Of a stretch of DNA of 52,156 nucleotides, positions 1-52,156 are shown in pieces (position 1 is the first letter of the stretch; each line of letters starts with the position of its first letter). Both the position numbers and the translations under genes were made by a program. This DNA is from Alphaproteobacteria bacterium. GTDB lineage: Bacteria; Pseudomonadota; Alphaproteobacteria; JACZXZ01. Where the stretch lies: NCBI GenBank assembly GCA_035272805.1, contig DATEQI010000307.1, forward strand, positions 1 through 52,156, written 5' to 3'. Below the pieces are notes generated by a model. It saw nothing but the letters and a program-made list of their open reading frames with translations, was not told the DNA's origin and ran no database searches.

Positions 1-1080
1 GCCGACCTCGTCCAGCTGGTCGGCCGTTTCCTCGGGGAAGCGCAGACGCGCGAAGCGTTCGCGGCCGAGGCGCGAGGGCGCGGCCGGGATCCCTCCGCAC
101 TCGCCGCCGAAGCCGAGACCGTGAGGCTGGCGGAGCGGCTGCTCGCCGGTGCCATCGGCAGCGCATCGGCGCGCGTCATGGTCGCATCGGTGGTGCACGA
201 GGAGCCGATCGGCACCGAGGAACTCATGCGCATTCTCGACGAGACCTCGCAGGCGATCGAATACAGCCGCCGCCTCGAGCAGCAGTCGCGCACGCTCGAG
301 GCCACTACGGCAGAGCTGCGACGCGCGAACGAGCGACTGCGGGAGCTCGATCGCCTCAAGGATGATTTCGTTTCCACGGTGAGCCACGAGTTGCGTACGC
401 CGCTCACCTCGATCCGCTCGTTCTCCGAGATTTTGCTGGACAACCCGGCTCTCGAGCAGCAGCAGCGGCAGGAGTTCCTGCGGATCATCGTCAAGGAGAG
501 CGAGCGGCTCACGCGGCTGACCAACGACATGCTCGACCTCGCCAAGATCGAGGCGGGCAAGCTCGAGTGGCACATGGAGCGGGTGAGCGCGAGCGAGGTG
601 GCGCGGGAAGCGGCCGCCGCACTCGGCCAATTGTTTCGCGACAAGAGCGTCAAGCTCGAAGTCGAAGTGCCGGACGGCGTGCCGACCACCATCGCCGACC
701 GCGATCGGCTGTTCCAGGTCGTCGTCAATCTGCTATCCAATGCCGTGAAATTCTCGCCGCGAGACGCCGGGCTGGTGACGCTTGCCGTCGAAACCGACAG
801 CGACGGCGTCAGGCTCTCCGTCGCCGACAACGGGCCCGGAATCGCGCCGACGGACCGCGACGCGATTTTCGAGCGCTTCCGCCAGGTGGGCGACACGCTC
901 ACCGCGAAGCCGGAGGGGAGCGGCCTCGGCCTCGCGATCTCGCGAATGATCGTCGAGCATTTCGGCGGCCGCGCCTGGGTCGAGGATGCTCCGGGCGGCG
1001 GCGCGATTTTCCGCGTATGGTTGCCGCACGAATCCGCCGCCCCGTCCGCGGCTGATGCTCAGCCCAGACCGCGGAAATAA
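1..1080 (+). CDS. Sensor histidine kinase, C-terminal part (5' end upstream of window); CrbS/CbrA-like linker + HisKA + HATPase_c, no receiver domain
   Basis: Frame 1 is open from base 1 into the listed ORF at 121. H-box STVSHELRTPLTSI; G-boxes DNGPGI and GSGLGLAISR. The linker AIGSASARVMV...ILDETSQAIEYSRRLEQ is paralogous to the same segment of the kinase at 5542-9165. Confidence 0.85.
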   Translation, partial: ADLVQLVGRFLGEAQTREAFAAEARGRGRDPSALAAEAETVRLAERLLAGAIGSASARVMVASVVHEEPIGTEELMRILDETSQAIEYSRRLEQQSRTLEATTAELRRANERLRELDRLKDDFVSTVSHELRTPLTSIRSFSEILLDNPALEQQQRQEFLRIIVKESERLTRLTNDMLDLAKIEAGKLEWHMERVSASEVAREAAAALGQLFRDKSVKLEVEVPDGVPTTIADRDRLFQVVVNLLSNAVKFSPRDAGLVTLAVETDSDGVRLSVADNGPGIAPTDRDAIFERFRQVGDTLTAKPEGSGLGLAISRMIVEHFGGRAWVEDAPGGGAIFRVWLPHESAAPSAADAQPRPRK

Positions 1081-2513
1081 TCGGCGACGAGGTGCTGACG
1101 CCAGCGGTCGATCTCTCGGAATACTTGCACGAGGCGCTCGCGCTCGGGTCGGCCGAGCGATTCCGGCTTGACGCAATTGTCCGGGGCCAGGTGCTCCGAG
1201 ATCCGCTCGATCTGGTGGCGCAGCAGCAGCTCCAGAAGGAAAGCCAAGTCATCGCTCAGCCTGCCGGCATCCTCGCCCGCCAGAACGCCTGTCTCGGCGA
1301 GGGCGGCGAGGCGAGCGGGGGTTCCCGTCGCCTCGACCGCGTTCTTGAGCGCCAGCAGGCGCACGATCTCGACCAGCGGTTTGCTCCCGCGCAGCTTGAG
1401 ATCGACGGCGTCTTTCTCGGCCCCATCCCCGGCGACCAATTGCCCGAACAAATCGACGTTGCTGGCCTGGTCCCGTTGCAGCCAGGAGATCTGCGCGAGG
1501 AACGGCAGGTTGTCGCGCGCCGTCATCGTGACGTGGCGGCGCAATGCGGCCGCGAGCTCGGGCGGGCTCGAGATTGCGCGGAAATCGAAGAAGATATCGG
1601 TGAACATGATCTCCTGGTTGCCCCGCGAGCGCACCCAGCCGGTCACCTGCGCCTGCCATTGTGCCAGCCTTTTGCGCCAAAGCGGGTTCGTCGCCATGAC
1701 CTCGCCCGCGCACAAGGGAAAGCCCGCTTGCTCGAGCCCGCGCGTGAACCTCTCTGCCAGCTCGACGAAGAACCGATCGATGCTTTCGTGCTCGGAATCG
1801 CCGTGATCGGCGAGGATGAAACCGTTGTCCTGGTCCGGATGAAGCAGGCTCTCGCCGCGGCCGGCCGAGCCCATCACCAGCGCCGCAAAGGATACCGGCG
1901 GCTCGCCCCAGCCCGCTTCAGCCATGCCCGCAAGCGCCTGACGCAGGACCGCCGCCGTGATGTCGTCATTGAGTGCATTGATAAGCGCGATCACCTCCAT
2001 CGCAGGCTCGCCCGCTGCCAACAGCGCCGCAGCCAGGCTTGCCTGGGCCGCCCTCGCGTCGGGCGACGGCGGTCGGCTCTCGCTCATCACCGCGGGATCG
2101 AGCTCGGCCAGCAGCCCGGCGAATCCCGCGCCGAGCAGGGCTTCCAGGCGAATAAGACCGATCGGCCGGCCCGCCGAATCCACGACGGGCAGGCAATTGC
2201 GCCGCTGCCGCCGCATCTCGGCGAGAGCCCGGTAGACCCGATCGTGCTCGTAGAGCGCCGGCACGCGGCGGCGCAATGCCGCGCTCACCGGCTGGTGCGG
2301 CTCGGCCATGAATAGTGCGCTCTCGAGGAGATCCTCCGCAGTGAGCACTCCCGCGGCCCGGCCGCGCGCGTCCGTGATCAGCGCCGCTGCCTCGCCTGCC
2401 TCACGCATGCGGGCCACGAGGCCGAACAGCGGCTCGGCTTCGGACCCGGTGACGGCTCGCCGCTCGACCAGCCCGGCGATCGGACGACTCAAGCGTAGCA
2501 GCCACTCGCTCAT
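1059..2513 (-). CDS. CBS-domain / DUF294 putative nucleotidyltransferase signalling protein (nucleotidyltransferase substrate-binding domain protein)
   Basis: 484-aa ORF. N-terminal CBS-like repeats. GRGESLLHPDQDNGFIL matches the DUF294 GRxE...DQDN nucleotidyltransferase signature, and a DUF294_C-like tail follows. This family classically neighbours actP/acs. Confidence 0.8.
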   Translation of the reverse strand: MSEWLLRLSRPIAGLVERRAVTGSEAEPLFGLVARMREAGEAAALITDARGRAAGVLTAEDLLESALFMAEPHQPVSAALRRRVPALYEHDRVYRALAEMRRQRRNCLPVVDSAGRPIGLIRLEALLGAGFAGLLAELDPAVMSESRPPSPDARAAQASLAAALLAAGEPAMEVIALINALNDDITAAVLRQALAGMAEAGWGEPPVSFAALVMGSAGRGESLLHPDQDNGFILADHGDSEHESIDRFFVELAERFTRGLEQAGFPLCAGEVMATNPLWRKRLAQWQAQVTGWVRSRGNQEIMFTDIFFDFRAISSPPELAAALRRHVTMTARDNLPFLAQISWLQRDQASNVDLFGQLVAGDGAEKDAVDLKLRGSKPLVEIVRLLALKNAVEATGTPARLAALAETGVLAGEDAGRLSDDLAFLLELLLRHQIERISEHLAPDNCVKPESLGRPERERLVQVFREIDRWRQHLVADYFRGLG

Positions 2514-2657
2514 GCATGCCCGCCCCGAGAGAACGATGCTGTCGGAAGCACCGGCCTCGAGAGCTTAGCACGGCGAAGGCGCGGCGTGGCCGGTCGGAAG
2601 AGGCTGCCGTCCGGGCCAGACGATGCCTGGCCCGGGCAGCAAATGGGAACGCCTCGG

Positions 2658-4247
2658 TTACTCCGCCGGAGCAGGCTTGCCCGCCGGCGCTCCCAAATCG
2701 GGTATCGCTCCCAGGATGGCGCGGCGCTCAACCTCGGCGAAGCCTGCTTCCGCGGCCGGTTCCGGCTTGAGCAGGGAGACCACGATCCCCGACAGGAAGG
2801 ACAGGGTCATGGTGATCAGGCAGGGGTTCTTGAGGGGGAAGTACCACCACTCTTTCGAAACCTCGGCCAGGCTGTGCTTGAGGATGTCGACCTGGATCGT
2901 GGGGCCGCAATAGAGCAGCACCAGCGTCGAGACGGTGCCCAGAATGATTGCGGTCACCGCACCCCAAGTGGTGAAGCGACGCCAGAAGATGGCCATCACC
3001 AATGCGGGAAAGTTCGCCGATGCCGCGATGGAGAACGTGAGGCCGACCATGTAGGCGATGTTCTGGCCCTGGAAAATGATCCCCAGCAGGATCGCGCAGA
3101 TGCCGAGGATGACGGCCGCAATACGTGCGACCCGGAGCTGCTCGTGCTCCGGTGCATGCCCGCCCTTGACTACACTGACCCATATGTCATGCGAGAGTGC
3201 CGCCGCACCCGACAAGGTGAGCCCGGCCACGACTGCCAGGATGGTGGCAAAGGCGACCGCACAGATGAAGCCGAAGAAGGCCGAACCGCCCACCGCGTTG
3301 GCGAGCAGGGGGGCTGCCATGTTGCCGCCGGCCCCGACACTGGAGATCTGCTTCATTCCGACCAGCACCATGGCGCCGAAGCCGAGAATGAAGGTGATCA
3401 GGTAGAACCCGCCGATCCAGATCGTCGCCCACACGACGGAGATGCGCGCCTGCTTGGCATCCGGGACCGTGTAGAAGCGCATCAGGATGTGCGGCAGGCC
3501 GGCGGTCCCGAACATCAGGGCCAAGCCGAGCGAAACCGCGTCCCACGCGCCGGTCACCACATTGTTGCCCGGCTCCAGAACCTTATTTCCGTTGAGCTCG
3601 GCCGCCTTGGCGAACAAATTCATCGGGTTGAAGCCGAACTGGGCGAGCACCAGAAACGCCAGGACCACCGCACCCCCCAGCAGCAGGCAGGCCTTGATGA
3701 TCTGCACCCAGGTCGTGGCGAGCATTCCGCCGAACAGCACGTAGATCATCATGACGATGCCGACGATGACGACGGCGAGGGTGTAGTTCAGACTGAACAG
3801 CAGCTTGATCAGGGTGCCGGCGCCGACCATCTGGGCGATCAGATAGGTGAGCACGACCGCCATGGTGCCGATCGCCGCCGCGATCCGGACCGGCTTCTGC
3901 TGCAGCCGATAGGCCACGACATCGCTGAACGTGTACTTGCCGAGATTGCGCAGAGGCTCTGCGATCAGAAACAGGATGATCGGCCAGCCCACCAGCCATC
4001 CGGTGGAATAGATCAGGCCGTCGAAGCCGTTGAGTGCCACGAGTCCGGCGATGCCGAGGAAGCTCGCAGCGCTCATATAGTCGCCGGCAAGCGCGAGGCC
4101 GTTCTGAAATCCGGTGACCCCATGCCCCGCGGCATAGAAATGCACGGTGGTCTTGGTTCGCCGCGCCGCCCAATATGTGACGACCAGCGTCAGCGCGATG
4201 AATACGAAAAAGAACAGGATGGCGAGAGGGTTCGATCCAGCGCTCAT
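2658..4247 (-). CDS. actP: Cation/acetate symporter ActP (sodium:solute symporter family)
   Basis: 529 aa with multiple TM segments. The N-terminus [57 protein letters not shown] is typical of ActP. Start overlaps the yjcH stop (ATGA at 4244-4247). Confidence 0.9.
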
Positions 4248-4543
4248 GATTTTTTCCTCGAAACAGCTGTGGCATCGGCGACGGCCCGGGCGACGGCCTC
4301 GTCATAGCCCCGGTTGGCCCATAGCACGTAAATGATGGCGAGGACCCAGCAGGAGACGATCGTAAGCGCGCCCAACAGGATTCCGAGGCTGAGCCCCCGC
4401 ATCAAGAGGATCGCGAGAAAGGGCTTGTCGAACGCCACGAGCAGGATGAAGCCCAGGTAGATCACCAGCATCAGCGCTGAAAGCGTGAGGGCGATCGCCC
4501 AACGCCTTGCTGCGATGGCATGAATCGGATCAGCGGTGCGCAT
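4244..4543 (-). CDS. yjcH: DUF485 inner-membrane protein (YjcH-like), ActP partner
   Basis: 99 aa with two predicted TM helices, translationally coupled directly upstream of actP. This is the conserved yjcH-actP arrangement. Confidence 0.85.
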
Positions 4544-4840
4544 GGCTGGGCGCCTCCTAGCGCCAGGATTTTAACAATCGAGGACCGCACAAGAGACTAT
4601 TGATCAATGCTAACATCGCGGGAGGCGCGTCGATATTCGACTTTAGGCTAAAGCGAGCCGGCGCCCGTCTCGCCCGTTGGCCCGTGCCGGCCCCGGCAGG
4701 GCCGCCTCTCTTGGGGCACCAAGGGAGGTGCGCTTTGCGCGTCGGGCCGAGATCGGCCGCGCCGGGCGCTAGGCGGAAGCGGGTTGGGCCCTTATCATGG
4801 TGCACCACAAGAGACTTCCCCTCGCAGGGAGCCCCAGCCG

Positions 4841-5536
4841 ATGACGGCCTGCCGCCTCGTCGTCGCGGACGATCACCCGCTGTTTCGCGACGCCCTCCGG
4901 CTCACGATCGCGCAGCTGCTGCCCGAGGCCGAGATCGCGGAGGCGGAGTCATTCGATAGTCTGCGCGCTCAGCTCGAGGCCTCGCTTGATACGGATCTCG
5001 TGCTGCTCGATCTCAACATGCCGGGCATCTCGGGTTTCTCGGGCTTGCTCTTCTTGCGCGCGCAGTTTCCGGCGGTCCCCGTCGCCATCATCTCGGCCAA
5101 CGATTCACCCCGCGTGGTTCGCCGCGCACTCGATCTGGGAGCCGCCGGCTACATACCGAAGTCGGCGACCGCCGCCGATATCGGCACGGCACTCATGGCG
5201 CTTCTCGCCGGCGAGAGCTGGCTGCCGCCCGCCCTTGGGGTGCGGGGGCGCGCCGCTGAGGCCGATGCCGAGCTCGCCTCCCGCCTCGCCAGCCTGACCC
5301 CCCAGCAGGTTCGCGTCCTGATGATGCTCAGCGAGGGCTTGCTCAACAAGCAAATCGCCCACGCGATCGGCGTCGCCGAGGCGACGGTCAAGGCGCATGT
5401 TTCCGCCATCCTGCAGAAGCTCAAGGTCGATAACCGCACCCAGGCCGTCATCCTGGCCAAGCGCCTTGCCGAGGACGTGGGCCCCTCCGCCGCGGAGTTG
5501 CTGGGTTTTGCGGCGAACCGCGACGGCGGCGGCTGA
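4841..5536 (+). CDS. LuxR/FixJ-family response regulator (CrbR/ErdR-like)
   Basis: Receiver domain (VVADDHPLF, LVLLDLNMPG) plus C-terminal LuxR HTH (LTPQQVRVLMMLSEGLLNKQIAHAIGVAEATVKAHVSAILQKLKV). Start moved to the ATG at 4841, which is preceded by AGGGAG. The track ORF starts at 4784. Confidence 0.85.
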   Translation: MTACRLVVADDHPLFRDALRLTIAQLLPEAEIAEAESFDSLRAQLEASLDTDLVLLDLNMPGISGFSGLLFLRAQFPAVPVAIISANDSPRVVRRALDLGAAGYIPKSATAADIGTALMALLAGESWLPPALGVRGRAAEADAELASRLASLTPQQVRVLMMLSEGLLNKQIAHAIGVAEATVKAHVSAILQKLKVDNRTQAVILAKRLAEDVGPSAAELLGFAANRDGGG

Positions 5537-5541
5537 GTCGC

Positions 5542-8500
5542 CTACTCGGCCGCCTGCCGCGCCGCTATCAGGCGCATGATGACGGCACGGAGGGCCGCGG
5601 GCTTGAGCGGCTTCTTGAGCAGCGGCAGCGCGAGCGACTGGGCACGGGCGGCGACCGATTCCGAGCGGTCCGCGCTGATCAGGATGGCGGGAACCTCGGC
5701 GCGGTAGTGGCGGCGCAATGCCTCGATGCAGGCGATGCCGTCCCCCCCGCCATCGAGATGGTAATCGACGATGAGGAGGTCCGGTGGTGCTGCACCCGGA
5801 GCGTCGAGCGCCAGCGCAGCACCAAGCCCGGTGGCGGAGCGCAGCCGGTACGACCACCCCTCGAGCAGCGAGGTGAGCCCGTCGAGCGCGCTCGGCTCGT
5901 TGTCGATGCAAAGCACGGCGAGCCGCTCGCTCGTCAGCATCGGCCGCGCCGTCTCGAAAACAGGGGAGAGAGCCAGCACGGGTGCCGTGCCGCGCGGCAC
6001 GGCGAGCGTGAAGACGGTGCCGCGGCCCGCCTCGGAGCGAAAGCTCACCGGATGGTCGAGGATGCGGCTGATGCGCTCCACGATCGAGAGGCCGAGGCCG
6101 AGCCCGTGCTCGGTGCCCGGGCCGTTGGCGAAGCGTTGGAACTCCTTGAAGACGAGGGGGTGCTTGTCGTCCGGGATGCCGCAGCCGGTATCCCACACCT
6201 GGATCAGGAGCGAGGCGCCGACCCGGCGGGCACCCATCAGCACCTTGCCGCGCGCGGTATAGCGAACGGCATTGGAGAGCAGATTCTGCAGCACGCGATG
6301 GAGAAGCTGCCGGTCGCTCCTCACCGCGAGGCAGGTGGGCACGATGCGCAGGTCGAGCCGCTTTTTCTCCGCGAGGGGGGCGAACTCGAGCCTGAGTGCC
6401 GCGAACAGCTCGCCGAGAGCAAAGTCGCCCCACTCGGGCGTCATACCGCCCGCATCGAGCTTCGAGATGTCGAGCAGCATGCCGAGCAGCTCCTCGACCG
6501 CGCCGAGCGAGGCGTCGATCTTGCGCACGAGCTCGCCGTCCGGCGGGCTCAGGCTGCTGGTCCCGCGCGCATGCCGCTCGACGAGGCTCGAGACATAGAG
6601 TCGGGCGGCGTTGAGGGGCTGGAGCAGGTCGTGGCTCGCCGCCGCGAGGAAGCGGGTCTTGCCGAGGTTCGCCTCCTCGGCGGTGATCCTGGCGCGGTCG
6701 AGCTCGGCGTTGAGCGTCGTGAGCTCGGCCGTGCGCTCGCGCACGCGCTCTTCGAGATACTCGTTCGCGGCGGCGAGCTGGGCGGCGACGCGGACATGCT
6801 CGGTGATGTCGGAATAGGTCGTGACGTAGCCGCCGCCCGGCATGGGGCTGCGGCGGACCTCGAGCACCGTGCCGTTGGGCCGGCGATATTCCAGCACCGA
6901 CTCGCCGTCGCCGAGGAAGAGCTCGAGCTGCCGTGCCACCAGATCGTCCGGGTTGCCGGGGCCGTACTCGCCGCGCTCGGCATTGAAGCGCATGATCTCC
7001 GGCAGCGTCACGCCGACGGAGCCGAGTGCTGCAGGCAGCTCGAGCAAATCGCGGAAGCGCCGGTTCCAGCACACGAGACGGAGCTCGCGGTCGAACACGC
7101 TGATGCCCTGGCGCACGTTCTCGAGCGTCGATTGCAAAAGGTCGCGATTATACTGGATGGCGGCCGTCGCATCGTCGAGCAGCCGCATGGCGTCGTCGGC
7201 GCTCAGGTTGTGGCGCTCGAGCGTGAGTGCCATGACGAGGCGGGCCGAGGAGGCGCCGATGGCGCTCGCGAGCAGCCGCTCGGTGTGGCGGACCAGAGCG
7301 AAGTCCGCCTCGGCGTCATGCGCAAGCGGCGTCCCGCGCAGGGCCGCGAAATCCTCGAAGGAGCGCTGGGCCCGCTCCGGCCCGAGATAGCTCGCGGCCA
7401 CCAGCGCCAGCTCCGAGACGCGGACCGAGCCGTGCCACTGCCGCAGGCCCGGCTGACCGGCGCTGGCATCGGCATCCACGAAGGCATTCGCCTGCAGCCG
7501 CTCGATCACCTTGGGCACGCTCAAGAGCGAGCACAGCGCATAGGCGGTCACGTTGGCGAGCAGGCTCCAGAACACGCCATGGGTGAGCGGATCGAAGCGC
7601 AGGCCGAAAAGCTGCTGCGGGCGCAGGAGCGAGATGCCGAACGGCCCGGAGGCGAGGAGCTCGCCCGAGAAGGCGCCCGACTGCATGAGCGTGGGCAGGA
7701 AAAGGGTATATGCCCAAACGGAGAAGCCCGCGAGGATGCCCGCGATCGCTCCCTTCTGCGTGGCGCCGCGCCAGATGAGGCCGCCGAGCAAGGCCGGAGC
7801 GAATTGCGCCACCGCGGCGAAGCTCAAGAGGCCGATCGAGGCAAGCGCGTAGCTGTCGCCCAAGAGGCGATAGGTGCAATAGGCCAGCAGCATGAAGGCC
7901 ACGATCGCCACGCGGCGGACCTGCAGAATGACGCTCCCCATGTCCTCGCGGTCGGAGAGGCCGAGCCGCCGGCGGTGCAGCACGATGGGCATGACCAGGT
8001 CGTTGCTCACCATGTTGCTGATCGCCACCGATTCGACGATGACCATGGCGGTGGCCGCGGAGAGGCCGCCGATGAAGGCGAAGAGCGCCAGCGCCGACTG
8101 CCCGCCGGCCATCGGGAGGGCCAGCACGAACATATCGCCATGATCCGCCGAGGCACCGATGACGAGAAGGCCGGCCGCGGCGATCGGCACCACGAAAATG
8201 TTGATGGCCACGAGATAGAGCGGGAAGAGCCAGGCGGCCTTGCGCAGATCCCGCTCGTGCACGTTCTCCACCACCGCCACGTGGAACTGCCGCGGCAGGC
8301 AGAGGATCGCCGCGAGCGCCAACCCCGTCATGGTCACCCAGGTTGCGCCGTCCACCCCGCCGGCGAAGAGGCTGCTGAGCGCGGGTGCCGCGCGCACGCG
8401 GGCCAGGATATCGCTCCAGCCGTCGAACATGCCCCAGGTGACGAAGGCACCCACCGAGATGAAGGCCACGAGCTTGACGAGCGATTCGAAGGCGATCGCC

Positions 8501-9165
8501 AGCATCATGCCTTCGTTGTGCTCGGTGGCGTTGATGTTCCGGGTGCCGAACAGGATGGCGAACAGCGCCAGCACGAGGGACACGACGAGTGCGGTGTCGC
8601 TCCAGATCGCGTGACCGCCCACATCCGCCGGCATCGCGTTCAGCGGATAGCGCATCAGCACCGTGAAGCTGGTCGACACCGCCTTGAGCTGGAGCGCTAT
8701 ATAGGGCAGCACGCCGATCACCGCGATCACCGTGACGATCGCCGCAAGCAACTGGCTCTTGCCGTAGCGCGCGGCGATCAGATCGGCGATGGAGGTGATG
8801 TTATGGCTTTTGGAAATGCGCACGATCCGCCGCAGAAGCGGCAGGCCGATGACGAACATCAGGATCGGACCGAGATAGATCGGCAGGAAGTCGTAGCCGG
8901 TGCGCGAGGCGAGGCCGACGCTGCCGTAAAAGGTCCAGGAGGTGCAGTAGACCGCGAGCGAAAGCGCGTAGACAAGCGGCTTGCCCTCGCTCCGCCCGCG
9001 CGCCCGCGCTCTCCGGTCGCCGTAATAGGCGATGGCGAACAAGAGACCGACATAGCCGAGCGACAAGGCCAGAACGGCCCAACCCGGAACCATCGCCTCC
9101 CCACGGCAAGACGTTTCTTCGTTGCGCCATGATACGCCGTCCGCAACCGCCGGGGCTAGGCTCAA
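5542..9165 (-). CDS. Hybrid sensor histidine kinase with N-terminal sodium:solute-symporter domain, PAS, HisKA, HATPase_c and receiver (CrbS/CbrA-like)
   Basis: 1207 aa. About 550 aa of SSF-like TM domain, a PAS region, H-box FLAAASHDLLQPLNAA, G-box GLGLGLSIV, and a receiver (LLIVDYHLDGG). An alternative start is the ATG at 9093 (MVPGWAVL...). Confidence 0.9.
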   Translation of the reverse strand: MSLAPAVADGVSWRNEETSCRGEAMVPGWAVLALSLGYVGLLFAIAYYGDRRARARGRSEGKPLVYALSLAVYCTSWTFYGSVGLASRTGYDFLPIYLGPILMFVIGLPLLRRIVRISKSHNITSIADLIAARYGKSQLLAAIVTVIAVIGVLPYIALQLKAVSTSFTVLMRYPLNAMPADVGGHAIWSDTALVVSLVLALFAILFGTRNINATEHNEGMMLAIAFESLVKLVAFISVGAFVTWGMFDGWSDILARVRAAPALSSLFAGGVDGATWVTMTGLALAAILCLPRQFHVAVVENVHERDLRKAAWLFPLYLVAINIFVVPIAAAGLLVIGASADHGDMFVLALPMAGGQSALALFAFIGGLSAATAMVIVESVAISNMVSNDLVMPIVLHRRRLGLSDREDMGSVILQVRRVAIVAFMLLAYCTYRLLGDSYALASIGLLSFAAVAQFAPALLGGLIWRGATQKGAIAGILAGFSVWAYTLFLPTLMQSGAFSGELLASGPFGISLLRPQQLFGLRFDPLTHGVFWSLLANVTAYALCSLLSVPKVIERLQANAFVDADASAGQPGLRQWHGSVRVSELALVAASYLGPERAQRSFEDFAALRGTPLAHDAEADFALVRHTERLLASAIGASSARLVMALTLERHNLSADDAMRLLDDATAAIQYNRDLLQSTLENVRQGISVFDRELRLVCWNRRFRDLLELPAALGSVGVTLPEIMRFNAERGEYGPGNPDDLVARQLELFLGDGESVLEYRRPNGTVLEVRRSPMPGGGYVTTYSDITEHVRVAAQLAAANEYLEERVRERTAELTTLNAELDRARITAEEANLGKTRFLAAASHDLLQPLNAARLYVSSLVERHARGTSSLSPPDGELVRKIDASLGAVEELLGMLLDISKLDAGGMTPEWGDFALGELFAALRLEFAPLAEKKRLDLRIVPTCLAVRSDRQLLHRVLQNLLSNAVRYTARGKVLMGARRVGASLLIQVWDTGCGIPDDKHPLVFKEFQRFANGPGTEHGLGLGLSIVERISRILDHPVSFRSEAGRGTVFTLAVPRGTAPVLALSPVFETARPMLTSERLAVLCIDNEPSALDGLTSLLEGWSYRLRSATGLGAALALDAPGAAPPDLLIVDYHLDGGGDGIACIEALRRHYRAEVPAILISADRSESVAARAQSLALPLLKKPLKPAALRAVIMRLIAARQAAE

Positions 9166-9360
9166 GGGGGCGGGCCCGGTCGAGCGAGGGGCGACGCAGT
9201 GCGAACGAAGCCTCTACTCGCAAGGTGTTTCAGGGTTGGCAGGCTGCGCGGAGCTGAAGCGCTTGTTGCCTGGTTATTGTATTCATATGGCTAAAAAAGT
9301 CGCCATCTGATATAGCTTAAGGCCAGAAAAATCGCTTTTTGGCTATGAGCCGGGTGCTTA

Positions 9361-10851
9361 GTGGCTAGAAAATCCTTCGACGCGTTTCCCGAGACTTTCG
9401 TCTCGAACTCAGAGACCACGAAGCTGGCCTCGAAAGCCGTCCGTGCGAGCAAGCTCAGGAAGCTTGCTTCGCGGCTTTATAGCCGAGATCTAACCAGCGC
9501 TCCCGAAGTCATCGTCCGGCGCAATCTTTGGCCGATCGTCGCCGGCTATTATCCTGACGCGCTTATCGCCGACCGCACGGCCTTGGAAGGAGCGCCGGCC
9601 AAGGACGGCTCGGTCTTTCTCGTGTCCCAGCGTGGCCAAAGCGATGTCGCTCTGCCGGGATTCACCTTACGACCGCGACGCGGTGCGCCGGCGCAACCAT
9701 CCGACTTGCCGTTCATGGGCGTGCTGCGGCTCTCCTCGCCTGCCCGTACGCTTCTCGACAACTTCGCGGTCAGCCGGAGCCGAGGATCGGTTACGCGCAC
9801 GCTTTCGAAGAAGGAAATCGAGGCGCATCTCGAAAACCTTCTGCGCCGCTCCGGCGAGGACGAGCTCAACCGGCTGCGCGACGAAGCCCGCCGTCTTGCC
9901 CCTGCTCTCGACAGGAAGAAGGAATTCGCCGCCCTCGACAAGATGATCGGGGCGCTCCTCAATACGCAGACCGATCGCCTGCAAACGCCGGCCGGACGCG
10001 CGCGGCGCAAGGGGCTGCCCTTCGATACCCAACGTGTCGAGTTGTTCGAGGCACTGCGTGCAGCACTCCACCGCACGCCACCGCAAACCCGTCCCGCCGC
10101 CCCGAGCGACGGCACGACGCTGCCGTTCTTCGAGGCCTATTTCTCGAATTTCATCGAGGGCACCGAGTTCGCGGTCGAGGAGGCCGTCGCCATCGTCTTC
10201 GAGAACCGCATCCCGAACGCGCGTCCGCAGGATGCTCATGACATTCTCGGCACCTATCGCATTGTCGCCGACGCGGCCGAGATGGCGCGCCTACCTGAAA
10301 CCTTCGCCGAGTTCGAGCGCCTTCTGAAACGCCGGCACGCCCAGATCATGCAGGCCCGGCCGGACAAAGCGCCCGGCCAATACAAGACCGAGCCCAATCG
10401 CGCCGGCTCGACCATGTTCGTAGCACCCGAACTCGTACGCGGAACGCTCGATCAGGGGCTCAAGGTGTGTAGCTCGCTGCTGACGCCGTTCCAGCGCGCC
10501 GTCTTCATGATGTTTCTTACCGCCGAGGTGCATCCCTTCGCGGACGGCAACGGCCGCATCGCGCGTATCATGATGAATGCGGAGCTCGTGGCCGCAGGCG
10601 AGCAGCGGATCATCATCCCCACCGTCTATCGCGCCAACAATCTCAGCGCGCTGAAGGCCATCTCCAATCGCACCAGCGCCGAACCGCTCATTCTTATGCT
10701 CGACTTCGCCCAACGCTTCTCGCTTGCCATCGACTGGACGAGCTTCGCGCGCGCCGAGGCGGATCTGAAGGCCGCCAAAGCCTTCATGGACAGCACGGAG
10801 GCCGAGAACCGCGGTATCCGCCTGCGATTGCCGGAGGGGGATACGCGCTGA
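9361..10851 (+). CDS. Fic family protein (class II, intramolecular inhibitory motif) with an N-terminal AbiEi-like domain
   Basis: Fic active-site motif HPFADGNGRIAR (HxFx[DE]GNGRxxR). Upstream inhibitory-helix motif S-NFI-EG ([ST]xxxE[GN]). The N-terminal ~230 aa carry KLRKLASRLYSR and LSSPARTLLD, reminiscent of AbiEi antitoxin domains. GTG start. Confidence 0.85.
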   Translation: MARKSFDAFPETFVSNSETTKLASKAVRASKLRKLASRLYSRDLTSAPEVIVRRNLWPIVAGYYPDALIADRTALEGAPAKDGSVFLVSQRGQSDVALPGFTLRPRRGAPAQPSDLPFMGVLRLSSPARTLLDNFAVSRSRGSVTRTLSKKEIEAHLENLLRRSGEDELNRLRDEARRLAPALDRKKEFAALDKMIGALLNTQTDRLQTPAGRARRKGLPFDTQRVELFEALRAALHRTPPQTRPAAPSDGTTLPFFEAYFSNFIEGTEFAVEEAVAIVFENRIPNARPQDAHDILGTYRIVADAAEMARLPETFAEFERLLKRRHAQIMQARPDKAPGQYKTEPNRAGSTMFVAPELVRGTLDQGLKVCSSLLTPFQRAVFMMFLTAEVHPFADGNGRIARIMMNAELVAAGEQRIIIPTVYRANNLSALKAISNRTSAEPLILMLDFAQRFSLAIDWTSFARAEADLKAAKAFMDSTEAENRGIRLRLPEGDTR

Positions 10852-11055
10852 ACTTGACGGGATACCTATGTGCGTCACCACGGGATTGAGTTCCACGCCT
10901 ACGCCGGCACCGGAGGCTCCGGCACGACGCCCCGAGCCCAGGCTTCGCCGTACCGCTACGCCGAGCCTCGGCCTGTTGGCGTCTTGGCCCCGGGGCAACG
11001 ATCCTTATCACCTCAAGCTCCTTTGCAGGGACCGGATCGGCCTCCCATCTTGAAT

Positions 11056-11084
11056 TTGACCTTGTATATACAAATGTATAGTAT
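11056..11084 (+). promoter_or_regulatory. Candidate sigma70-type promoter of brnTA overlapping a 10-bp perfect palindrome
   Basis: TTGACC (11056-11061), 17-nt spacer, TAGTAT (11079-11084), 7 nt before the brnT ATG. The spacer contains the palindrome TGTATATACA (11063-11072). Confidence 0.4.
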
Positions 11085-11091
11085 ATAGGCG

Positions 11092-11396
11092 ATGGATGTC
11101 GCCGTATCACAATTCGATTGGGACGACGGCAATCGCGCAAAGTGCCGGAAGCATGGCGTATCGCCGGCGGAGGTCGAAGCGCTTTTTGATCGCCCCCTGC
11201 TGGTCATCCCCGACGAGGCGCACTCCGAGGGCGAGAAACGCCTTCGAGCAATCGGCAAGACCGCGCGCGGCCGATCGGTCTTTTGGTCTTCACCGTCCGG
11301 GAGCATGGCGGCAAGCGCCTGATTCGCCCCATCAGTGCCCGCTACATGCACAGGAAGGAAGTTAGGAGCTATGAAAAAGAAAATCCCGACCTTTAG
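11092..11396 (+). pseudogene. brnT: BrnT-family (DUF497) ribonuclease toxin, disrupted by a 1-nt frameshift in a T-run
   Basis: The N-terminal part FDWDDGNRAKCRKHGVSPAEVEALF...SEGEKRLRAIGKTARGRSVF is in the 11092 frame. The conserved C-terminal part LVFTVREHGGKRLIRPISARYMHRKEVRSYEKENPDL* is only read one base back, starting at 11283. The switch lies in TTTT at 11281-11284; five T would restore VFLVF. Confidence 0.7.
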
Positions 11397-11634
11397 GACG
11401 GACGCGGAGGCCGAGCGTTTTGTGGATACGGCGGACCTTAGCGAATACGATCTTTCCGGCCTTAGGCCCGTCAGATTTGAGTTCGAGAAAAAGACGGAGC
11501 AACTCAACATGCGCCTGCCGAAGCGTCTGCTTGAGGCCGTCAAGAAGCGCTCTTCCGCGCGCGGCATTCCCTATACGCGCTTCATTCGCGAGGCCGTGGA
11601 AATGGCGCTCGCCCGCCCCAGGAAACTGAGATGA
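11371..11634 (+). CDS. brnA: BrnA antitoxin (CopG/RHH-like)
   Basis: MKKKIPTFRTDAEAERFVDTADLSEYDLS...MRLPKRLLEAVKKRSSARGIPYTRFIREAVEMAL fits the BrnA architecture. AGGAG lies 2 nt before the ATG at 11371. Overlaps the restored brnT 3' end by 26 nt. Confidence 0.75.
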   Translation: MKKKIPTFRTDAEAERFVDTADLSEYDLSGLRPVRFEFEKKTEQLNMRLPKRLLEAVKKRSSARGIPYTRFIREAVEMALARPRKLR

Positions 11635-11723
11635 GCGGGGATTTGGCGGGCATTTGAGGCGAGCCATCTGCAGACCTCCTGCAGAGCGTCAAACAGCCAA
11701 AATAACGATTAGGAATCAGTAAG

Positions 11724-13406
11724 TTGGCAAATTATCAATACATCTACGTCATGAACGGCCTCACCAAGGCCTTCCCGGGCGGCCGGCAGGTACTCAAGGA
11801 TATTCGCCTTTCGTTCTTTCCCGGCGCCAAGATCGGCGTGCTGGGTCCGAACGGGTCCGGCAAATCGACGCTTCTGCGCATCATGGCGGGCCTCGAGAGC
11901 GACTTCGCGGGCGAGGCCTGGGCCGCCGAAGGGGTGAAGGTCGGCCTCTTGCCTCAGGAGCCCGCACTCGACGCCGGGAAGGACGTAATGGGCAACGTGC
12001 TCGACGGGGTCGCCGAGAAGAAGGCGCTCATCGAGCGCTTCGAGGCGGTGAGTGCCCGCTTCGCCGAGCCGCTCGAGGAGGCGGAGATGAATGCGCTCAT
12101 CGCCGAGCAGGCGGAGCTCCAGGAGAAGATCGACGCGAGCAACGGCTGGGAGCTGGAGCGCCAAGTCGAGATCGCCATGGACGCGCTGCGCTGCCCGCCG
12201 GGGGGTGCTGCGGTCGCGACCCTTTCGGGCGGGGAGCGCCGCCGGGTGGCCCTCTGCCGGCTGCTGCTTCAGCATCCCGATCTCTTGCTCCTCGACGAGC
12301 CGACCAACCATCTCGATGCGGAATCGGTCGCCTGGCTCGAGCGCTTTCTCTCCGAGTATGACGGCACCGTGGTCGCGGTCACCCATGACCGCTACTTCCT
12401 CGACAATACCGCCGGCTGGATCCTCGAGCTCGACCGCGGACGCGGCATCCCGTTCAAGGGCAATTACTCCTCCTGGCTTGAGCAGAAGCAGAAGCGCCTC
12501 GCGCTCGAGGAGAAGCAGGAAGCCTCCCGCCAGCGCGAGCTCGCCCGCGAGCTCGAGTGGATCCGCGAGTCGCCGCGCGCGCGTCAGGCCAAGAGCAAGG
12601 CGCGCATCAGCGCGTATGAGACGCTCCTCGCCGAGAGCCGCGATCGCGCGCCCGACCAGGCCCAGATCGTCATCCCGGCCGGCCCGCGGCTCGGCGATCT
12701 GGTGATCCAGGCCGAGCACGTCCGCAAGGCCTATGGCGAGCGGCTCCTGATCGAGGACTTGAGCTTTCGCGTGCCGGCCGGTGCGATCGTCGGCATCATC
12801 GGGCCCAACGGGGCCGGCAAGACGACGCTCTTCCGCATGATCACAGGCGAGGAGAAGCCCGACGGGGGCGAGCTCCGCATCGGTGAAACGGTGAAGCTCG
12901 GCTACGTCGACCAGTCGCGCGACTCGCTCCGCGCGGAGAAGACGGTGTGGGAGGAGATCTCGGACGGCCTCGATCAGCTCGAGCTCGGCAAGCACCGCAT
13001 GCCGAGCCGAGCCTACGTCGCCGCCTTCAACTTCAAGAGCGCCGATCAGCAGAAGAAGGTGGGGCAGCTCTCGGGTGGGGAGCGCAACCGCGTGCATCTC
13101 GCCAAGATGCTCAAATCGGGCGCCAACCTGCTGCTCCTCGACGAGCCGAGCAACGACATCGACGTCGACACTTTGAGGGCGCTCGAGGACGCGCTCGTCG
13201 CCTTTGCCGGCTGCGCCATGGTGATCAGCCACGACCGCTGGTTCCTCGATCGCATCGCCACGCACATGATGGCGTTCGAGGGCGAGAGCCAGGTCGCCTG
13301 GTTCGAGGGGAACTACTCGGACTACGAGGCCGATCGCCGCCGCCGCCTCGGCGAGGCGGCGGACCAGCCGCACCGCATCAAGTACAAGCCCCTGGTGAGG
13401 GCCTAA
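11724..13406 (+). CDS. ettA: Energy-dependent translational throttle ABC-F ATPase EttA
   Basis: 560 aa. Two ABC cassettes (GPNGSGKST / [11 protein letters not shown] and GPNGAGKTT / [11 protein letters not shown]). The N-terminus [38 protein letters not shown] is collinear with E. coli EttA. TTG start with AGGA upstream. Confidence 0.92.
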
Positions 13407-13484
13407 GTCCGGACTCAGATGACAGACGTCAGCCGATAATATCGGTATGCCCTCCGCGCGCAGTGTCCTCGTCGGCCGCGCCGG

Positions 13485-13513
13485 TTGACTGCACAAGGGC
13501 GGTAAATTACGAT
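13485..13513 (+). promoter_or_regulatory. Candidate promoter of the ino1 operon
   Basis: TTGACT (13485-13490), 17-nt spacer, TACGAT (13508-13513), about 95 nt upstream of the proposed GTG start. Confidence 0.3.
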
Positions 13514-13608
13514 TTGATGACAAAAGGGGCGCGGCTCGCCGTTTGATTGCCGTGCTATCGCTTGCGCGCCCGAGCGGCGACGGAGGAGCGCATGGGGGAT
13601 CTGATCCG

Positions 13609-14760
13609 GTGCAAAACAAAATCAAAGTAGCGATCGCTGGCGTCGGGAACTGTGCGTCGGCACTGGTGCAGGGCGTCGAGTTCTACCGCAACCGCCAGGG
13701 TGCGGCGCTGCATGGCATCATGCACCCCACGATCGGCGGCTATGGCTGCTCCGACATCGAGTTCGTCGCGGCGTTCGACGTCGACGTGCGCAAGATCGGC
13801 CGCCCGCTCGAGGAGGCGATCTTCGCCAAGCCCAACTGCACCCTCATCTTTCAAAGCGCGCTCCCGGTTTCGAACGTGATCGTTCAAGCCGGTCCCGTGC
13901 TCGATGGGGTCGCCGCCCACATGGCCGATTATCCGGATGACGTGGCGTTCCGCTCGGCCGACCTCGAGCCGACCGATATCGCGGAGGCGCTGCGCGCCTC
14001 CAAAGCGGAGGTCTTCCTCTGTTACCTGCCGGTCGGCTCCGAGCAGGCCGTCAAGCATTACGCCCAGGCGTGCCTCGACGCCGGCGTTGCCATGATCAAC
14101 TGCATTCCCGTCTTCCTCGCCTCCGACCCCGAATGGGCGCGGAGATTCCGCGACGCCGGCCTCCCGATCATCGGCGACGACATAAAGAGTCAAGTGGGCG
14201 CCACCATCGTGCATCGCGCCCTGGCGCGGCTTTTCGCCGACCGCGGGGTCGGCATCGAGCGCACCTACCAGCTCAACACGGGCGGCAATACCGATTTCCT
14301 CAACATGCTCGAGCGCAGCCGCCTCAAGTCGAAGAAAATCTCCAAGACCGAAGCCGTCCAATCGCAATTGGACGAGCAGCTCGAGGCCAAGAACATCCAC
14401 ATCGGCCCCTCCGACTACGTGCCGTGGCAGCGTGACAACAAGGTCTGCTTCATCCGCATTGAGGGCTATGGGTTCGGCGACGCGCCCATCGAACTGGAGC
14501 TGCGGCTCTCGGTCCAGGACTCCTCGAACAGCGCCGGTGTGGTGATCGATGCGATCCGCTGCGCGAAGCTTGCGCTCGAGCGGGGCGAGGCGGGCCCGCT
14601 CGAAGCACCCTCGGCCTATTACATGAAAAGCCCGCCGCGCCAGCTCCGCGACAGCGTCGCGCGAGAGGCCTGCGACGCCTTCATCGACGGCCGTGCCTTC
14701 GATTTGCCCGAGGAGCCGCAGCACGGCACGAGTGCCGCGACCAGAGCCGATCGCGGGTAG
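13609..14760 (+). CDS. ino1: myo-Inositol-1-phosphate synthase (MIPS, bacterial/archaeal type)
   Basis: KIKVAIAGVGNCASALVQG Rossmann start. Conserved NTGGNTDFLN and SKKISKTEAV blocks. Start placed at the GTG at 13609, which has GGGGGA upstream. The track ORF begins at 13543. Confidence 0.88.
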   Translation: MQNKIKVAIAGVGNCASALVQGVEFYRNRQGAALHGIMHPTIGGYGCSDIEFVAAFDVDVRKIGRPLEEAIFAKPNCTLIFQSALPVSNVIVQAGPVLDGVAAHMADYPDDVAFRSADLEPTDIAEALRASKAEVFLCYLPVGSEQAVKHYAQACLDAGVAMINCIPVFLASDPEWARRFRDAGLPIIGDDIKSQVGATIVHRALARLFADRGVGIERTYQLNTGGNTDFLNMLERSRLKSKKISKTEAVQSQLDEQLEAKNIHIGPSDYVPWQRDNKVCFIRIEGYGFGDAPIELELRLSVQDSSNSAGVVIDAIRCAKLALERGEAGPLEAPSAYYMKSPPRQLRDSVAREACDAFIDGRAFDLPEEPQHGTSAATRADRG

Positions 14761-14839
14761 AACAGATTGCGATGACGTGCGGTTTGAAGGCGCGGCCGGC
14801 GCGCCGCCCGGGCCGGCACGCCCATCGGGCGCGTGGTCG

Positions 14840-15619
14840 ATGACAAAACCGATCGAGACCTTGCTCTTCGATTTTGGCGGCACGCTCGACGCCGACGGCG
14901 TTGCGTGGAAGGCGCGCTTTTACGCCCATTATCGGGCGGAGGGGCTTGAGATGGCGGCCGCAGCCTTCGCACCCCTCTTCTACGCCGCCGATGATGCGCT
15001 CATCGGAGCCCTGCCGCCCGATTGCGACCTCGGCGAAACGATCGAGCGTCTGGCCGGCAATCTCGAGGCCGAGCTCGTCCGCCGCGACGGCGGCAGCGGC
15101 AAAGCCGGCGCCGATCGCGCGCGCGGCCGGCGGGTTGCCAAGCACTTCCTTGCCGAGGCTCAGGCGGCCTTCGCGCGCAATCGGCCGCTGCTCGAAACGC
15201 TGAGCGCACGCTTCCGCCTGGGCATCGTCTCGAATTTTTACGGCAATCTCGAAGCGGTGTGCCACGGCGCCGGCTTGGCGGCTTTTTTCGATGTCATTGT
15301 CGACAGCCATCGGGTCGGTGCGCGGAAGCCCGACCCGGCGATTTTTCGCGCAGCCCTCGCCCCCCTCGGCGCCAAGCCCGAGACGACGCTCATGATCGGC
15401 GATTCCTTGCGCCGCGACCGCGAGGGTGCGCGGCGCATGGGCATGGGCTTCATCTGGATTGCACCAAGCACTGCGCCGGCGTCGACGCTGCGGGCGGGCG
15501 AGGCCGAGCTCTGCCAGTCCAGGGTGGCGCAGCTCTCAGATCTAGCGGAGGTCTTGCATGACCGGCACGTCCGGCCGGCCGATCCTCAAGGGCGGCATCA
15601 TCGCCGCCGGCGAGGGTAG
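14840..15619 (+). CDS. HAD-superfamily hydrolase (candidate cyclitol-phosphate phosphatase)
   Basis: Motif I LLFDFGGTLD (second Asp replaced by Gly), motif II SNF, motif III/IV K...GDSLRRD. Start at the ATG at 14840. The 3' end overlaps the next gene by 62 nt. Confidence 0.8.
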   Translation: MTKPIETLLFDFGGTLDADGVAWKARFYAHYRAEGLEMAAAAFAPLFYAADDALIGALPPDCDLGETIERLAGNLEAELVRRDGGSGKAGADRARGRRVAKHFLAEAQAAFARNRPLLETLSARFRLGIVSNFYGNLEAVCHGAGLAAFFDVIVDSHRVGARKPDPAIFRAALAPLGAKPETTLMIGDSLRRDREGARRMGMGFIWIAPSTAPASTLRAGEAELCQSRVAQLSDLAEVLHDRHVRPADPQGRHHRRRRG

Positions 15620-16289
15620 CCGCCTCAGCGCCGACGGCTATCGCGGCAGCAAAGCGATGGTGTCCGTGGCCGGCCGTCCGCTGATCGGCCATGCCCTCGC
15701 GCGTTTTCGCGCCATCGGCATCCGCCGGCTGACGGTCATCGTCAACGACGCGAGTGAGGATTGCCAGGAATGGCTCAGGCACCACGGCGGCGATTTCGAG
15801 CTCGACCTCATCGTACGCACGACACCCTCCTCCTACGCGAGCTTCCGTCTCGTCGCCGAGCGGCTCTCCGGGGCCGCGGCACTGATTACGACCGTCGACG
15901 GCATCATGCCGACGGACGATTTCAGCACTTTCGCCAGGGCTGCGGCCGGCTTCCCTGAGGACGCCGTCGTGCTCGGCCTGACCGCCCACGTCGACGATGA
16001 AAAACCCCTGTGGGCGACGCTCGAGGCGGCCGATGGCCGCATCCGGCAGCTCGGCGGCGAGAGCGGCAGCCATGCGACGGCCGGCCTCTACGTGCTGCCC
16101 GTGGCACGGCCGGCCGAGCCCGCCCTAGGCTTCGCACGTCTGCGCGACTATCTCGGCTGGCTGGTGGCCGAAGGCCATCCGGTCTACGGTGTCGTCTTGC
16201 CGCGGGTCTTCGACATCGACCGTGCCAGCGACATCGCGGCGGCGGAGCGGGCGGCCGCCGGTAGTGAGACCACGAACGAGGCTCCATGA
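15558..16289 (+). CDS. NTP-transferase (sugar/cyclitol-phosphate nucleotidylyltransferase; IPCT-like candidate)
   Basis: Canonical N-terminal G-loop GGIIAAGEGSRL...KAMVSVAGRPLIGHAL. GGAGG lies 6 nt before the ATG. Confidence 0.8.
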   Translation: MTGTSGRPILKGGIIAAGEGSRLSADGYRGSKAMVSVAGRPLIGHALARFRAIGIRRLTVIVNDASEDCQEWLRHHGGDFELDLIVRTTPSSYASFRLVAERLSGAAALITTVDGIMPTDDFSTFARAAAGFPEDAVVLGLTAHVDDEKPLWATLEAADGRIRQLGGESGSHATAGLYVLPVARPAEPALGFARLRDYLGWLVAEGHPVYGVVLPRVFDIDRASDIAAAERAAAGSETTNEAP

Positions 16290-17137
16290 GTGCCGAAAGA
16301 ACCTGCTGGGGCATCTACCGCGAGTCCGCGCACTCGCCCGGGCGGGTCGAGGACGACGCGGCGATCATCGAGAGCGTGGGTGCCGCGCTGGCGGAGCGGG
16401 GCTTCAGCGTCGAGCTCCTCGCGAGCGATGCCGCCGACGCGGCCCTCGAGAGCCCGGGTGCGAACATCTTCACCATGTGCGAGCGCGGCGAGATCCTCGA
16501 TCGTCTCAAGGAGGCGACCCGGGCCGGTGCGGTCGTCGTCAACTCCCCGGATGCGATCCGCAACACCTATCGCCACCGCATGGTCGAGCTGTTCGCGAGG
16601 GCCGGCATACCGTCGCCGGCGAGCCACGTCCTCGCCACGAATGCCGCTGCCTCTCCGCCCCTCGCCTGCGCCTGGATCAAGCGCTATGATTTCCACGCGA
16701 CGCAATCGGACGACGTGATGTATGCGGCGTCCGAGGAGGGTTGGCGCGTGGCACTGGACCGTTTCGCCGGGCGCGGCATTCCCTTCGTCGTCGCTCAGCA
16801 GCATGTGCCCGGCGATCTCGTCAAATTCTACGGCGTGGCACGCGGTGCGGAGAGCACTGCGGGTGCCGTGTGGTTCGAATGGTTCTATCACCGGGACAAG
16901 GGCATGATCGGTCACGCTTTCGAGGCAGCCAGGCTGCATGACGTGGCGTTTCGCGCCGCCGCGGCATTGGGGTTGGAGATTTTCGGCGGCGACGCCATCA
17001 TCCAGCCCGACGGCGCGCCGATGATCATCGACCTCAATGCCTGGCCGAGCTATGCGCGCTATCGCCACGAGGCCGCGCGCGCCATCGCAACCCATCTCTC
17101 CGAGCGTTTCCAGCGGCGCCTGCGCGCCGTCAGCTGA
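16286..17137 (+). CDS. ATP-grasp domain protein (ligase or kinase, substrate unknown)
   Basis: 283 aa. ATP-grasp-like blocks WIKRYDFHAT, PFVVAQQHVPGDLVKFYGV and GGDAIIQPDGAPMIIDLNAWPS. ATGA start/stop overlap with the upstream gene. Confidence 0.7.
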   Translation: MSAERTCWGIYRESAHSPGRVEDDAAIIESVGAALAERGFSVELLASDAADAALESPGANIFTMCERGEILDRLKEATRAGAVVVNSPDAIRNTYRHRMVELFARAGIPSPASHVLATNAAASPPLACAWIKRYDFHATQSDDVMYAASEEGWRVALDRFAGRGIPFVVAQQHVPGDLVKFYGVARGAESTAGAVWFEWFYHRDKGMIGHAFEAARLHDVAFRAAAALGLEIFGGDAIIQPDGAPMIIDLNAWPSYARYRHEAARAIATHLSERFQRRLRAVS

Positions 17138-17151
17138 CAGGGAATCGAGCC

Positions 17152-18525
17152 ATGGACGACGTCCGCCCAACGAACGAGGCACCCGGCCATGCCGTCGGGG
17201 AGCGCCGTGCCGTGCCCGGCCCGCGCTCCAAGGCCGTCTTCGAGCGTGAAGCCCGAACCATGGCGCCCGGCCTGCAATCGCTGGCGCTTTTCTCGCAAAT
17301 CGCGGTCGACCGCGCCAAGGGCTCGACGATCACCGACGTCGACGGCAACGACTACCTCGATTTCGTCGCCGGGGTCGCCGTCGGCAGCCTCGGGCACTGC
17401 CATCCCCATTACCTCGAGCGCCTCAAGGAGCAGCTCGAGCGCGCCACCTTCGGCAGCTTCACGACCGAGACGCGCGCGCGCTTCCTCGAGCTCGCGGGCT
17501 CCGTCCTGCCCGAAGGGATTACGCACCTCCAGCTCTTCTCGGGCGGGGCCGAGGCGGTCGAGGCCGCCTTCCGCCTTGCCAAGTCGGTCACCAAGAAATT
17601 CGAATTCGTCGGCTTCTGGGGCGGCTTCCACGGCAAGACCGCGGGCGTCATCGGCCTGCTCGGCGGCGGCTATCGCAATCACCAGGGACCGTTTCCGCCC
17701 GGTATGCATCTCTCGCCCTACGCCAATTGCTACCGCTGCCCGTGGCATCTGGAATATCCGTCCTGCGGGCTTGCCTGTGCCGAGCATCTGCGCAACGTGA
17801 TCAAGAACGATACTCAAAGCGAGGTCGCGGCCATCATCATGGAGCCGATGCAGGGTACCGCCGGCAACGTCATCCCGCCCGACGAGTTCGTTCTCGCCGC
17901 GCGCGCAATCGCCCAAGAGATCGGCGCACTCTTCATCGCCGACGAGATCCTGACCGGATTCGGCCGCACGGGAACGATGTGGGCCTCGGAGCAATCCGGG
18001 CTGAAGCCCGACGTCATGACGATCGGCAAAGGCATGGGCGGGGGCTTTCCGCTGAGCGGGGTTGCCTCCTCGCTCGAGCTCATGTCGGCCAAGCCCTTCG
18101 GCGAGCCGAGCGGCAGCTCGTCGAGCTATGGCGGCAATCCGCTCGCCGCGGCCGCGGGGCTCGCAGCGATCGAGGCCATCCTCGCGGAGAAACTCGTCGA
18201 GAATTCGGCCCGCGTCGGTGCCAAGATGCTCGCGGCCCTCAAGGAGTTGCAGGACAAGTACCGCTTCATCGGCGACGTGCGCGGGCGCGGCCTGATGATC
18301 GGCGTCGAGCTGGTCGCGGATCGCACGACCAAGGAGCCCTTGGACAAGACCATCACCCGCGCCCTTTTCCACGAGGCGCTCGAGCGCGGCCTCGTCACCA
18401 TGTCCTATTCGCACGTCATCCGCATCAACCCGCCCCTCGTCATCACCGAGGACGAAGCCTTGCGCGGCGTCGATATCCTCGACCAGTCGTTCGCCGCCAT
18501 TCAGCACCGCTTCGGGCTCGATTGA
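17152..18525 (+). CDS. Class III (omega) PLP-dependent aminotransferase
   Basis: 457 aa. FSGGAEAVEAAFRLAK, DEILTGFGRTG, and PLP-lysine block DVMTIGKGMGGGFPLSG. Confidence 0.88.
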   Translation: MDDVRPTNEAPGHAVGERRAVPGPRSKAVFEREARTMAPGLQSLALFSQIAVDRAKGSTITDVDGNDYLDFVAGVAVGSLGHCHPHYLERLKEQLERATFGSFTTETRARFLELAGSVLPEGITHLQLFSGGAEAVEAAFRLAKSVTKKFEFVGFWGGFHGKTAGVIGLLGGGYRNHQGPFPPGMHLSPYANCYRCPWHLEYPSCGLACAEHLRNVIKNDTQSEVAAIIMEPMQGTAGNVIPPDEFVLAARAIAQEIGALFIADEILTGFGRTGTMWASEQSGLKPDVMTIGKGMGGGFPLSGVASSLELMSAKPFGEPSGSSSSYGGNPLAAAAGLAAIEAILAEKLVENSARVGAKMLAALKELQDKYRFIGDVRGRGLMIGVELVADRTTKEPLDKTITRALFHEALERGLVTMSYSHVIRINPPLVITEDEALRGVDILDQSFAAIQHRFGLD

Positions 18526-19544
18526 TGCGCCGGCGCCCCCTGCGCGGCGCCTTCATCGGCTTCGGCGGCGTCGCCGCCAAGGGGCATCTGCCCGGCTGGC
18601 GCGCGCGCAGCGACACAACGATCGTCGCCGCGGCCGACGCAGCGCCTCAGCGCCGGCAGGCGTTTCTCGCGGCCTCCCCCGGTGCCCGCGTCTACGAGTC
18701 CGTCGACGAGCTCTTGGCCGGCGAGACCCTCGACTTCGTGGATATCTGCACCCCGCCCGGCAGTCACGCGGGGCTGATCGCGCAGGCACTCGACGCCCGC
18801 CTCCATGTGCTCTGCGAAAAGCCCCTGACAACGCGGCTCGAGGACGCCCGCAGCGTGGCCGACGCCGCCGCGCGTGCCGAGCGCGTCGTGCACACGGTCC
18901 ACAACTGGCTCGCGGCGCCGGTCTGTCTCCGCGTCTCGGCCCTCGTCTCCGAAGGGGCGATAGGGGCGGTGCGCACGCTCCGTTGGCGCACCCTACGGAG
19001 CGCACCCGCGGCCGCGAGCGATGCAGCCGGCAATTGGCGCGTCGATCCGGCGCAGGCGGGCGGCGGCATCCTCCTCGATCACGGCTGGCACGCGCTCTAT
19101 TGCATCATGCGCTGGGCCAGCGGCACACCGCGCGCCCTCTCTGCCTCGCTCGAAACCCGCCGCTTTCGCGAATGGCCGCTCGAGGACACGGCGACGCTCG
19201 CCATCGATCTCGCAACCGCCACCGGCCACGTGCATCTCACCTGGGCGGCTGACGAGCGCGCCAACCACATCGAGCTCGAGGGCGAGCGCGGCAGCATCGC
19301 TGTCGTCGGCGAGAGCGTCCTCTTCGAGGGGCCGTCGGGGAGGAGCTCTTGGTCTTGTCCGCCGTCCTTGTCCGACGGCTCGCACCATCCGGACTGGTTC
19401 GCGGGTGTCGCGGAGGATTTCCACGCCGCGATGGCGGGAGATGGCGCGGGCAATCTGGCCGAGGCGCTTTTGTGCGCGCGGCTGATCGATCTTGCCCAGC
19501 GCTCGAGTGCGGCCGGCGGTGCCAAGCTCCCGCTCGAGGCCTAA
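18525..19544 (+). CDS. Gfo/Idh/MocA-family NAD(P)-dependent oxidoreductase (inositol-dehydrogenase-like)
   Basis: GAFIGFGGVAAKGHLP Rossmann start and the EKP motif (VLCEKPLT). The ATG at 18525 overlaps the upstream TGA (TGATG). It is the C-terminal 339 aa of the 605-aa track ORF. Confidence 0.85.
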   Translation: MRRRPLRGAFIGFGGVAAKGHLPGWRARSDTTIVAAADAAPQRRQAFLAASPGARVYESVDELLAGETLDFVDICTPPGSHAGLIAQALDARLHVLCEKPLTTRLEDARSVADAAARAERVVHTVHNWLAAPVCLRVSALVSEGAIGAVRTLRWRTLRSAPAAASDAAGNWRVDPAQAGGGILLDHGWHALYCIMRWASGTPRALSASLETRRFREWPLEDTATLAIDLATATGHVHLTWAADERANHIELEGERGSIAVVGESVLFEGPSGRSSWSCPPSLSDGSHHPDWFAGVAEDFHAAMAGDGAGNLAEALLCARLIDLAQRSSAAGGAKLPLEA

Positions 19545-20797
19545 GCGCTGGAGGGCGTGGATATCCTCGCCGATCGCTCGCGCAGGTCGAGGAAGAGCAC
19601 CGAGAAGAAGAAGATCGGCGCGCCCAGTCCCGTCAACAGCAAGAACCAGTTTGCTCTGCCGAAAAGCGCAAAGACCAAGATGAGATAGAAGAAATCTCGT
19701 CGGCAGAGCGTGTCGAGGAGCCGGGCCAAGGGGCGCGCCGGCGCGCGCGCGACCGAGGTGAAGAGCGGGCCGGCAGCCGCTTTCGGGCGTAACAGCCGCC
19801 AATAGACGAAGCTCGCCGACCCGAGCGTGCCGAGGACCGCCGAGACCCCGAGCAGGACCGGCAGCAGCCCCCCGTCGCTTAGGCTCCAGCCCCCCGCCAT
19901 GCAGGCGAAGACCGCACTGTGCACGACGTTGTCGCCCCAGAAATCGAGCAATCCGCCCCATCGCGTTTCCTGGAACCTCAAGCGGGCGAGCTCCCCGTCG
20001 CAGCCGTCGAGAATCGAATGGGCGAGGAGGAGGAGTGCCCCCACGGTCTGCCACCGCCCGAGTGGCGAGAGGAAGAAGGGAGCTCCGGCAAGGCCGATGA
20101 CGACGGAGATCAGGGTGATCTCGTTGGGGGTCACGGCCGACGCCGCCAGAAGCCGCGAAATGGCGAGCGAAACGGGCCGCTCGACGTGCCGCGCCATGAA
20201 GCCGTCGGTATCCTTGACGAGCGAGCGCAAGAGACGGCGCTCCGCAGCACGGATATCGGCCGGTGCCGTGACCACCATCGGGTCAACGCCCGCGGATAAT
20301 GCCGCGGGGGCGCCAAAACGCCGGGTCAGCCGCTCGTGCGCGGCCGGGAAATCGCGAGCGCCGCCGTCCGCGGCGAGGGTCGCGAGGGCTTCCGATACGG
20401 CCGCCGCGGGGAGCATGATCACTCGCCCCGGTGCCGCTGCCCAGGCGGCGCCTTCGATCTGCACCTCGGCCAGGCGTTCGAGCCAATCCGTTTCGCCGAG
20501 GATCGTCGCGGGCGCAATGACGAGCGCTACCATGTTCTCCGAGCGTAGTGCCGCTTGAAGCGTGGTCCAATCGGCAGGGCTCGTGATATCCGGCAAAGCG
20601 TCGTCGTCGTGCGCCAGGCGGAATACGCGGGCGTAGCCGGCGCGGCGGGCGGCGAGCGTGGCGCGCTGCGCCAAACCGAGTCCGAGGATCTTGAGATCGC
20701 CACGGTCCGCCGGTGCTGCGCCGGCTGCGCGGGGCGGCACGGCGGCGCTCCGCAAAAGGACCAGATTCGGCGCGGCACTGCGAAGAGGGCTCGACAC
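19541..20797 (-). CDS. CDP-alcohol phosphatidyltransferase with an N-terminal degenerate nucleotidyltransferase-like domain (IPCT/DIPPS-like architecture)
   Basis: Complete motif D-GC-DG-EL-AR-LRFQETRW-G-GLL-D-FWG-D (Dx2DGx2ARx8Gx3Dx3D). KDTDGFMARHVERPVSLAIS linker followed by about 6 TM helices. The N-domain has ILGLGLAQR where a GxGxRL loop is expected. GTG start. Confidence 0.85.
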   Translation of the reverse strand: MSSPLRSAAPNLVLLRSAAVPPRAAGAAPADRGDLKILGLGLAQRATLAARRAGYARVFRLAHDDDALPDITSPADWTTLQAALRSENMVALVIAPATILGETDWLERLAEVQIEGAAWAAAPGRVIMLPAAAVSEALATLAADGGARDFPAAHERLTRRFGAPAALSAGVDPMVVTAPADIRAAERRLLRSLVKDTDGFMARHVERPVSLAISRLLAASAVTPNEITLISVVIGLAGAPFFLSPLGRWQTVGALLLLAHSILDGCDGELARLRFQETRWGGLLDFWGDNVVHSAVFACMAGGWSLSDGGLLPVLLGVSAVLGTLGSASFVYWRLLRPKAAAGPLFTSVARAPARPLARLLDTLCRRDFFYLILVFALFGRANWFLLLTGLGAPIFFFSVLFLDLRERSARISTPSSA

Positions 20798-20865
20798 CGC
20801 GTCGGTATATATGTAATTGCCGTGGGCAACAAGGATCGATCAGACACAGTGCCCGCGCGCGCTCG

Positions 20866-21888
20866 ATGCGGCCGCGGGCAAGGAGCCCTCTCATTCGCCC
20901 CGCGATGATCGCCGCAGCACTTCTCGGTCTGGCGCTTGTCGTCTACCTGATCATCGACAGCGGTGCCGAGGACGTGGCGCATGCCATGCTGTCGGTCGGC
21001 TGGGGCTTAGCTGTGATCGCCGCGTTCCACCTCGTCCCCATGTGTTTGAGTGCGCTCTCCTGGCGCGATCTCTTGCCGCGATCGAGCCGGTTGGATGTGC
21101 TGAGCGTGACATGGATCCGCTGGATTCGCGAATCGATCAACTCGCTGCTGCCGGTCGCCGGTGTGGGCGGCGACGTGGCCTGCGCGCGCCTCGCCCATCT
21201 CTGCGGCGTGCCGGCCAAGCAAGCGGCGGCCAGCATGGTCGTCGACATCACGGTGGGGGCCGCGACACAGCTGCTCTTTGTCGTGATCGGCGTTGGCCTG
21301 CTGCTGATGCGCTCGACCGAGCCCGCCGTGCTCGCGCTCGCCTCGGCGGTGCTGGCCGGCATCGCCGTCTTCATCGCGGCGATCGCGGCATTCCTCGTCT
21401 TGCAGCATCGCGGCATGCTCGCACTGTCGGCCAGGCTCGCGGGCGGGGTGTTGCGGAGCGAGCGGCTCTCGGGTGCTGCGGGCAGCGCTTCGGCGGTCGA
21501 CGATGCCGTCGTCGCCATCTACCGCGACAGGATCGCCTTCTGGCGAGCCGGTCTTGTCCGTCTCATCGGCTGGGCCGCGGGAACGGGCGAGACCTGGCTG
21601 GTGACGCAGTTCCTCGGCCAGCCGCTCAGCCTGCTCGATGCCTTCATCCTCGAAAGCCTCGGTGCCGGCGTGCGCGGGGCGGCGTTCATGGTGCCCGGAC
21701 AGTTGGGCATCCTCGAAGGCAGCTATGTCGTTTTCGGAGCCCTCTTCGGGCTGCCGGCGGAAGCCGCGCTCACGATTTCTCTTGCCAGGCGGGTGCGCGA
21801 GCTGGCTTTGGGCGTGCCGGGCCTGCTTGTCTGGCACTGGATCGAAACCCGCCGCCTGCTGCGCCGCTCGCTGGACGAGGCGAGCTGA
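20866..21888 (+). CDS. Lysylphosphatidylglycerol-synthase-TM / flippase-like domain membrane protein (UPF0104; HpnL-like)
   Basis: About 340 aa, polytopic, with a basic N-terminus then LLGLALVVYLII. The overall pattern is that of the LPG_synthase_TM family. Start could be 20866 or 20905. Confidence 0.75.
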   Translation: MRPRARSPLIRPAMIAAALLGLALVVYLIIDSGAEDVAHAMLSVGWGLAVIAAFHLVPMCLSALSWRDLLPRSSRLDVLSVTWIRWIRESINSLLPVAGVGGDVACARLAHLCGVPAKQAAASMVVDITVGAATQLLFVVIGVGLLLMRSTEPAVLALASAVLAGIAVFIAAIAAFLVLQHRGMLALSARLAGGVLRSERLSGAAGSASAVDDAVVAIYRDRIAFWRAGLVRLIGWAAGTGETWLVTQFLGQPLSLLDAFILESLGAGVRGAAFMVPGQLGILEGSYVVFGALFGLPAEAALTISLARRVRELALGVPGLLVWHWIETRRLLRRSLDEAS

Positions 21889-21903
21889 AGCGGCCTCCGG
21901 CAC

Positions 21904-24546
21904 TCACGGGCGCCTCGAGGCGGCAGGGAGCTCCCGCGGGTCGCGCGGGGCAGCCGTACCTTGGCTCCGCGGCGGCGGCCCGAGGAGGGCCGGCTCGAAG
22001 AGGAGTGCCGTCACCAGCGTCCAAGCGAGGGAGATCACCAGGAGTTTGCCCATGCTGGCGGTACCCGGGTGGGGCGAGAGCCACAGGCTGCCGAAGGCGG
22101 TCGCCGTCGTGAGCGCGCTGAACAGCACCGCGCGCGTGAGGCTCGACTGCAGGAGATTGGTCGCCCCGGAGCGCCACGCGACGACGAAGTAAATGTTGAA
22201 CGCCACGCCGATGCCGAAGAGGAGCGGGAGGGCAATGATGTCGGCGAAATTGAGCGGCGGGCCGATCAGCACGGAGCTCGCCATCGTGAGCAGCCCCATC
22301 AGCAGGATCGGGATCACGGTCATGGCCACGTCGCGGATGCGACGCAGGACGGCCGCAAGGAGGATCGTGATCGCCACGAGCGACCAGAACCCGGCCTGAA
22401 CGAAGGCGCTCACGACCGTCCGGCCCGCCTCCAGGATCGTAATCGGAGCTCCCGTCGCAGCGGGAGCCAGCGTCCGCACCGCCGCGGTGAAGCGTTCGAG
22501 CGTGCGGTTGTCGTTCGAATCGCCCTTGGGATAGACTTCGATCCGCGCGCGGCCGTCCGCGGCTATCCAATCGCGCACGAGCTCCGGCGGCAGGCTCCGA
22601 AGAGTCACCGCTTCGGCTTGCAGCGCGGCGCGCAGCTGATCGAGCATGACCAAGAGCGGCCTGATGAGCGTCTCGGACGCGCGCGCCCGCAGTGCCGGCG
22701 TCCCGGTCGCAAGCGTGTCCAGCACCGCGGCGAGCCGCCGCGCGGCGGCCGCCGCGGCCGTCGTCGCGGCTCCCACGGTCCGTCGCAGCTCGCCGGCCGT
22801 CCGCGCGAGGCTTTGCGCCGTTTCGCCGTCGCTCGGCGCCGGCTTCACGGCGAGCGGATTGAGCGTGAGATCGAGCAGATTGGAGGCGTCCTTGACGAGT
22901 GCCAGCTTTGCCGCTTGGTCGCTCGGAATGAAGCTGCTCAAGCTGAGCGCATGGTCGACCTCGGGGAGTGCGGCCAGGCGCTTGGCGAGGGCGTCCGCGG
23001 CAGCGAGCGAGGGAGCGAGCACGTCGATGGTGTTGGGCGTCTCGTCGGGCTCGGACAGCAGGTCCATCAAGGTCGACGTGGACTCGACGCGGAGGCTCCG
23101 CAGGTGGAGCGGATTGAAGTCGAAACGCACGAGCGGCAGGAGGATCAAGCACAGGATGGCGGCCACGCCGCCGCTGGCGAGAACGCGCCTTCGCCGGCTC
23201 ATGAGATAGCGGTCGAGCGGTGCCAGAGCGGCAAAGCCGATCTCGGCCGTCTCCGCCCCGGGACGCGCGAGCGTCAAGAGAGCGGGGAGCAGCGTTATGC
23301 TGAGGAGGAAGGCGATCACCATGCCCGCCCCCGCGATCACGCCGAGCTCCGAGGCCCCCACGTAGGATGTCGGCAGAAAGGCGCAGAAGCCGACCGCAAT
23401 GGCGCCGGCTGCAAGTGCCAACGAGCCGCCCACCGTCGATCCTGCAGCAGTCAAGGCGTCCCTCAAGTCCCGATGGACGAGGCGCTCGGCACGGTAGCGC
23501 ACGCTGAACTGGATGCCGAAGTCGATGCCCAGCCCGACGAACAGGGGAACGAAGGCGACCGAGATCACGTTGAATCGTCCGACGGCGAGAAGTCCGAGGC
23601 CCGCCGTCGCGAGCAGGCCGACGACGGTCGTGATCACGATGCAGGCGATGATGCGAAGCGAGCGGACGGCAAGCCACAGCATGACCAATACGGCGCCGAG
23701 CGTGCCGAAGGTCATGAGCCAAAGGTGCTGCGTCAAGGTGGAGAACTCCTCGTCCTCCATCTGAACCTCCCCGGTCAAGCGGACCCTGACGCCATTCTGG
23801 GGACTGAGGTCGAGGGCGCGCGCGGCCGCGCGGACGGCATGGCTTGCGCGTGCGGCGGGTGCGAGCGCTCCATAGTCCAACTTGGGCTGCACCAGGATGA
23901 AGCGTCTTGTCTCGCGCGTGCCGGCGGGACCGCCCGAGATGAGCGTTTGCCAGGAGAAAAAGGCCGGCTCTCCTTGCGCCACGCGTCCGAGGGCATCGGC
24001 GAGCTCGGCCAAGGGCCGCGCGAGTTTATCGAGCGTGGTCTCGCCTTGCCGCACGCCCTCGAGTGCTAAGTCGAGGGTGCCCATGACGCCACGCAGGCTT
24101 GGATCCGCGGCCAGCGGACCGAGGAAGCCCTGGCTGGCGATGAGCTGGTCCATCGCGGTCGCCACGTCGGCCAAGGGCAGCAGAAGGAGGCCGTTACGGG
24201 CGAAGAATTGGCTGCCGTCGGGCCGCTCGACCGATTTGAACGAATCGGATCTCGCCGCGAGCCGTGCGGCGAGCCGAGCCGTTCCCCATTCGGCGAGCTC
24301 CGGCGTAGTACCGTCCACGACCACCACGATCGCCGCGCTTTGCCGGGGAAACGCCTCGTCGAAGGCAGCCTTATCCCGTCGCCACGGAAGGTCCGGTGAG
24401 ATCAGGTTGATGCTGTCGGTCGTTATCGCGAAGTGCCGCACGGTATAAACGGCGGAGAGCGCGCCGAGTGCCATCCCCGCCAGGGCGACGACCCAGGCCC
24501 AACGGCAGCACGCATTGACGATACGGGCGATGAGGCGCGGCTTCAC
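21904..24546 (-). CDS. MMPL/RND-superfamily transporter (hopanoid-associated HpnN-like)
   Basis: 880 aa. Two 6-TM bundles, each preceded by a large periplasmic loop. The N-terminus MKPRLIARIVNACCRWAWVVALAG...YTVRHFAITTDSINLISPDLPWRR is typical of the HpnN subgroup as I recall it. Confidence 0.85.
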   Translation of the reverse strand: MKPRLIARIVNACCRWAWVVALAGMALGALSAVYTVRHFAITTDSINLISPDLPWRRDKAAFDEAFPRQSAAIVVVVDGTTPELAEWGTARLAARLAARSDSFKSVERPDGSQFFARNGLLLLPLADVATAMDQLIASQGFLGPLAADPSLRGVMGTLDLALEGVRQGETTLDKLARPLAELADALGRVAQGEPAFFSWQTLISGGPAGTRETRRFILVQPKLDYGALAPAARASHAVRAAARALDLSPQNGVRVRLTGEVQMEDEEFSTLTQHLWLMTFGTLGAVLVMLWLAVRSLRIIACIVITTVVGLLATAGLGLLAVGRFNVISVAFVPLFVGLGIDFGIQFSVRYRAERLVHRDLRDALTAAGSTVGGSLALAAGAIAVGFCAFLPTSYVGASELGVIAGAGMVIAFLLSITLLPALLTLARPGAETAEIGFAALAPLDRYLMSRRRRVLASGGVAAILCLILLPLVRFDFNPLHLRSLRVESTSTLMDLLSEPDETPNTIDVLAPSLAAADALAKRLAALPEVDHALSLSSFIPSDQAAKLALVKDASNLLDLTLNPLAVKPAPSDGETAQSLARTAGELRRTVGAATTAAAAAARRLAAVLDTLATGTPALRARASETLIRPLLVMLDQLRAALQAEAVTLRSLPPELVRDWIAADGRARIEVYPKGDSNDNRTLERFTAAVRTLAPAATGAPITILEAGRTVVSAFVQAGFWSLVAITILLAAVLRRIRDVAMTVIPILLMGLLTMASSVLIGPPLNFADIIALPLLFGIGVAFNIYFVVAWRSGATNLLQSSLTRAVLFSALTTATAFGSLWLSPHPGTASMGKLLVISLAWTLVTALLFEPALLGPPPRSQGTAAPRDPRELPAASRRP

Positions 24547-24881
24547 GATCGATGCGTTGCCGCATGGCGCTTGGGAAACATCCGTCGACGCCTCGGCTCT
24601 CGGAGGTTCTTGCCCACCATATCCAGCTCCTCAGCACGATCGCCGACGGTCGCCCATAGCAGTTTGCTCCGTGAGCCATCGAGAGGTTTCATGCCCGCCC
24701 TCGCGTGCGGCGCCTCGAGATATGCGACGTATCTTGGCGGCAAGCCTCACGCACGTCCGCGAGATGGCCGCCGAACGTCAAAACAAGCCACCGGTTGGGA
24801 GCCGCGATGCAGCCCGACCCAACTCAAGCCCTATTCCCCATATGACGCGCTGATTTACGCACAGATTCAGGCGACCGAGAA

Positions 24882-24905
24882 GAACCGCCCGATTTCGGGC
24901 GGTTC
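24882..24905 (-). terminator. Stem-loop downstream of the glycosyltransferase gene
   Basis: Perfect 9-bp stem GAACCGCCC / GGGCGGTTC with 6-nt loop GATTTC, about 40 nt after the stop at 24946. On the minus strand it is followed by TTCT only (weak U-tract). Confidence 0.4.
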
Positions 24906-24945
24906 CATGCCTGGCCGAATGAGACCAACCTTGGCGAGCACATCG

Positions 24946-26355
24946 CTACTCCTTGTTTGCCGGCACCGGTCGATCGAGCTTGCCGATGAGTGCCTGCACA
25001 CAATCGGCCCACGTGCGGGGGCGGTATTCGGCCTGCAGCCGCGCCTCCCGCGCCGCCAGATAGCCGGGATCGAAGAGCAATCTCTCAATCTTCGCCAGCG
25101 CATCGTCATCATTCGATGGATCGAAATAGTCGATAAAGTCACCGCCAACTTCCGGGATCGATGTGCGGTTCGAAGCAACGCAGAACTTGCCCTCCGCGAG
25201 GCTTTCCGCAATCGGCAATCCCCAACCCTCGCAAAGACTCGGAAATATCGTGAACAAGCAGGAACGATAAGCTTGGCGTAGCTCCGCGTCCGACAGGCCG
25301 GACATGAGTTTAATCTTGCCGCCCAGATAGTCGCACGCTGCGAGGTCCGCGAGCAGGTCGTCGACCAGCCAACCGATCTGCCCGGCGAAGATCAAGACCG
25401 GCACGGCATCCGGGCCGTGCCGCTCCAGCAGGCGTCGCCATACTCTGACGAGCAGCCCGTGGTTCTTGCGAATTTCAATTGTAGAAACGAACAGCACGTA
25501 CCGCTGAGGAAGGCGTATCGTACTTCGGTCTCCGGCAATCGGGCGATCGCTTAAGCCTGCGCCCGGCTCCAAGAGCTCGACACGAGGCAGTGCCCATCCC
25601 GCGTCCGCAGCCAAACCAAGCAGCGTATCGCGCGAATACTTCGACACGGTGAGCATCACATCTGCAACGGGTATCGCTTCTTGGAGCCATTTTCGGAATT
25701 GGTGAACGTGCCGTTGCTCGACAAAGGATTCATGTTCTATCGGAATGAGATCGTAAATCAGCGTGGAGAACTTGATCCCGTAGCGCCGCTTCGCTTGGGC
25801 AATATGCTTCACATAGTGAGGCAATGCCCAAGAGGCGCCGAGCGAGACGAGGATATCCCCACGGCGCACGGAGCGCTCGAAACGGCGCCGCTGGAGTCTC
25901 ATTTCGATGAGATCGCGAATCGCAGTCTTAAATATCCAAAAGAAAAATCGCGGATGGCGGATGATCACAGGCGGCATGTTGGAGAATTCGCTGAAAACCC
26001 GCGCCGGCTCCCAAACCGTCTTCCACGGGGCGCCGGCGCCTGGCGGGTTCAAGTATGCCGAGATGACTGCATCGAACCCGATCGGCTTGAATTGCTTGGT
26101 GTACACGCTGAGCCGGCAAAACCTCACGCGTCCCGTAGGACCGTAGAGCCTCTCAGCTTCGACAAAGATCTCGAACGGTACGCGCTGCAGGCCGGTCGGG
26201 CTGCGAAAATGATCAAAATATCGGAGAAAATCCTCAACTTCGAACCACACCACCGGCTGGCGGTTCTTCCGGACGCGACCGTCTCCTTCAGCTGATCCGT
26301 CAGCAGCGTTCATGTGGCCGTTCCTGGATTGCGCCCGCTCAATGTCGGCCGGCAA
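24946..26355 (-). CDS. Glycosyltransferase family 1 (GT-B, GT4-like)
   Basis: 469 aa. C-terminal GT1 core VLFVSTIEIRKNH...LIFAGQIG...SLCEGWGLPIAESLAEGKFCVASNRTSIPEVGG (EX7E-type motif). Visibly lower GC than its neighbours. Confidence 0.85.
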   Translation of the reverse strand: MPADIERAQSRNGHMNAADGSAEGDGRVRKNRQPVVWFEVEDFLRYFDHFRSPTGLQRVPFEIFVEAERLYGPTGRVRFCRLSVYTKQFKPIGFDAVISAYLNPPGAGAPWKTVWEPARVFSEFSNMPPVIIRHPRFFFWIFKTAIRDLIEMRLQRRRFERSVRRGDILVSLGASWALPHYVKHIAQAKRRYGIKFSTLIYDLIPIEHESFVEQRHVHQFRKWLQEAIPVADVMLTVSKYSRDTLLGLAADAGWALPRVELLEPGAGLSDRPIAGDRSTIRLPQRYVLFVSTIEIRKNHGLLVRVWRRLLERHGPDAVPVLIFAGQIGWLVDDLLADLAACDYLGGKIKLMSGLSDAELRQAYRSCLFTIFPSLCEGWGLPIAESLAEGKFCVASNRTSIPEVGGDFIDYFDPSNDDDALAKIERLLFDPGYLAAREARLQAEYRPRTWADCVQALIGKLDRPVPANKE

Positions 26356-26379
26356 TCGAGGTCGCGGCCAGGAGGATGT

Positions 26380-27097
26380 TCAACCGACATTCCCCAGATG
26401 ACTGGGGATCGGCGCGAACGATAACATTCTGCTGGGATAGGCGGAAGCCGAAAGGCGGCGTCCGGGACGCTTCCGGCGTTGGGCGCGGCCCGCACCATTC
26501 TGAAGAGGCCGACTCGGCCATTTCGCTCGTCTCATTCGGACACAGTCCTCCGGCCGTGATGATACGCCCGACCATCCCGGTTCCTGCGCTGGGGCCGGTC
26601 TTGGTCGCAGTCCATCGATCAGCCGCAGCATTTCCCCAAACAATTCCCTCGGCACCGCGATCTCGGCCATCTGGAAGATGACGTAGCGGCCGTGGCTCAC
26701 CACATTGGCGCCGATCTTCACGAGCTTCTCCCCGAGGCTGGTCAGCGACCAGTGCGCGATTGCCTCGGGTGATGCCAGCGTCCGCATGAAGTTGGCGGGA
26801 TTGTAGGGCAGCGCATCGCAGGCTCGCGGCACAGCCGCTCGGCGTCGTTCACGTCCTCGTAGTCCGCGAGACGCCCGAACACGGACTGTCGCAGTAAGCC
26901 GACCAATGCATGCCGACCATCCTTGCCGGTGCGCGCATCGACGAGCACGTTGCCCGCCATCGCAGTCAAGCCGAGGCGTTGTCCAACTCGCGATATGCCA
27001 GCAACCCGGCGTCCGACGTGACGGCGGGGCCGCGAAACTCCAGCCTCACACCGCAGTCGAAATAGAGCCTCAGACCGCCACTTTCCGACTCAGCCAC
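26380..27097 (-). mobile_element. IS1380-family transposase relic (internally deleted, frameshifted)
   Basis: Three frames carry collinear pieces. Piece 1: [22 protein letters not shown]. Piece 2: RHALVGLLRQSVFGRLADYEDVNDAERLCREPAMR. Piece 3: ALPYNPANFMRTLASPEAIAHWSLTSLGEKLVKIGANVVSHGRYVIFQMAEIAVPRELFGEMLRLIDGLRPRP. About 270 central codons are missing at roughly 26815. Confidence 0.7.
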
Positions 27098-27284
27098 CCG
27101 GTGCGCCCCGACCGCCTCGCTTGATCCAGATTAACTTATTGGATCTTATACAAGAATCGATCACGAGGCGCGGCACTTCCGAGCGTCGTCCGGGGCCTGC
27201 GGGGTGAGATGTCAGATGCCGGCTTAAGGGACGCGGTCCTGGGTGTTTTCCGTCCTCTGGCATCTGTCATCTGCCATCCGGACC

Positions 27285-27914
27285 TCAGCTCTTCTGCCTG
27301 AGCTCGACGATCTTGTCGCGCATGAGCTCGGTCAGACTCGTGACGTTGCCGTTGTTGCGTTGGAGCACCGAGGAGAACTCGGAGCGCTGCGTCACCAGGA
27401 GGCTGACCCCCTCGACCACGACGTCGATGATCTTGTAGCCGACCTGCTCCTTGCGCACGCGCCACTGAACCTCGGTCGGCTCCTCGCCTGTCTTTCCGAT
27501 TCCGCTTGTCACCCAGGCGCCGGCCTCGCCGTCGGGGCCCGTCTTGCTGACGTGGAAGCTCTCGCCGGCGTACGAGTTGAAACGCACCGCGTAAGTCTGC
27601 ACCACATATTCCTTGAAGACATCGAGGTACGCGTCCCGCTCGCTGTCTGAGACCCTGCGCCCATAGACGCCGAGAACGAAGAGCCCGATCGCGCGCACGT
27701 CGAAGCCATCGAGAAATATCGCGGCAAGCGCCTTTACGCGGTCGTCCTTGCTGAGCGACTTGTCCTTGAGGATGCGGATCACCCGCTCGGCGAGCTGGCT
27801 GACGAACTCGGATGCGGCGGCGGGAATATCCTCGGCGCGGCCCGCCCGCGGCGCCACAAGGAGGCCGAGCGCGGCGGAGGCGGCCGAGGCTAGGAATATG
27901 CGACGGTCAATCAT
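27285..27914 (-). CDS. MlaC/Ttg2D-family periplasmic lipid-binding protein (HpnM-like)
   Basis: 209 aa. Signal peptide with RR (MIDRRIFLASAASAALGLLVAPRAGRA). The body shows the toluene-tolerance Ttg2D/MlaC pattern (FDVRAIGLFVLG..., YKIIDVVVEGVSLLVTQRSEF). Confidence 0.8.
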   Translation of the reverse strand: MIDRRIFLASAASAALGLLVAPRAGRAEDIPAAASEFVSQLAERVIRILKDKSLSKDDRVKALAAIFLDGFDVRAIGLFVLGVYGRRVSDSERDAYLDVFKEYVVQTYAVRFNSYAGESFHVSKTGPDGEAGAWVTSGIGKTGEEPTEVQWRVRKEQVGYKIIDVVVEGVSLLVTQRSEFSSVLQRNNGNVTSLTELMRDKIVELRQKS

Positions 27915-27926
27915 GGCGGCAACACT

Positions 27927-28934
27927 TCATCGCTCGACATTGGGGCGGCCCGCGCGGTCGCGGGCCTCGTCGGCAAGAGCCGACTGCTCGATCGGCCCGG
28001 CAGGCACGGTCTCACTCCCGGCCATGCCCGCGCCCGCTCCTGCCGGCAACTCTGCGCCGGCCTGGCTTTGCCTGGCAACACTGGCGATGTTGGCGCCAGG
28101 GGCCGGCGGCTCCACGGGGCGGGCGGCCTCGGGGCCGGTACTCGGCATGTCACCCGGCCCGGAAATCGATGGTGCCGGGAAGTTGGCGCCGCCCTTGCCC
28201 GAGCGGATCTGGTCCTCGCGGCGCTGGCGGTAGAGGCTGCGCAGCGTGGCATAATAATCGACGGAGGTGCGACGGATCTCGTCGAGCGGCTCGATCAGGG
28301 GCTCGCGCTTGTCGATCCCCTCGAAGGCGAAGCGGCCGATGTCCTCCCACAGGGTGGCGAAATAGCCGATCGGATCCATCAAGGAGTCGACCCCGAGCCC
28401 GATCGCATCGCGCGGGTTCGACGGGCCGAAGAGCGGCAGCATCAGATAGAACTGTTCGCCCATGCCCCATTTGGCAAGCGTAACGCCGAAATCGGTATCA
28501 TGATTGGGCACGCCGGCCAGGGATGCCACGTCGAAAAAGCCGCCCACCCCTGCCGTGAGGTTGATGAGGAAACGGAGCACCGTGTCGGCCGCGCTATTCG
28601 GGTCGGCCTGCAGGAGATAATTGCCGAAGAGGACCGGGGCGTGCACGGTCACGACCATATTGTGCAGGCCCTTGCGCAGGTCCTCGGGGACCACCCGATA
28701 GGCTTCCGCCACCGGCTTCACGATGTGGTCGTCAAGTGCCAGGTTGAAATCGAAAATGGCCCGGTTGGCCGGCTCGAGGGGATCGTTCGCTTCCTCGAAG
28801 GCGGCGCGCGCGTCGGGTTCGGTGGGCGGCGTGGCGCAGCCCGGGAGCCACAGGAGTAGAGCGAGCACAAGTCCCACATTGAGGCCGATTTCGGCGGACA
28901 TCGTGGCCTTCCGGGCAGTCGAGCTTGCGCGCAT
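27927..28934 (-). CDS. mlaA: MlaA/VacJ-family outer-membrane lipoprotein with a long Pro/Ala-rich C-terminal tail
   Basis: Lipobox LLWLPGC. Conserved NDPLEPANRAIFDFN...D..I.KPVAEAYR and FGVTLAKWG blocks. The start may be the internal ATG at 28901. Confidence 0.85.
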   Translation of the reverse strand: MRASSTARKATMSAEIGLNVGLVLALLLWLPGCATPPTEPDARAAFEEANDPLEPANRAIFDFNLALDDHIVKPVAEAYRVVPEDLRKGLHNMVVTVHAPVLFGNYLLQADPNSAADTVLRFLINLTAGVGGFFDVASLAGVPNHDTDFGVTLAKWGMGEQFYLMLPLFGPSNPRDAIGLGVDSLMDPIGYFATLWEDIGRFAFEGIDKREPLIEPLDEIRRTSVDYYATLRSLYRQRREDQIRSGKGGANFPAPSISGPGDMPSTGPEAARPVEPPAPGANIASVARQSQAGAELPAGAGAGMAGSETVPAGPIEQSALADEARDRAGRPNVER

Positions 28935-29345
28935 CTATCGATCCCGCTCCGTCGTTGTCACGCTTCTCCAATCTGCGGGGCGCGTGACGTGCCCTGCCGA
29001 GTAACGCCTGACAGATATGTCAAGGTCCTGTTTGCTTTCCCCCAAGCGGATTTCGCCGCGCCCGGCGAGCGCCTTACTTGAAAGTACCCCTTCTTCGTCC
29101 ATCCCTCTGCCTCGCGGACGGGCGCGACGCCAGCGTTGAGCCCCAGCGTTGAGCTTAAGTGACCTAACATAGGAGGAGGCAAAAAACCAGTGGCCTGGCC
29201 TTGGCTTATCGATGCGCTTGTCCCACCTGTTGCAGATTTGTCGCGCATCGGCGACTCGGAGGCAGTTTGCCGATATTCTTTGACTTGCATTCATAAGGAT
29301 ATGTTTATATAGTTATATTTGTCTCAAGGAAGCGGGGGAAGGCAA

Positions 29346-30368
29346 ATGGCCATGGAGGAGCTGCCGCGCGCTGGCGTCGCTGCCATCGGCGAGGCGGACA
29401 TGGAGAAGCTGCTGGCGGGCTTGCGGGCGGTGGCAGAACCGACGCGGCTGCGGCTTCTCGTGCTCTCTGCCCACGGCGAGCTCACCGTGAGCGAGCTTAC
29501 CCAGATTCTCGGCCAGAGCCAACCGCGCGTCTCTCGCCATCTCAAGCTTTTGTGCGAGGCCGGGCTGCTCGAGCGCTTTCGCGAAGGCACCAACGCCTTC
29601 TATACCCTTGCCCGGCAGAGCGAGGTGGCGCGGCTGGGCGAGCTCCTCGTCGATCTCATGCCCGATCGCGATCGCACCCTTGCCCTCGACCTCGAGCGGC
29701 TTGAGGCGATCAAGGAGACGCGCAATGCCGCGGCGGCGAGGTACTTCAGCGAGAACGCCGAGCGCTGGGACCGCATCCGCTCGCTCTATATCGACGAGGC
29801 CCAGGTCGAGGCCAAGCTGCTCGAGCTCGTACCGCCGCACGGCTTGCGCGACTTCGTCGACGTGGGCACCGGCACCGGGCGCATTCTCGAGCTCGTGGCC
29901 CCCCGCGCGGAGCGCGCGGTCGGCATCGACCTCTCGCGCGAGATGCTGGCGCTGGCGCGCGCGCGCATGGAGCAGGCCGGCTTGCGCAACGCGAGCGTGC
30001 GCCACGGCGACATGTACCAGCTGCCCTGGCCGGCGGGCTCCTTCGATGCGGCCGCCCTCCACCAGGTGCTGCACTTCGCCGACGATCCTGCCGCCGCGAT
30101 CGCGGAGGTGGCGCGCGTCCTGCGGCCCGGCGGGACCCTCGTCATCGTCGACTTTGCGCCCCACGAGCTCGAATATCTGCGCACCGAGCATGCCCATCTC
30201 CGCTTGGGCCTGCGCGAGGCCGACATGCAGCAATGGTTCCGCTCAGCCGGCCTCATGCCGCAAAGCACCTCCGAGCTGCCGGGCGATCCGCTCACCGTGA
30301 TGATCTGGTGCGCGCGGCGCGTAGAGGCGGAAAAGAGACGCGCGGCACCTCAGCGCAAGGCGCGCTGA
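29346..30368 (+). CDS. ArsR/SmtB-family transcriptional regulator fused to a SAM-dependent methyltransferase domain
   Basis: N-terminal wHTH LRAVAEPTRLRLLVLSAHGELTVSELTQILGQSQPRVSRHLKLL. C-terminal class I MTase motif VDVGTGTGR ... LRPGGTLVIVDF. The stop overlaps the metF start. Confidence 0.8.
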   Translation: MAMEELPRAGVAAIGEADMEKLLAGLRAVAEPTRLRLLVLSAHGELTVSELTQILGQSQPRVSRHLKLLCEAGLLERFREGTNAFYTLARQSEVARLGELLVDLMPDRDRTLALDLERLEAIKETRNAAAARYFSENAERWDRIRSLYIDEAQVEAKLLELVPPHGLRDFVDVGTGTGRILELVAPRAERAVGIDLSREMLALARARMEQAGLRNASVRHGDMYQLPWPAGSFDAAALHQVLHFADDPAAAIAEVARVLRPGGTLVIVDFAPHELEYLRTEHAHLRLGLREADMQQWFRSAGLMPQSTSELPGDPLTVMIWCARRVEAEKRRAAPQRKAR

Positions 30369-31309
30369 TGGCGTCCGCAACCTTGCGCCGCAGTGAACGC
30401 CTGCCCTTCTCCGGGCCGCTGCCCGAGGGCGCCCTACGGGTCTCCTTCGAGTTCTTCCCGCCCAAGAGCGAGGAGATGGAGCGCCAGCTCTGGCACGCCG
30501 TCGAGCGGCTCGAGCCGCTGCAGCCCCGTTTCGTCTCGGTCACCTATGGCGCCGGCGGCTCCACGCGCGAGCGCACCCACGCGACGGTCCGGCGCATCCG
30601 CAACGAAACCTCGCTCGAGCCCGCAGCCCACCTCACCTGCGTCGGCTCGACGCAAGCCGAGGTGGACGCCGTCGCGCGCGACTACTGGGCGGCCGGCATT
30701 CGCCACGTCGTGGCGCTGCGCGGCGATCCGCCGGCGGGCGAGGCCGGCTATCGCCCCCATCCGGGGGGATATCCGTTTGCGGTCGATCTCGTGCGCGGCC
30801 TGAAACGCATCGCCGACTTCGATATCTCTGTCGCGGCCTATCCCGAGGTGCACCCCGAGGCCGCCAGCCCTGAAGCCGATCTCGACAATTTGAAACGCAA
30901 GATCGATGCCGGCGCCTCGCGCGCCATCACCCAGTTCTTCTTCGAGGCCGACGTCTTTCTGCGCTTCGTCGAGCGCTGCCGCAAGGCCGGCGTTTCCCTG
31001 CCGATCGTGCCCGGCATCCTGCCGGTCACCAACTTTGCCCGTGTGGTGCAGTTCGCCAAGACGTGCGGTGCGGGCATCCCGGCCTGGCTTGCGGCACTTT
31101 TCGAGACCCTCGACGACGACCCCGGCACGCGCCAGCTCGTCGCCGCCACGGTCGCCGCCGAGCAGTGCCGCGAGCTCTATGCCAACGGCGTCAACGAGTT
31201 CCACTTCTATACGCTCAACCGCGCCGACCTCGCCTACGCGATCTGCCACATCCTCGGCCTGCGGCCGGCCTTGCTGCCGGCCGCGCGAAGCCTGCGCGCC
31301 AAGGCCTGA
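30368..31309 (+). CDS. metF: 5,10-Methylenetetrahydrofolate reductase
   Basis: SFEFFPPK...RFVSVTYGAGGSTRE...HLTCVG...VALRGDPP blocks. The ATG at 30368 overlaps the upstream TGA. The track ORF (30233) is an upstream extension. Confidence 0.9.
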   Translation: MASATLRRSERLPFSGPLPEGALRVSFEFFPPKSEEMERQLWHAVERLEPLQPRFVSVTYGAGGSTRERTHATVRRIRNETSLEPAAHLTCVGSTQAEVDAVARDYWAAGIRHVVALRGDPPAGEAGYRPHPGGYPFAVDLVRGLKRIADFDISVAAYPEVHPEAASPEADLDNLKRKIDAGASRAITQFFFEADVFLRFVERCRKAGVSLPIVPGILPVTNFARVVQFAKTCGAGIPAWLAALFETLDDDPGTRQLVAATVAAEQCRELYANGVNEFHFYTLNRADLAYAICHILGLRPALLPAARSLRAKA

Positions 31310-31320
31310 GAGATTTCGCC

Positions 31321-34300
31321 ATGAGCCGCTTCCTCGATGCCGTTTCCGAGCGCGTCATTCTCCTCGACGGGGCCATGGGGACCCAGGTCCAGGCGCGCCA
31401 ACTCGACGTCGAGAAGGACTACCTCGGCTGCGAGAATTGCACCGAGATCTTGAACCGCTCGCGGCCCGACCTCGTGCGCGATATCCACATGGGATACCTC
31501 GAGGCCGGAGCGGACGCGATCGAGACGAACAGCTTCGGCGGCTCGCCGGTGACGCTCGCCGAGTTCGGCCTCGAGGGGGAGGCGCTCGCGCTCAACAGGC
31601 GCGCCGCCGAGCTCGCGCGCGAGGCGGTGGACGAGTTCAAGGCCGACGGGCGCGAGCGCTTCGTGCTCGGCTCGGTCGGGCCCGGAACCAAGCTGCCGAC
31701 GCTCGGCCAGATCGCCTACCAGCGCCTCGAGGATGCGCTCGCCACCCAATGCGCGGGCCTGATCGCGGGCGGCGTCGACGCCCTCCTGATCGAGACCTGC
31801 CAGGACCTCCTCCAGCTCAAGGCGGCGGTCAACGGCGCCAAGCGCGCGCGCGCCGAGGCCGGCGCCGATGTCCCGATCATGACCAACGTCACCATTGAGA
31901 CCACGGGAACGCTTCTCGTCGGCGCCGACATCGCCGCGGCTGCGACCGTGATCCATGCCCTCGACGTGCCGGTCATGGGCTTGAACTGCGCGACCGGCCC
32001 GCAGGAGATGGCCGAGCACGTGCGCTGGCTCGGACAGAGCTGGCCGGGCTTGCTCGCGGTGCTGCCCAACGCCGGTCTCCCCGAGCTCATCGACGGCCAC
32101 ACCCATTATCCCCTCTCGCCCGAGGAGATGGCCCAGTGGCTCGAGCGCTTCATCGAGGAGGACGGCATCAACATCATCGGCGGCTGCTGCGGCAGCCACG
32201 AGCCGCATATCCGAGCACTCGACGCCATGCTCAGGCGGCGGGCGGGGAGCGCCTTGCGGCCCGTGCCGAGGCGCCGCGAGGCGCTTTGGGTGCCGAGCCT
32301 CGCCTCGCTTTACGGCCAGGTCCCGCTCAGCCAGGAGCGCGCCTACCTTTCGATCGGCGAGCGCTGCAACGCGAACGGCAGCCGGCAGTTCCGCCGCCTC
32401 CAGGAGGCGGGCGACTGGGAGGGCTGCGTCCAGATGGGGCGCGAGCAGGTGGCCGAGGGCTCGCACACGCTCGATATCTGCACCGCTTTCGTCGGCCGCG
32501 ACGAGATCGCCGAGACGACCGAGGTGGTGAGCCGCATGCGCAACGCGGTCACCGCACCCCTCGTTTTCGATTCGACCGAGCTCCCCGTGCTCGAGACGGC
32601 CTTCAAGCTCTATGGCGGCAAGGGCGTGCTCAACTCGATCAACTTCGAGAACGGCGAGCCGGCGGCTGCGGCGCGCATGGAGCTCGCACGCCGCTTCGGT
32701 GCCGCGGTCATCGCACTCACCATCGATGAGGAGGGCATGGCGAAGACGGTCGAGCGCAAGCTCGAGGTGGCCAAGCGCCTCCACGACTTCGCCTGCAACC
32801 GTTACGGCCTGCCGGCATCCGACCTGATGATCGACCCCTTGACCTTCACGATCTGCACGGGGAACGACGACGACCGCAAGCTCGGGCTCGCGACGTTGGA
32901 GGCGATCGAGCGCATCAGGGAGGCGCTGCCCGAGGTGCAGATCCTGCTCGGCCTCTCGAACATCTCCTTCGGCCTCAATCCGGCGGCGCGCCAGGTCCTC
33001 AATTCCGTGTTCCTCGACCATGCGCAGCAACGCGGGCTCAGCGCCGCCATCGTGCACGTGAGCAAGATCCTCCCCTTGCATAAGATCGGCGAGGCCGAGC
33101 GCGGAAGCGCTGAGGACCTCATCTTCGATCGCCGCCGCGAGGGCTACGATCCGCTCCACGCCTTCATGGCGCTCTTCGCCGACCGCCTCGAGGAGCAGAA
33201 GGCCAAGAAGTCGCGGCCCGAGGGTGTCGAGGAGCGTCTCGCCCAGCGCATCGTCGACGGCGACCGCCAGGGTCTCGACGACGACCTCGCCGAGGCGCTT
33301 CGGAGCCACCCTCCGCTCGACATCATCAACCGCTTCCTGCTCGACGGCATGAAGGTGGTGGGCGAGCTCTTCGGTGCGGGCAAGATGCAGCTCCCCTTCG
33401 TGCTGCGCTCGGCCGAATGCATGAAGGCGGCCGTCGCCTATCTCGAGCCCTACATGGAACGGGTCGCGGGGCAGGAGAAGGGGACGATCGTGGTCGCGAC
33501 CGTGCGCGGCGACGTGCACGACATCGGCAAGAACCTGGTCGACATCATCCTCACCAACAACGGCTATCGGGTCGTCAACCTCGGCATCAAGCAGCCGCTC
33601 TCGAACATCCTCGAGGCGGCGAGGGAGCACAAGGCGAACGCCGTCGGCATGTCGGGACTGCTGGTCAAATCGACGGTCGTCATGCGCGAGAATCTCGAGG
33701 AGATGACGCGGCTCGGCGTCGACGTGCCGGTGCTGCTCGGAGGGGCGGCGCTCACGCGTCAATACGTCGAGGAGGACTGCGCGCGCGCCTATGGAACCGG
33801 CAGGCTCGCCTACGCGCGCGACGCCTTCGACGGCCTTCACCTCATGGAGAAGGTGGTGAACGGCAGCTTCGTCGACTTCACCGACGAGGTCGCGAGGAAG
33901 CGCGAGGCGCGGCCGTCAAGCAAGCCCGCGCGCGTGCGCGGGGTGCCCAAGGCGCCCGCCGCCGAGCCGCGCCCGGTCGATTTCGAGGAGATCCGCCTCC
34001 ATCGCGCCGAGCTCAACCGCGGCTTGGAGGTGCCGACCCCGCCGTTTTGGGGGCCGCGCGTGATCGCGCGCGTGCCGGTCAAGGCGCTCGTCCCCTATCT
34101 CAACGAGCGCATGCTCTTCCAGTTCCACTGGGGCTTCCGCAAGGAGGGCCGGCGGCTTGCCGAGTACATGGAATGGGCGCGGCGCGAGCTCAGGCCCGAG
34201 CTCAAGCGCATGCTCGACGCGTCTGCCCAGCAGGACATCTTGAAGCCGCAGGCGGCCTACGGCTATTGGCCCGCTGCCGCGGAGGGCAACGACGTGATCC

Positions 34301-34824
34301 TCTTCGCCCCCGAGGACCACGGCAAGGAGCTCGTGCGCTTCCCCTTCCCGCGCCAGGCGCGCGAGGGCGGGCTCGCGATCGCCGATTTCTTCCGCGACGT
34401 GAGCGAGCCCGCGCGCGACGTGATCGCCCTTCAGGTCGTGACGGTCGGCCAGCGCGCCTCGGACGTGGCGCGCGAGTGGTTCGCCGAGAGCCGCTACCAG
34501 GACTATCTCTATCTCCACGGCCTCGGCGTCGAGATGGCGGAGGCGCTCGCCGAATACGTGCATAAGCGCATTCGCGGCGAGCTCGGCTTCGCGAACGAGG
34601 ACGCGCGCGAGATGGACCAGCTCCTGCAGCAGGGCTACCGCGGCTCGCGCTACTCCTTCGGCTATCCCGCCTGCCCGCGCCTCGAGGACCAGGTGCAGCT
34701 CCTGGCCCTCCTCGGTGCCGCGCGCATCGGCATCAGCTTGAGCGAGGAATTCCAGCTCCACCCCGAGCAATCCACCTCCGCCATCGTCGTCCATCACCCG
34801 CAGGCGAAGTACTTTTCGGTGTGA
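31321..34824 (+). CDS. metH: Cobalamin-dependent methionine synthase
   Basis: 1167 aa from the ATG at 31321 (MSRFLDAVSERVILLDGAMGT). Hcy-binding, pterin-binding, B12 cap plus binding motif GDVHDIGKN, and a C-terminal AdoMet activation domain. Confidence 0.95.
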   Translation: MSRFLDAVSERVILLDGAMGTQVQARQLDVEKDYLGCENCTEILNRSRPDLVRDIHMGYLEAGADAIETNSFGGSPVTLAEFGLEGEALALNRRAAELAREAVDEFKADGRERFVLGSVGPGTKLPTLGQIAYQRLEDALATQCAGLIAGGVDALLIETCQDLLQLKAAVNGAKRARAEAGADVPIMTNVTIETTGTLLVGADIAAAATVIHALDVPVMGLNCATGPQEMAEHVRWLGQSWPGLLAVLPNAGLPELIDGHTHYPLSPEEMAQWLERFIEEDGINIIGGCCGSHEPHIRALDAMLRRRAGSALRPVPRRREALWVPSLASLYGQVPLSQERAYLSIGERCNANGSRQFRRLQEAGDWEGCVQMGREQVAEGSHTLDICTAFVGRDEIAETTEVVSRMRNAVTAPLVFDSTELPVLETAFKLYGGKGVLNSINFENGEPAAAARMELARRFGAAVIALTIDEEGMAKTVERKLEVAKRLHDFACNRYGLPASDLMIDPLTFTICTGNDDDRKLGLATLEAIERIREALPEVQILLGLSNISFGLNPAARQVLNSVFLDHAQQRGLSAAIVHVSKILPLHKIGEAERGSAEDLIFDRRREGYDPLHAFMALFADRLEEQKAKKSRPEGVEERLAQRIVDGDRQGLDDDLAEALRSHPPLDIINRFLLDGMKVVGELFGAGKMQLPFVLRSAECMKAAVAYLEPYMERVAGQEKGTIVVATVRGDVHDIGKNLVDIILTNNGYRVVNLGIKQPLSNILEAAREHKANAVGMSGLLVKSTVVMRENLEEMTRLGVDVPVLLGGAALTRQYVEEDCARAYGTGRLAYARDAFDGLHLMEKVVNGSFVDFTDEVARKREARPSSKPARVRGVPKAPAAEPRPVDFEEIRLHRAELNRGLEVPTPPFWGPRVIARVPVKALVPYLNERMLFQFHWGFRKEGRRLAEYMEWARRELRPELKRMLDASAQQDILKPQAAYGYWPAAAEGNDVILFAPEDHGKELVRFPFPRQAREGGLAIADFFRDVSEPARDVIALQVVTVGQRASDVAREWFAESRYQDYLYLHGLGVEMAEALAEYVHKRIRGELGFANEDAREMDQLLQQGYRGSRYSFGYPACPRLEDQVQLLALLGAARIGISLSEEFQLHPEQSTSAIVVHHPQAKYFSV

Positions 34825-34961
34825 GGAATTTTTCCTCTCCCGCCTACGGGATCGAGCCGCGGGATGAAGGAGAATTGTGGGCTCGCAGCACGTCCGCAAC
34901 GGGCCAAAGTGAAAAGCGCCGCGCTGGCCTCTCGCGGTCCGTCAACCACCTGGAAGCAGAA

Positions 34962-35690
34962 CTACTCCGAGCAAGCGAGTTCTTCGCAGAACGTCAAGAG
35001 CGTAAACGTGACGGTGCCCTCGCTGTCTTGAATGCTGAACATCACAGGCGTTGCCTTATCGTCCATCCAGACTTCATATCGCTCCCGGCCGTCCACCGTA
35101 TCGATCTGGTACCGGCGCACCCGCGTTGCAGCGCCGTCAATCGTGATCGACGTCTCCTCGCCGCCGCTGGCAACGATCTTCGTGACGAGGCCCGTATCCG
35201 GCATCAGGACCATATCGCCTCTCAACCTACCTGCGGACCACGGACTGACTGACCGGATCGTCCCTGGTGCGGTGACCTTGCCGCTCGGGGAGGTAACGAT
35301 GAAGTGCTCGCCGTCCGCCCGACCGTCCACTTCGATTGACTTGCCGTTCTCCGTAGTAATTCCGTGAAAATAAATCAGGCGATCGCCCACCTGTCGTTCA
35401 ATACGGGAGACGTCTTGCCTATAAAGAGTGATGCCGAGAACCGAGACTTCGATATGGGCCTCCGTGGTTATCGTCGTGGCATCACGGCTTTTCTCGACAG
35501 TGTTGCTGTACGTCCCGATCGCACCATAGAAGCGGTCCTGGACGCGATATGTATATCGCTGCTGGAAGGCAGCCGCGGAGGGTCCCGCCGCGAGGAGGGC
35601 GCAAATCGCCACGGCACCGAGCAACTCCCTCGAGGTGAGCATCTTGGCCAGTACCGCCATGGCTCTCTGCCCTGCTACTTTTCTAACCAT
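34962..35690 (-). CDS. Secreted beta-rich protein of unknown function (DUF6134/DUF3108-like)
   Basis: 242 aa. Signal peptide ...AICALLAAGPSAAA, then YTYRV..RFYGAIGTY and repeated beta-strand pattern. The start overlaps the SDR stop by 8 nt. Confidence 0.6.
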   Translation of the reverse strand: MVRKVAGQRAMAVLAKMLTSRELLGAVAICALLAAGPSAAAFQQRYTYRVQDRFYGAIGTYSNTVEKSRDATTITTEAHIEVSVLGITLYRQDVSRIERQVGDRLIYFHGITTENGKSIEVDGRADGEHFIVTSPSGKVTAPGTIRSVSPWSAGRLRGDMVLMPDTGLVTKIVASGGEETSITIDGAATRVRRYQIDTVDGRERYEVWMDDKATPVMFSIQDSEGTVTFTLLTFCEELACSE

Positions 35691-36543
35691 TCGTCAATTG
35701 CTCGCTGAGCTCCCACATCCGTCTCTGCATATTCCTGTCGCATGATGCTGGACTGGACGGAACGGGAATGCATTTTTCGAAATACCTTGCGGATAGGTGA
35801 GCAACTTCCGGCGAACAGGCGAGATAGACCGAAGTGGCCGCCCCCTTCTCAGGCGTAAGGATGAAACGCATTGCGATGCCCCAGAACGGCTTGAGCAGCC
35901 GGACCGGACCGGTCGCATCGGCGAGCGTGACGATGTTGGTCGCCACATAGCCGGGGTGCAATGCATTTACGGTGACATGGCTGTCCCGAAGGCGGCGGGC
36001 AAGCTCGTACACGGTTAACAGGTTCGCAAGCTTCGCGTTGGCATAGGCATGCATGCCGACGCCATGCGGGTAGCGGCGCCGCATTTGTACGTCGTTGAAA
36101 TCAATTTTCCCTTTCTCGTGCGCGTCCGAATTGACATTCACAACACGTGAGCCACCAGTCGCCTTCAATCTATCGAGCAGCAAATTGGTCAAGAGGAACG
36201 GTGCCAGATGATTGACCGCGAGCGTCATTTCGATGCCGTCCGCGCTCTCTCGGCGCTTGGGGAATGTCGCGCCCGCATTATTTATCAGCACGTGCAGCTT
36301 CTCATATTTGCCGTTGAATTCGGCGGCCACCGCGCGGACCTGCTGCTGAACCGAAAGGTCTGCGACCATTAAATCGATTGCACCGCGTCCGGCCAGCGCT
36401 CGAATCTCACGGGCGGCATCCTCTCCTTTCTGCCTGCTTCTGCAAATGAGAACGATCGTTGCGCCCCTTTTTGCCAGCTCGAGCGCTGTGACCTTGCCGA
36501 TTCCCGAACTTGCGCCGGTCACAACGCATATTTTCTCATTCAT
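35683..36543 (-). CDS. Short-chain dehydrogenase/reductase (retinol-dehydrogenase-like SDR)
   Basis: TGASSGIGK cofactor motif, NNAG, and catalytic YANAK. Only the last 286 codons of the 704-aa track ORF are credible. Start at 36543, or at 36561. Confidence 0.85.
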   Translation of the reverse strand: MNEKICVVTGASSGIGKVTALELAKRGATIVLICRSRQKGEDAAREIRALAGRGAIDLMVADLSVQQQVRAVAAEFNGKYEKLHVLINNAGATFPKRRESADGIEMTLAVNHLAPFLLTNLLLDRLKATGGSRVVNVNSDAHEKGKIDFNDVQMRRRYPHGVGMHAYANAKLANLLTVYELARRLRDSHVTVNALHPGYVATNIVTLADATGPVRLLKPFWGIAMRFILTPEKGAATSVYLACSPEVAHLSARYFEKCIPVPSSPASCDRNMQRRMWELSEQLTNG

Positions 36544-36599
36544 GCAACTCGGATTCCCCATGGATCGTCCCCTCCTGAGGCGGGGCGATGTGCCTGATC

Positions 36600-37766
36600 C
36601 TAGAGCGCCGCCGGATCCGTGATGCCGCGGGCGTCCCTTCCATATGACGCCGGGGCCTTCAGTGCCAGGGATATGCGGGTAGGATAGCATGGGCCGAGTT
36701 GACGAAGTGCCGCGCGGAAATAGTTGCCGCGCGGCTGCGCATCTTCGCTCTCGCTCATCGCGGCGAGCGACGTCCACGGCACGCTCGGATAGCGGTGGTG
36801 GGTGAGGTGGAGATGCTGATTCATCACCAGCGGCCGGAACGCCAGCGGCAACGAGTAATTCCGAGCACGCTCTGGTTCGTCGAGCGAGACGGCGTGATGC
36901 GCGACGTTGTCCGCAAGTGAGTGCCACACGCCGCGCACGTACATTGCGGCCAACAGCATCGGCCACCATGCGCCATAGATCCACGCGCTCGCACCGTACA
37001 ACGCCAGCGTCATCGCGAACTCGCGCCGTGTCCGCCGCCGCTTGGGCACATTCAGCACCAGCGATACAAACGTACGCCGCACGTTGGTATCGCCTTCCTC
37101 GTCGATCGGGATTGCGTTTTCCATCAGGCGCACGCCGAGTGACACGGGCACGAACGCGATCAGCGACGAAGCCAGCAATCCCAGGTAAACGCCACCGAAG
37201 AGCCTTCCGCGATAGCGCAGCCAGGCAAGCGCATAGGCGCCGCGGCCGTCGTACACATCGGGCCGGTCGTAACCGTGCCGCGAAAACCGGTGATGAACCA
37301 AGTGGCAGACGCGCGTGGCGTCGAAAGGCAAGCCGTGCGTGACACTCAGAAGGCGCGCGCAAAATTCGTTGATGCGGCGTTTCGGAAGCAGGCGGGAATG
37401 GATGGCTTCGTGAATCAAGCCCCAGTGAAGCGGTTGGAGCAGCATGATCGGGAATAGGACCCAACCCGCTCGCATTCCGAAACCGCGTAGCATAAACGGC
37501 ATGCCGAACAATTGAAAAAGCGTGCCGCCGAGCACGACGCAAATGAGAAAAAGGTTGAGCCGGTAATTCCCATTTGGTCGGCTTTCTGTGGCCGAGTTTG
37601 GCCGTTTTGCGGGGTTCTCGCGGGACTTCGGCTGGGTCTGAAGCGTGCGACCCGCCCCACGATGCCGGCGGGTGTCTACATAGGCGCTGGTAACCGCCTG
37701 AGCGGCGGCAACAGAGCACAGCTCTTCTGCCGTCGGCAGCCCGATCCGGGTCTCGGTGCCCATCAT
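36600..37766 (-). CDS. Membrane fatty-acid desaturase family protein (start uncertain; 5' extension abuts an IS relic)
   Basis: Three His boxes: HEAIH, HLVHHRF and HLTHHRYP. TM helices precede box 1. The first ~70 codons are low-complexity and directly adjoin the transposase fragment. Confidence 0.75.
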   Translation of the reverse strand: MMGTETRIGLPTAEELCSVAAAQAVTSAYVDTRRHRGAGRTLQTQPKSRENPAKRPNSATESRPNGNYRLNLFLICVVLGGTLFQLFGMPFMLRGFGMRAGWVLFPIMLLQPLHWGLIHEAIHSRLLPKRRINEFCARLLSVTHGLPFDATRVCHLVHHRFSRHGYDRPDVYDGRGAYALAWLRYRGRLFGGVYLGLLASSLIAFVPVSLGVRLMENAIPIDEEGDTNVRRTFVSLVLNVPKRRRTRREFAMTLALYGASAWIYGAWWPMLLAAMYVRGVWHSLADNVAHHAVSLDEPERARNYSLPLAFRPLVMNQHLHLTHHRYPSVPWTSLAAMSESEDAQPRGNYFRAALRQLGPCYPTRISLALKAPASYGRDARGITDPAAL

Positions 37767-38178
37767 GCCGGCACAGGCGGCGACCGCAATTGGGCAATCA
37801 GCGTGAGGATGTCAGCGAACAGCTGTCGCGGCACCATGACCTCTGCCGTCTGGAGGGTGATTGTCCGGCCATGGTGGACCTTGGCGCCGATCTTTGCCAG
37901 CCTGTCGCGCAGCGTGATCATGGACGACTGTACCAGCTATGCCGGCCGCAGCGCCAGTGTGCGAACGAGGTTGGCGGACGTGGTGGAAGGCTTGTGCCAG
38001 AAAATCGGGATACAGGGCCGCCGACGCCGCGCCGTGGAGGGCGCGCTCGATGAGGGGGATCGAGACGAACTCGGCGCGGACGCCGGCGGTTTCAGTGATG
38101 AGCTCATCGTAGAAGGTTATGGGCTGGACTCCAGCTTGAGGTGCCTCTTGTCCTGCGCATGTCCTGCGCATAGCCAGG
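37763..38178 (-). mobile_element. Second IS1380-family transposase C-terminal fragment (degenerate)
   Basis: The minus strand reads ...FLAQAFHHVANLVRTLALRPA*LVQSSMITLRDRLAKIGAKVHHGRTITLQTAEVMVPRQLFADILTLIAQLRSPPVPA*. It is collinear with the C-terminus of the relic at 26380-27097 and has an in-frame stop. The upstream limit is uncertain. Confidence 0.5.
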
Positions 38179-38259
38179 ATCATCAGGGAATAACCTTGCA
38201 AAAGTCTGACGTCCGGCCGGCCTGCCCGGCGAATGCGACACGATCGTGGCGCAGGCTTG
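38179..38259. repeat. Left copy of an ~81-bp inverted repeat
   Basis: ATCATCAGGGAATAACCTTGCAAAAGTCTGACGTCCGGCCGGCCTGCCCGGCGAATGCGACACGATCGTGGCGCAGGCTTG. The central ~70 bp differ at about 3 positions from the reverse complement of 40133-40213, and the outer end diverges more. Confidence 0.85.
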
Positions 38260-38429
38260 CCGGCGACCGTCGCCGCCTCATGCCATCAGAAGGAGGCGGC
38301 AGCCTTCGCGCCCCGCCCGCAATGACCTCTCCTTTGCTTGCTCGGCGATGCCGACCTGCTTCCCTGGCGAAAGTCGGCGCCGTCCACTCCGGCGTGTGTT
38401 ACGAGAGATTGCACAATGCGAAGTGAAAA

Positions 38430-39254
38430 CTATTGGTCCGTCGAATTCGGGCTGGGTGCCTCCGGGTTGTCGAGTCTCGGTATGTCCGGCCCATTGAATT
38501 TGACATCGACCCGTCCTCGGTAAGACGCTTCCGGCGATTTACCCTCCGCGACGAGGGCTTGACGGCGCTGGATGTAGACGCTGCGGAGCGTGGCGTAATA
38601 GTCGACCGAAGTGCTCTCGAGCGCATCGAGCGTGCCGAGATAGTCGGTGCGGGTGTCGAGCATCTTGCCGGCGGAGATGCCGGCCTCGGCGAAGGTGATG
38701 GCGGGCGAGCCGCCGGCCAGGAAGAATGGATTGACGACGAAGCCGATGAGCGTGCCCACGGCGTCGCGCGCGTCCGAGGGCCCGAGGAGCGGCAGTTCGA
38801 CGTACGGTCCTTCCCCGATGCCCCAAACGCCCAGGGTCTGGCCGAAATCAGCGTCGTGATGGCGCAAGTCCCAATCCGACGCCACGTCGAAGACGCCGAC
38901 GCCGCCGATCGTGGTGTTGACGGCAAAGCGCTGGACTGCGACCAAGGCCCGGCCGAAATTGCCCTGGAGCGCGTCGTTCAGTCCGATCACCGGTTCGCCA
39001 AGGTTCGACAAGGAATTATGGATGGCGTGGCGGACGCCGTCGGGCAGATTGTCCCGATAAGCCTCCGCCACCGGCTTCGCGACAGTGCGGTCGACGAACC
39101 GGTTGGCGTCGAAGATGGTCCGGTTCGCCGGCTCGATCGGGTCGCTGACACCGGAGGGCTGCGCATCGGCGTCGGCATCAATTGGAGGGCTCACGCAGGC
39201 GGCAATGGAGAGCGAAACTGCGATGGCAAGCGTTGCGCTGGGGATCTTGGCCAT
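38430..39254 (-). CDS. mlaA: MlaA/VacJ-family lipoprotein (second paralogue)
   Basis: Lipobox SLSIAAC. SDPIEPANRTIFDANRFVDRTVAKPVAEAYR and DFGQTLGVWG blocks are collinear with 27927-28934. Confidence 0.8.
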   Translation of the reverse strand: MAKIPSATLAIAVSLSIAACVSPPIDADADAQPSGVSDPIEPANRTIFDANRFVDRTVAKPVAEAYRDNLPDGVRHAIHNSLSNLGEPVIGLNDALQGNFGRALVAVQRFAVNTTIGGVGVFDVASDWDLRHHDADFGQTLGVWGIGEGPYVELPLLGPSDARDAVGTLIGFVVNPFFLAGGSPAITFAEAGISAGKMLDTRTDYLGTLDALESTSVDYYATLRSVYIQRRQALVAEGKSPEASYRGRVDVKFNGPDIPRLDNPEAPSPNSTDQ

Positions 39255-39409
39255 TTCTACCTCATGTCATTCATGTCCCGGCATCGCCGGCACTCGCGGG
39301 CGCCGGGTCTGCCGTCGCCACTTCGCTCGACCCGATATGAAATATTGAATTTCATCCAAAAATCGCACAACACGCGCGGCACATTCGAACGTCATTAGGG
39401 AAATGCGGG

Positions 39410-39976
39410 CTAAAACTTCGGACGCGCCAGCTCGCAATGACCATGCTGAACCACGCTATGCCGTTTGTCTCCTTGAACGTGCCAAACCTCGAGATCGCCG
39501 GTTACACGGTCCGCGAGCACGGTGACCAGCACCTGTCTTGGTTCCTTGGAGAGTTCGACCTGGCGCGCGCAGGTCGTGGAACCGATGACGTCCTCAAGTA
39601 CAGGATCGTTCTGGACGCTGCTGGCGATCTGAGCCCTTGCAGCGACGCAGGCGTCGATCGCGGAAGGAAGCGGCATTCTGACCTTCTCATGGCCCTCGGC
39701 GGATATGAGCCCGTCGCTCTCGTCAATCACGGTGGTTTCCAACCCTTCCCAACCCGGTCTAGCCAGCCATTTCAATTTCGTTCTATTCAGCCAGCCGATC
39801 GGCCAGATCGAATAGCCCGGCTCGATCACGAAAATTTCTTTCACGTCCGCGCCGCCGGTTTGCTGCCATTTTTCCAGCGTGCACGCGAGAAAGATCGACT
39901 CCGCCGCAAGACACGTTTCCGGGGCTCCGGCAATCGCAAAAAATACCACAAGAATTGTCGTGAACCTTGCCACCAC
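39410..39976 (-). CDS. Hypothetical secreted protein
   Basis: 188 aa with signal peptide MVARFTTILVVFFAIAGAPETCLA. No recognisable motif. Same strand and cassette as mlaA2. Confidence 0.5.
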   Translation of the reverse strand: MVARFTTILVVFFAIAGAPETCLAAESIFLACTLEKWQQTGGADVKEIFVIEPGYSIWPIGWLNRTKLKWLARPGWEGLETTVIDESDGLISAEGHEKVRMPLPSAIDACVAARAQIASSVQNDPVLEDVIGSTTCARQVELSKEPRQVLVTVLADRVTGDLEVWHVQGDKRHSVVQHGHCELARPKF

Positions 39977-40132
39977 GATCTACATCTCCCTTCCGCCGAA
40001 GCAGCCAGTACGGGACCCGGCAAGCGGGGTCGAATAAATTTCCCCGGGTCGATCTTGGCTGCGTTACCTTGCGCGAGCCTGACAACAAGCTCACAGGATG
40101 GGACGGGTCGCTCAGGAGCGGACAATCGGCAT

Positions 40133-40213
40133 CAAGCCTGCGCCACGATCGTGGCGCATTCGCCGGGCATGCCGGCCGGACGTCAGGCTTTTGCAAGGTT
40201 TGCCCCTGATGAT
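40133..40213. repeat. Right copy of the ~81-bp inverted repeat
   Basis: Reverse complement matches 38179-38259. Contains the perfect 16-bp palindrome CGCCACGATCGTGGCG. Confidence 0.85.
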
Positions 40214-40459
40214 GCGGAAGGACTTTCGATCCGAATCAAGGCCCGCCAATTGCGTGGCGATGTATGAGGTATTGTGCTAGATGTCAGAGGGTGAGAGGGA
40301 GGTACTCCGTGGGTTTGCCAAGACTCACAAGGAGCACGCCCCGATGCCGCAAGCAGCGACGATTACCCCCTTGTCCCTGGCAGAAACCCTTTCACGTTAG
40401 CCAATTGCGCGACCTCGATCATGTCCACTTGGCGTCGTCGCTTTAACTCATCAAACATC

Positions 40460-41134
40460 ATGCGCGTGCTCCTAATCGAAGATAACGAGAAACTCGCGAA
40501 ATTCACCGTCAAGGGCCTCGAGGCCGCCGGCTTCACGGCCGATTGGCTCGCGAATGGAACTGACGCGGAGAACGCGCTCAGTGACGTATCTTACGATGCG
40601 GCGATACTGGATCTGGGCCTTCCTGACATGGATGGCATGACGCTGATTGCCAAAGTCCGGCGGCGCGCGAATAACGTCCCGATCCTTGTGCTGACCGCAC
40701 GTGACGGAACAGGCGATCGCGTCACCGGGCTCAACGCGGGAGCGGATGACTATTTGCTGAAGCCATTCGCGATGGAGGAACTCGTCGCCCGCATCCACGC
40801 CATACTCCGACGTCCCTCCGATGCGCTCGATATAACGCTGGTCACGGGAAACATGATTCTCGATAGTACGAGGCGGGAGTTCCGCATCGATCAGCACGTT
40901 GTTCCGCTTTCGCGTCGTGAATTCATGGTGATGGAACACCTGATGCGACGTGTGGGCAAAGTGGTCCCCAAAACCGCAATCGAGGAGAAGACCTATGGCT
41001 TCGACGAGGAGGTTTCGCCGAATGCGGTCGAGGTGATCGTGTCTCGTCTGCGCAAGCGCCTTCGCGATTCGAATGCCAGCCAGGAAATTCTGACCTTTCG
41101 CGGGGTCGGATACATGCTCAAGGGCCTCGAGTAA
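40460..41134 (+). CDS. OmpR/PhoB-family response regulator
   Basis: MRVLLIEDNEKLA, AAILDLGLPDMDG, LVLTARD, DDYLLKPF, and a C-terminal winged helix (REFMVMEHLMRR...VEVIVSRLRKRL). Confidence 0.9.
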   Translation: MRVLLIEDNEKLAKFTVKGLEAAGFTADWLANGTDAENALSDVSYDAAILDLGLPDMDGMTLIAKVRRRANNVPILVLTARDGTGDRVTGLNAGADDYLLKPFAMEELVARIHAILRRPSDALDITLVTGNMILDSTRREFRIDQHVVPLSRREFMVMEHLMRRVGKVVPKTAIEEKTYGFDEEVSPNAVEVIVSRLRKRLRDSNASQEILTFRGVGYMLKGLE

Positions 41135-42564
41135 TGACGGTCCGCACCCCCTCATTGCTGCTGCGCATCTCGATTCGCCTGATGTTCGTGACGATTGCGG
41201 CGGCGATCATTTCGTATGCCTGGCTGTTCTACGAAATCAGATACGCCGCCGACAACGTCGCGGAGGGGAGCTTGATTACGCAAGCGCTGGAGGTCATGAG
41301 CAGCATCTTCCCGAGCAACGGCAGCGTGAGATTCAGTCTACCGGCGGAACTGAGCGGCTCGACCAGCGAGGCGGAGGGTCGTTTTCGCTATTCGGTGCGG
41401 GATGAGCTGGGAAATACGCTTTTTCAATCGAGCTGGCCGACAGCGGCGCGCGACAAGATTCGCATCCTCGACACGAAAAATCAACTCTATCAAGTGCACC
41501 ACCAGGAGCCGCAGCGCGAGAGCTTCTTCGGAGCGGTGGTTCGAACCAACATTGGCGGCCGTGTTCTTGTCGTCCAGGTCGAGCGCAACAGCCGGCACAT
41601 CGAGACGCTGATGGACACGATCCTGGTCGAATTTTTCGTTCATGGCGGCTGGCTCGGAATACCGTTCTTGCTGGCTCTTACGCTGATCAGCATCTGGACG
41701 ATCCGGGGTGCGATCGCGCCTCTGAACGAACTTTCGCGGCAGGCCGAATCGATCGGCCCGGGAACCACAGATCTTCGTCTTGCCGTGCAAGGCGTGCCAC
41801 GAGAAATCGTTCCGCTTGTGGGAGCGATCAATTCGGCGCTCGACCGCCTCGAGAAGGGCTTCTCCGCGCAGCAGGAACTCACTGCCGACGCCGCGCACGA
41901 GCTCAGAACGCCGCTCGCGGTGCTGCGTGCGCACATCGACACGTTGCCGGACCAGCAGCTTGTCGCCTCGTTGCGCGAAGACGCCGAATGTATGGAGCGC
42001 GTCGTTTCCCAGTTGCTTAGGGTTGCGCGGCTCGACGCGTTGTCGGTGGGCTCCGGCGAAATAGCCGATTTGAATGAGATTGCCGTTACTGTCGCGAGCT
42101 TCATGATTCCCTTGGCTTTGAAGGAGAACAAAGCGATCGAAGTGGCCGCCCTTGAAGTACCGTGTTTCGTGCATGGTAACCGCGAATCCATCTTTCAGGC
42201 AGTTCGCAACCTGGTGGAGAATGCGCTGCAACATATGGACCCGGGCAAGACGGTCGAGTTAGCCGTCGAAATGGCAGGCATCCTCAAGGTCATCGACCAT
42301 GGTAAGGGTATCCCGGTGAAGCTGCGCGATCAGGTTTTCAAGCGCTTCTGGCGCTCCGACCGTTCGGGCGTCGGCTCCGGCCTTGGTCTCGCGATCGTCA
42401 AGCGGACGATGGAGGTTCACGGCGGTTCGGTGTCGATTTCCGACACGCCCGGTGGTGGTGCCACATTCACTCTGCGCTTCTTGCCCCCGGCTGGCGCCGA
42501 AGCTGCGCGAGTTGTGCCGCTACCGCTCTACCGACGAGGACGGCCGGAGCGAGCCGCTGAATGA
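41134..42564 (+). CDS. Sensor histidine kinase (two TM, HAMP, HisKA, HATPase_c; QseC/PhoQ-like)
   Basis: H-box ADAAHELRTPLAVL, N-box VRNLVENALQH, G-boxes DHGKGI and GSGLGLAIV. TAATG overlap with the regulator gene. Confidence 0.88.
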   Translation: MTVRTPSLLLRISIRLMFVTIAAAIISYAWLFYEIRYAADNVAEGSLITQALEVMSSIFPSNGSVRFSLPAELSGSTSEAEGRFRYSVRDELGNTLFQSSWPTAARDKIRILDTKNQLYQVHHQEPQRESFFGAVVRTNIGGRVLVVQVERNSRHIETLMDTILVEFFVHGGWLGIPFLLALTLISIWTIRGAIAPLNELSRQAESIGPGTTDLRLAVQGVPREIVPLVGAINSALDRLEKGFSAQQELTADAAHELRTPLAVLRAHIDTLPDQQLVASLREDAECMERVVSQLLRVARLDALSVGSGEIADLNEIAVTVASFMIPLALKENKAIEVAALEVPCFVHGNRESIFQAVRNLVENALQHMDPGKTVELAVEMAGILKVIDHGKGIPVKLRDQVFKRFWRSDRSGVGSGLGLAIVKRTMEVHGGSVSISDTPGGGATFTLRFLPPAGAEAARVVPLPLYRRGRPERAAE

Positions 42565-42592
42565 GGACGAAAATCGGCGGTGGCGCTTGGAC

Positions 42593-43486
42593 TCATTCCT
42601 CGAACTGAAGATGGATGCCGCGCCCACTGAGCTCGGCGAGTTGGCCCGTGACCGTGCCGAATTCCGTGCTGAACTCCATCTCAACCGGGACCATCAGGTC
42701 GCCTGGCAGCAGCCGGGCGTACCAGAGCTTGCCCTCATAGGCTCCCTCGGATCGGCCGTTGCCGTCCGCAAAGCCGGCGATTGCCTGGCGCCGCATGCGG
42801 CAGACTTGGGTCGCACCGACGTCGTTGCGTTCTGCGAACGCCCGGGGGACCTCAGGTGCCGCATCGGTGAAGTAGAGGTCGTAGCGACGACGCCCGTCGT
42901 ACACGGCAACAACGAGCGCGCATGAGCCGCGATAGGCGAGGCGCCGCTCAACCAGAAAAAAAGCGGTCAGCTGATCGACGGTGCCGCGCATCAGGGTCGG
43001 AGTGACCGGCATGCGATTTTCGACCGGTGGCATCGACTCGCCGGCTACCGTGCCGTCGGCGGCGTAGTCGACCCGGTTACGGCTTTCGACCCCGTTACGA
43101 TGCACCTCGCCGCGATAGGCCTCCGGGCGTGGATCATCGATGGTAAGCCGGCCAAGCACCTCGGAGTGGCTCGTCAGATCGACGAATACGGCGGCGATGC
43201 CCCGGCTCTCGACGTCCGTCGTGATCGCATATTGATCGGCGGTTTCCTCGACCGCGGTGCGGTTGGTCGCGACGTGGAGGCCGGCGACGCCAAACATCTC
43301 GTAGCGCAAATCGATGCGCTCGGGGTCGGCCGCCCGGGCGGCGGTCAGAGCGAGCAGCAAAAATCCCGCGCTCGGCGCGGCAGCGTAAAAGCAACAAACC
43401 AGGTGCCTAAACCATGCCTTCCATGGTGCGATTTTTCCCGGCAGCGGCTGCTGCGTCAGCTCCGCGGCATTCGTCCAGTTACGCAT
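42593..43486 (-). CDS. DUF3108-like secreted protein
   Basis: 297 aa. Hydrophobic leader CCFYAAAPSAGFLLLALTAARA, then the LRYEMFGVAGLHVATN... beta-rich body typical of DUF3108. The start overlaps the flavoprotein stop by 8 nt. Confidence 0.65.
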   Translation of the reverse strand: MRNWTNAAELTQQPLPGKIAPWKAWFRHLVCCFYAAAPSAGFLLLALTAARAADPERIDLRYEMFGVAGLHVATNRTAVEETADQYAITTDVESRGIAAVFVDLTSHSEVLGRLTIDDPRPEAYRGEVHRNGVESRNRVDYAADGTVAGESMPPVENRMPVTPTLMRGTVDQLTAFFLVERRLAYRGSCALVVAVYDGRRRYDLYFTDAAPEVPRAFAERNDVGATQVCRMRRQAIAGFADGNGRSEGAYEGKLWYARLLPGDLMVPVEMEFSTEFGTVTGQLAELSGRGIHLQFEE

Positions 43487-44627
43487 TTCGGTCTAAGGCC
43501 GTTCCTGATGCGAGCAGCCGCAAGGCGAAGCCGAGGACGTCAAGTGACGCTTCCGCAGGACGAAGCGCGCCCACATGAAGGGCCAATAGGCGGCCGAAGG
43601 TGCGAGGCCGCGTCGCCAGCGTCCGCAACGCGCGCCGCCGCAAGCCGTCGTTGGCGTCCATTAGGAGCAATATGCGCGCCATCAACCGCGGCATCCGGCC
43701 CATCCGGCGATGCATAGTCTCGTATGTAGCAAGATCTCCGGCAGCGAGGGCCGCACCCAGAAGAGCTGCTTGGCGAAATGCGAGCGCGAGCCCGTCGCCC
43801 GTAACGGCGTCGACCGACCCGGATGCATCTCCTACCAACGCGATCCGGCCACGAGTTACGGCGGACAATTTGACCGACATCGAAATCGCGCCCCGCACCG
43901 ACCCCATCGGCTCGACGCCCCCAAGGCGCTTGGCGAGTCTCGGAAACAGGGCCGGCAGATTAGAAATGCGTGCTTCCTGCGCGCTGCCGATGATCGCTAT
44001 GCAAACTTCCTTTGGTCCTACCGGGGTGACATAGGCCTGGCAACGCGTGTGCCAGTGCACCTCGACAAAATCAGTCCATGGGCGTATGCGAAAGTGTTGG
44101 CGCAACCCGATCCGGCGCGCGCCATTCCAGGCCGGGTGCAACCCGGCCCATTGCCGGGCCCGGGAATGAATCCCGTCCGCGCCGACGATCCATTGGCAGC
44201 GCACCGTTCGGCCGCCGGCCTGCACCCCTGAAGAACTGAGGGCATCTATCCGCGTATTCCAACACGTCACGACGCCGGCGTCTTGCGCGCGCTCCATCAG
44301 GATTCGATGCAGCAGGGTACGGCGAATTCCCAGGCCGAAGCTATGGGGAAAGGACGCTTCAGCTTCGAGCTCGTTGTCCACAAAGCGTATACCGCGGAAG
44401 GGAAACCCGTGCTCGAGACCCAGCGCCACGCCGATCTGACGCAATGCCGCGACGCCGTCGGGCATCAAGCCTTCGCCGCAAGCCTTGTCGATCGGCGGTT
44501 GAGCCCTATCCGCAACGACAACGTCAAAGCCGCTCCGGCGAGCCGCCAGCGCGGCCGCGAGTCCGGCCGGGCCGCCGCCGATTATGAAAACCCCCGTTTC
44601 CGCGGGCGGCAGGCTCACGTTCACCAT
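43479..44627 (-). CDS. FAD-dependent oxidoreductase (geranylgeranyl-reductase / aromatic-ring hydroxylase-like)
   Basis: 382 aa from the ATG at 44627. Dinucleotide fold VFIIGGGPAGLAAALAARRSGFDVVVADR and a KACGEGL motif. The start overlaps the PKS stop (ATGGTGA). Confidence 0.82.
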   Translation of the reverse strand: MVNVSLPPAETGVFIIGGGPAGLAAALAARRSGFDVVVADRAQPPIDKACGEGLMPDGVAALRQIGVALGLEHGFPFRGIRFVDNELEAEASFPHSFGLGIRRTLLHRILMERAQDAGVVTCWNTRIDALSSSGVQAGGRTVRCQWIVGADGIHSRARQWAGLHPAWNGARRIGLRQHFRIRPWTDFVEVHWHTRCQAYVTPVGPKEVCIAIIGSAQEARISNLPALFPRLAKRLGGVEPMGSVRGAISMSVKLSAVTRGRIALVGDASGSVDAVTGDGLALAFRQAALLGAALAAGDLATYETMHRRMGRMPRLMARILLLMDANDGLRRRALRTLATRPRTFGRLLALHVGALRPAEASLDVLGFALRLLASGTALDRNA

Positions 44628-45796
44628 CGCACCAATATCATTTCCGAGCAGAAGCCCGGGCCCATGGCCAAGATCACGCCATAGGTCGCGGGTCCCGGTG
44701 GATGGTTCATCAGAACATCCTCCAGCACGACGAGAACCGAGGCGGAGGACAGATTCCCGAATCGCTTCAGGCAATCCCACGATCGCTCCAGATCGCGATC
44801 GCGCAGACCGAGGGTGTCCTGAATTGCCTCCAGCACTTTCGGACCACCCGTGTGGATCACCCAATTGCCGATATCGGCGCGACGGAGGTTGTATTTGCCG
44901 AGGAACGCGTCGACGTCTCCGGCCAGGTTTTCCCTGATCAAATCGGGCAAGCGCGGGGAAAGCACGATCTTGAAGCCGTTTTCGGAGATATCCCAACCCA
45001 TCACGTCTTCGGAGTCCGGGTAAAACACCGAGGCGCAACCCAGAATCTCCGGTCCCTCGCGCGCCGACGCACGCGTATCCGTCGACGAGTGCGCGGCCGC
45101 CCATGCGGAGCCCGCCACGATCGCCGCCGCCGCACCATCGCCGAAAAGTCCGGCTGCGATCACGTTTACCGTCGACACATCGTCGCGTCGGATCGTCAGA
45201 GAGCAGGTCTCGACGGCGAGGATCGCCGCGGTGTGCCCGGGATAGGCCCGCGTGTAGTCGGCCGCGCGGCTCAAACCAATGGCACCGCCCGCACAGCCAA
45301 CGCCGAAAATAGGCGTACGTTTGATATCCGGCCGCAAGCGCATGCGATTGATCAGCCGTGCATCGAGCGAGGGGCTTGCGATACCGGTTATCGAGACCAC
45401 GAACAGCGCATTCAGATCGTGCCGGGACATCCCGGCATTATCGAGAGCTTCATCGATCGCACGGATCCCCAGCTCCTGCGACACCTCGAACCAGGCATTA
45501 TTTGTCTCGCCCCATGACGTAAACTGCGCATATCGCTCCAATGGAAAGGCCAAATGGCGACATTCGACCCCTACACGCGAGTGGAGCCGCTCGAGCAGTT
45601 CCGCACTTTGCAGCTTGCCCCCCCAATAAGACTTAAGGGCCGCACTTATAGCCTCCTGCGAAAACCGATGCTCGGGCATCGCACTCGCTACACCGACTAT
45701 TCTCATTGCCGTTGCTCGCTTCCGTGGCCCGCATGCTTTTGGCGCCTCATCCGCATTGTCTCGATAAGCAAGCTCGGCATCCTCATGTCGCTTCAT
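44621..45796 (-). CDS. Type III polyketide synthase (chalcone/stilbene synthase family)
   Basis: Cys-His-Asn triad contexts GVGCAGGAIGL, VIHTGGPKVLE and FGNLSSASVL. AGGAGA lies 5 nt upstream of the ATG at 45796. Confidence 0.88.
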   Translation of the reverse strand: MKRHEDAELAYRDNADEAPKACGPRKRATAMRIVGVASAMPEHRFSQEAISAALKSYWGGKLQSAELLERLHSRVGVECRHLAFPLERYAQFTSWGETNNAWFEVSQELGIRAIDEALDNAGMSRHDLNALFVVSITGIASPSLDARLINRMRLRPDIKRTPIFGVGCAGGAIGLSRAADYTRAYPGHTAAILAVETCSLTIRRDDVSTVNVIAAGLFGDGAAAAIVAGSAWAAAHSSTDTRASAREGPEILGCASVFYPDSEDVMGWDISENGFKIVLSPRLPDLIRENLAGDVDAFLGKYNLRRADIGNWVIHTGGPKVLEAIQDTLGLRDRDLERSWDCLKRFGNLSSASVLVVLEDVLMNHPPGPATYGVILAMGPGFCSEMILVRW

Positions 45797-45883
45797 ATGA
45801 TCTCCTGCGAATTCCGGCGCCCTCGCCGCTTGTTGGCGAAGGCGCGAATACCGGCGGGACAGGTGTCGAATCGCCGCTTCCGG

Positions 45884-47251
45884 TCATAGCGACGTCATCA
45901 CGCGTCTCGCGAGACCGAGTCCTTCGGACCAAAATCTGTTGGAGGTATGCATCGAATCCACAATCTGCTCGATCGCACGCACGAACTGGTCGAGCTGCGC
46001 ATCATCGATTGCAAGCGGAGGAGAAATCTTCAACACCATGAAGTTGTTGCCGCAAATCTGGCAAAGTATTCCGTGATCCCGGAACATCCGCATCACCACG
46101 ATCTGCCCGAATATTGCCGGATGAATTTTCGCAAATGCCTCGAAGGGCATTCGAAGCTTGAGAGAACGAGGAGCCCTGAACTCGATTGCGTTCAATAGGC
46201 CGAGCCCCCGAACCTCGCTGATCATTTCATATTTCGCCAGACGCTCTTCGAGTGTGCGGCGGAGATTCTCGCCCGACGTCGTCGCGCGCCGCCCGAGCCG
46301 CTCGTCTTTTAGAATATCCAGGGTGACCAAGCCGGCGCGCATCGCGAGGCCGTTTTCGCTGAAGGTGGAGGTGTGGATGAGCGCGCGCTGCAGCGAGCTG
46401 AAGACAGAGCGGCAGACGGCATCGGACATCAGCACGGCACTGCATGGCACCAACCCGCCGCTAAGCGCTTTGGCCAGAACGACCATGTCGGGCTCGACGC
46501 CGAAGTGGTGTGCAGCGAGGAAAGGGCCAGTCCTATGGAGGCCGGTTTGAACCTCATCCAGGACGAAGAGCGTATGGTAACGGCGGCAAAGTAATTGAAC
46601 GGTGGAGAGGTACTCCTGCGGCGGCATGAGAACGCCGCCCTCGCCCTGGATCGGTTCCAGTATGAATGCGGCGAAAGATTTGGTGGCGAGCTTGCCCTCC
46701 AGCCCCTCGGTGTCGCCATACGGAATGAAATCTACGTTGGGGAGCAACGAGCCGAATCCTTCCTTCCAGAAGCTATTCGACATCAAGGAGAGCGCCCCGC
46801 ACGTGAGACCATGGAAGCCCCCGGCCGCGCACAGAATATCGGGGCGTCCGGTGTGCGCACGGGCGAATTTGATGGCAGCCTCGATGCCCTCGCTGCCCGA
46901 GCTCCCGAAGAAGGCTTTGCCGAGGCGACCGCCGGCGAGCTCGCAAAGCGCCGCGGCAAGTTCCCCTGCGAGCTCGGCAACGTGGCTCTGCAGCATCGCC
47001 GGCCCGGCCTTATCAAGCTCGTCTTTGAGAGCCGCGACGGCGCGGGGATGATTGTGGCCTATGTTATGAACGCAGTACCCTGAATTGAAGTCCAAAATTC
47101 TTCGGCCGTCCGCCGTATGAAGTTCGGCTCCGCTACAGCGCATGTAACTCACGTTCATCTGCAATACGTCGAGCAATCTGACCCATTGTGGATTGACGTA
47201 ACGCTCGTAGAGACCCGCCGGACGATTGTCGCTACGGATTGCTCGTAACAT
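45884..47251 (-). CDS. Class III PLP-dependent aminotransferase
   Basis: 455 aa. GSEGIEAAIKFAR, DEVQTGLHRTG, and PLP-lysine block DMVVLAKALSGG. AGGAGG lies 5 nt upstream of the ATG. Confidence 0.88.
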   Translation of the reverse strand: MLRAIRSDNRPAGLYERYVNPQWVRLLDVLQMNVSYMRCSGAELHTADGRRILDFNSGYCVHNIGHNHPRAVAALKDELDKAGPAMLQSHVAELAGELAAALCELAGGRLGKAFFGSSGSEGIEAAIKFARAHTGRPDILCAAGGFHGLTCGALSLMSNSFWKEGFGSLLPNVDFIPYGDTEGLEGKLATKSFAAFILEPIQGEGGVLMPPQEYLSTVQLLCRRYHTLFVLDEVQTGLHRTGPFLAAHHFGVEPDMVVLAKALSGGLVPCSAVLMSDAVCRSVFSSLQRALIHTSTFSENGLAMRAGLVTLDILKDERLGRRATTSGENLRRTLEERLAKYEMISEVRGLGLLNAIEFRAPRSLKLRMPFEAFAKIHPAIFGQIVVMRMFRDHGILCQICGNNFMVLKISPPLAIDDAQLDQFVRAIEQIVDSMHTSNRFWSEGLGLARRVMTSL

Positions 47252-47406
47252 ATGAGCCTCCTAAATATTCCAGTGCACGTGATTAGCTTTGCCGCTGCGA
47301 GCTAGAACATCGACGGCGCGTAGCGCTTTTTCACCGCGCCGGTGACGGTGGACAAACCGGCAGCGCCGGCGCCGATAACACGAGAGCTTGAGGGCGAACG
47401 CTTCGC

Positions 47407-48270
47407 TCATTCAGATTGCCTCTCGTGCCCGGCTTGCCGGCGCTTGTAGAGAACCGGTATCAGCGCAAGCACTGCAAGACCTGCGATCGGCAACAGCACG
47501 CTCGGCCGAAACACAATGCCGAGATCGGGTGCCCGGCCCGCTGCGACGACGTCGCCCATGCCGGTGCCGAGAGAGACAAAGACGAAGCTGCCCGGAATGA
47601 TCCCGAGGAAAGTGCCGAGGACATAGATGGCAAGCCGCATGCCGGCGAGTGCCGCGACGAGGTTGACAAGCCAAAACGGAAAAATCGGAATGAGGCGCAA
47701 GACCAGGAGATAGTTGAACGCGTCGGCGCGGAAGCCGGCTTTGAGCCGGTTCGCGCGCGGTCCGGCACGCTTGGCGAGGCCGCCGAGTCCGGCTCGCGCA
47801 GCGAGAAAGACCGCCGTCGCTCCGATTGTCGCGCCCATGACCACATAAAGGAGGCCCGGCCAGAGCCCGAACAGGAAGCCGCCGGCGATCGTCAGGATCG
47901 CGCCGCCGGGCACCGATACCGCCGTCTGGCCCGCGTAGACGGCAATGAAGCAGAGTGCTGCCACCACGCTCGAGCGCGCCACCAGCCCGCGCATCCATTC
48001 GCTGTTCTCCGCGAGCGCGGCGAACGTCAGGTAATGACGCCCGCCGAGAAGCATGAACAAAGCGCCGGCCACGGCGAGAAGCAGCAGCGGCAACAGACGC
48101 CGGACCGAAATGGCGTGTGACGACGAAACATCGCCACGCTTGAGAGAGCGTTGAGAACCGGTCACAGCGCGCGGTGCGTTGTTCGCGCGGCCGCTGATAG
48201 CCGCGTCCGTGGGCAAGCGGGGGAGCGTCACGCGATCATACCCGCTCGGGCGCCTGAGCGGTCTTCGCAT
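47407..48270 (-). CDS. TVP38/TMEM64 (DedA-related, SNARE-associated/VTT domain) membrane protein
   Basis: Polytopic. FNYLLVLRLIPIFPFWLVNLVAALAGMRL is the VTT-domain re-entrant signature. The ATG at 48270 overlaps the upstream gene by 35 nt; the GTG at 48165 is an alternative start. Confidence 0.75.
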   Translation of the reverse strand: MRRPLRRPSGYDRVTLPRLPTDAAISGRANNAPRAVTGSQRSLKRGDVSSSHAISVRRLLPLLLLAVAGALFMLLGGRHYLTFAALAENSEWMRGLVARSSVVAALCFIAVYAGQTAVSVPGGAILTIAGGFLFGLWPGLLYVVMGATIGATAVFLAARAGLGGLAKRAGPRANRLKAGFRADAFNYLLVLRLIPIFPFWLVNLVAALAGMRLAIYVLGTFLGIIPGSFVFVSLGTGMGDVVAAGRAPDLGIVFRPSVLLPIAGLAVLALIPVLYKRRQAGHERQSE

Positions 48271-49132
48271 AGGTCGCGGTGTCGTTCAGCCGCCAATCGT
48301 AAGCGTCTGCGGAAATGGTCTCGAAGGCTGCCAGCATCCGCGCGGTGATCGGATTGGCAAATCGGCGAAGATGGGCGAGAACGCCTTGCCAAGTGCCGTC
48401 AAAATCCTCCTTGTACCAGCTGTATATCGATGAGACCGTAAGGCCGCCGGCTTCGGCCCTCGCACCTCGCGGGTGATTGACGTAGAGGCGCGCTCCGCGA
48501 TCGAGCATGGCTTCCAGATTGGCGGCGGTGAAGGGGGCCGGCATCAGCGTCGGACACCCGATCGAGGCGCAATTGACCGCATAATGGATACGGTTGTCTT
48601 TGAACAGCGGCCGCAAGATGCGATGTTCGATGTCATCGAGTGCTAACGCTTCGCCTTCGATCTGGGCAAGCTTGGCCTGCCATGGCCCCGAGCCGCCAGT
48701 GATGAAGGTCGGGAGGAATGAGCCGCCAAGGGAGAGCTCGCGGATCGACGCCACGGGATAATGGTCGAGAACGACCTTGACCGTCAGCGCATTGTAAAGA
48801 TTTACCCAGTAAGCGAATTGCTCTGCCGGGTTCAACGAGTGCACCGGCACCTTGGACATCTCCTCGAGATACCGCTCCAATGCCCGTCGATCGAGGACGG
48901 ACACTTCACCGTAGCGCAGTCGATTTATCCCGTCCGGCTCCTCGATGAGATAGCGGCGCAGGAATATCCCCCAGGGTTCATGATCAATGACGGCCCGGGA
49001 GGTCGGGTCGTTCGCCGCCCACTTCTGCCAAAGTCGCGCGGTCGGAGCCGATAGTCCTGATCGCGATGCGAGGGAGCTCGCGATCAATGCGAGACCTCCG
49101 CCAAGCACTGCGCGTCGTAAGATGGGTCTCAT
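48236..49132 (-). CDS. DUF547 domain protein, secreted
   Basis: YWVNLYNALTVKVVLDHYP...IEHRILRP...RIHYAVNCASIGCP is the DUF547 core. The start is set at MRPILRRAVLGGGLALIASSLA, a Tat-like signal. Confidence 0.75.
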   Translation of the reverse strand: MRPILRRAVLGGGLALIASSLASRSGLSAPTARLWQKWAANDPTSRAVIDHEPWGIFLRRYLIEEPDGINRLRYGEVSVLDRRALERYLEEMSKVPVHSLNPAEQFAYWVNLYNALTVKVVLDHYPVASIRELSLGGSFLPTFITGGSGPWQAKLAQIEGEALALDDIEHRILRPLFKDNRIHYAVNCASIGCPTLMPAPFTAANLEAMLDRGARLYVNHPRGARAEAGGLTVSSIYSWYKEDFDGTWQGVLAHLRRFANPITARMLAAFETISADAYDWRLNDTATYAKTAQAPERV

Positions 49133-49210
49133 CGACAAGCACCTCGCCGCTATTGCGTCATGATGGGACAAAGGCGTCCCCGTCGTTCCTGCCGCAGACG
49201 GCAAGCAACG

Positions 49211-50791
49211 CTAGTTGCCGCTCACCCGCGGCCGGTTCGGAAGGTCAGCCGGCGGCAGGATCTCAAATCGCCGCTCGATCAAATACGCGTCGTCGAACTG
49301 ACGTCGGCCGACCAGCGCGGTGGCGTGCCGCCCCCATTCCCGCATGGCGCCGGCGTCCTCGATGCCCAACGGCCAGGTGAACAGCCGCTCACCGCGATCC
49401 GTGCCGGACACGATGCCATTCGCTCCGAAGGCGCTGCGCGTGCCCTCGGCGGTTGGAAGCGTTCGCAGTTCGCTGTCATCCGCCATGGTGTAGATCACAC
49501 CATGGTTGCCGGTGTCCGGGTGAACGTCGGTGAGATAGTGGCTGCGGCTTGTCACACGAACGAGAACGCGCTGGGGCGCCTCAAGTGCGGGCAGGGCAAG
49601 CGGCACGAATGCCCATTCGGCCTGCGGGTCCGGCGCCGGCAAGGGTCTTACCCGCGACGTCGGGAAGAACATGTGGTAGCAGCCGCAAAGGTGGATTGAG
49701 TCGTAGACGAGCGGGCGCCCCGATTGATCCAAAGTCACCCGAAAGACGATCCCATCGAGCTTTCCCGACAACAGGTCCAACGAGCCGCTCTGCGGGCGCT
49801 CCGGAAACCAGATCATGTAGATCAGCTGGACGAGAGTCCGTTCGCCGTAGCGCGTGAAAGCGAGGCGGCGATACACGGTGGGGCGCGAAACCTCCACCTC
49901 GGGTGCTTCGCCGGCACCCCATTTTAGAGGCCCGAACCGATCGTACTGACCGGTGGTCTCGATCTCGAATACGGGAGCGAACGTCGCGAACAAGATCTCG
50001 CTCTCGCGCTCGCCAAATTGCGGGATGCCGAGCGCATCCGCCCTTGCATTTGCGATAATCGAGGAAATACGCTCGGCCGGCGCGGCGTTGTCCGACGGCT
50101 GGTATCGAACGAGATCCTGTTGCGCGGCGGTCCCCGCCGCCGCATGCTGGAACATCGCGGTCGCTTCGTCCTGCCATCCCTTGGCAAATTCGAAGAACAC
50201 TGCGCTGACGACGGAATATAACCCCACAAGGCGCTTCCAATCGGCATAGTCATCCGGCACCTGCGCGCGCTCGACTAACATGCTTTTCCGTGAAGCGGTC
50301 GTTGCATCAAGCCTCGCTAGAGCAACGGCACATCGATCGGTACGTGCCGCCGCTTGCGACGGACTCTTGACTCCAAGGCTCGTCAGCAGATGCGGCGGCA
50401 GGTTTTTCAGCTCGTAACTGCGGGCGCGTTGGTCGAGTTCTCTCAGCCGATTCTCCCATGCCGCAAAGGCGGGCGAATCTATTTTTGCCTGCTCTCGAAA
50501 CGACGCCAAAAAGCGGTTGACGCGCAGATAGGGAAATCCGGGAATTCGATATGCCTCGGCGTCGCGGACGCCCGCGCTGTCGACAATTTCATCGAGCGTC
50601 GTGAACCAGCCCGCACACTCTTGAACGTCCGCCGACCCGACCTCGAAATTAGAGCGAAGAGGCTGGTCGATCGTTGCGCAACTTACCGCCGATAGCATTG
50701 CCCCGGCCGAGAGAAGTAGTGCGAGACTGCGTCTCCGGCTCCAAGCACGATGCGATAAGCACATGGCGGACGCTCTAGCTTCGCAGTTCAA
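49211..50791 (-). CDS. Large lipoprotein of unknown function
   Basis: 526-aa ORF. Signal plus lipobox LLLSAGAMLSAVSC. No catalytic motif recognised. Coding-like codon bias. Confidence 0.55.
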   Translation of the reverse strand: MNCEARASAMCLSHRAWSRRRSLALLLSAGAMLSAVSCATIDQPLRSNFEVGSADVQECAGWFTTLDEIVDSAGVRDAEAYRIPGFPYLRVNRFLASFREQAKIDSPAFAAWENRLRELDQRARSYELKNLPPHLLTSLGVKSPSQAAARTDRCAVALARLDATTASRKSMLVERAQVPDDYADWKRLVGLYSVVSAVFFEFAKGWQDEATAMFQHAAAGTAAQQDLVRYQPSDNAAPAERISSIIANARADALGIPQFGERESEILFATFAPVFEIETTGQYDRFGPLKWGAGEAPEVEVSRPTVYRRLAFTRYGERTLVQLIYMIWFPERPQSGSLDLLSGKLDGIVFRVTLDQSGRPLVYDSIHLCGCYHMFFPTSRVRPLPAPDPQAEWAFVPLALPALEAPQRVLVRVTSRSHYLTDVHPDTGNHGVIYTMADDSELRTLPTAEGTRSAFGANGIVSGTDRGERLFTWPLGIEDAGAMREWGRHATALVGRRQFDDAYLIERRFEILPPADLPNRPRVSGN

Positions 50792-51003
50792 TATTCTCGG
50801 AACCCACGGCGTCGAGTGGCGTTCCCAAGATGCCGGTCGCCGTTGCGGCGGCCATTGGCCTTGCGATCGGAAAGCAGGCGCGCGCCGTAATGTTGCTCAT
50901 CCTCCCACCCTTGATCTGCATCCTGCGTCGAAACGAATCGTACCGCCGCTTGCCTTTCCGCTCGCTGACATACGCTTGAACCTTTGCTCTTGGCTTGCTG
51001 GAC

Positions 51004-51345
51004 CTAGCGGTCTATTACGCACGTGTCGCGGTGCTGTCGGCTCTTGGCAATGGACTCCTTGAGCTTCCTTCTTGCGTCCCTGACGCATTCCCACACGGTC
51101 TCGGGGCTCAATCGATCGCTTGCCATCAGGAGCCGGGCAATCGGGTCATCAAGTAGCTCTGCAATGGTTGGCTCGCGGCCGGTATTGTGCATCGCTACAC
51201 CCATCTCGCGTGATGTGTCCCCGCCGATCGAGTCTCGGGCATAATCAGCCCCTCGTACGATCCATGAGTTGCTCCGGCCTTTCCTCCAGGGCCGACAATG
51301 GGTTTCAAGATACTCAGTCGTCATCTCAGTAAGCATGGTGCCCAC
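51004..51345 (-). CDS. Small hypothetical protein (start uncertain)
   Basis: 113-aa ORF. Its C-terminal 60 aa (EPTIAELLDDPIARLLMASDRLSPETVWECVRDARRKL) look like a small helical protein. No family recognised. Confidence 0.3.
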   Translation of the reverse strand: MGTMLTEMTTEYLETHCRPWRKGRSNSWIVRGADYARDSIGGDTSREMGVAMHNTGREPTIAELLDDPIARLLMASDRLSPETVWECVRDARRKLKESIAKSRQHRDTCVIDR

Positions 51346-51663
51346 TCATTCAACGCTGACGTCGAGAGTGCCCTGGTCGCAAGTCCTTGTACGTCGGGAT
51401 GAGGGCGAGCAGGATCTTCGGCGGGAGCATCGCTTGCTAACCTTGCAGGAACCTTTCAAAACGCAGCGGGGTGAACGTCGCTGCGATTATCCGCGTATGG
51501 AGTTGTTTGGAGGAATGTCTGTTGATTGCGCGGGCGTCGACGTCCTCCGTAGGACTCCGATACGCTTCACACCCCGATCCCGGCGGATGCCTTGAGGTCA
51601 CGCTCGCCGATGCGGCGCGCGGCCGCTAGCGCTCGCGGATCGCCGTAAATCAGTTGGATTTTT

Positions 51664-52156
51664 CTAGAGTTCCGGGCCGCCAGTTCGGGAAGGAGCCGTC
51701 GGAGTCGGAAGAGGTGCGGGCCTGCCGCGCCAGCCGTCGAGGAAGAGCCGGACCGCATCGTGCGCCCAGCGGTCGAGCGCCTCCTCCGAAAGCCGCTTGC
51801 CCAAACCGAGGGCACGGCGCTGCGGGCCGGCGACGACCATCAGCAGGAATTGCTCGGCCGCGAACTTGGCATCGCGCTGAGCGGCATGCTCGGCGCGCGC
51901 GTGGCGCTCGAGAAGGCCGGCGATGCGGTCGATGGCTTGCTGGCGCGCGCCCTGCTCGTTCAACACCGTCGCCAACTCGGGAAAGCGAGTCGCCTCCGCG
52001 ATGACCACCCGTTGCAGCGCGAGCGCCTGGGGCGAGAGCGCCAAATGCACGATCGTGCGCGCCAGGCGCTCGAGGGTCTGCTCGAGGCTGGCGCCAGCGA
52101 AGAGCTGAGCGTCGTTGGCGGGGCGCATGCGCTCGACGAGGCGATGCACCACGGCG
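51664..52156 (-). CDS. TetR/AcrR-family transcriptional regulator, C-terminal part (N-terminal HTH beyond the window end)
   Basis: The ORF is open to the window edge. The helical ligand-binding domain pattern (LERLARTIVHLALSPQALALQRVVIAEATRFPELA...AEQFLLMVV) is typical of TetR C-terminal domains. Confidence 0.7.
   Translation of the reverse strand, partial: AVVHRLVERMRPANDAQLFAGASLEQTLERLARTIVHLALSPQALALQRVVIAEATRFPELATVLNEQGARQQAIDRIAGLLERHARAEHAAQRDAKFAAEQFLLMVVAGPQRRALGLGKRLSEEALDRWAHDAVRLFLDGWRGRPAPLPTPTAPSRTGGPEL

Follow-up and report, generated by a model that had tools for sequence, protein, structure and literature searches.

A conserved gene set predicted to build a cyclitol-phosphate headgroup, next to or inside hopanoid gene clusters of uncultured soil Alphaproteobacteria

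Introduction

Here, we asked what is made by a gene set found in a 52,156-nucleotide stretch of alphaproteobacterial DNA (hereafter, the window; contig DATEQI010000307.1, assembly GCA_035272805.1), and what it is made for. A first-pass annotation, based on the sequence alone, had described an operon with inositol-1-phosphate synthase (MIPS), HAD, NTP transferase, ATP-grasp, aminotransferase and dehydrogenase genes, converging on a CDP-alcohol phosphatidyltransferase gene, and had proposed that it builds a CDP-activated cyclitol phosphate, which is further oxidised, transaminated, and ligated or phosphorylated, joined to a membrane alcohol or a second cyclitol, and exported. Our analysis indicates that this conserved but uncharacterised gene set appears to build a CDP-activated, probably aminated inositol phosphate and to attach it to a membrane alcohol, which could mean an unknown phosphate-linked lipid headgroup and a first testable role for the hopanoid gene hpnL.

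Gene content and organization of the locus

The following genes were identified:

13609-14760, plus strand: MIPS, with a GTG start
14840-15619, plus strand: HAD-IA hydrolase with an atypical motif I
15558-16289, plus strand: nucleotidyltransferase, presumed to be a cytidylyltransferase
16286-17137, plus strand: ATP-grasp enzyme of an unannotated family (kinase or ligase)
17152-18525, plus strand: class-III (GABA-AT-like) PLP aminotransferase
18525-19544, plus strand: Gfo/Idh/MocA NAD(P) oxidoreductase
19541-20797, minus strand: AF2299/DIPPS-type CDP-alcohol phosphotransferase
20866-21888, plus strand: HpnL, a flippase-like LPG_synthase_TM protein
21904-24546, minus strand: HpnN, an RND/MMPL hopanoid transporter

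The observation made in the first-pass annotation is real, as every gene family, overlap and motif it listed was found at the coordinates it gave, with one exception: the six operon genes had been described as translationally coupled, which is overstated, since only three of the five junctions overlap. MIPS and HAD are separated by 79 nt, and the ATP-grasp and aminotransferase genes by 14 nt. Reading the sequence directly, we found GGAGG (15547-15551) followed, after 6 nt, by the ATG at 15558, so that the nucleotidyltransferase gene starts inside the HAD 3' end, which it overlaps by 62 nt; ATGA at 16286-16289, where the ATP-grasp gene overlaps the nucleotidyltransferase gene; and TGATG at 18523-18527, where the oxidoreductase gene overlaps the aminotransferase gene. 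The TAA stop of the oxidoreductase gene (19542-19544) overlaps the TAG stop of the convergent transferase gene (19541-19543), a 4-nt overlap. The start of the transferase is more likely GTG 20797 (418 aa) than 20740, because the N-terminal APILIL... segment is conserved in homologues. Moreover, 15 nt (21889-21903) separate the stop of hpnL from that of the MMPL gene, which is therefore convergent with hpnL and not co-directional.

Predicted enzymes

MIPS matches Pfam Inos-1-P_synth at 126 bits, and TIGR03450 aligns over its full length at 461 bits, below its actinobacterial equivalog cut-off. The HAD protein matches Pfam Hydrolase/HAD_2, its best NCBIfam match being the REG-2-like subfamily, below cut-off. 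Its motif I reads DFGGTLD, invariant in 52 homologues, in which the Asp+2 position, usually a general acid, is Gly; hence, its phosphatase role is uncertain. The nucleotidyltransferase matches NTP_transf_3 at 47.5 bits and conserves the G-x-G-S-R, K and D signature, but belongs to no specific family: it reaches at most 40 bits to MurU, ManC, LicC and IPCT, against cut-offs of 250 or more, and so matches no sugar-1-phosphate family with a known product.

The ATP-grasp protein has no Pfam hit, and its assignment is supported by weak RimK/MptN hits, by PDB sequence hits and by a fold search, in which its AF2 model (pLDDT 72) matches the ATP-grasp folds RimK, Ddl, PsnB and ITPK1 at E about 1e-11 to 1e-12. 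In a profile search of the PDB, the top six hits are all ITPK1/ITPK4, at E about 1e-3, over the motif FGGDaI...IDLNAWPSY, and the protein has a D-D-N Mg/ATP motif resembling that of the inositol-phosphate kinase ITPK1. However, this link rests on 44 C-terminal columns only, and RimK and Ddl ligases fit the fold equally well. The family has 383 representatives at E<=1e-30. Elsewhere, domain fusions tie four of the enzymes to one pathway: NTP transferase-ATP-grasp (P0398 and other proteins), HAD, NTP-transferase and ATP-grasp domains together (P0421 and P0495), ATP-grasp-HAD and ATP-grasp-CDP-alcohol transferase fusions exist.

The aminotransferase matches Aminotran_3 at 333 bits, and its nearest solved structures are GABA aminotransferases. 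The oxidoreductase matches GFO_IDH_MocA plus the C3 domain, with weak hits to iolG and UDP-GlcNAc 3-dehydrogenase; its nearest PDB entries are uncharacterised GFOs, 6nor and DgpA, while inositol dehydrogenases reach only about 1e-11.

The transferase (Pfam CDP-OH_P_transf) carries the complete motif D-G-C-D-G-E-L-A-R-(8)-G-(3)-D-(3)-D. NCBIfam ranks DIPPS (81.8 bits) above AIP synthase (51.8), PIP synthase (47.2) and PgsA (18.5), and a phmmer search against the PDB gives AF2299 at 4e-21 and IPCT-DIPPS at 5e-14. Its AF2 model (pLDDT 79.8) matches AF2299 and 4mnd over the full length, whereas the N-domain alone matches IspD, KdsB and GlmU. This N-domain is a degenerate nucleotidyltransferase fold lacking the GxGxR/K signature, which explains why a separate, active NTP transferase is encoded. 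The enzyme is thus closest to DIPPS/AF2299, the type that takes a soluble CDP-alcohol as donor, and not to PgsA, Pss or Pcs.

Conservation and hopanoid context

We then focused on the two membrane proteins, annotated at first only as LPG-synthase-TM/flippase-like and MMPL. The former is HpnL (TIGR03476, 308.8 bits, cut-off 195.65) and the latter the hopanoid transporter HpnN (NF052374, 1132.7 bits, cut-off 1100; TIGR03480, 1036 bits, cut-off 752). Two further genes of the window lie at the periphery:

27285-27914, minus strand: HpnM/MlaC-like periplasmic lipid-binding protein (TIGR03481, 107.6 bits, below its cut-off of 160)
27927-28934, minus strand: MlaA-like (HpnS-like) outer-membrane lipoprotein (MlaA hit, 127.9 bits)

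The same arrangement as in the window, with the HpnM/MlaC-like gene at the periphery, is found in loci L001, L002 and L008, while in other loci hpnM lies beside hpnN, and in 44 of 57 an MlaA-like gene sits between hpnL and hpnN.

To evaluate conservation, 80 species-level relatives were compared. The six genes occur in the same order, convergent on the transferase gene, in 42 of the 61 loci with enough flank, with protein identities of 50-94%, while the outer flanks differ, which is more than expected by chance. MIPS (70-94%) and the aminotransferase (74-96%) are among the best-conserved operon proteins. The transferase gene is adjacent to and divergent from hpnL in 49 of 57 informative loci, and HpnN is present in 46 of 57. 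Of the 52 loci with both flanks, 45 carry a hopanoid marker other than HpnL, and in 11 the block lies within 10 kb of hpnH or shc, usually with ispH and hpnG. In loci L086/L087, the order is hpnM-hpnN-mlaA-hpnL-transferase-operon-ispH-hpnH-hpnG-shc, and about ten loci have ispH-hpnH-hpnG-hpnM-hpnN-hpnS-hpnL-transferase-operon-shc. In locus L085, hpnA lies next to MIPS. These neighbours pass curated cut-offs (HpnH 553>225, HpnA 458>367, HpnN 1238>1100, HpnL 288>195). In addition, in a clade lacking the operon, the transferase still stays with hpnL-hpnS-hpnN.

Nevertheless, the window itself has no shc or hpnH within 52 kb, and two divergent loci (L070 and L073) carry the seven genes without hpnL or hpnN nearby. 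Moreover, a wider five-gene core exists in other lineages: a distant lineage has transferase, HAD, NTP transferase, ATP-grasp and aminotransferase genes (the latter encoding a protein 53-55% identical) with neither MIPS, GFO nor hpnL nearby. No cultured carrier was identified.

Proposed pathway

Altogether, the interpretation in the first-pass annotation is partly supported. The locus does look like a pathway from MIPS, through a nucleotide-activated cyclitol phosphate, to a CDP-alcohol phosphotransferase. Of the findings it had named in advance as refuting, none that could be computed was observed: the transferase is not closest to housekeeping enzymes, the nucleotidyltransferase matches no family with a known sugar product, and the gene set is strongly co-conserved. 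Its statement that no characterised equivalent is known also agrees with our literature searches, in which no paper describing this pathway was found. However, it missed the identity of HpnL and HpnN and the hopanoid clusters of relatives, which change the most likely acceptor and the significance of the finding. It also did not mention the closest published analogue, a putative Bacteroides/Prevotella cluster of MIPS, NTP transferase, CDP-alcohol transferase and HAD genes, with a nearby LPG-synthase-like gene, that correlates with inositol lipids (PMC9246714).

Our preferred reading, which remains tentative and is held at less than even confidence, is a Kennedy-type head-group pathway tied to hopanoids. 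MIPS would turn glucose-6-phosphate into inositol phosphate, and the cyclitol would be oxidised by the Gfo/Idh/MocA enzyme and transaminated by the class-III aminotransferase, giving an inosamine. The HAD and ATP-grasp enzymes would remove and re-install a phosphate or, alternatively, the ATP-grasp enzyme would N-acylate the amine. The nucleotidyltransferase would then make the CDP-(amino)cyclitol, from which the membrane transferase would move the phospho-(amino)cyclitol onto a membrane alcohol, releasing CMP. Because the transferase is almost always paired with hpnL, and the block lies beside or inside hopanoid clusters, the most likely acceptor is a hydroxyl of an extended hopanoid such as bacteriohopanetetrol, and the product would be a phosphodiester-linked composite hopanoid. 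HpnL would flip it to the outer leaflet, and HpnN, with the MlaA-like and MlaC-like proteins, would carry it to the outer membrane.

Our data show the gene families, architecture, co-conservation, hopanoid context and domain fusions; everything beyond homology and gene context is inference, including CTP as the nucleotide, amination of the cyclitol, the order of steps, the kinase role of the ATP-grasp enzyme, the identity of the acceptor, and flipping by HpnL. No chemistry supports this reading: no phosphorylated hopanoid was found in the searchable literature, and a survey of 63 bacteriohopanepolyol derivatives in Alphaproteobacteria lists none (PMC12583986). Furthermore, the closest homologue of known function, DIPPS, makes a soluble product, the substrates of AF2299 are not established, and the aminotransferase is of class III and not of the DegT/StsC type used in known aminocyclitol pathways.

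Alternative explanations

It is also possible, though less likely, that the chemistry is the same but the acceptor is diacylglycerol (or ceramide), giving a phosphatidyl-inositol or phosphatidyl-inosamine type glycerolipid by a Kennedy-like route. In this view, co-location with hopanoid transport genes would merely reflect that both shape the outer membrane, and HpnL would act as a phospholipid flippase, as the MprF flippase domain does. The Bacteroides/Prevotella cluster was indeed proposed to make PI from CDP-inositol and DAG in organisms lacking hopanoids (PMC9246714), all characterised lipid-forming members of the CDP-alcohol phosphotransferase family use glycerolipid or ceramide partners, and both the L070 and L073 loci and the distant core without hpnL fit this reading. 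Against it stand the hopanoid-specific genes next to the block in 45 of 52 informative loci, its nesting between hpnG/hpnN and shc, counted in at least 11 loci, the score of the partner protein as HpnL and not as a generic MprF-like protein, and the clade in which the transferase stays with hpnL-hpnS-hpnN without the operon. A soluble phosphodiester compatible solute, analogous to di-myo-inositol phosphate or glycero-phospho-inositol, is unlikely. Here, the CDP-(amino)cyclitol would be joined to a second polyol phosphate by the DIPPS/AF2299-like enzyme, and the HAD enzyme would remove the extra phosphate, giving it a clear role as counterpart of the DIPP phosphatase; the relationship to DIPPS, and then to AF2299, as well as the HAD, NTP transferase and ATP-grasp fusions, suit such a pathway. 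However, tight divergent pairing with a flippase-like membrane protein and lipid transporters is not expected for a cytoplasmic solute, the organisms are mesophilic soil bacteria, the IPCT/DIPPS equivalog score is 81.8 bits against a cut-off of 580, and the fused IPCT domain is degenerate.

Split functions are considered very unlikely. MIPS, the NTP transferase and the CDP-alcohol transferase would add phospho-inositol, while the aminotransferase, the ATP-grasp enzyme and possibly the GFO enzyme would act on the hopanoid side chain, by HpnO-like amination to aminotriol and ATP-dependent N-acylation with an amino acid. HpnO is also a class-III aminotransferase, N-ornithinyl, N-tryptophanyl and N-phenylalanyl aminotriols exist (PMC12583986), no ligase being known for them, and the ATP-grasp fold fits ligases as well as kinases. 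Nevertheless, the ATP-grasp domain is fused to NTP-transferase, HAD and CDP-alcohol transferase domains and not to hopanoid enzymes, the genes overlap within the cyclitol operon (ATGA, TGATG), the aminotransferase falls in the GABA-AT and not the ArgD/ornithine-AT subgroup, and the distant core keeps it without any hopanoid genes nearby. Only remotely possible is a diffusible aminocyclitol natural product or signal, of the rhizopine or aminoglycoside type, with an unrelated transferase. Although MIPS, a Gfo/Idh/MocA dehydrogenase and an aminotransferase together form the classic entry to inosamines, as the first-pass annotation pointed out, the conserved block contains no glycosyltransferases, amidinotransferases or methyltransferases typical of such pathways, the aminotransferase is not of the DegT/StsC type, and the 4-nt convergent overlap, the co-conservation and the ATP-grasp-transferase fusion link the operon to the transferase.

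Finally, a candidate promoter, for which the evidence is weak, lies upstream of the operon in the 200-nt gap after ettA:

13485-13513, plus strand: promoter-like site, TTGACT-17-TACGAT

It was the only sigma-70-like match in 13300-22000, against 0.6 expected in shuffles.

Gene content and organization of the locus

The window is GC-rich (about 0.61-0.70), and profile searches of its encoded proteins recovered eight of the nine protein families that had been expected in the first-pass annotation, while the ninth gene had no Pfam hit. The genes are as follows.

13609-14760: myo-inositol-1-phosphate synthase (MIPS)
14840-15619: HAD-IA hydrolase
15558-16289: NTP_transf_3 nucleotidyltransferase
16286-17137: ATP-grasp protein without a Pfam hit
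17152-18525: class-III aminotransferase
18525-19544: Gfo/Idh/MocA oxidoreductase (GFO)
19541-20797, minus strand: CDP-alcohol phosphotransferase
20866-21888: LPG_synthase_TM protein, identified here as HpnL
21904-24546, minus strand: MMPL/RND protein, identified here as HpnN

The MIPS protein scores 126.4 bits to Pfam Inos-1-P_synth, against a cut-off of 27, and aligns over 355/355 positions of TIGR03450 at 461 bits, although this is below the cut-off of 638 of that actinobacterial equivalog. Regarding the gene at 16286-17137, three lines of evidence show that it encodes an ATP-grasp protein: weak RimK/MptN hits, sequence hits in the PDB, and an AlphaFold model (pLDDT 72) that matches RimK, Ddl, PsnB and ITPK1 at E about 1e-11 to 1e-12.

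Reading the sequence directly, we found that the observation made in the first-pass annotation holds, also in its fine details. A GGAGG-N6-ATG lies inside the 3' end of the HAD gene, ATGA is found at 16286 and TGATG at 18523, the two convergent stop codons overlap by 4 nt at 19541-19544, the Dx2DGx2ARx8Gx3Dx3D motif of the transferase is complete, and 15 nt separate the hpnL stop from the MMPL gene. Nevertheless, two corrections apply. The six operon genes had been described as translationally coupled, but only three of the five junctions overlap, as MIPS and HAD are 79 nt apart, and the ATP-grasp and aminotransferase genes 14 nt apart. Moreover, the MMPL gene, described as following 15 nt later, is convergent with its neighbor. 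In the window, the HAD reading frame runs 62 nt into the nucleotidyltransferase gene (15558-15619) and has a non-conserved, Arg-rich tail, while in related loci the two genes overlap by only 4 nt, which may reflect a recent loss of the stop codon or a frameshift at the HAD 3' end.

An Rfam scan of 11-30 kb found no riboswitches or other RNA families, and a scan for promoters and terminators gave one weak promoter-like site and terminator-like hits no more frequent than in shuffled sequences.

Hopanoid genes next to the operon

The first-pass annotation had missed the association with hopanoids. NCBIfam places the LPG_synthase_TM protein in HpnL (TIGR03476, 308.8 bits, cut-off 195.65), and the MMPL protein in the hopanoid transporter HpnN (NF052374, 1132.7 bits, cut-off 1100; TIGR03480, 1036 bits, cut-off 752). 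Downstream lie a GT4 glycosyltransferase gene (24946-26355; weak MshA-like hit), a DDE transposase fragment (26380-26832), an HpnM/MlaC-like gene and an MlaA-like gene. The first two sit between hpnN and the hpnM-like/mlaA-like pair, in a GC dip to about 0.61 (24000-27200), and, as the GT4 gene is shared only with the closest relatives (loci L001 and L002), it is probably a recent insertion. None of shc, hpnH and hpnG was found within the 52 kb of the window.

Conservation of the locus

The transferase family has more than 1,700 hits, mostly about 400-450 aa long. A scan of one genome per species returned 266 relatives, the best 80 of which are all metagenome-assembled genomes, almost all labelled Alphaproteobacteria (Pseudolabrys, Roseiarcus, Xanthobacteraceae, Stellaceae, Dongiaceae and unclassified). 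No cultured carrier was found, as the top 120 hits, the 80 genome loci and ten cluster look-ups gave only MAG or metagenome records.

The window's proteins were then compared with these loci by tblastn. Among the 57 loci with at least 9 kb on the hpnL side, HpnL was present in 49, HpnN in 46, an MlaA-like gene in 44 and HpnM in 28. Among the 61 loci with at least 7 kb on the other side, 42 carried all six operon genes in the same order and orientation, while 18 carried none of the six. Among the 52 loci with both flanks, 45 had a hopanoid marker other than HpnL, and 11 had hpnH or shc within 10 kb; co-location with shc, hpnH and hpnG was counted in 13-16 of 87 loci overall.

The 18 operon-less loci form one clade in a neighbor-joining tree. 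They carry unrelated genes after the transferase, which nevertheless remains with hpnL-mlaA-hpnN, so this looks like one relocation or loss rather than weak linkage. In one locus of this clade (L022, 2027-3655), pstB and phoU of the phosphate regulon lie just upstream of hpnN, which might hint at phosphate-dependent regulation of the hopanoid transport and transferase block.

Gene tables with Pfam labels showed two layouts in which the block is nested within hopanoid clusters. The first, in loci L086 and L087, is hpnM-hpnN-mlaA-hpnL-transferase-GFO-aminotransferase-ATP-grasp-NTP transferase-HAD-MIPS-ispH-hpnH-hpnG-shc. The second, seen in about ten loci, is ispH-hpnH-hpnG-hpnM-hpnN-mlaA-hpnL-transferase-operon-shc. 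In addition, hpnA sits next to MIPS in locus L085. These neighbors pass curated cut-offs (HpnH 553>225, HpnA 458>367, HpnN 1238>1100, HpnL 288>195). In one relative (L083, 5796-8869), a B12-binding radical-SAM/DUF4070 protein, with weak HpnJ and PhpK-family hits, and an ISAZ013 transposase lie next to hpnL, where hpnN would otherwise be. However, two divergent loci (L070 and L073) carry the seven genes without hpn neighbors. A search for HpnL homologues was saturated by relatives at 63% identity or more, and thus the pairing of hpnL with this type of transferase is described here for this clade only.

The CDP-alcohol phosphotransferase

The protein belongs to the CDP-alcohol phosphotransferase superfamily, with 42.4 bits to PF01066 (cut-off 22) and motif residues that are invariant in 30 homologues. 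NCBIfam ranks IPCT/DIPPS first (NF041135, 81.8 bits, cut-off 580, with only residues 170-323 aligned), followed by archaetidylinositol-phosphate synthase (51.8 bits), PIP synthase (47.2 bits, cut-off 170) and PgsA (18.5 bits, cut-off 109), all below cut-off, and there was no Pss or Pcs hit at E<0.01. On these scores, a housekeeping PgsA/Pss/Pcs enzyme was rejected. Against the PDB, phmmer gave AF2299 first (4e-21, also aligning a short N-domain segment with a non-significant score), then IPCT-DIPPS (5e-14), then PIP synthases.

An AlphaFold model (pLDDT 79.8) superposes over its full length on AF2299 (Foldseek E 6e-12, TM-score normalized to the target 0.65-0.70) and on IPCT-DIPPS, and its N-terminal ~190 residues alone hit cytidylyltransferases such as IspD, KdsB, GlmU and RmlA. 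The predicted architecture, a cytoplasmic N-domain followed by a six-helix membrane domain, is that of AF2299-type enzymes. However, the N-domain consensus (APILILxPAP...VLGLGLxxRTxxAARRAGY) lacks the Gly-rich loop, Arg and Lys of active enzymes, and the protein therefore looks like an IPCT-DIPPS whose cytidylyltransferase half has decayed. This fits the separately encoded nucleotidyltransferase, which keeps GxGSR, K and D (compare the IMPCT residues cited in PMC12275187). The latter matches no family with a known product (RmlA, GlmU, ManC, MurU and IPCT were considered), as the best NCBIfam score is 38.5 bits, against cut-offs of 250-718, and the best PDB profile hit 39.9 bits, so that its use of CTP is inferred from its partner.

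The other enzymes and the predicted ATP-grasp family

The GFO protein has the generic sugar/cyclitol dehydrogenase signature, but it is not close to the inositol 2-dehydrogenase IolG (TIGR04380, 58.8 bits against a cut-off of 355), and PDB inositol dehydrogenases reach only about 1e-11. The aminotransferase is GABA-AT-like. Motif I of the HAD enzyme is an invariant DFGGTLD, with Gly where phosphatases normally have the Asp+2 general acid, and its activity is therefore uncertain.

In the ATP-grasp protein, D236, D249 and N251 are invariant. A profile search of the PDB ranked six ITPK1/ITPK4 entries first (E about 1e-3), over the motif FGGDaI...IDLNAWPSY, which contains a D-D-N metal triad, with PsnB and RimK below them. 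Still, only 42-44 C-terminal columns align; hhalign against an approximate human ITPK1 sequence aligned only the 44 C-terminal columns (probability 86%), there is no Pfam Ins134_P3_kin hit, and the fold search does not separate ligases from ITPK1, so that a kinase role is no more than a lead.

An exhaustive search showed that the ATP-grasp family is large, with 383 representatives at E<=1e-30, and includes natural fusions. NTP transferase-ATP-grasp fusions were confirmed by Pfam in five proteins, and three more have the same layout by length; the others are HAD-NTP transferase-ATP-grasp (P0421), ATP-grasp-HAD (P0495), and ATP-grasp fused to this same transferase family (P0411). The fused domains are 40-52% identical to the window's proteins, and these fusions tie four of the enzymes to one pathway.

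A metagenome scan with the triple fusion P0421 found no close relative, but it revealed a distant, non-alphaproteobacterial-looking lineage (loci L088, L089, L092 and L093, for example L092 7237-14026; GC 0.61-0.63) with an unfused five-gene core. There, a B12-binding radical-SAM gene and a CDP-alcohol transferase gene are divergent from HAD-NTP transferase-ATP-grasp-aminotransferase, with no MIPS, GFO or hpnL nearby. The alphaproteobacterial locus is therefore a five-gene core with MIPS, GFO and the hpnL pairing added. The radical-SAM enzyme could supply or modify the alcohol, as HpnJ does in cyclitol ether synthesis. A further contig with 29% GC (L094, 9995-11349) carries only an adjacent HAD and NTP transferase pair, 26-31% identical to the window's proteins and next to secA and lnt, with no ATP-grasp or transferase hit nearby, which may be a minimal or unrelated use of the pair.

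Comparison with known systems

The di-myo-inositol-phosphate pathway of hyperthermophiles (IPCT/DIPPS of A. fulgidus, PDB 4MND) follows the same pathway logic, from the MIPS product to CDP-inositol and a CDP-alcohol phosphotransferase, and its enzyme has the same two-domain architecture and complete motif, being the best NCBIfam and the second-best PDB match of the transferase. It differs in that the N-domain here has lost the GxGxR/K catalytic signature and a separate NTP transferase is encoded, in that aminotransferase, GFO, ATP-grasp and HAD genes are added, in the hosts, which here are mesophilic soil Alphaproteobacteria, and in the pairing with lipid flippase and transporter genes. AF2299 (PDB 4O6M/4O6N/4Q7C) is the best match in sequence and structure, but identity is only 22%, the N-domain here is longer (about 190 aa), and, as its own natural function is unknown, it does not define a product.

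The putative alternative inositol-lipid cluster of Bacteroides vulgatus and Prevotella (Heaver et al. 2022, PMC9246714) combines MIPS, an NTP transferase, a CDP-alcohol phosphatidyltransferase and a HAD hydrolase with an LPG-synthase-like membrane gene nearby, a gene content that is also found in the window, and was proposed to work through CDP-inositol without a PIP intermediate. That cluster, itself unconfirmed, lacks the ATP-grasp, aminotransferase and GFO genes, and its hosts make no hopanoids. In addition, CpgD of the CDP-glycerate headgroup pathway for ceramide in Caulobacter (PMC12275187) is an alphaproteobacterial cytidylyltransferase that supplies a CDP-activated polar group to a non-glycerolipid membrane lipid, and the conserved R, K and D residues are spaced as in IMPCT. 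However, its substrate (phosphoglycerate) and transferase (CpgA) are different, and no CDP-alcohol phosphotransferase is mentioned for that pathway.

Regarding hopanoids, the known side-chain and headgroup genes are hpnI/J/K (BHT cyclitol ether), with hpnL, hpnM and hpnN; HpnL and HpnN are shared, in some relatives the present genes are found in the same clusters, and the end product would also be an amino-cyclitol-bearing polar hopanoid. The known cyclitol ether, though, comes from GlcNAc through a glycosyltransferase, a deacetylase and a radical-SAM ring contraction, and is ether-linked, whereas here the cyclitol would come from MIPS and be phosphodiester-linked. As no hpnI/J/K genes were seen in the flanks, cyclitol ether synthesis was rejected. 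A later-eluting BHT-cyclitol-ether isomer of unknown structure is reported in Roseiarcus fermentans and others (PMC12583986), and a BHT-inosamine ether would have the same mass (C41H73NO8, 707.534); however, a CDP-alcohol transferase should form a phosphodiester, not an ether, and this link was not adopted.

In the inosamine branch of aminocyclitol pathways (streptomycin, rhizopine), the order of oxidation of inositol by a Gfo/Idh/MocA dehydrogenase, transamination and phosphorylation matches the most economical reading of the operon, but the aminotransferase here is class III, not DegT/StsC, the candidate kinase is an ATP-grasp protein, and the product would be nucleotide-activated and handed to a membrane transferase. 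ITPK1-type inositol phosphate kinases share the ATP-grasp fold, the D-D-N metal triad and the motif FG.D.I...IDxNxxPxY, but RimK, Ddl and PsnB ligases match the fold equally well. The mycothiol pathway was also rejected, as there is no conserved MshA/B/C/D set and the GT4 gene occurs only in the closest relatives.

Proposed pathway and its acceptor

The most economical scheme uses each enzyme once. In this view, MIPS would make inositol phosphate, the HAD enzyme would remove the phosphate, the GFO enzyme and the aminotransferase would make an inosamine, the ATP-grasp enzyme would re-phosphorylate it, the NTP transferase would make the CDP-inosamine, and the transferase would move the phospho-inosamine to a membrane alcohol. 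Other orders are possible: the GFO enzyme and the aminotransferase might act on Ins-P or on CDP-inositol, as the UDP-sugar 3-dehydrogenase/aminotransferase pairs do, the ATP-grasp enzyme might be an N-acyl ligase, and the HAD enzyme might remove a phosphate from the product. Our analysis establishes homology, architecture and gene context, while every functional statement beyond these, the activities of the enzymes and the hopanoid nature of the product included, is inferred. The interpretation put forward in the first-pass annotation, of a CDP-activated cyclitol phosphate that is oxidized, transaminated, joined to a membrane alcohol or a second cyclitol and exported, is supported in part. The pathway is best placed among the CDP-alcohol (Kennedy/DIPPS-type) headgroup pathways, and its distinguishing points are the amination branch, the unannotated ATP-grasp family, the degenerate IPCT domain and, above all, its position inside hopanoid clusters, as seen in some relatives.

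The acceptor is the key unknown. Gene context favors an extended hopanoid, which we propose tentatively, and in that case HpnL would be the flippase, and HpnN, the MlaA-like and the MlaC-like proteins the export route. A diacylglycerol acceptor, following the Bacteroides proposal (PMC9246714), is a less likely possibility, and a soluble DIP-like solute, following the closest characterized enzyme, is more unlikely still. In its most far-reaching form, which we consider unlikely on present evidence, the hopanoid reading would mean that uncultured soil and peat Alphaproteobacteria (lineages related to Pseudolabrys, Roseiarcus, Xanthobacteraceae, Stellaceae and Dongiaceae) make an undescribed class of hopanoid, namely bacteriohopanepolyols carrying a phosphodiester-linked inosamine or inositol headgroup built by a CDP-cyclitol Kennedy-type pathway, with HpnL as the dedicated flippase for this, and perhaps for other, polar-headgroup hopanoids. 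It would be the first CDP-alcohol phosphotransferase found to use a triterpenoid acceptor.

If the hopanoid reading is right, it adds a phosphorus- and nitrogen-containing headgroup class to the bacteriohopanepolyols, lipids that are used as soil and sediment biomarkers and that matter for membrane robustness and plant symbiosis. It would also give the first concrete, testable function for HpnL, which two recent surveys still list as unknown (bioRxiv 10.1101/2025.07.29.667474; PMC12583986) without mentioning inositol or CDP-alcohol genes, and extend the substrate range of CDP-alcohol phosphotransferases to a sterol-like acceptor. No paper in the literature searched combines hopanoids with CDP-alcohol transferases, inosamine or MIPS, none mentions a phosphorylated hopanoid, and no follow-up confirming the CDP-inositol route in Bacteroidota was found, although much of the subscription literature lies outside such searches and absence is not proof. 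If the acceptor is diacylglycerol instead, the locus would still be the proteobacterial counterpart of that unconfirmed route to inositol lipids in gut Bacteroidota, with an added amination branch. Irrespective of the acceptor, the ATP-grasp protein defines a sizeable family with no Pfam hit, whose fusions to nucleotidyltransferase, HAD and CDP-alcohol transferase domains make its biochemistry directly approachable.

Other genes in the window

A second cluster of mostly minus-strand genes that look lipid-related is found at 34962-50791. It contains DUF6134, a 704-aa protein with a C-terminal SDR domain, MlaA (38430-39254), a two-component system, DUF3108, a geranylgeranyl-reductase-family flavoprotein (43479-45104), a PigE-like/ArgD-like class-III aminotransferase (45884-47251), a DedA/VTT protein, DUF547, and a 526-aa protein with no family. 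It may be an amino-lipid or isoprenoid-modifying locus, and its aminotransferase is more like ArgD/ornithine aminotransferase, and so more HpnO-like, than the one in the operon. Moreover, a 496-aa Fic/DOC-domain protein is encoded at 9361-10851, in a stretch of lower GC (0.62-0.64) with small ORFs without family hits nearby, between a NahK/ErcS-type hybrid histidine kinase and ettA.

Follow-up and report, generated by a model that had tools for sequence, protein, structure and literature searches.

Genes of the locus

The window, by which we mean the whole stretch of 52,156 nucleotides that was analysed, holds four open reading frames (ORFs), all on the minus strand, for a class III aminotransferase, a type III polyketide synthase (PKS), a flavoprotein and a DUF3108 protein:

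45884–47251, minus strand: aminotransferase, 455 aa, a class III (omega-type) PLP enzyme of the PigE/HpnO-like subgroup with a single domain; first gene of the conserved triad
44621–45796, minus strand: type III PKS, 391 aa counted from the ATG at 45796
43479–44627, minus strand: flavoprotein, 382 aa from an in-frame ATG (the mechanical ORF extends to 45104)
42593–43486, minus strand: DUF3108 protein, 297 aa, secreted

These ORFs confirm the four minus-strand genes of an original prediction made for this DNA, and direct reading of the junctions revealed the strong Shine–Dalgarno sites that it had placed before the first two genes: AGGAGG in TAGGAGGCTCAT-ATG ahead of the aminotransferase and AGGAGA in GCAGGAGATCAT-ATG ahead of the PKS. 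The PKS ATG lies 87 nt past the aminotransferase stop, and the choice of start is ambiguous, Met31 (45706) being the start in most homologues. The 7–8-nt overlaps said to join the second, third and fourth genes were read as 7 nt between PKS and flavoprotein (ATGGTGA) and 8 nt between flavoprotein and DUF3108 (ATGCGTAA). Translation of the flavoprotein is coupled to that of the PKS and, judged from the sequence, the four genes are a tight operon. The 155-nt stretch ending at 47406 contained no conserved feature. As had been noted, the partner set is free of a methyltransferase: neither an ICMT nor a class I SAM type is present in the operon, and the nearest one, an ArsR–methyltransferase fusion, lies outside it at 29319–30368.

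Enzymes of the operon

The PKS matches Pfam Chal_sti_synt_C (70.9 bits) and Chal_sti_synt_N (60 bits; curated cut-off 27), as well as FAE1_CUT1_RppA. Its predicted catalytic triad is kept, as originally claimed, with Cys168, His315 and Asn348 invariant in 123 aligned sequences. Equally invariant in that alignment is Trp268, 47 residues ahead of the His, which occupies the position of ArsB Trp281 and Pks18 Leu266 (PMC7064976). A Trp here is a determinant of resorcinol formation (PMC7064976, PMC9927152), although the rule is imperfect, since DquA and Pks11 have the Trp yet yield pyrones (PMC9827899). The closest structures are Mycobacterium tuberculosis Pks11 (4jao, E 4e-91) and CylI; Pks11 shares 42% identity with the enzyme, a Streptomyces Srs-type PKS 43%. 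By sequence, the enzyme is an intact PKS of the long-chain phenolic-lipid type.

The aminotransferase scores 304.7 bits against Pfam Aminotran_3 (curated cut-off 30.5), and its predicted Asp232 and PLP-binding Lys261 are invariant. Its top NCBIfam match is the PigE C-terminal domain, at 401 bits and under the equivalog cut-off of 850, and its top PDB match is PigE (4ppm, E 8e-80); all NCBIfam matches fall far under their cut-offs, and it matches no beta-alanine, GABA or ornithine equivalog. It is about equally distant from two relatives, being 41% identical over 97% of its length to the enzyme that ends a Streptomyces hopanoid cluster (shc/hpnH/ispG/dxs) and about 40% identical, in the catalytic domain, to a Ralstonia PigE-like protein. 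Of 62 triad orthologues, 59 have Lys at position 408, a residue that the hopanoid-cluster enzyme has too; PigE has Arg there, and PigE-like proteins do not share the Lys. The window encodes one other class III aminotransferase, which is only 27% identical. The enzyme groups, in these comparisons, with PigE and the HpnO-like hopanoid-cluster enzyme. PigE aminates a lipophilic carbonyl compound. Both PigE and HpnO have been described as aminating lipid aldehydes (for HpnO, PMC4263297 and PMC12583986).

The flavoprotein matches Pfam FAD_binding_3 (75.4 bits, curated cut-off 22) and carries group A monooxygenase motifs; the motifs read in it are GGGPAG17, DKACGEG, GADG149 and GDASG266. It had been called geranylgeranyl-reductase-like; the likeness is real, but membership of that family is not borne out (TIGR02032, 105 bits against a cut-off of 158.8). 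Over 289 aa, DKACGEG included, it is 44% identical to an FAD monooxygenase from a Streptomyces UbiA/T3PKS/ICMT/FAD cluster. Its best PDB relatives include the pyridine-ring oxygenases MHPCO (1e-12) and 6-hydroxynicotinate monooxygenase, a weak similarity of the kind that group A monooxygenases share in general. It is an FAD-dependent oxidoreductase, by homology better described as Srs/PkQ-type. The Cys motif of geranylgeranyl reductases is also present, so a reductive role is possible.

Conservation across genomes

Relatives of the PKS are encoded in 446 genome stretches, and we counted neighbourhoods in the best 80. The flavoprotein lies directly 3′ of the PKS in 70 of these, and an aminotransferase at least 50% identical to ours (60–91% identity) is present in 64; in 41 loci it immediately precedes the PKS in the same orientation. 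Both partners accompany the PKS in 62 of the 80 (53 of the 66 with full flanks), in Alphaproteobacteria, Binataceae and Acidobacteriota. The aminotransferase was not found within 10 kb in the other 16. Eight Acidobacteriota loci have PKS and flavoprotein without it, and seven Binataceae loci (L036, L038, L039 and L042–L045) lack both partners. It is also the most conserved of the three genes, with 60–74% identity even across phyla. Locus L086 packs genes for DUF547, a 526-aa protein, aminotransferase, PKS and flavoprotein as one operon, with overlapping stops and starts among the first three and the PKS starting 19 nt past the aminotransferase stop. Many alphaproteobacterial loci also link genes for an AMP-ligase, a haem-oxygenase-like di-iron enzyme, an SDR and a T_hemolysin-family protein.

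What is conserved is the triad of aminotransferase, PKS and flavoprotein rather than the full set of four genes. These three are co-conserved across three phyla; DUF3108 is not a conserved member, as it follows the flavoprotein in only 4 of the best 80 loci, those of the closest relatives (L001, L002, L004 and L031), and a YceI-like protein takes its position in 24. The triad is a widely conserved, co-inherited and hitherto uncharacterised cassette core: we found no characterised cluster with this partner set, in agreement with the view that the combination was unfamiliar.

Envelope and regulatory genes

Further genes flank the operon on both sides:

47407–48270, minus strand: VTT/DedA-TVP38-type membrane protein, 287 aa; Pfam VTT_dom, 82.2 bits
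48236–49204, minus strand: DUF547 protein, 322 aa, signal-peptide-like N-terminus; Pfam DUF547, 77.4 bits
49211–50791, minus strand: lipoprotein of an unnamed family, 526 aa, lipobox Cys38
40421–41134, plus strand: OmpR-family response regulator (Pfam and NCBIfam matches)
41134–42564, plus strand: HAMP/HisKA sensor kinase (Pfam and NCBIfam matches)

The VTT gene adjoins the aminotransferase in L001 and L004, at a distance of about 45 nt in L001, the closest relative, and DUF547 is linked to the triad in L001, L002, L004, L018, L022, L031 and L034. The 526-aa lipoprotein neighbours DUF547 in L086, where the triad is present, and also in L087, where it is not. The lipoprotein matches no Pfam or NCBIfam family, has 1,214 homologues, all unnamed, and carries an invariant His367-x-Cys-Gly-Cys-x-His373 motif; its AlphaFold model (pTM 0.81) has no fold match in the PDB (best E 0.43). 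An MlaA gene also lies near the operon, as do VTT and DUF547. A soil metatranscriptome, whose library may include DNA, yielded three short contigs that match parts of the flavoprotein, PKS and VTT genes at 98–100% identity; the one on the VTT gene (220 nt) maps to 47642–47861. The operon of the original prediction stands, but its four-gene limit does not: the operon very probably runs on upstream, and in this lineage it probably takes in the VTT, DUF547 and lipoprotein genes.

At the other end, the DUF3108 protein (Pfam DUF3108, 49 bits, curated cut-off 26) begins with a hydrophobic helix that ends ...LTAARA/ADP. The top fold match of its AlphaFold model (pLDDT 85.5) is the DUF1849 structure 6ntr (TM 0.46–0.57), with weaker matches to LolA, LolB, LprG and VioE, and the model suggests a beta-barrel-like protein that may serve as a binder or carrier in the periplasm. 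Homologues with 52–54% identity adjoin B12-radical-SAM and FtsX/ABC genes. DUF3108 is a lineage-specific accessory, outside the conserved core.

The OmpR/kinase pair is convergent with the operon, the kinase stop lying 28 nt from the DUF3108 stop. In 20 of the best 80 loci a related pair lies no more than 10 kb from the PKS, and these include L062, L054 and L072 in Acidobacteriota. A position between aminotransferase and PKS is seen in that phylum (L062; Paracidobacterium acidisoli), and in L086 the pair is divergent from the operon. The pair is recurrently linked to the cassette.

A candidate pathway to an aminated phenolic lipid

We tentatively propose, with a probability of about 0.45, that the locus is a variant of the Srs/PkQ/Hid phenolic-lipid cassettes in which amination replaces methylation and periplasmic lipid-binding proteins handle the product. 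The PKS would add malonyl units to a long-chain fatty acyl starter and cyclise the chain, most likely by aldol chemistry to an alkylresorcinol because the Trp at the ArsB-281 position is invariant, an alkylpyrone being possible. By homology, the flavoprotein would hydroxylate the ring to a hydroxyquinol or benzoquinone. The aminotransferase would fill the methyltransferase slot of known cassettes and convert a polyketide carbonyl (in the ring's keto tautomer, in a quinone or in the side chain) to an amine, giving an aminated phenolic or quinone lipid. The homology of PKS and flavoprotein supports the phenolic-lipid part of the original prediction; the amination and its product remain conjectural. 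Aldehydes are the known substrates of class III aminotransferases of the PigE/HpnO subgroup; the triad encodes no enzyme that would obviously form an aldehyde, and we are aware of no case in which a PLP enzyme transaminates the carbonyl of a resorcinol or quinone. The triad would work in the cytoplasm, and the VTT/DedA-like protein, DUF547, the 526-aa lipoprotein and DUF3108 would transport or retain the product in the envelope, a role that the YceI-like lipid-binding protein in the DUF3108 position may share in Acidobacteriota. The OmpR/kinase pair probably controls expression.

Alternatively, the aminotransferase may spare the polyketide and act as an HpnO-type (aminobacteriohopanetriol) or other lipid-aldehyde enzyme beside an ordinary alkylresorcinol/alkylquinone pair, within one regulated programme of envelope-lipid remodelling. 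Its alignment with the hopanoid-cluster enzyme and the shared Lys408, which PigE-like proteins lack, fit this idea, as do the host phyla, which are hopanoid producers, surveys reporting, for Hyphomicrobiales and Acidobacteria, 'hpnO' matches that lie away from hpn clusters (PMC12583986, PMC5462960), and the presence in the window, about 20 kb away, of HpnN (over its equivalog cut-off), HpnL and an HpnM-like gene. We nevertheless consider it unlikely: neither shc nor hpnH occurs within 10 kb of the PKS in the best 80 loci or anywhere in the window, PigE is about as close a relative, and the gene so often directly precedes the PKS, in L086 with its start overlapping the stop of the 526-aa gene. 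Moreover, Rhodomicrobium hpnO is an argD-like gene of about 1.2 kb beside hpnN (PMC4263297), whereas Rhodomicrobium MAG loci have the 455-aa enzyme within the triad.

More doubtful is a route to a nitrogen heterocycle, in which a linear or pyrone tri- or tetraketide would be aminated, close spontaneously to a cyclic imine or pyridone and be oxidised or hydroxylated by the flavoprotein to an alkylpyridine/pyridone-type lipid. Such a scheme would resemble the routes to coniine, koreenceine and the prodigiosin MAP unit. Prodigiosin synthesis runs from PigE amination through ring closure to FAD-dependent oxidation, and among characterised and solved proteins none is closer to our aminotransferase than PigE. 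Two reports describe coniine and the koreenceines as built by a polyketide synthase with an aminotransferase (PMC9584964, PMC6498172). The pyridine-ring oxygenases among the flavoprotein's solved relatives would suit this route, but that likeness is generic and the real homologue is the Srs/PkQ-type enzyme; Trp268 and the resemblance to Pks11, CylI and Srs-type enzymes speak for a phenolic-lipid synthase that forms a ring, and the core has no aldehyde-making reductase. We find it more improbable still that the product is a nitrogen-free Srs/Ars-like alkylresorcinol or alkylpyrone, with the aminotransferase only supplying or removing a precursor, such as an amino or oxo acid for the starter or malonyl-CoA pool. 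Known alkylquinone chemistry needs no more than a PKS and a flavoprotein (PMC9927152), the eight Acidobacteriota loci have just these two, and the linked AMP-ligase, di-iron enzyme, SDR and T_hemolysin-family genes suggest starter-unit tailoring. However, being the most conserved gene of the triad would be unusual for a dispensable supply enzyme, and the aminotransferase belongs to the lipid-aldehyde subgroup rather than to a supply equivalog.

We favour the phenolic-lipid cassette with amination: in this soil bacterium, an aminotransferase in place of the usual methyltransferase suggests a phenolic lipid that bears nitrogen and is probably undescribed.

Comparison with known systems

With Azotobacter vinelandii ArsABCD and M. 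tuberculosis Pks11/Pks18, the locus shares the enzyme class, the catalytic triad and the Trp/Gly/Leu cyclisation-determinant position, Pks11 being the closest solved structure; it differs in its tailoring genes and in lacking the type I FAS-like partners ArsA/ArsD. The prodigiosin MAP aminotransferase PigE provides the top NCBIfam and PDB matches, but our enzyme scores far under the equivalog cut-off, lacks the N-terminal domain of about 380 aa, has Lys rather than Arg at position 408 and has no PigD-like ThDP enzyme nearby. HpnO, represented by the Streptomyces hopanoid-cluster enzyme, is similar in overall identity and Lys408 and acts on a lipid-bound aldehyde (PMC4263297, PMC12583986), yet no locus examined links the cassette to shc, hpnH or hpnG.

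We also compared the locus with Streptomyces griseus srsABC, Mycobacterium smegmatis pkqABC, cyanobacterial hidABC and planctomycete methyltransferase–oxidoreductase–T3PKS operons. Operons of the Srs/PkQ type yield alkylbenzoquinones through a methyltransferase and a hydroxylase (PMC9927152). Like the systems compared, our cassette is a small operon that joins a long-chain type III PKS to an FAD oxidoreductase of shared ancestry (43% and 44% identical, respectively, to those of a Srs/PkQ-type Streptomyces cluster), with the Trp at the ArsB-281 position and a membrane phenolic lipid or quinone as the expected product (PMC9927152, PMC10896814). Unlike them, it has no ICMT or class I SAM methyltransferase, its conserved third gene is a class III aminotransferase, its order is aminotransferase–PKS–flavoprotein, its hosts belong to Gram-negative soil phyla, and it comes with periplasmic accessory genes and a two-component system.

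Gene layout and transcription unit

The genes discussed here lie on the minus strand, and a two-component pair converges on them:

50791-49211, minus: 526-aa ORF, lipoprotein (ORF call)
49204-48236, minus: DUF547 protein (ORF call)
48270-47407, minus: VTT/DedA-type membrane protein, hereafter VTT (ORF call)
47251-45884, minus: class III aminotransferase (Pfam Aminotran_3 above the curated cut-off)
45796-44621, minus: type III PKS (Pfam Chal_sti_synt_N/C above the curated cut-off)
44627-43479, minus: flavoprotein (Pfam FAD_binding_3 above the curated cut-off)
43486-42593, minus: DUF3108 protein (Pfam DUF3108 above the curated cut-off)
40421-42564, plus: OmpR-type regulator and HAMP/HisKA kinase, converging on the operon

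The original prediction described Shine–Dalgarno sites and stop/start overlaps for the last four minus-strand genes, and the junctions match that account: AGGAGG lies 6 nt upstream of the aminotransferase ATG, AGGAGA precedes the PKS ATG, the PKS stop overlaps the flavoprotein start in ATGGTGA, and the flavoprotein stop overlaps the DUF3108 start in ATGCGTAA. The overlaps and spacing from the aminotransferase through DUF3108 are compatible with an operon. Because about 45 nt separate the end of the VTT gene from the aminotransferase gene in the closest relative (locus L001), the transcription unit in this lineage probably comprises seven genes (50791-42593). A promoter and terminator scan of 42300-51200 gave the same counts as shuffled sequence, that is, chance level, so no operon boundaries can be drawn from it; an Rfam scan of the whole window returned zero matches.

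The mechanically called flavoprotein ORF of 541 aa is artefactual, the frame being open further upstream; in the 382-aa protein, which starts at 44627, the FAD-binding motif GGGPAG begins at residue 17. The PKS N terminus is ambiguous: most homologues align only from about residue 25-31, and lengths of 351-361 aa are common among them. The spacer between the VTT and aminotransferase genes holds a 52-codon Arg-rich ORF (47252-47410, minus), the ATG of which overlaps the VTT stop and the stop of which overlaps the Shine–Dalgarno site; it is probably not a gene, because it is deleted in L001.

The aminotransferase, PKS and flavoprotein form a conserved triad

A scan over one genome per species (GTDB) turned up relatives of the PKS in 446 stretches, of which the best 80 were taken as loci with 10-kb flanks; each window protein was run against these loci by tblastn. 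Among these best 80, the flavoprotein gene lies immediately downstream of the PKS gene in 70, and an aminotransferase at least 50% identical to that of the window is encoded within the locus in 64, in 41 of the 80 immediately upstream of the PKS gene and on the same strand. Both partners are present in 62 of the 80 loci, and in 53 of the 66 that have at least 3 kb either side. Across phyla, the aminotransferase (60-74% identity) is better conserved than the PKS (51-73%). Together with the partner counts, this indicates that the conserved unit is the triad. The four genes had been put forward as one set: the triad is indeed co-conserved, whereas only the nearest relatives (L001, L002, L004 and L031) have DUF3108 after the flavoprotein. 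In 24 other loci, mostly from Acidobacteriota, a YceI-like protein takes its place.

The alphaproteobacterial carriers belong to Xanthobacteraceae, Rhodomicrobium, Bradyrhizobium and Stellaceae; the others are Binataceae, one Methylomirabilales MAG and many Acidobacteriota, including the cultured Paracidobacterium acidisoli 4G-K13 (L062). A secreted TPR-like protein is often encoded between the aminotransferase and the PKS. A related regulator/kinase pair is found within 10 kb in 20 of the best 80 of 446 loci, and in P. acidisoli it separates the aminotransferase gene from the PKS gene. Seven loci have DUF547 and the 526-aa protein alongside the triad. In locus L086, the order is DUF547, 526-aa protein, aminotransferase, PKS and flavoprotein, with stops and starts overlapping between the first three genes of the operon and a two-component pair divergent just upstream.

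Many Alphaproteobacteria carry a further module at the triad; it recurs at loci L005, L006, L010-L016, L019, L021, L023-L025, L027, L029, L030, L032 and L053. Its products are a T_hemolysin-family protein (PF12261), an AMP-binding ligase, a Haem_oxygenas_2 di-iron enzyme, an SDR and a secreted TPR protein, to which a SAM methyltransferase is sometimes added, and its placement varies, either upstream or beyond the regulator/kinase pair. In the window, the module is reduced to a 50-codon remnant of the di-iron enzyme (37968-38114, minus; 46% identical), which looks like a decayed gene.

The PKS and its flavoprotein partner

The Cys-His-Asn residues, together with Chal_sti_synt_N/C matches above the Pfam cut-off, identify the PKS as type III. 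As first described, these residues are kept: Cys168, His315 and Asn348 align with those of Pks11 and are invariant in 123 sequences. Among solved structures, M. tuberculosis Pks11 (E 4e-91, 42% identical) and the alkylresorcinol-forming CylI come closest. Cyclisation is determined at a position that is Trp281 in ArsB, giving resorcinol, and Gly284 in ArsC or Leu266 in Pks18, giving pyrone (PMC7064976, PMC9927152). At the ArsB-281 position, the window enzyme has an invariant Trp268, 47 residues ahead of His315, a spacing equal to that between Leu266 and His313 of Pks18. Given this tryptophan, an alkylresorcinol is the predicted product; because the Trp rule has known exceptions (PMC9827899), the product type stays a prediction. 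Assignment as DpgA, in dihydroxyphenylglycine formation, was rejected: the score of 201 bits falls below the NCBIfam equivalog cut-off of 425, no DpgB, DpgC or DpgD is encoded nearby, and the aminotransferase is of the wrong class.

The flavoprotein shows only generic group A monooxygenase similarity to solved structures. Its description as geranylgeranyl-reductase-like holds for the Cys motif DKACGEG but not at the level of the family, as it scores 105.3 bits against a TIGR02032 cut-off of 158.8. A tblastn search of annotated plasmids returned two matches, both in Streptomyces. In one of these (H1, Streptomyces sp. NBC_00184), the match is an FAD-dependent monooxygenase from a cluster that runs UbiA, type III PKS, ICMT methyltransferase, FAD monooxygenase, methyltransferases; it is 44% identical to the flavoprotein over 289 residues, including DKACGEG; the PKSs of the two clusters are 43% identical. 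The NBC_00184 cluster is of the operon type known as Srs in Streptomyces griseus and PkQ in Mycobacterium smegmatis, which converts an alkylresorcinol to an alkylbenzoquinone by methylation and subsequent hydroxylation (PMC9927152). A methyltransferase–oxidoreductase–PKS triad is also found in cyanobacteria (hidABC) and planctomycetes (PMC10896814).

The aminotransferase

An Aminotran_3 domain (304.7 bits against a cut-off of 30.5), with Asp232 (LDEVQTG) and the PLP-binding Lys261 (LAKALSGG) invariant in 64 sequences, identifies the third member of the triad as a class III (fold type I) PLP aminotransferase. Its best family and structure match is the catalytic domain of PigE, the prodigiosin MAP aminotransferase. 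Unlike PigE (about 840 aa, two domains), the enzyme has 455 aa and the catalytic domain only and scores 401 bits against an equivalog cut-off of 850, and tblastn found no PigD-like gene in the window or the 80 loci. Its best annotated relative (41% identity at 97% coverage) closes a Streptomyces hopanoid cluster (shc, hpnH, ispG, dxs, aminotransferase) and is of the type of HpnO, the aminobacteriohopanetriol aminotransferase. A Ralstonia PigE-like protein is 40% identical, and the three enzymes are mutually about equidistant. Class III aminotransferases usually have Arg at position 408, as do the PigE-like protein and the other class III aminotransferase of the window (17152-18525), which is 27% identical to the triad enzyme. 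The hopanoid-cluster enzyme has Lys at this position, and so do 59 of 62 triad enzymes. PigE aminates an aldehyde on a lipophilic molecule. The same is true of HpnO (PMC4263297, PMC12583986).

Accessory envelope proteins

DUF3108 scores 49 bits against a Pfam gathering cut-off of 26 (PF11306). In its model (pLDDT 85.5), a hydrophobic helix at the N terminus leads into about 15 strands in a beta-barrel-like body; the top structural match is DUF1849 of Brucella (TM 0.46-0.57), with weaker similarity to LolA, LolB, LprG and VioE. From this modelled fold and the gene context, we infer that DUF3108 may bind or carry a hydrophobic molecule in the periplasm. BLASTP detected no relation between it and DUF6134 (34962-35690). 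At loci L084 and L085, homologues that are 52-54% identical (DUF3108 at 8001-8825) stand beside B12-binding radical SAM enzymes and FtsX/MacB-type ABC transporters, in what looks like another uncharacterised envelope-lipid setting.

The 526-aa protein has a lipobox and an invariant H-x-C-G-C-x-H motif, along with numerous invariant Trp, Arg and Asp positions, and belongs to a large unnamed family of lipoproteins (about 510-530 aa; 1214 homologues). Neither Pfam nor NCBIfam gives a match, and a PDB fold search with its confident AlphaFold model (pTM 0.81) found no match. The family members in the window (49211-50791, minus), in L086 (9001-10533) and in locus L087 (9001-10551) illustrate its setting, which is always beside DUF547, with or without the PKS triad.

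Habitat, expression and flanking genes

The window matches soil and peat metagenomes, and one run contains 90% of the sampled words of the 4.8-kb region 42593-47406. Of the metatranscriptome runs, only one, from soil, contains any of the sequence: three contigs (175-220 nt, 98-100% identical) map to the flavoprotein (44392-44566), the PKS (44975-45191) and VTT (47642-47861), which suggests that these genes are expressed in soil; three short contigs are too little to show a shared transcript.

The segment at about 34900-51300 has a lower GC content (0.59-0.635; GC3 0.67-0.77) than most of the remaining window (0.66-0.70; GC3 0.82-0.90), in which 24.9-26.8 kb is likewise low in GC. By composition, this operon-bearing segment may have been horizontally acquired.

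Elsewhere in the window are a block related to hopanoids and inositol lipids (13543-24546), which also encodes a HAD hydrolase and a nucleotidyltransferase, and a set of lipid-themed genes (34962-37766, minus) that share the operon's strand and lie past the two-component system and MlaA:

13543-14760: inositol-3-phosphate synthase
17152-18525: second class III aminotransferase
19541-20797: CDP-alcohol phosphatidyltransferase-like protein
20713-21888: HpnL
21904-24546: HpnN (above the equivalog cut-off)
27285-27914: HpnM/MlaC-like gene, after the block
27927-28934: MlaA-like gene, after the block
34962-35690, minus: DUF6134
35683-36540, minus: SDR
36600-37766, minus: fatty-acid-desaturase/AlkB-family membrane enzyme

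The desaturase, SDR and DUF6134 genes are syntenic in L001 and are not conserved with the triad elsewhere; a desaturase/AlkB-type hydroxylase and a dehydrogenase could in principle supply the aminotransferase with an aldehyde. A Fic/DOC-domain protein is encoded at 9361-10851 (plus), and from their size and arrangement only, the two small neighbouring ORFs at 11092-11322 and 11335-11634 (plus) look like a toxin–antitoxin pair.

Proposed pathway and alternatives

We propose that the PKS would make a long-chain alkylresorcinol, or possibly a pyrone, that the flavoprotein coupled to it would hydroxylate the ring, as in Srs/PkQ, and that the aminotransferase, in the slot of the Srs/PkQ methyltransferase, would swap a polyketide carbonyl for an amine. 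VTT, DUF547, the lipoprotein and DUF3108 (YceI in other phyla) may handle the product in the envelope, with expression presumably controlled by the two-component system. Amination is the weakest step: with no aldehyde-forming enzyme in the core, amination would need to take place at a ring keto tautomer or a quinone carbonyl, for which we know of no precedent in this aminotransferase subgroup. The initial interpretation as a phenolic or pyrone lipid pathway with an unusual amination is thus borne out in part, and its chemistry is unproven.

The aminotransferase might instead be a hopanoid enzyme of the HpnO type that is merely co-regulated with the PKS pair. It shares 41% identity and Lys408 with the Streptomyces hopanoid-cluster enzyme, yet tblastn with Streptomyces shc and hpnH found no match in the window or the 80 loci, and we consider this explanation rather unlikely. 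Formation of an N-heterocycle, in the manner of PigE or of coniine, would fit the PigE match but seems less probable still. That the aminotransferase solely supplies precursors seems the least probable of these alternatives.

A more specific version of ring amination, which we regard as equally improbable, is that the triad makes an amino-substituted polyketide benzoquinone. An alkylresorcinol would be aminated where Srs/PkQ O-methylate, by PLP transamination and not by the SAM-dependent RquA route, and then hydroxylated and oxidised. The conversion of ubiquinone to rhodoquinone is the same methoxy-to-amino change. Such an aminoquinone, if it exists, could be a low-potential membrane electron carrier for the oxygen-poor peat and soil microsites of Acidobacteriota, Binataceae and Alphaproteobacteria.

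Significance and comparison with known cassettes

Type III PKS cassettes of the Srs, PkQ and Hid kind are a source of phenolic lipids for the membrane and of alternative respiratory quinones, and to our knowledge every characterised one tailors the ring with methyltransferases. Here, a lipid-type aminotransferase is swapped in, and at least three abundant, mostly uncultured soil and peat phyla carry the cassette, which is testable in the cultured carrier P. acidisoli 4G-K13. If the amine lands on the polyketide, the product would represent a bacterial envelope lipid of a new class and would extend PLP chemistry to a new use, and its redox or charge properties could matter for life in acidic, oxygen-poor soils. 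DUF3108, DUF547 and the unnamed HxCGCxH lipoprotein also gain a functional context. We see the finding as a worthwhile, testable lead with wide phylogenetic spread and as yet unproven chemistry.

Consistent with the original prediction, in which the combination was not recognised from any characterised cluster, we found no characterised aminotransferase–type III PKS–flavoprotein cluster in the full-text literature, in which subscription journals are mostly uncovered, so that absence is no proof. Neither an ICMT homologue nor a match to a UbiA query was found by tblastn in the window or the 80 loci. Unlike the Srs, PkQ and Hid cassettes, the window operon (42593-50791) has no methyltransferase of the ICMT type (SrsB/PkqB) or the SAM type (HidA), as had been stated for its last four genes, and a conserved aminotransferase is added in the triad. 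[quoted passage not shown] The cassette is partly homologous to those of the Srs, PkQ and Hid kind and, judged by its sequences, appears to work like them.
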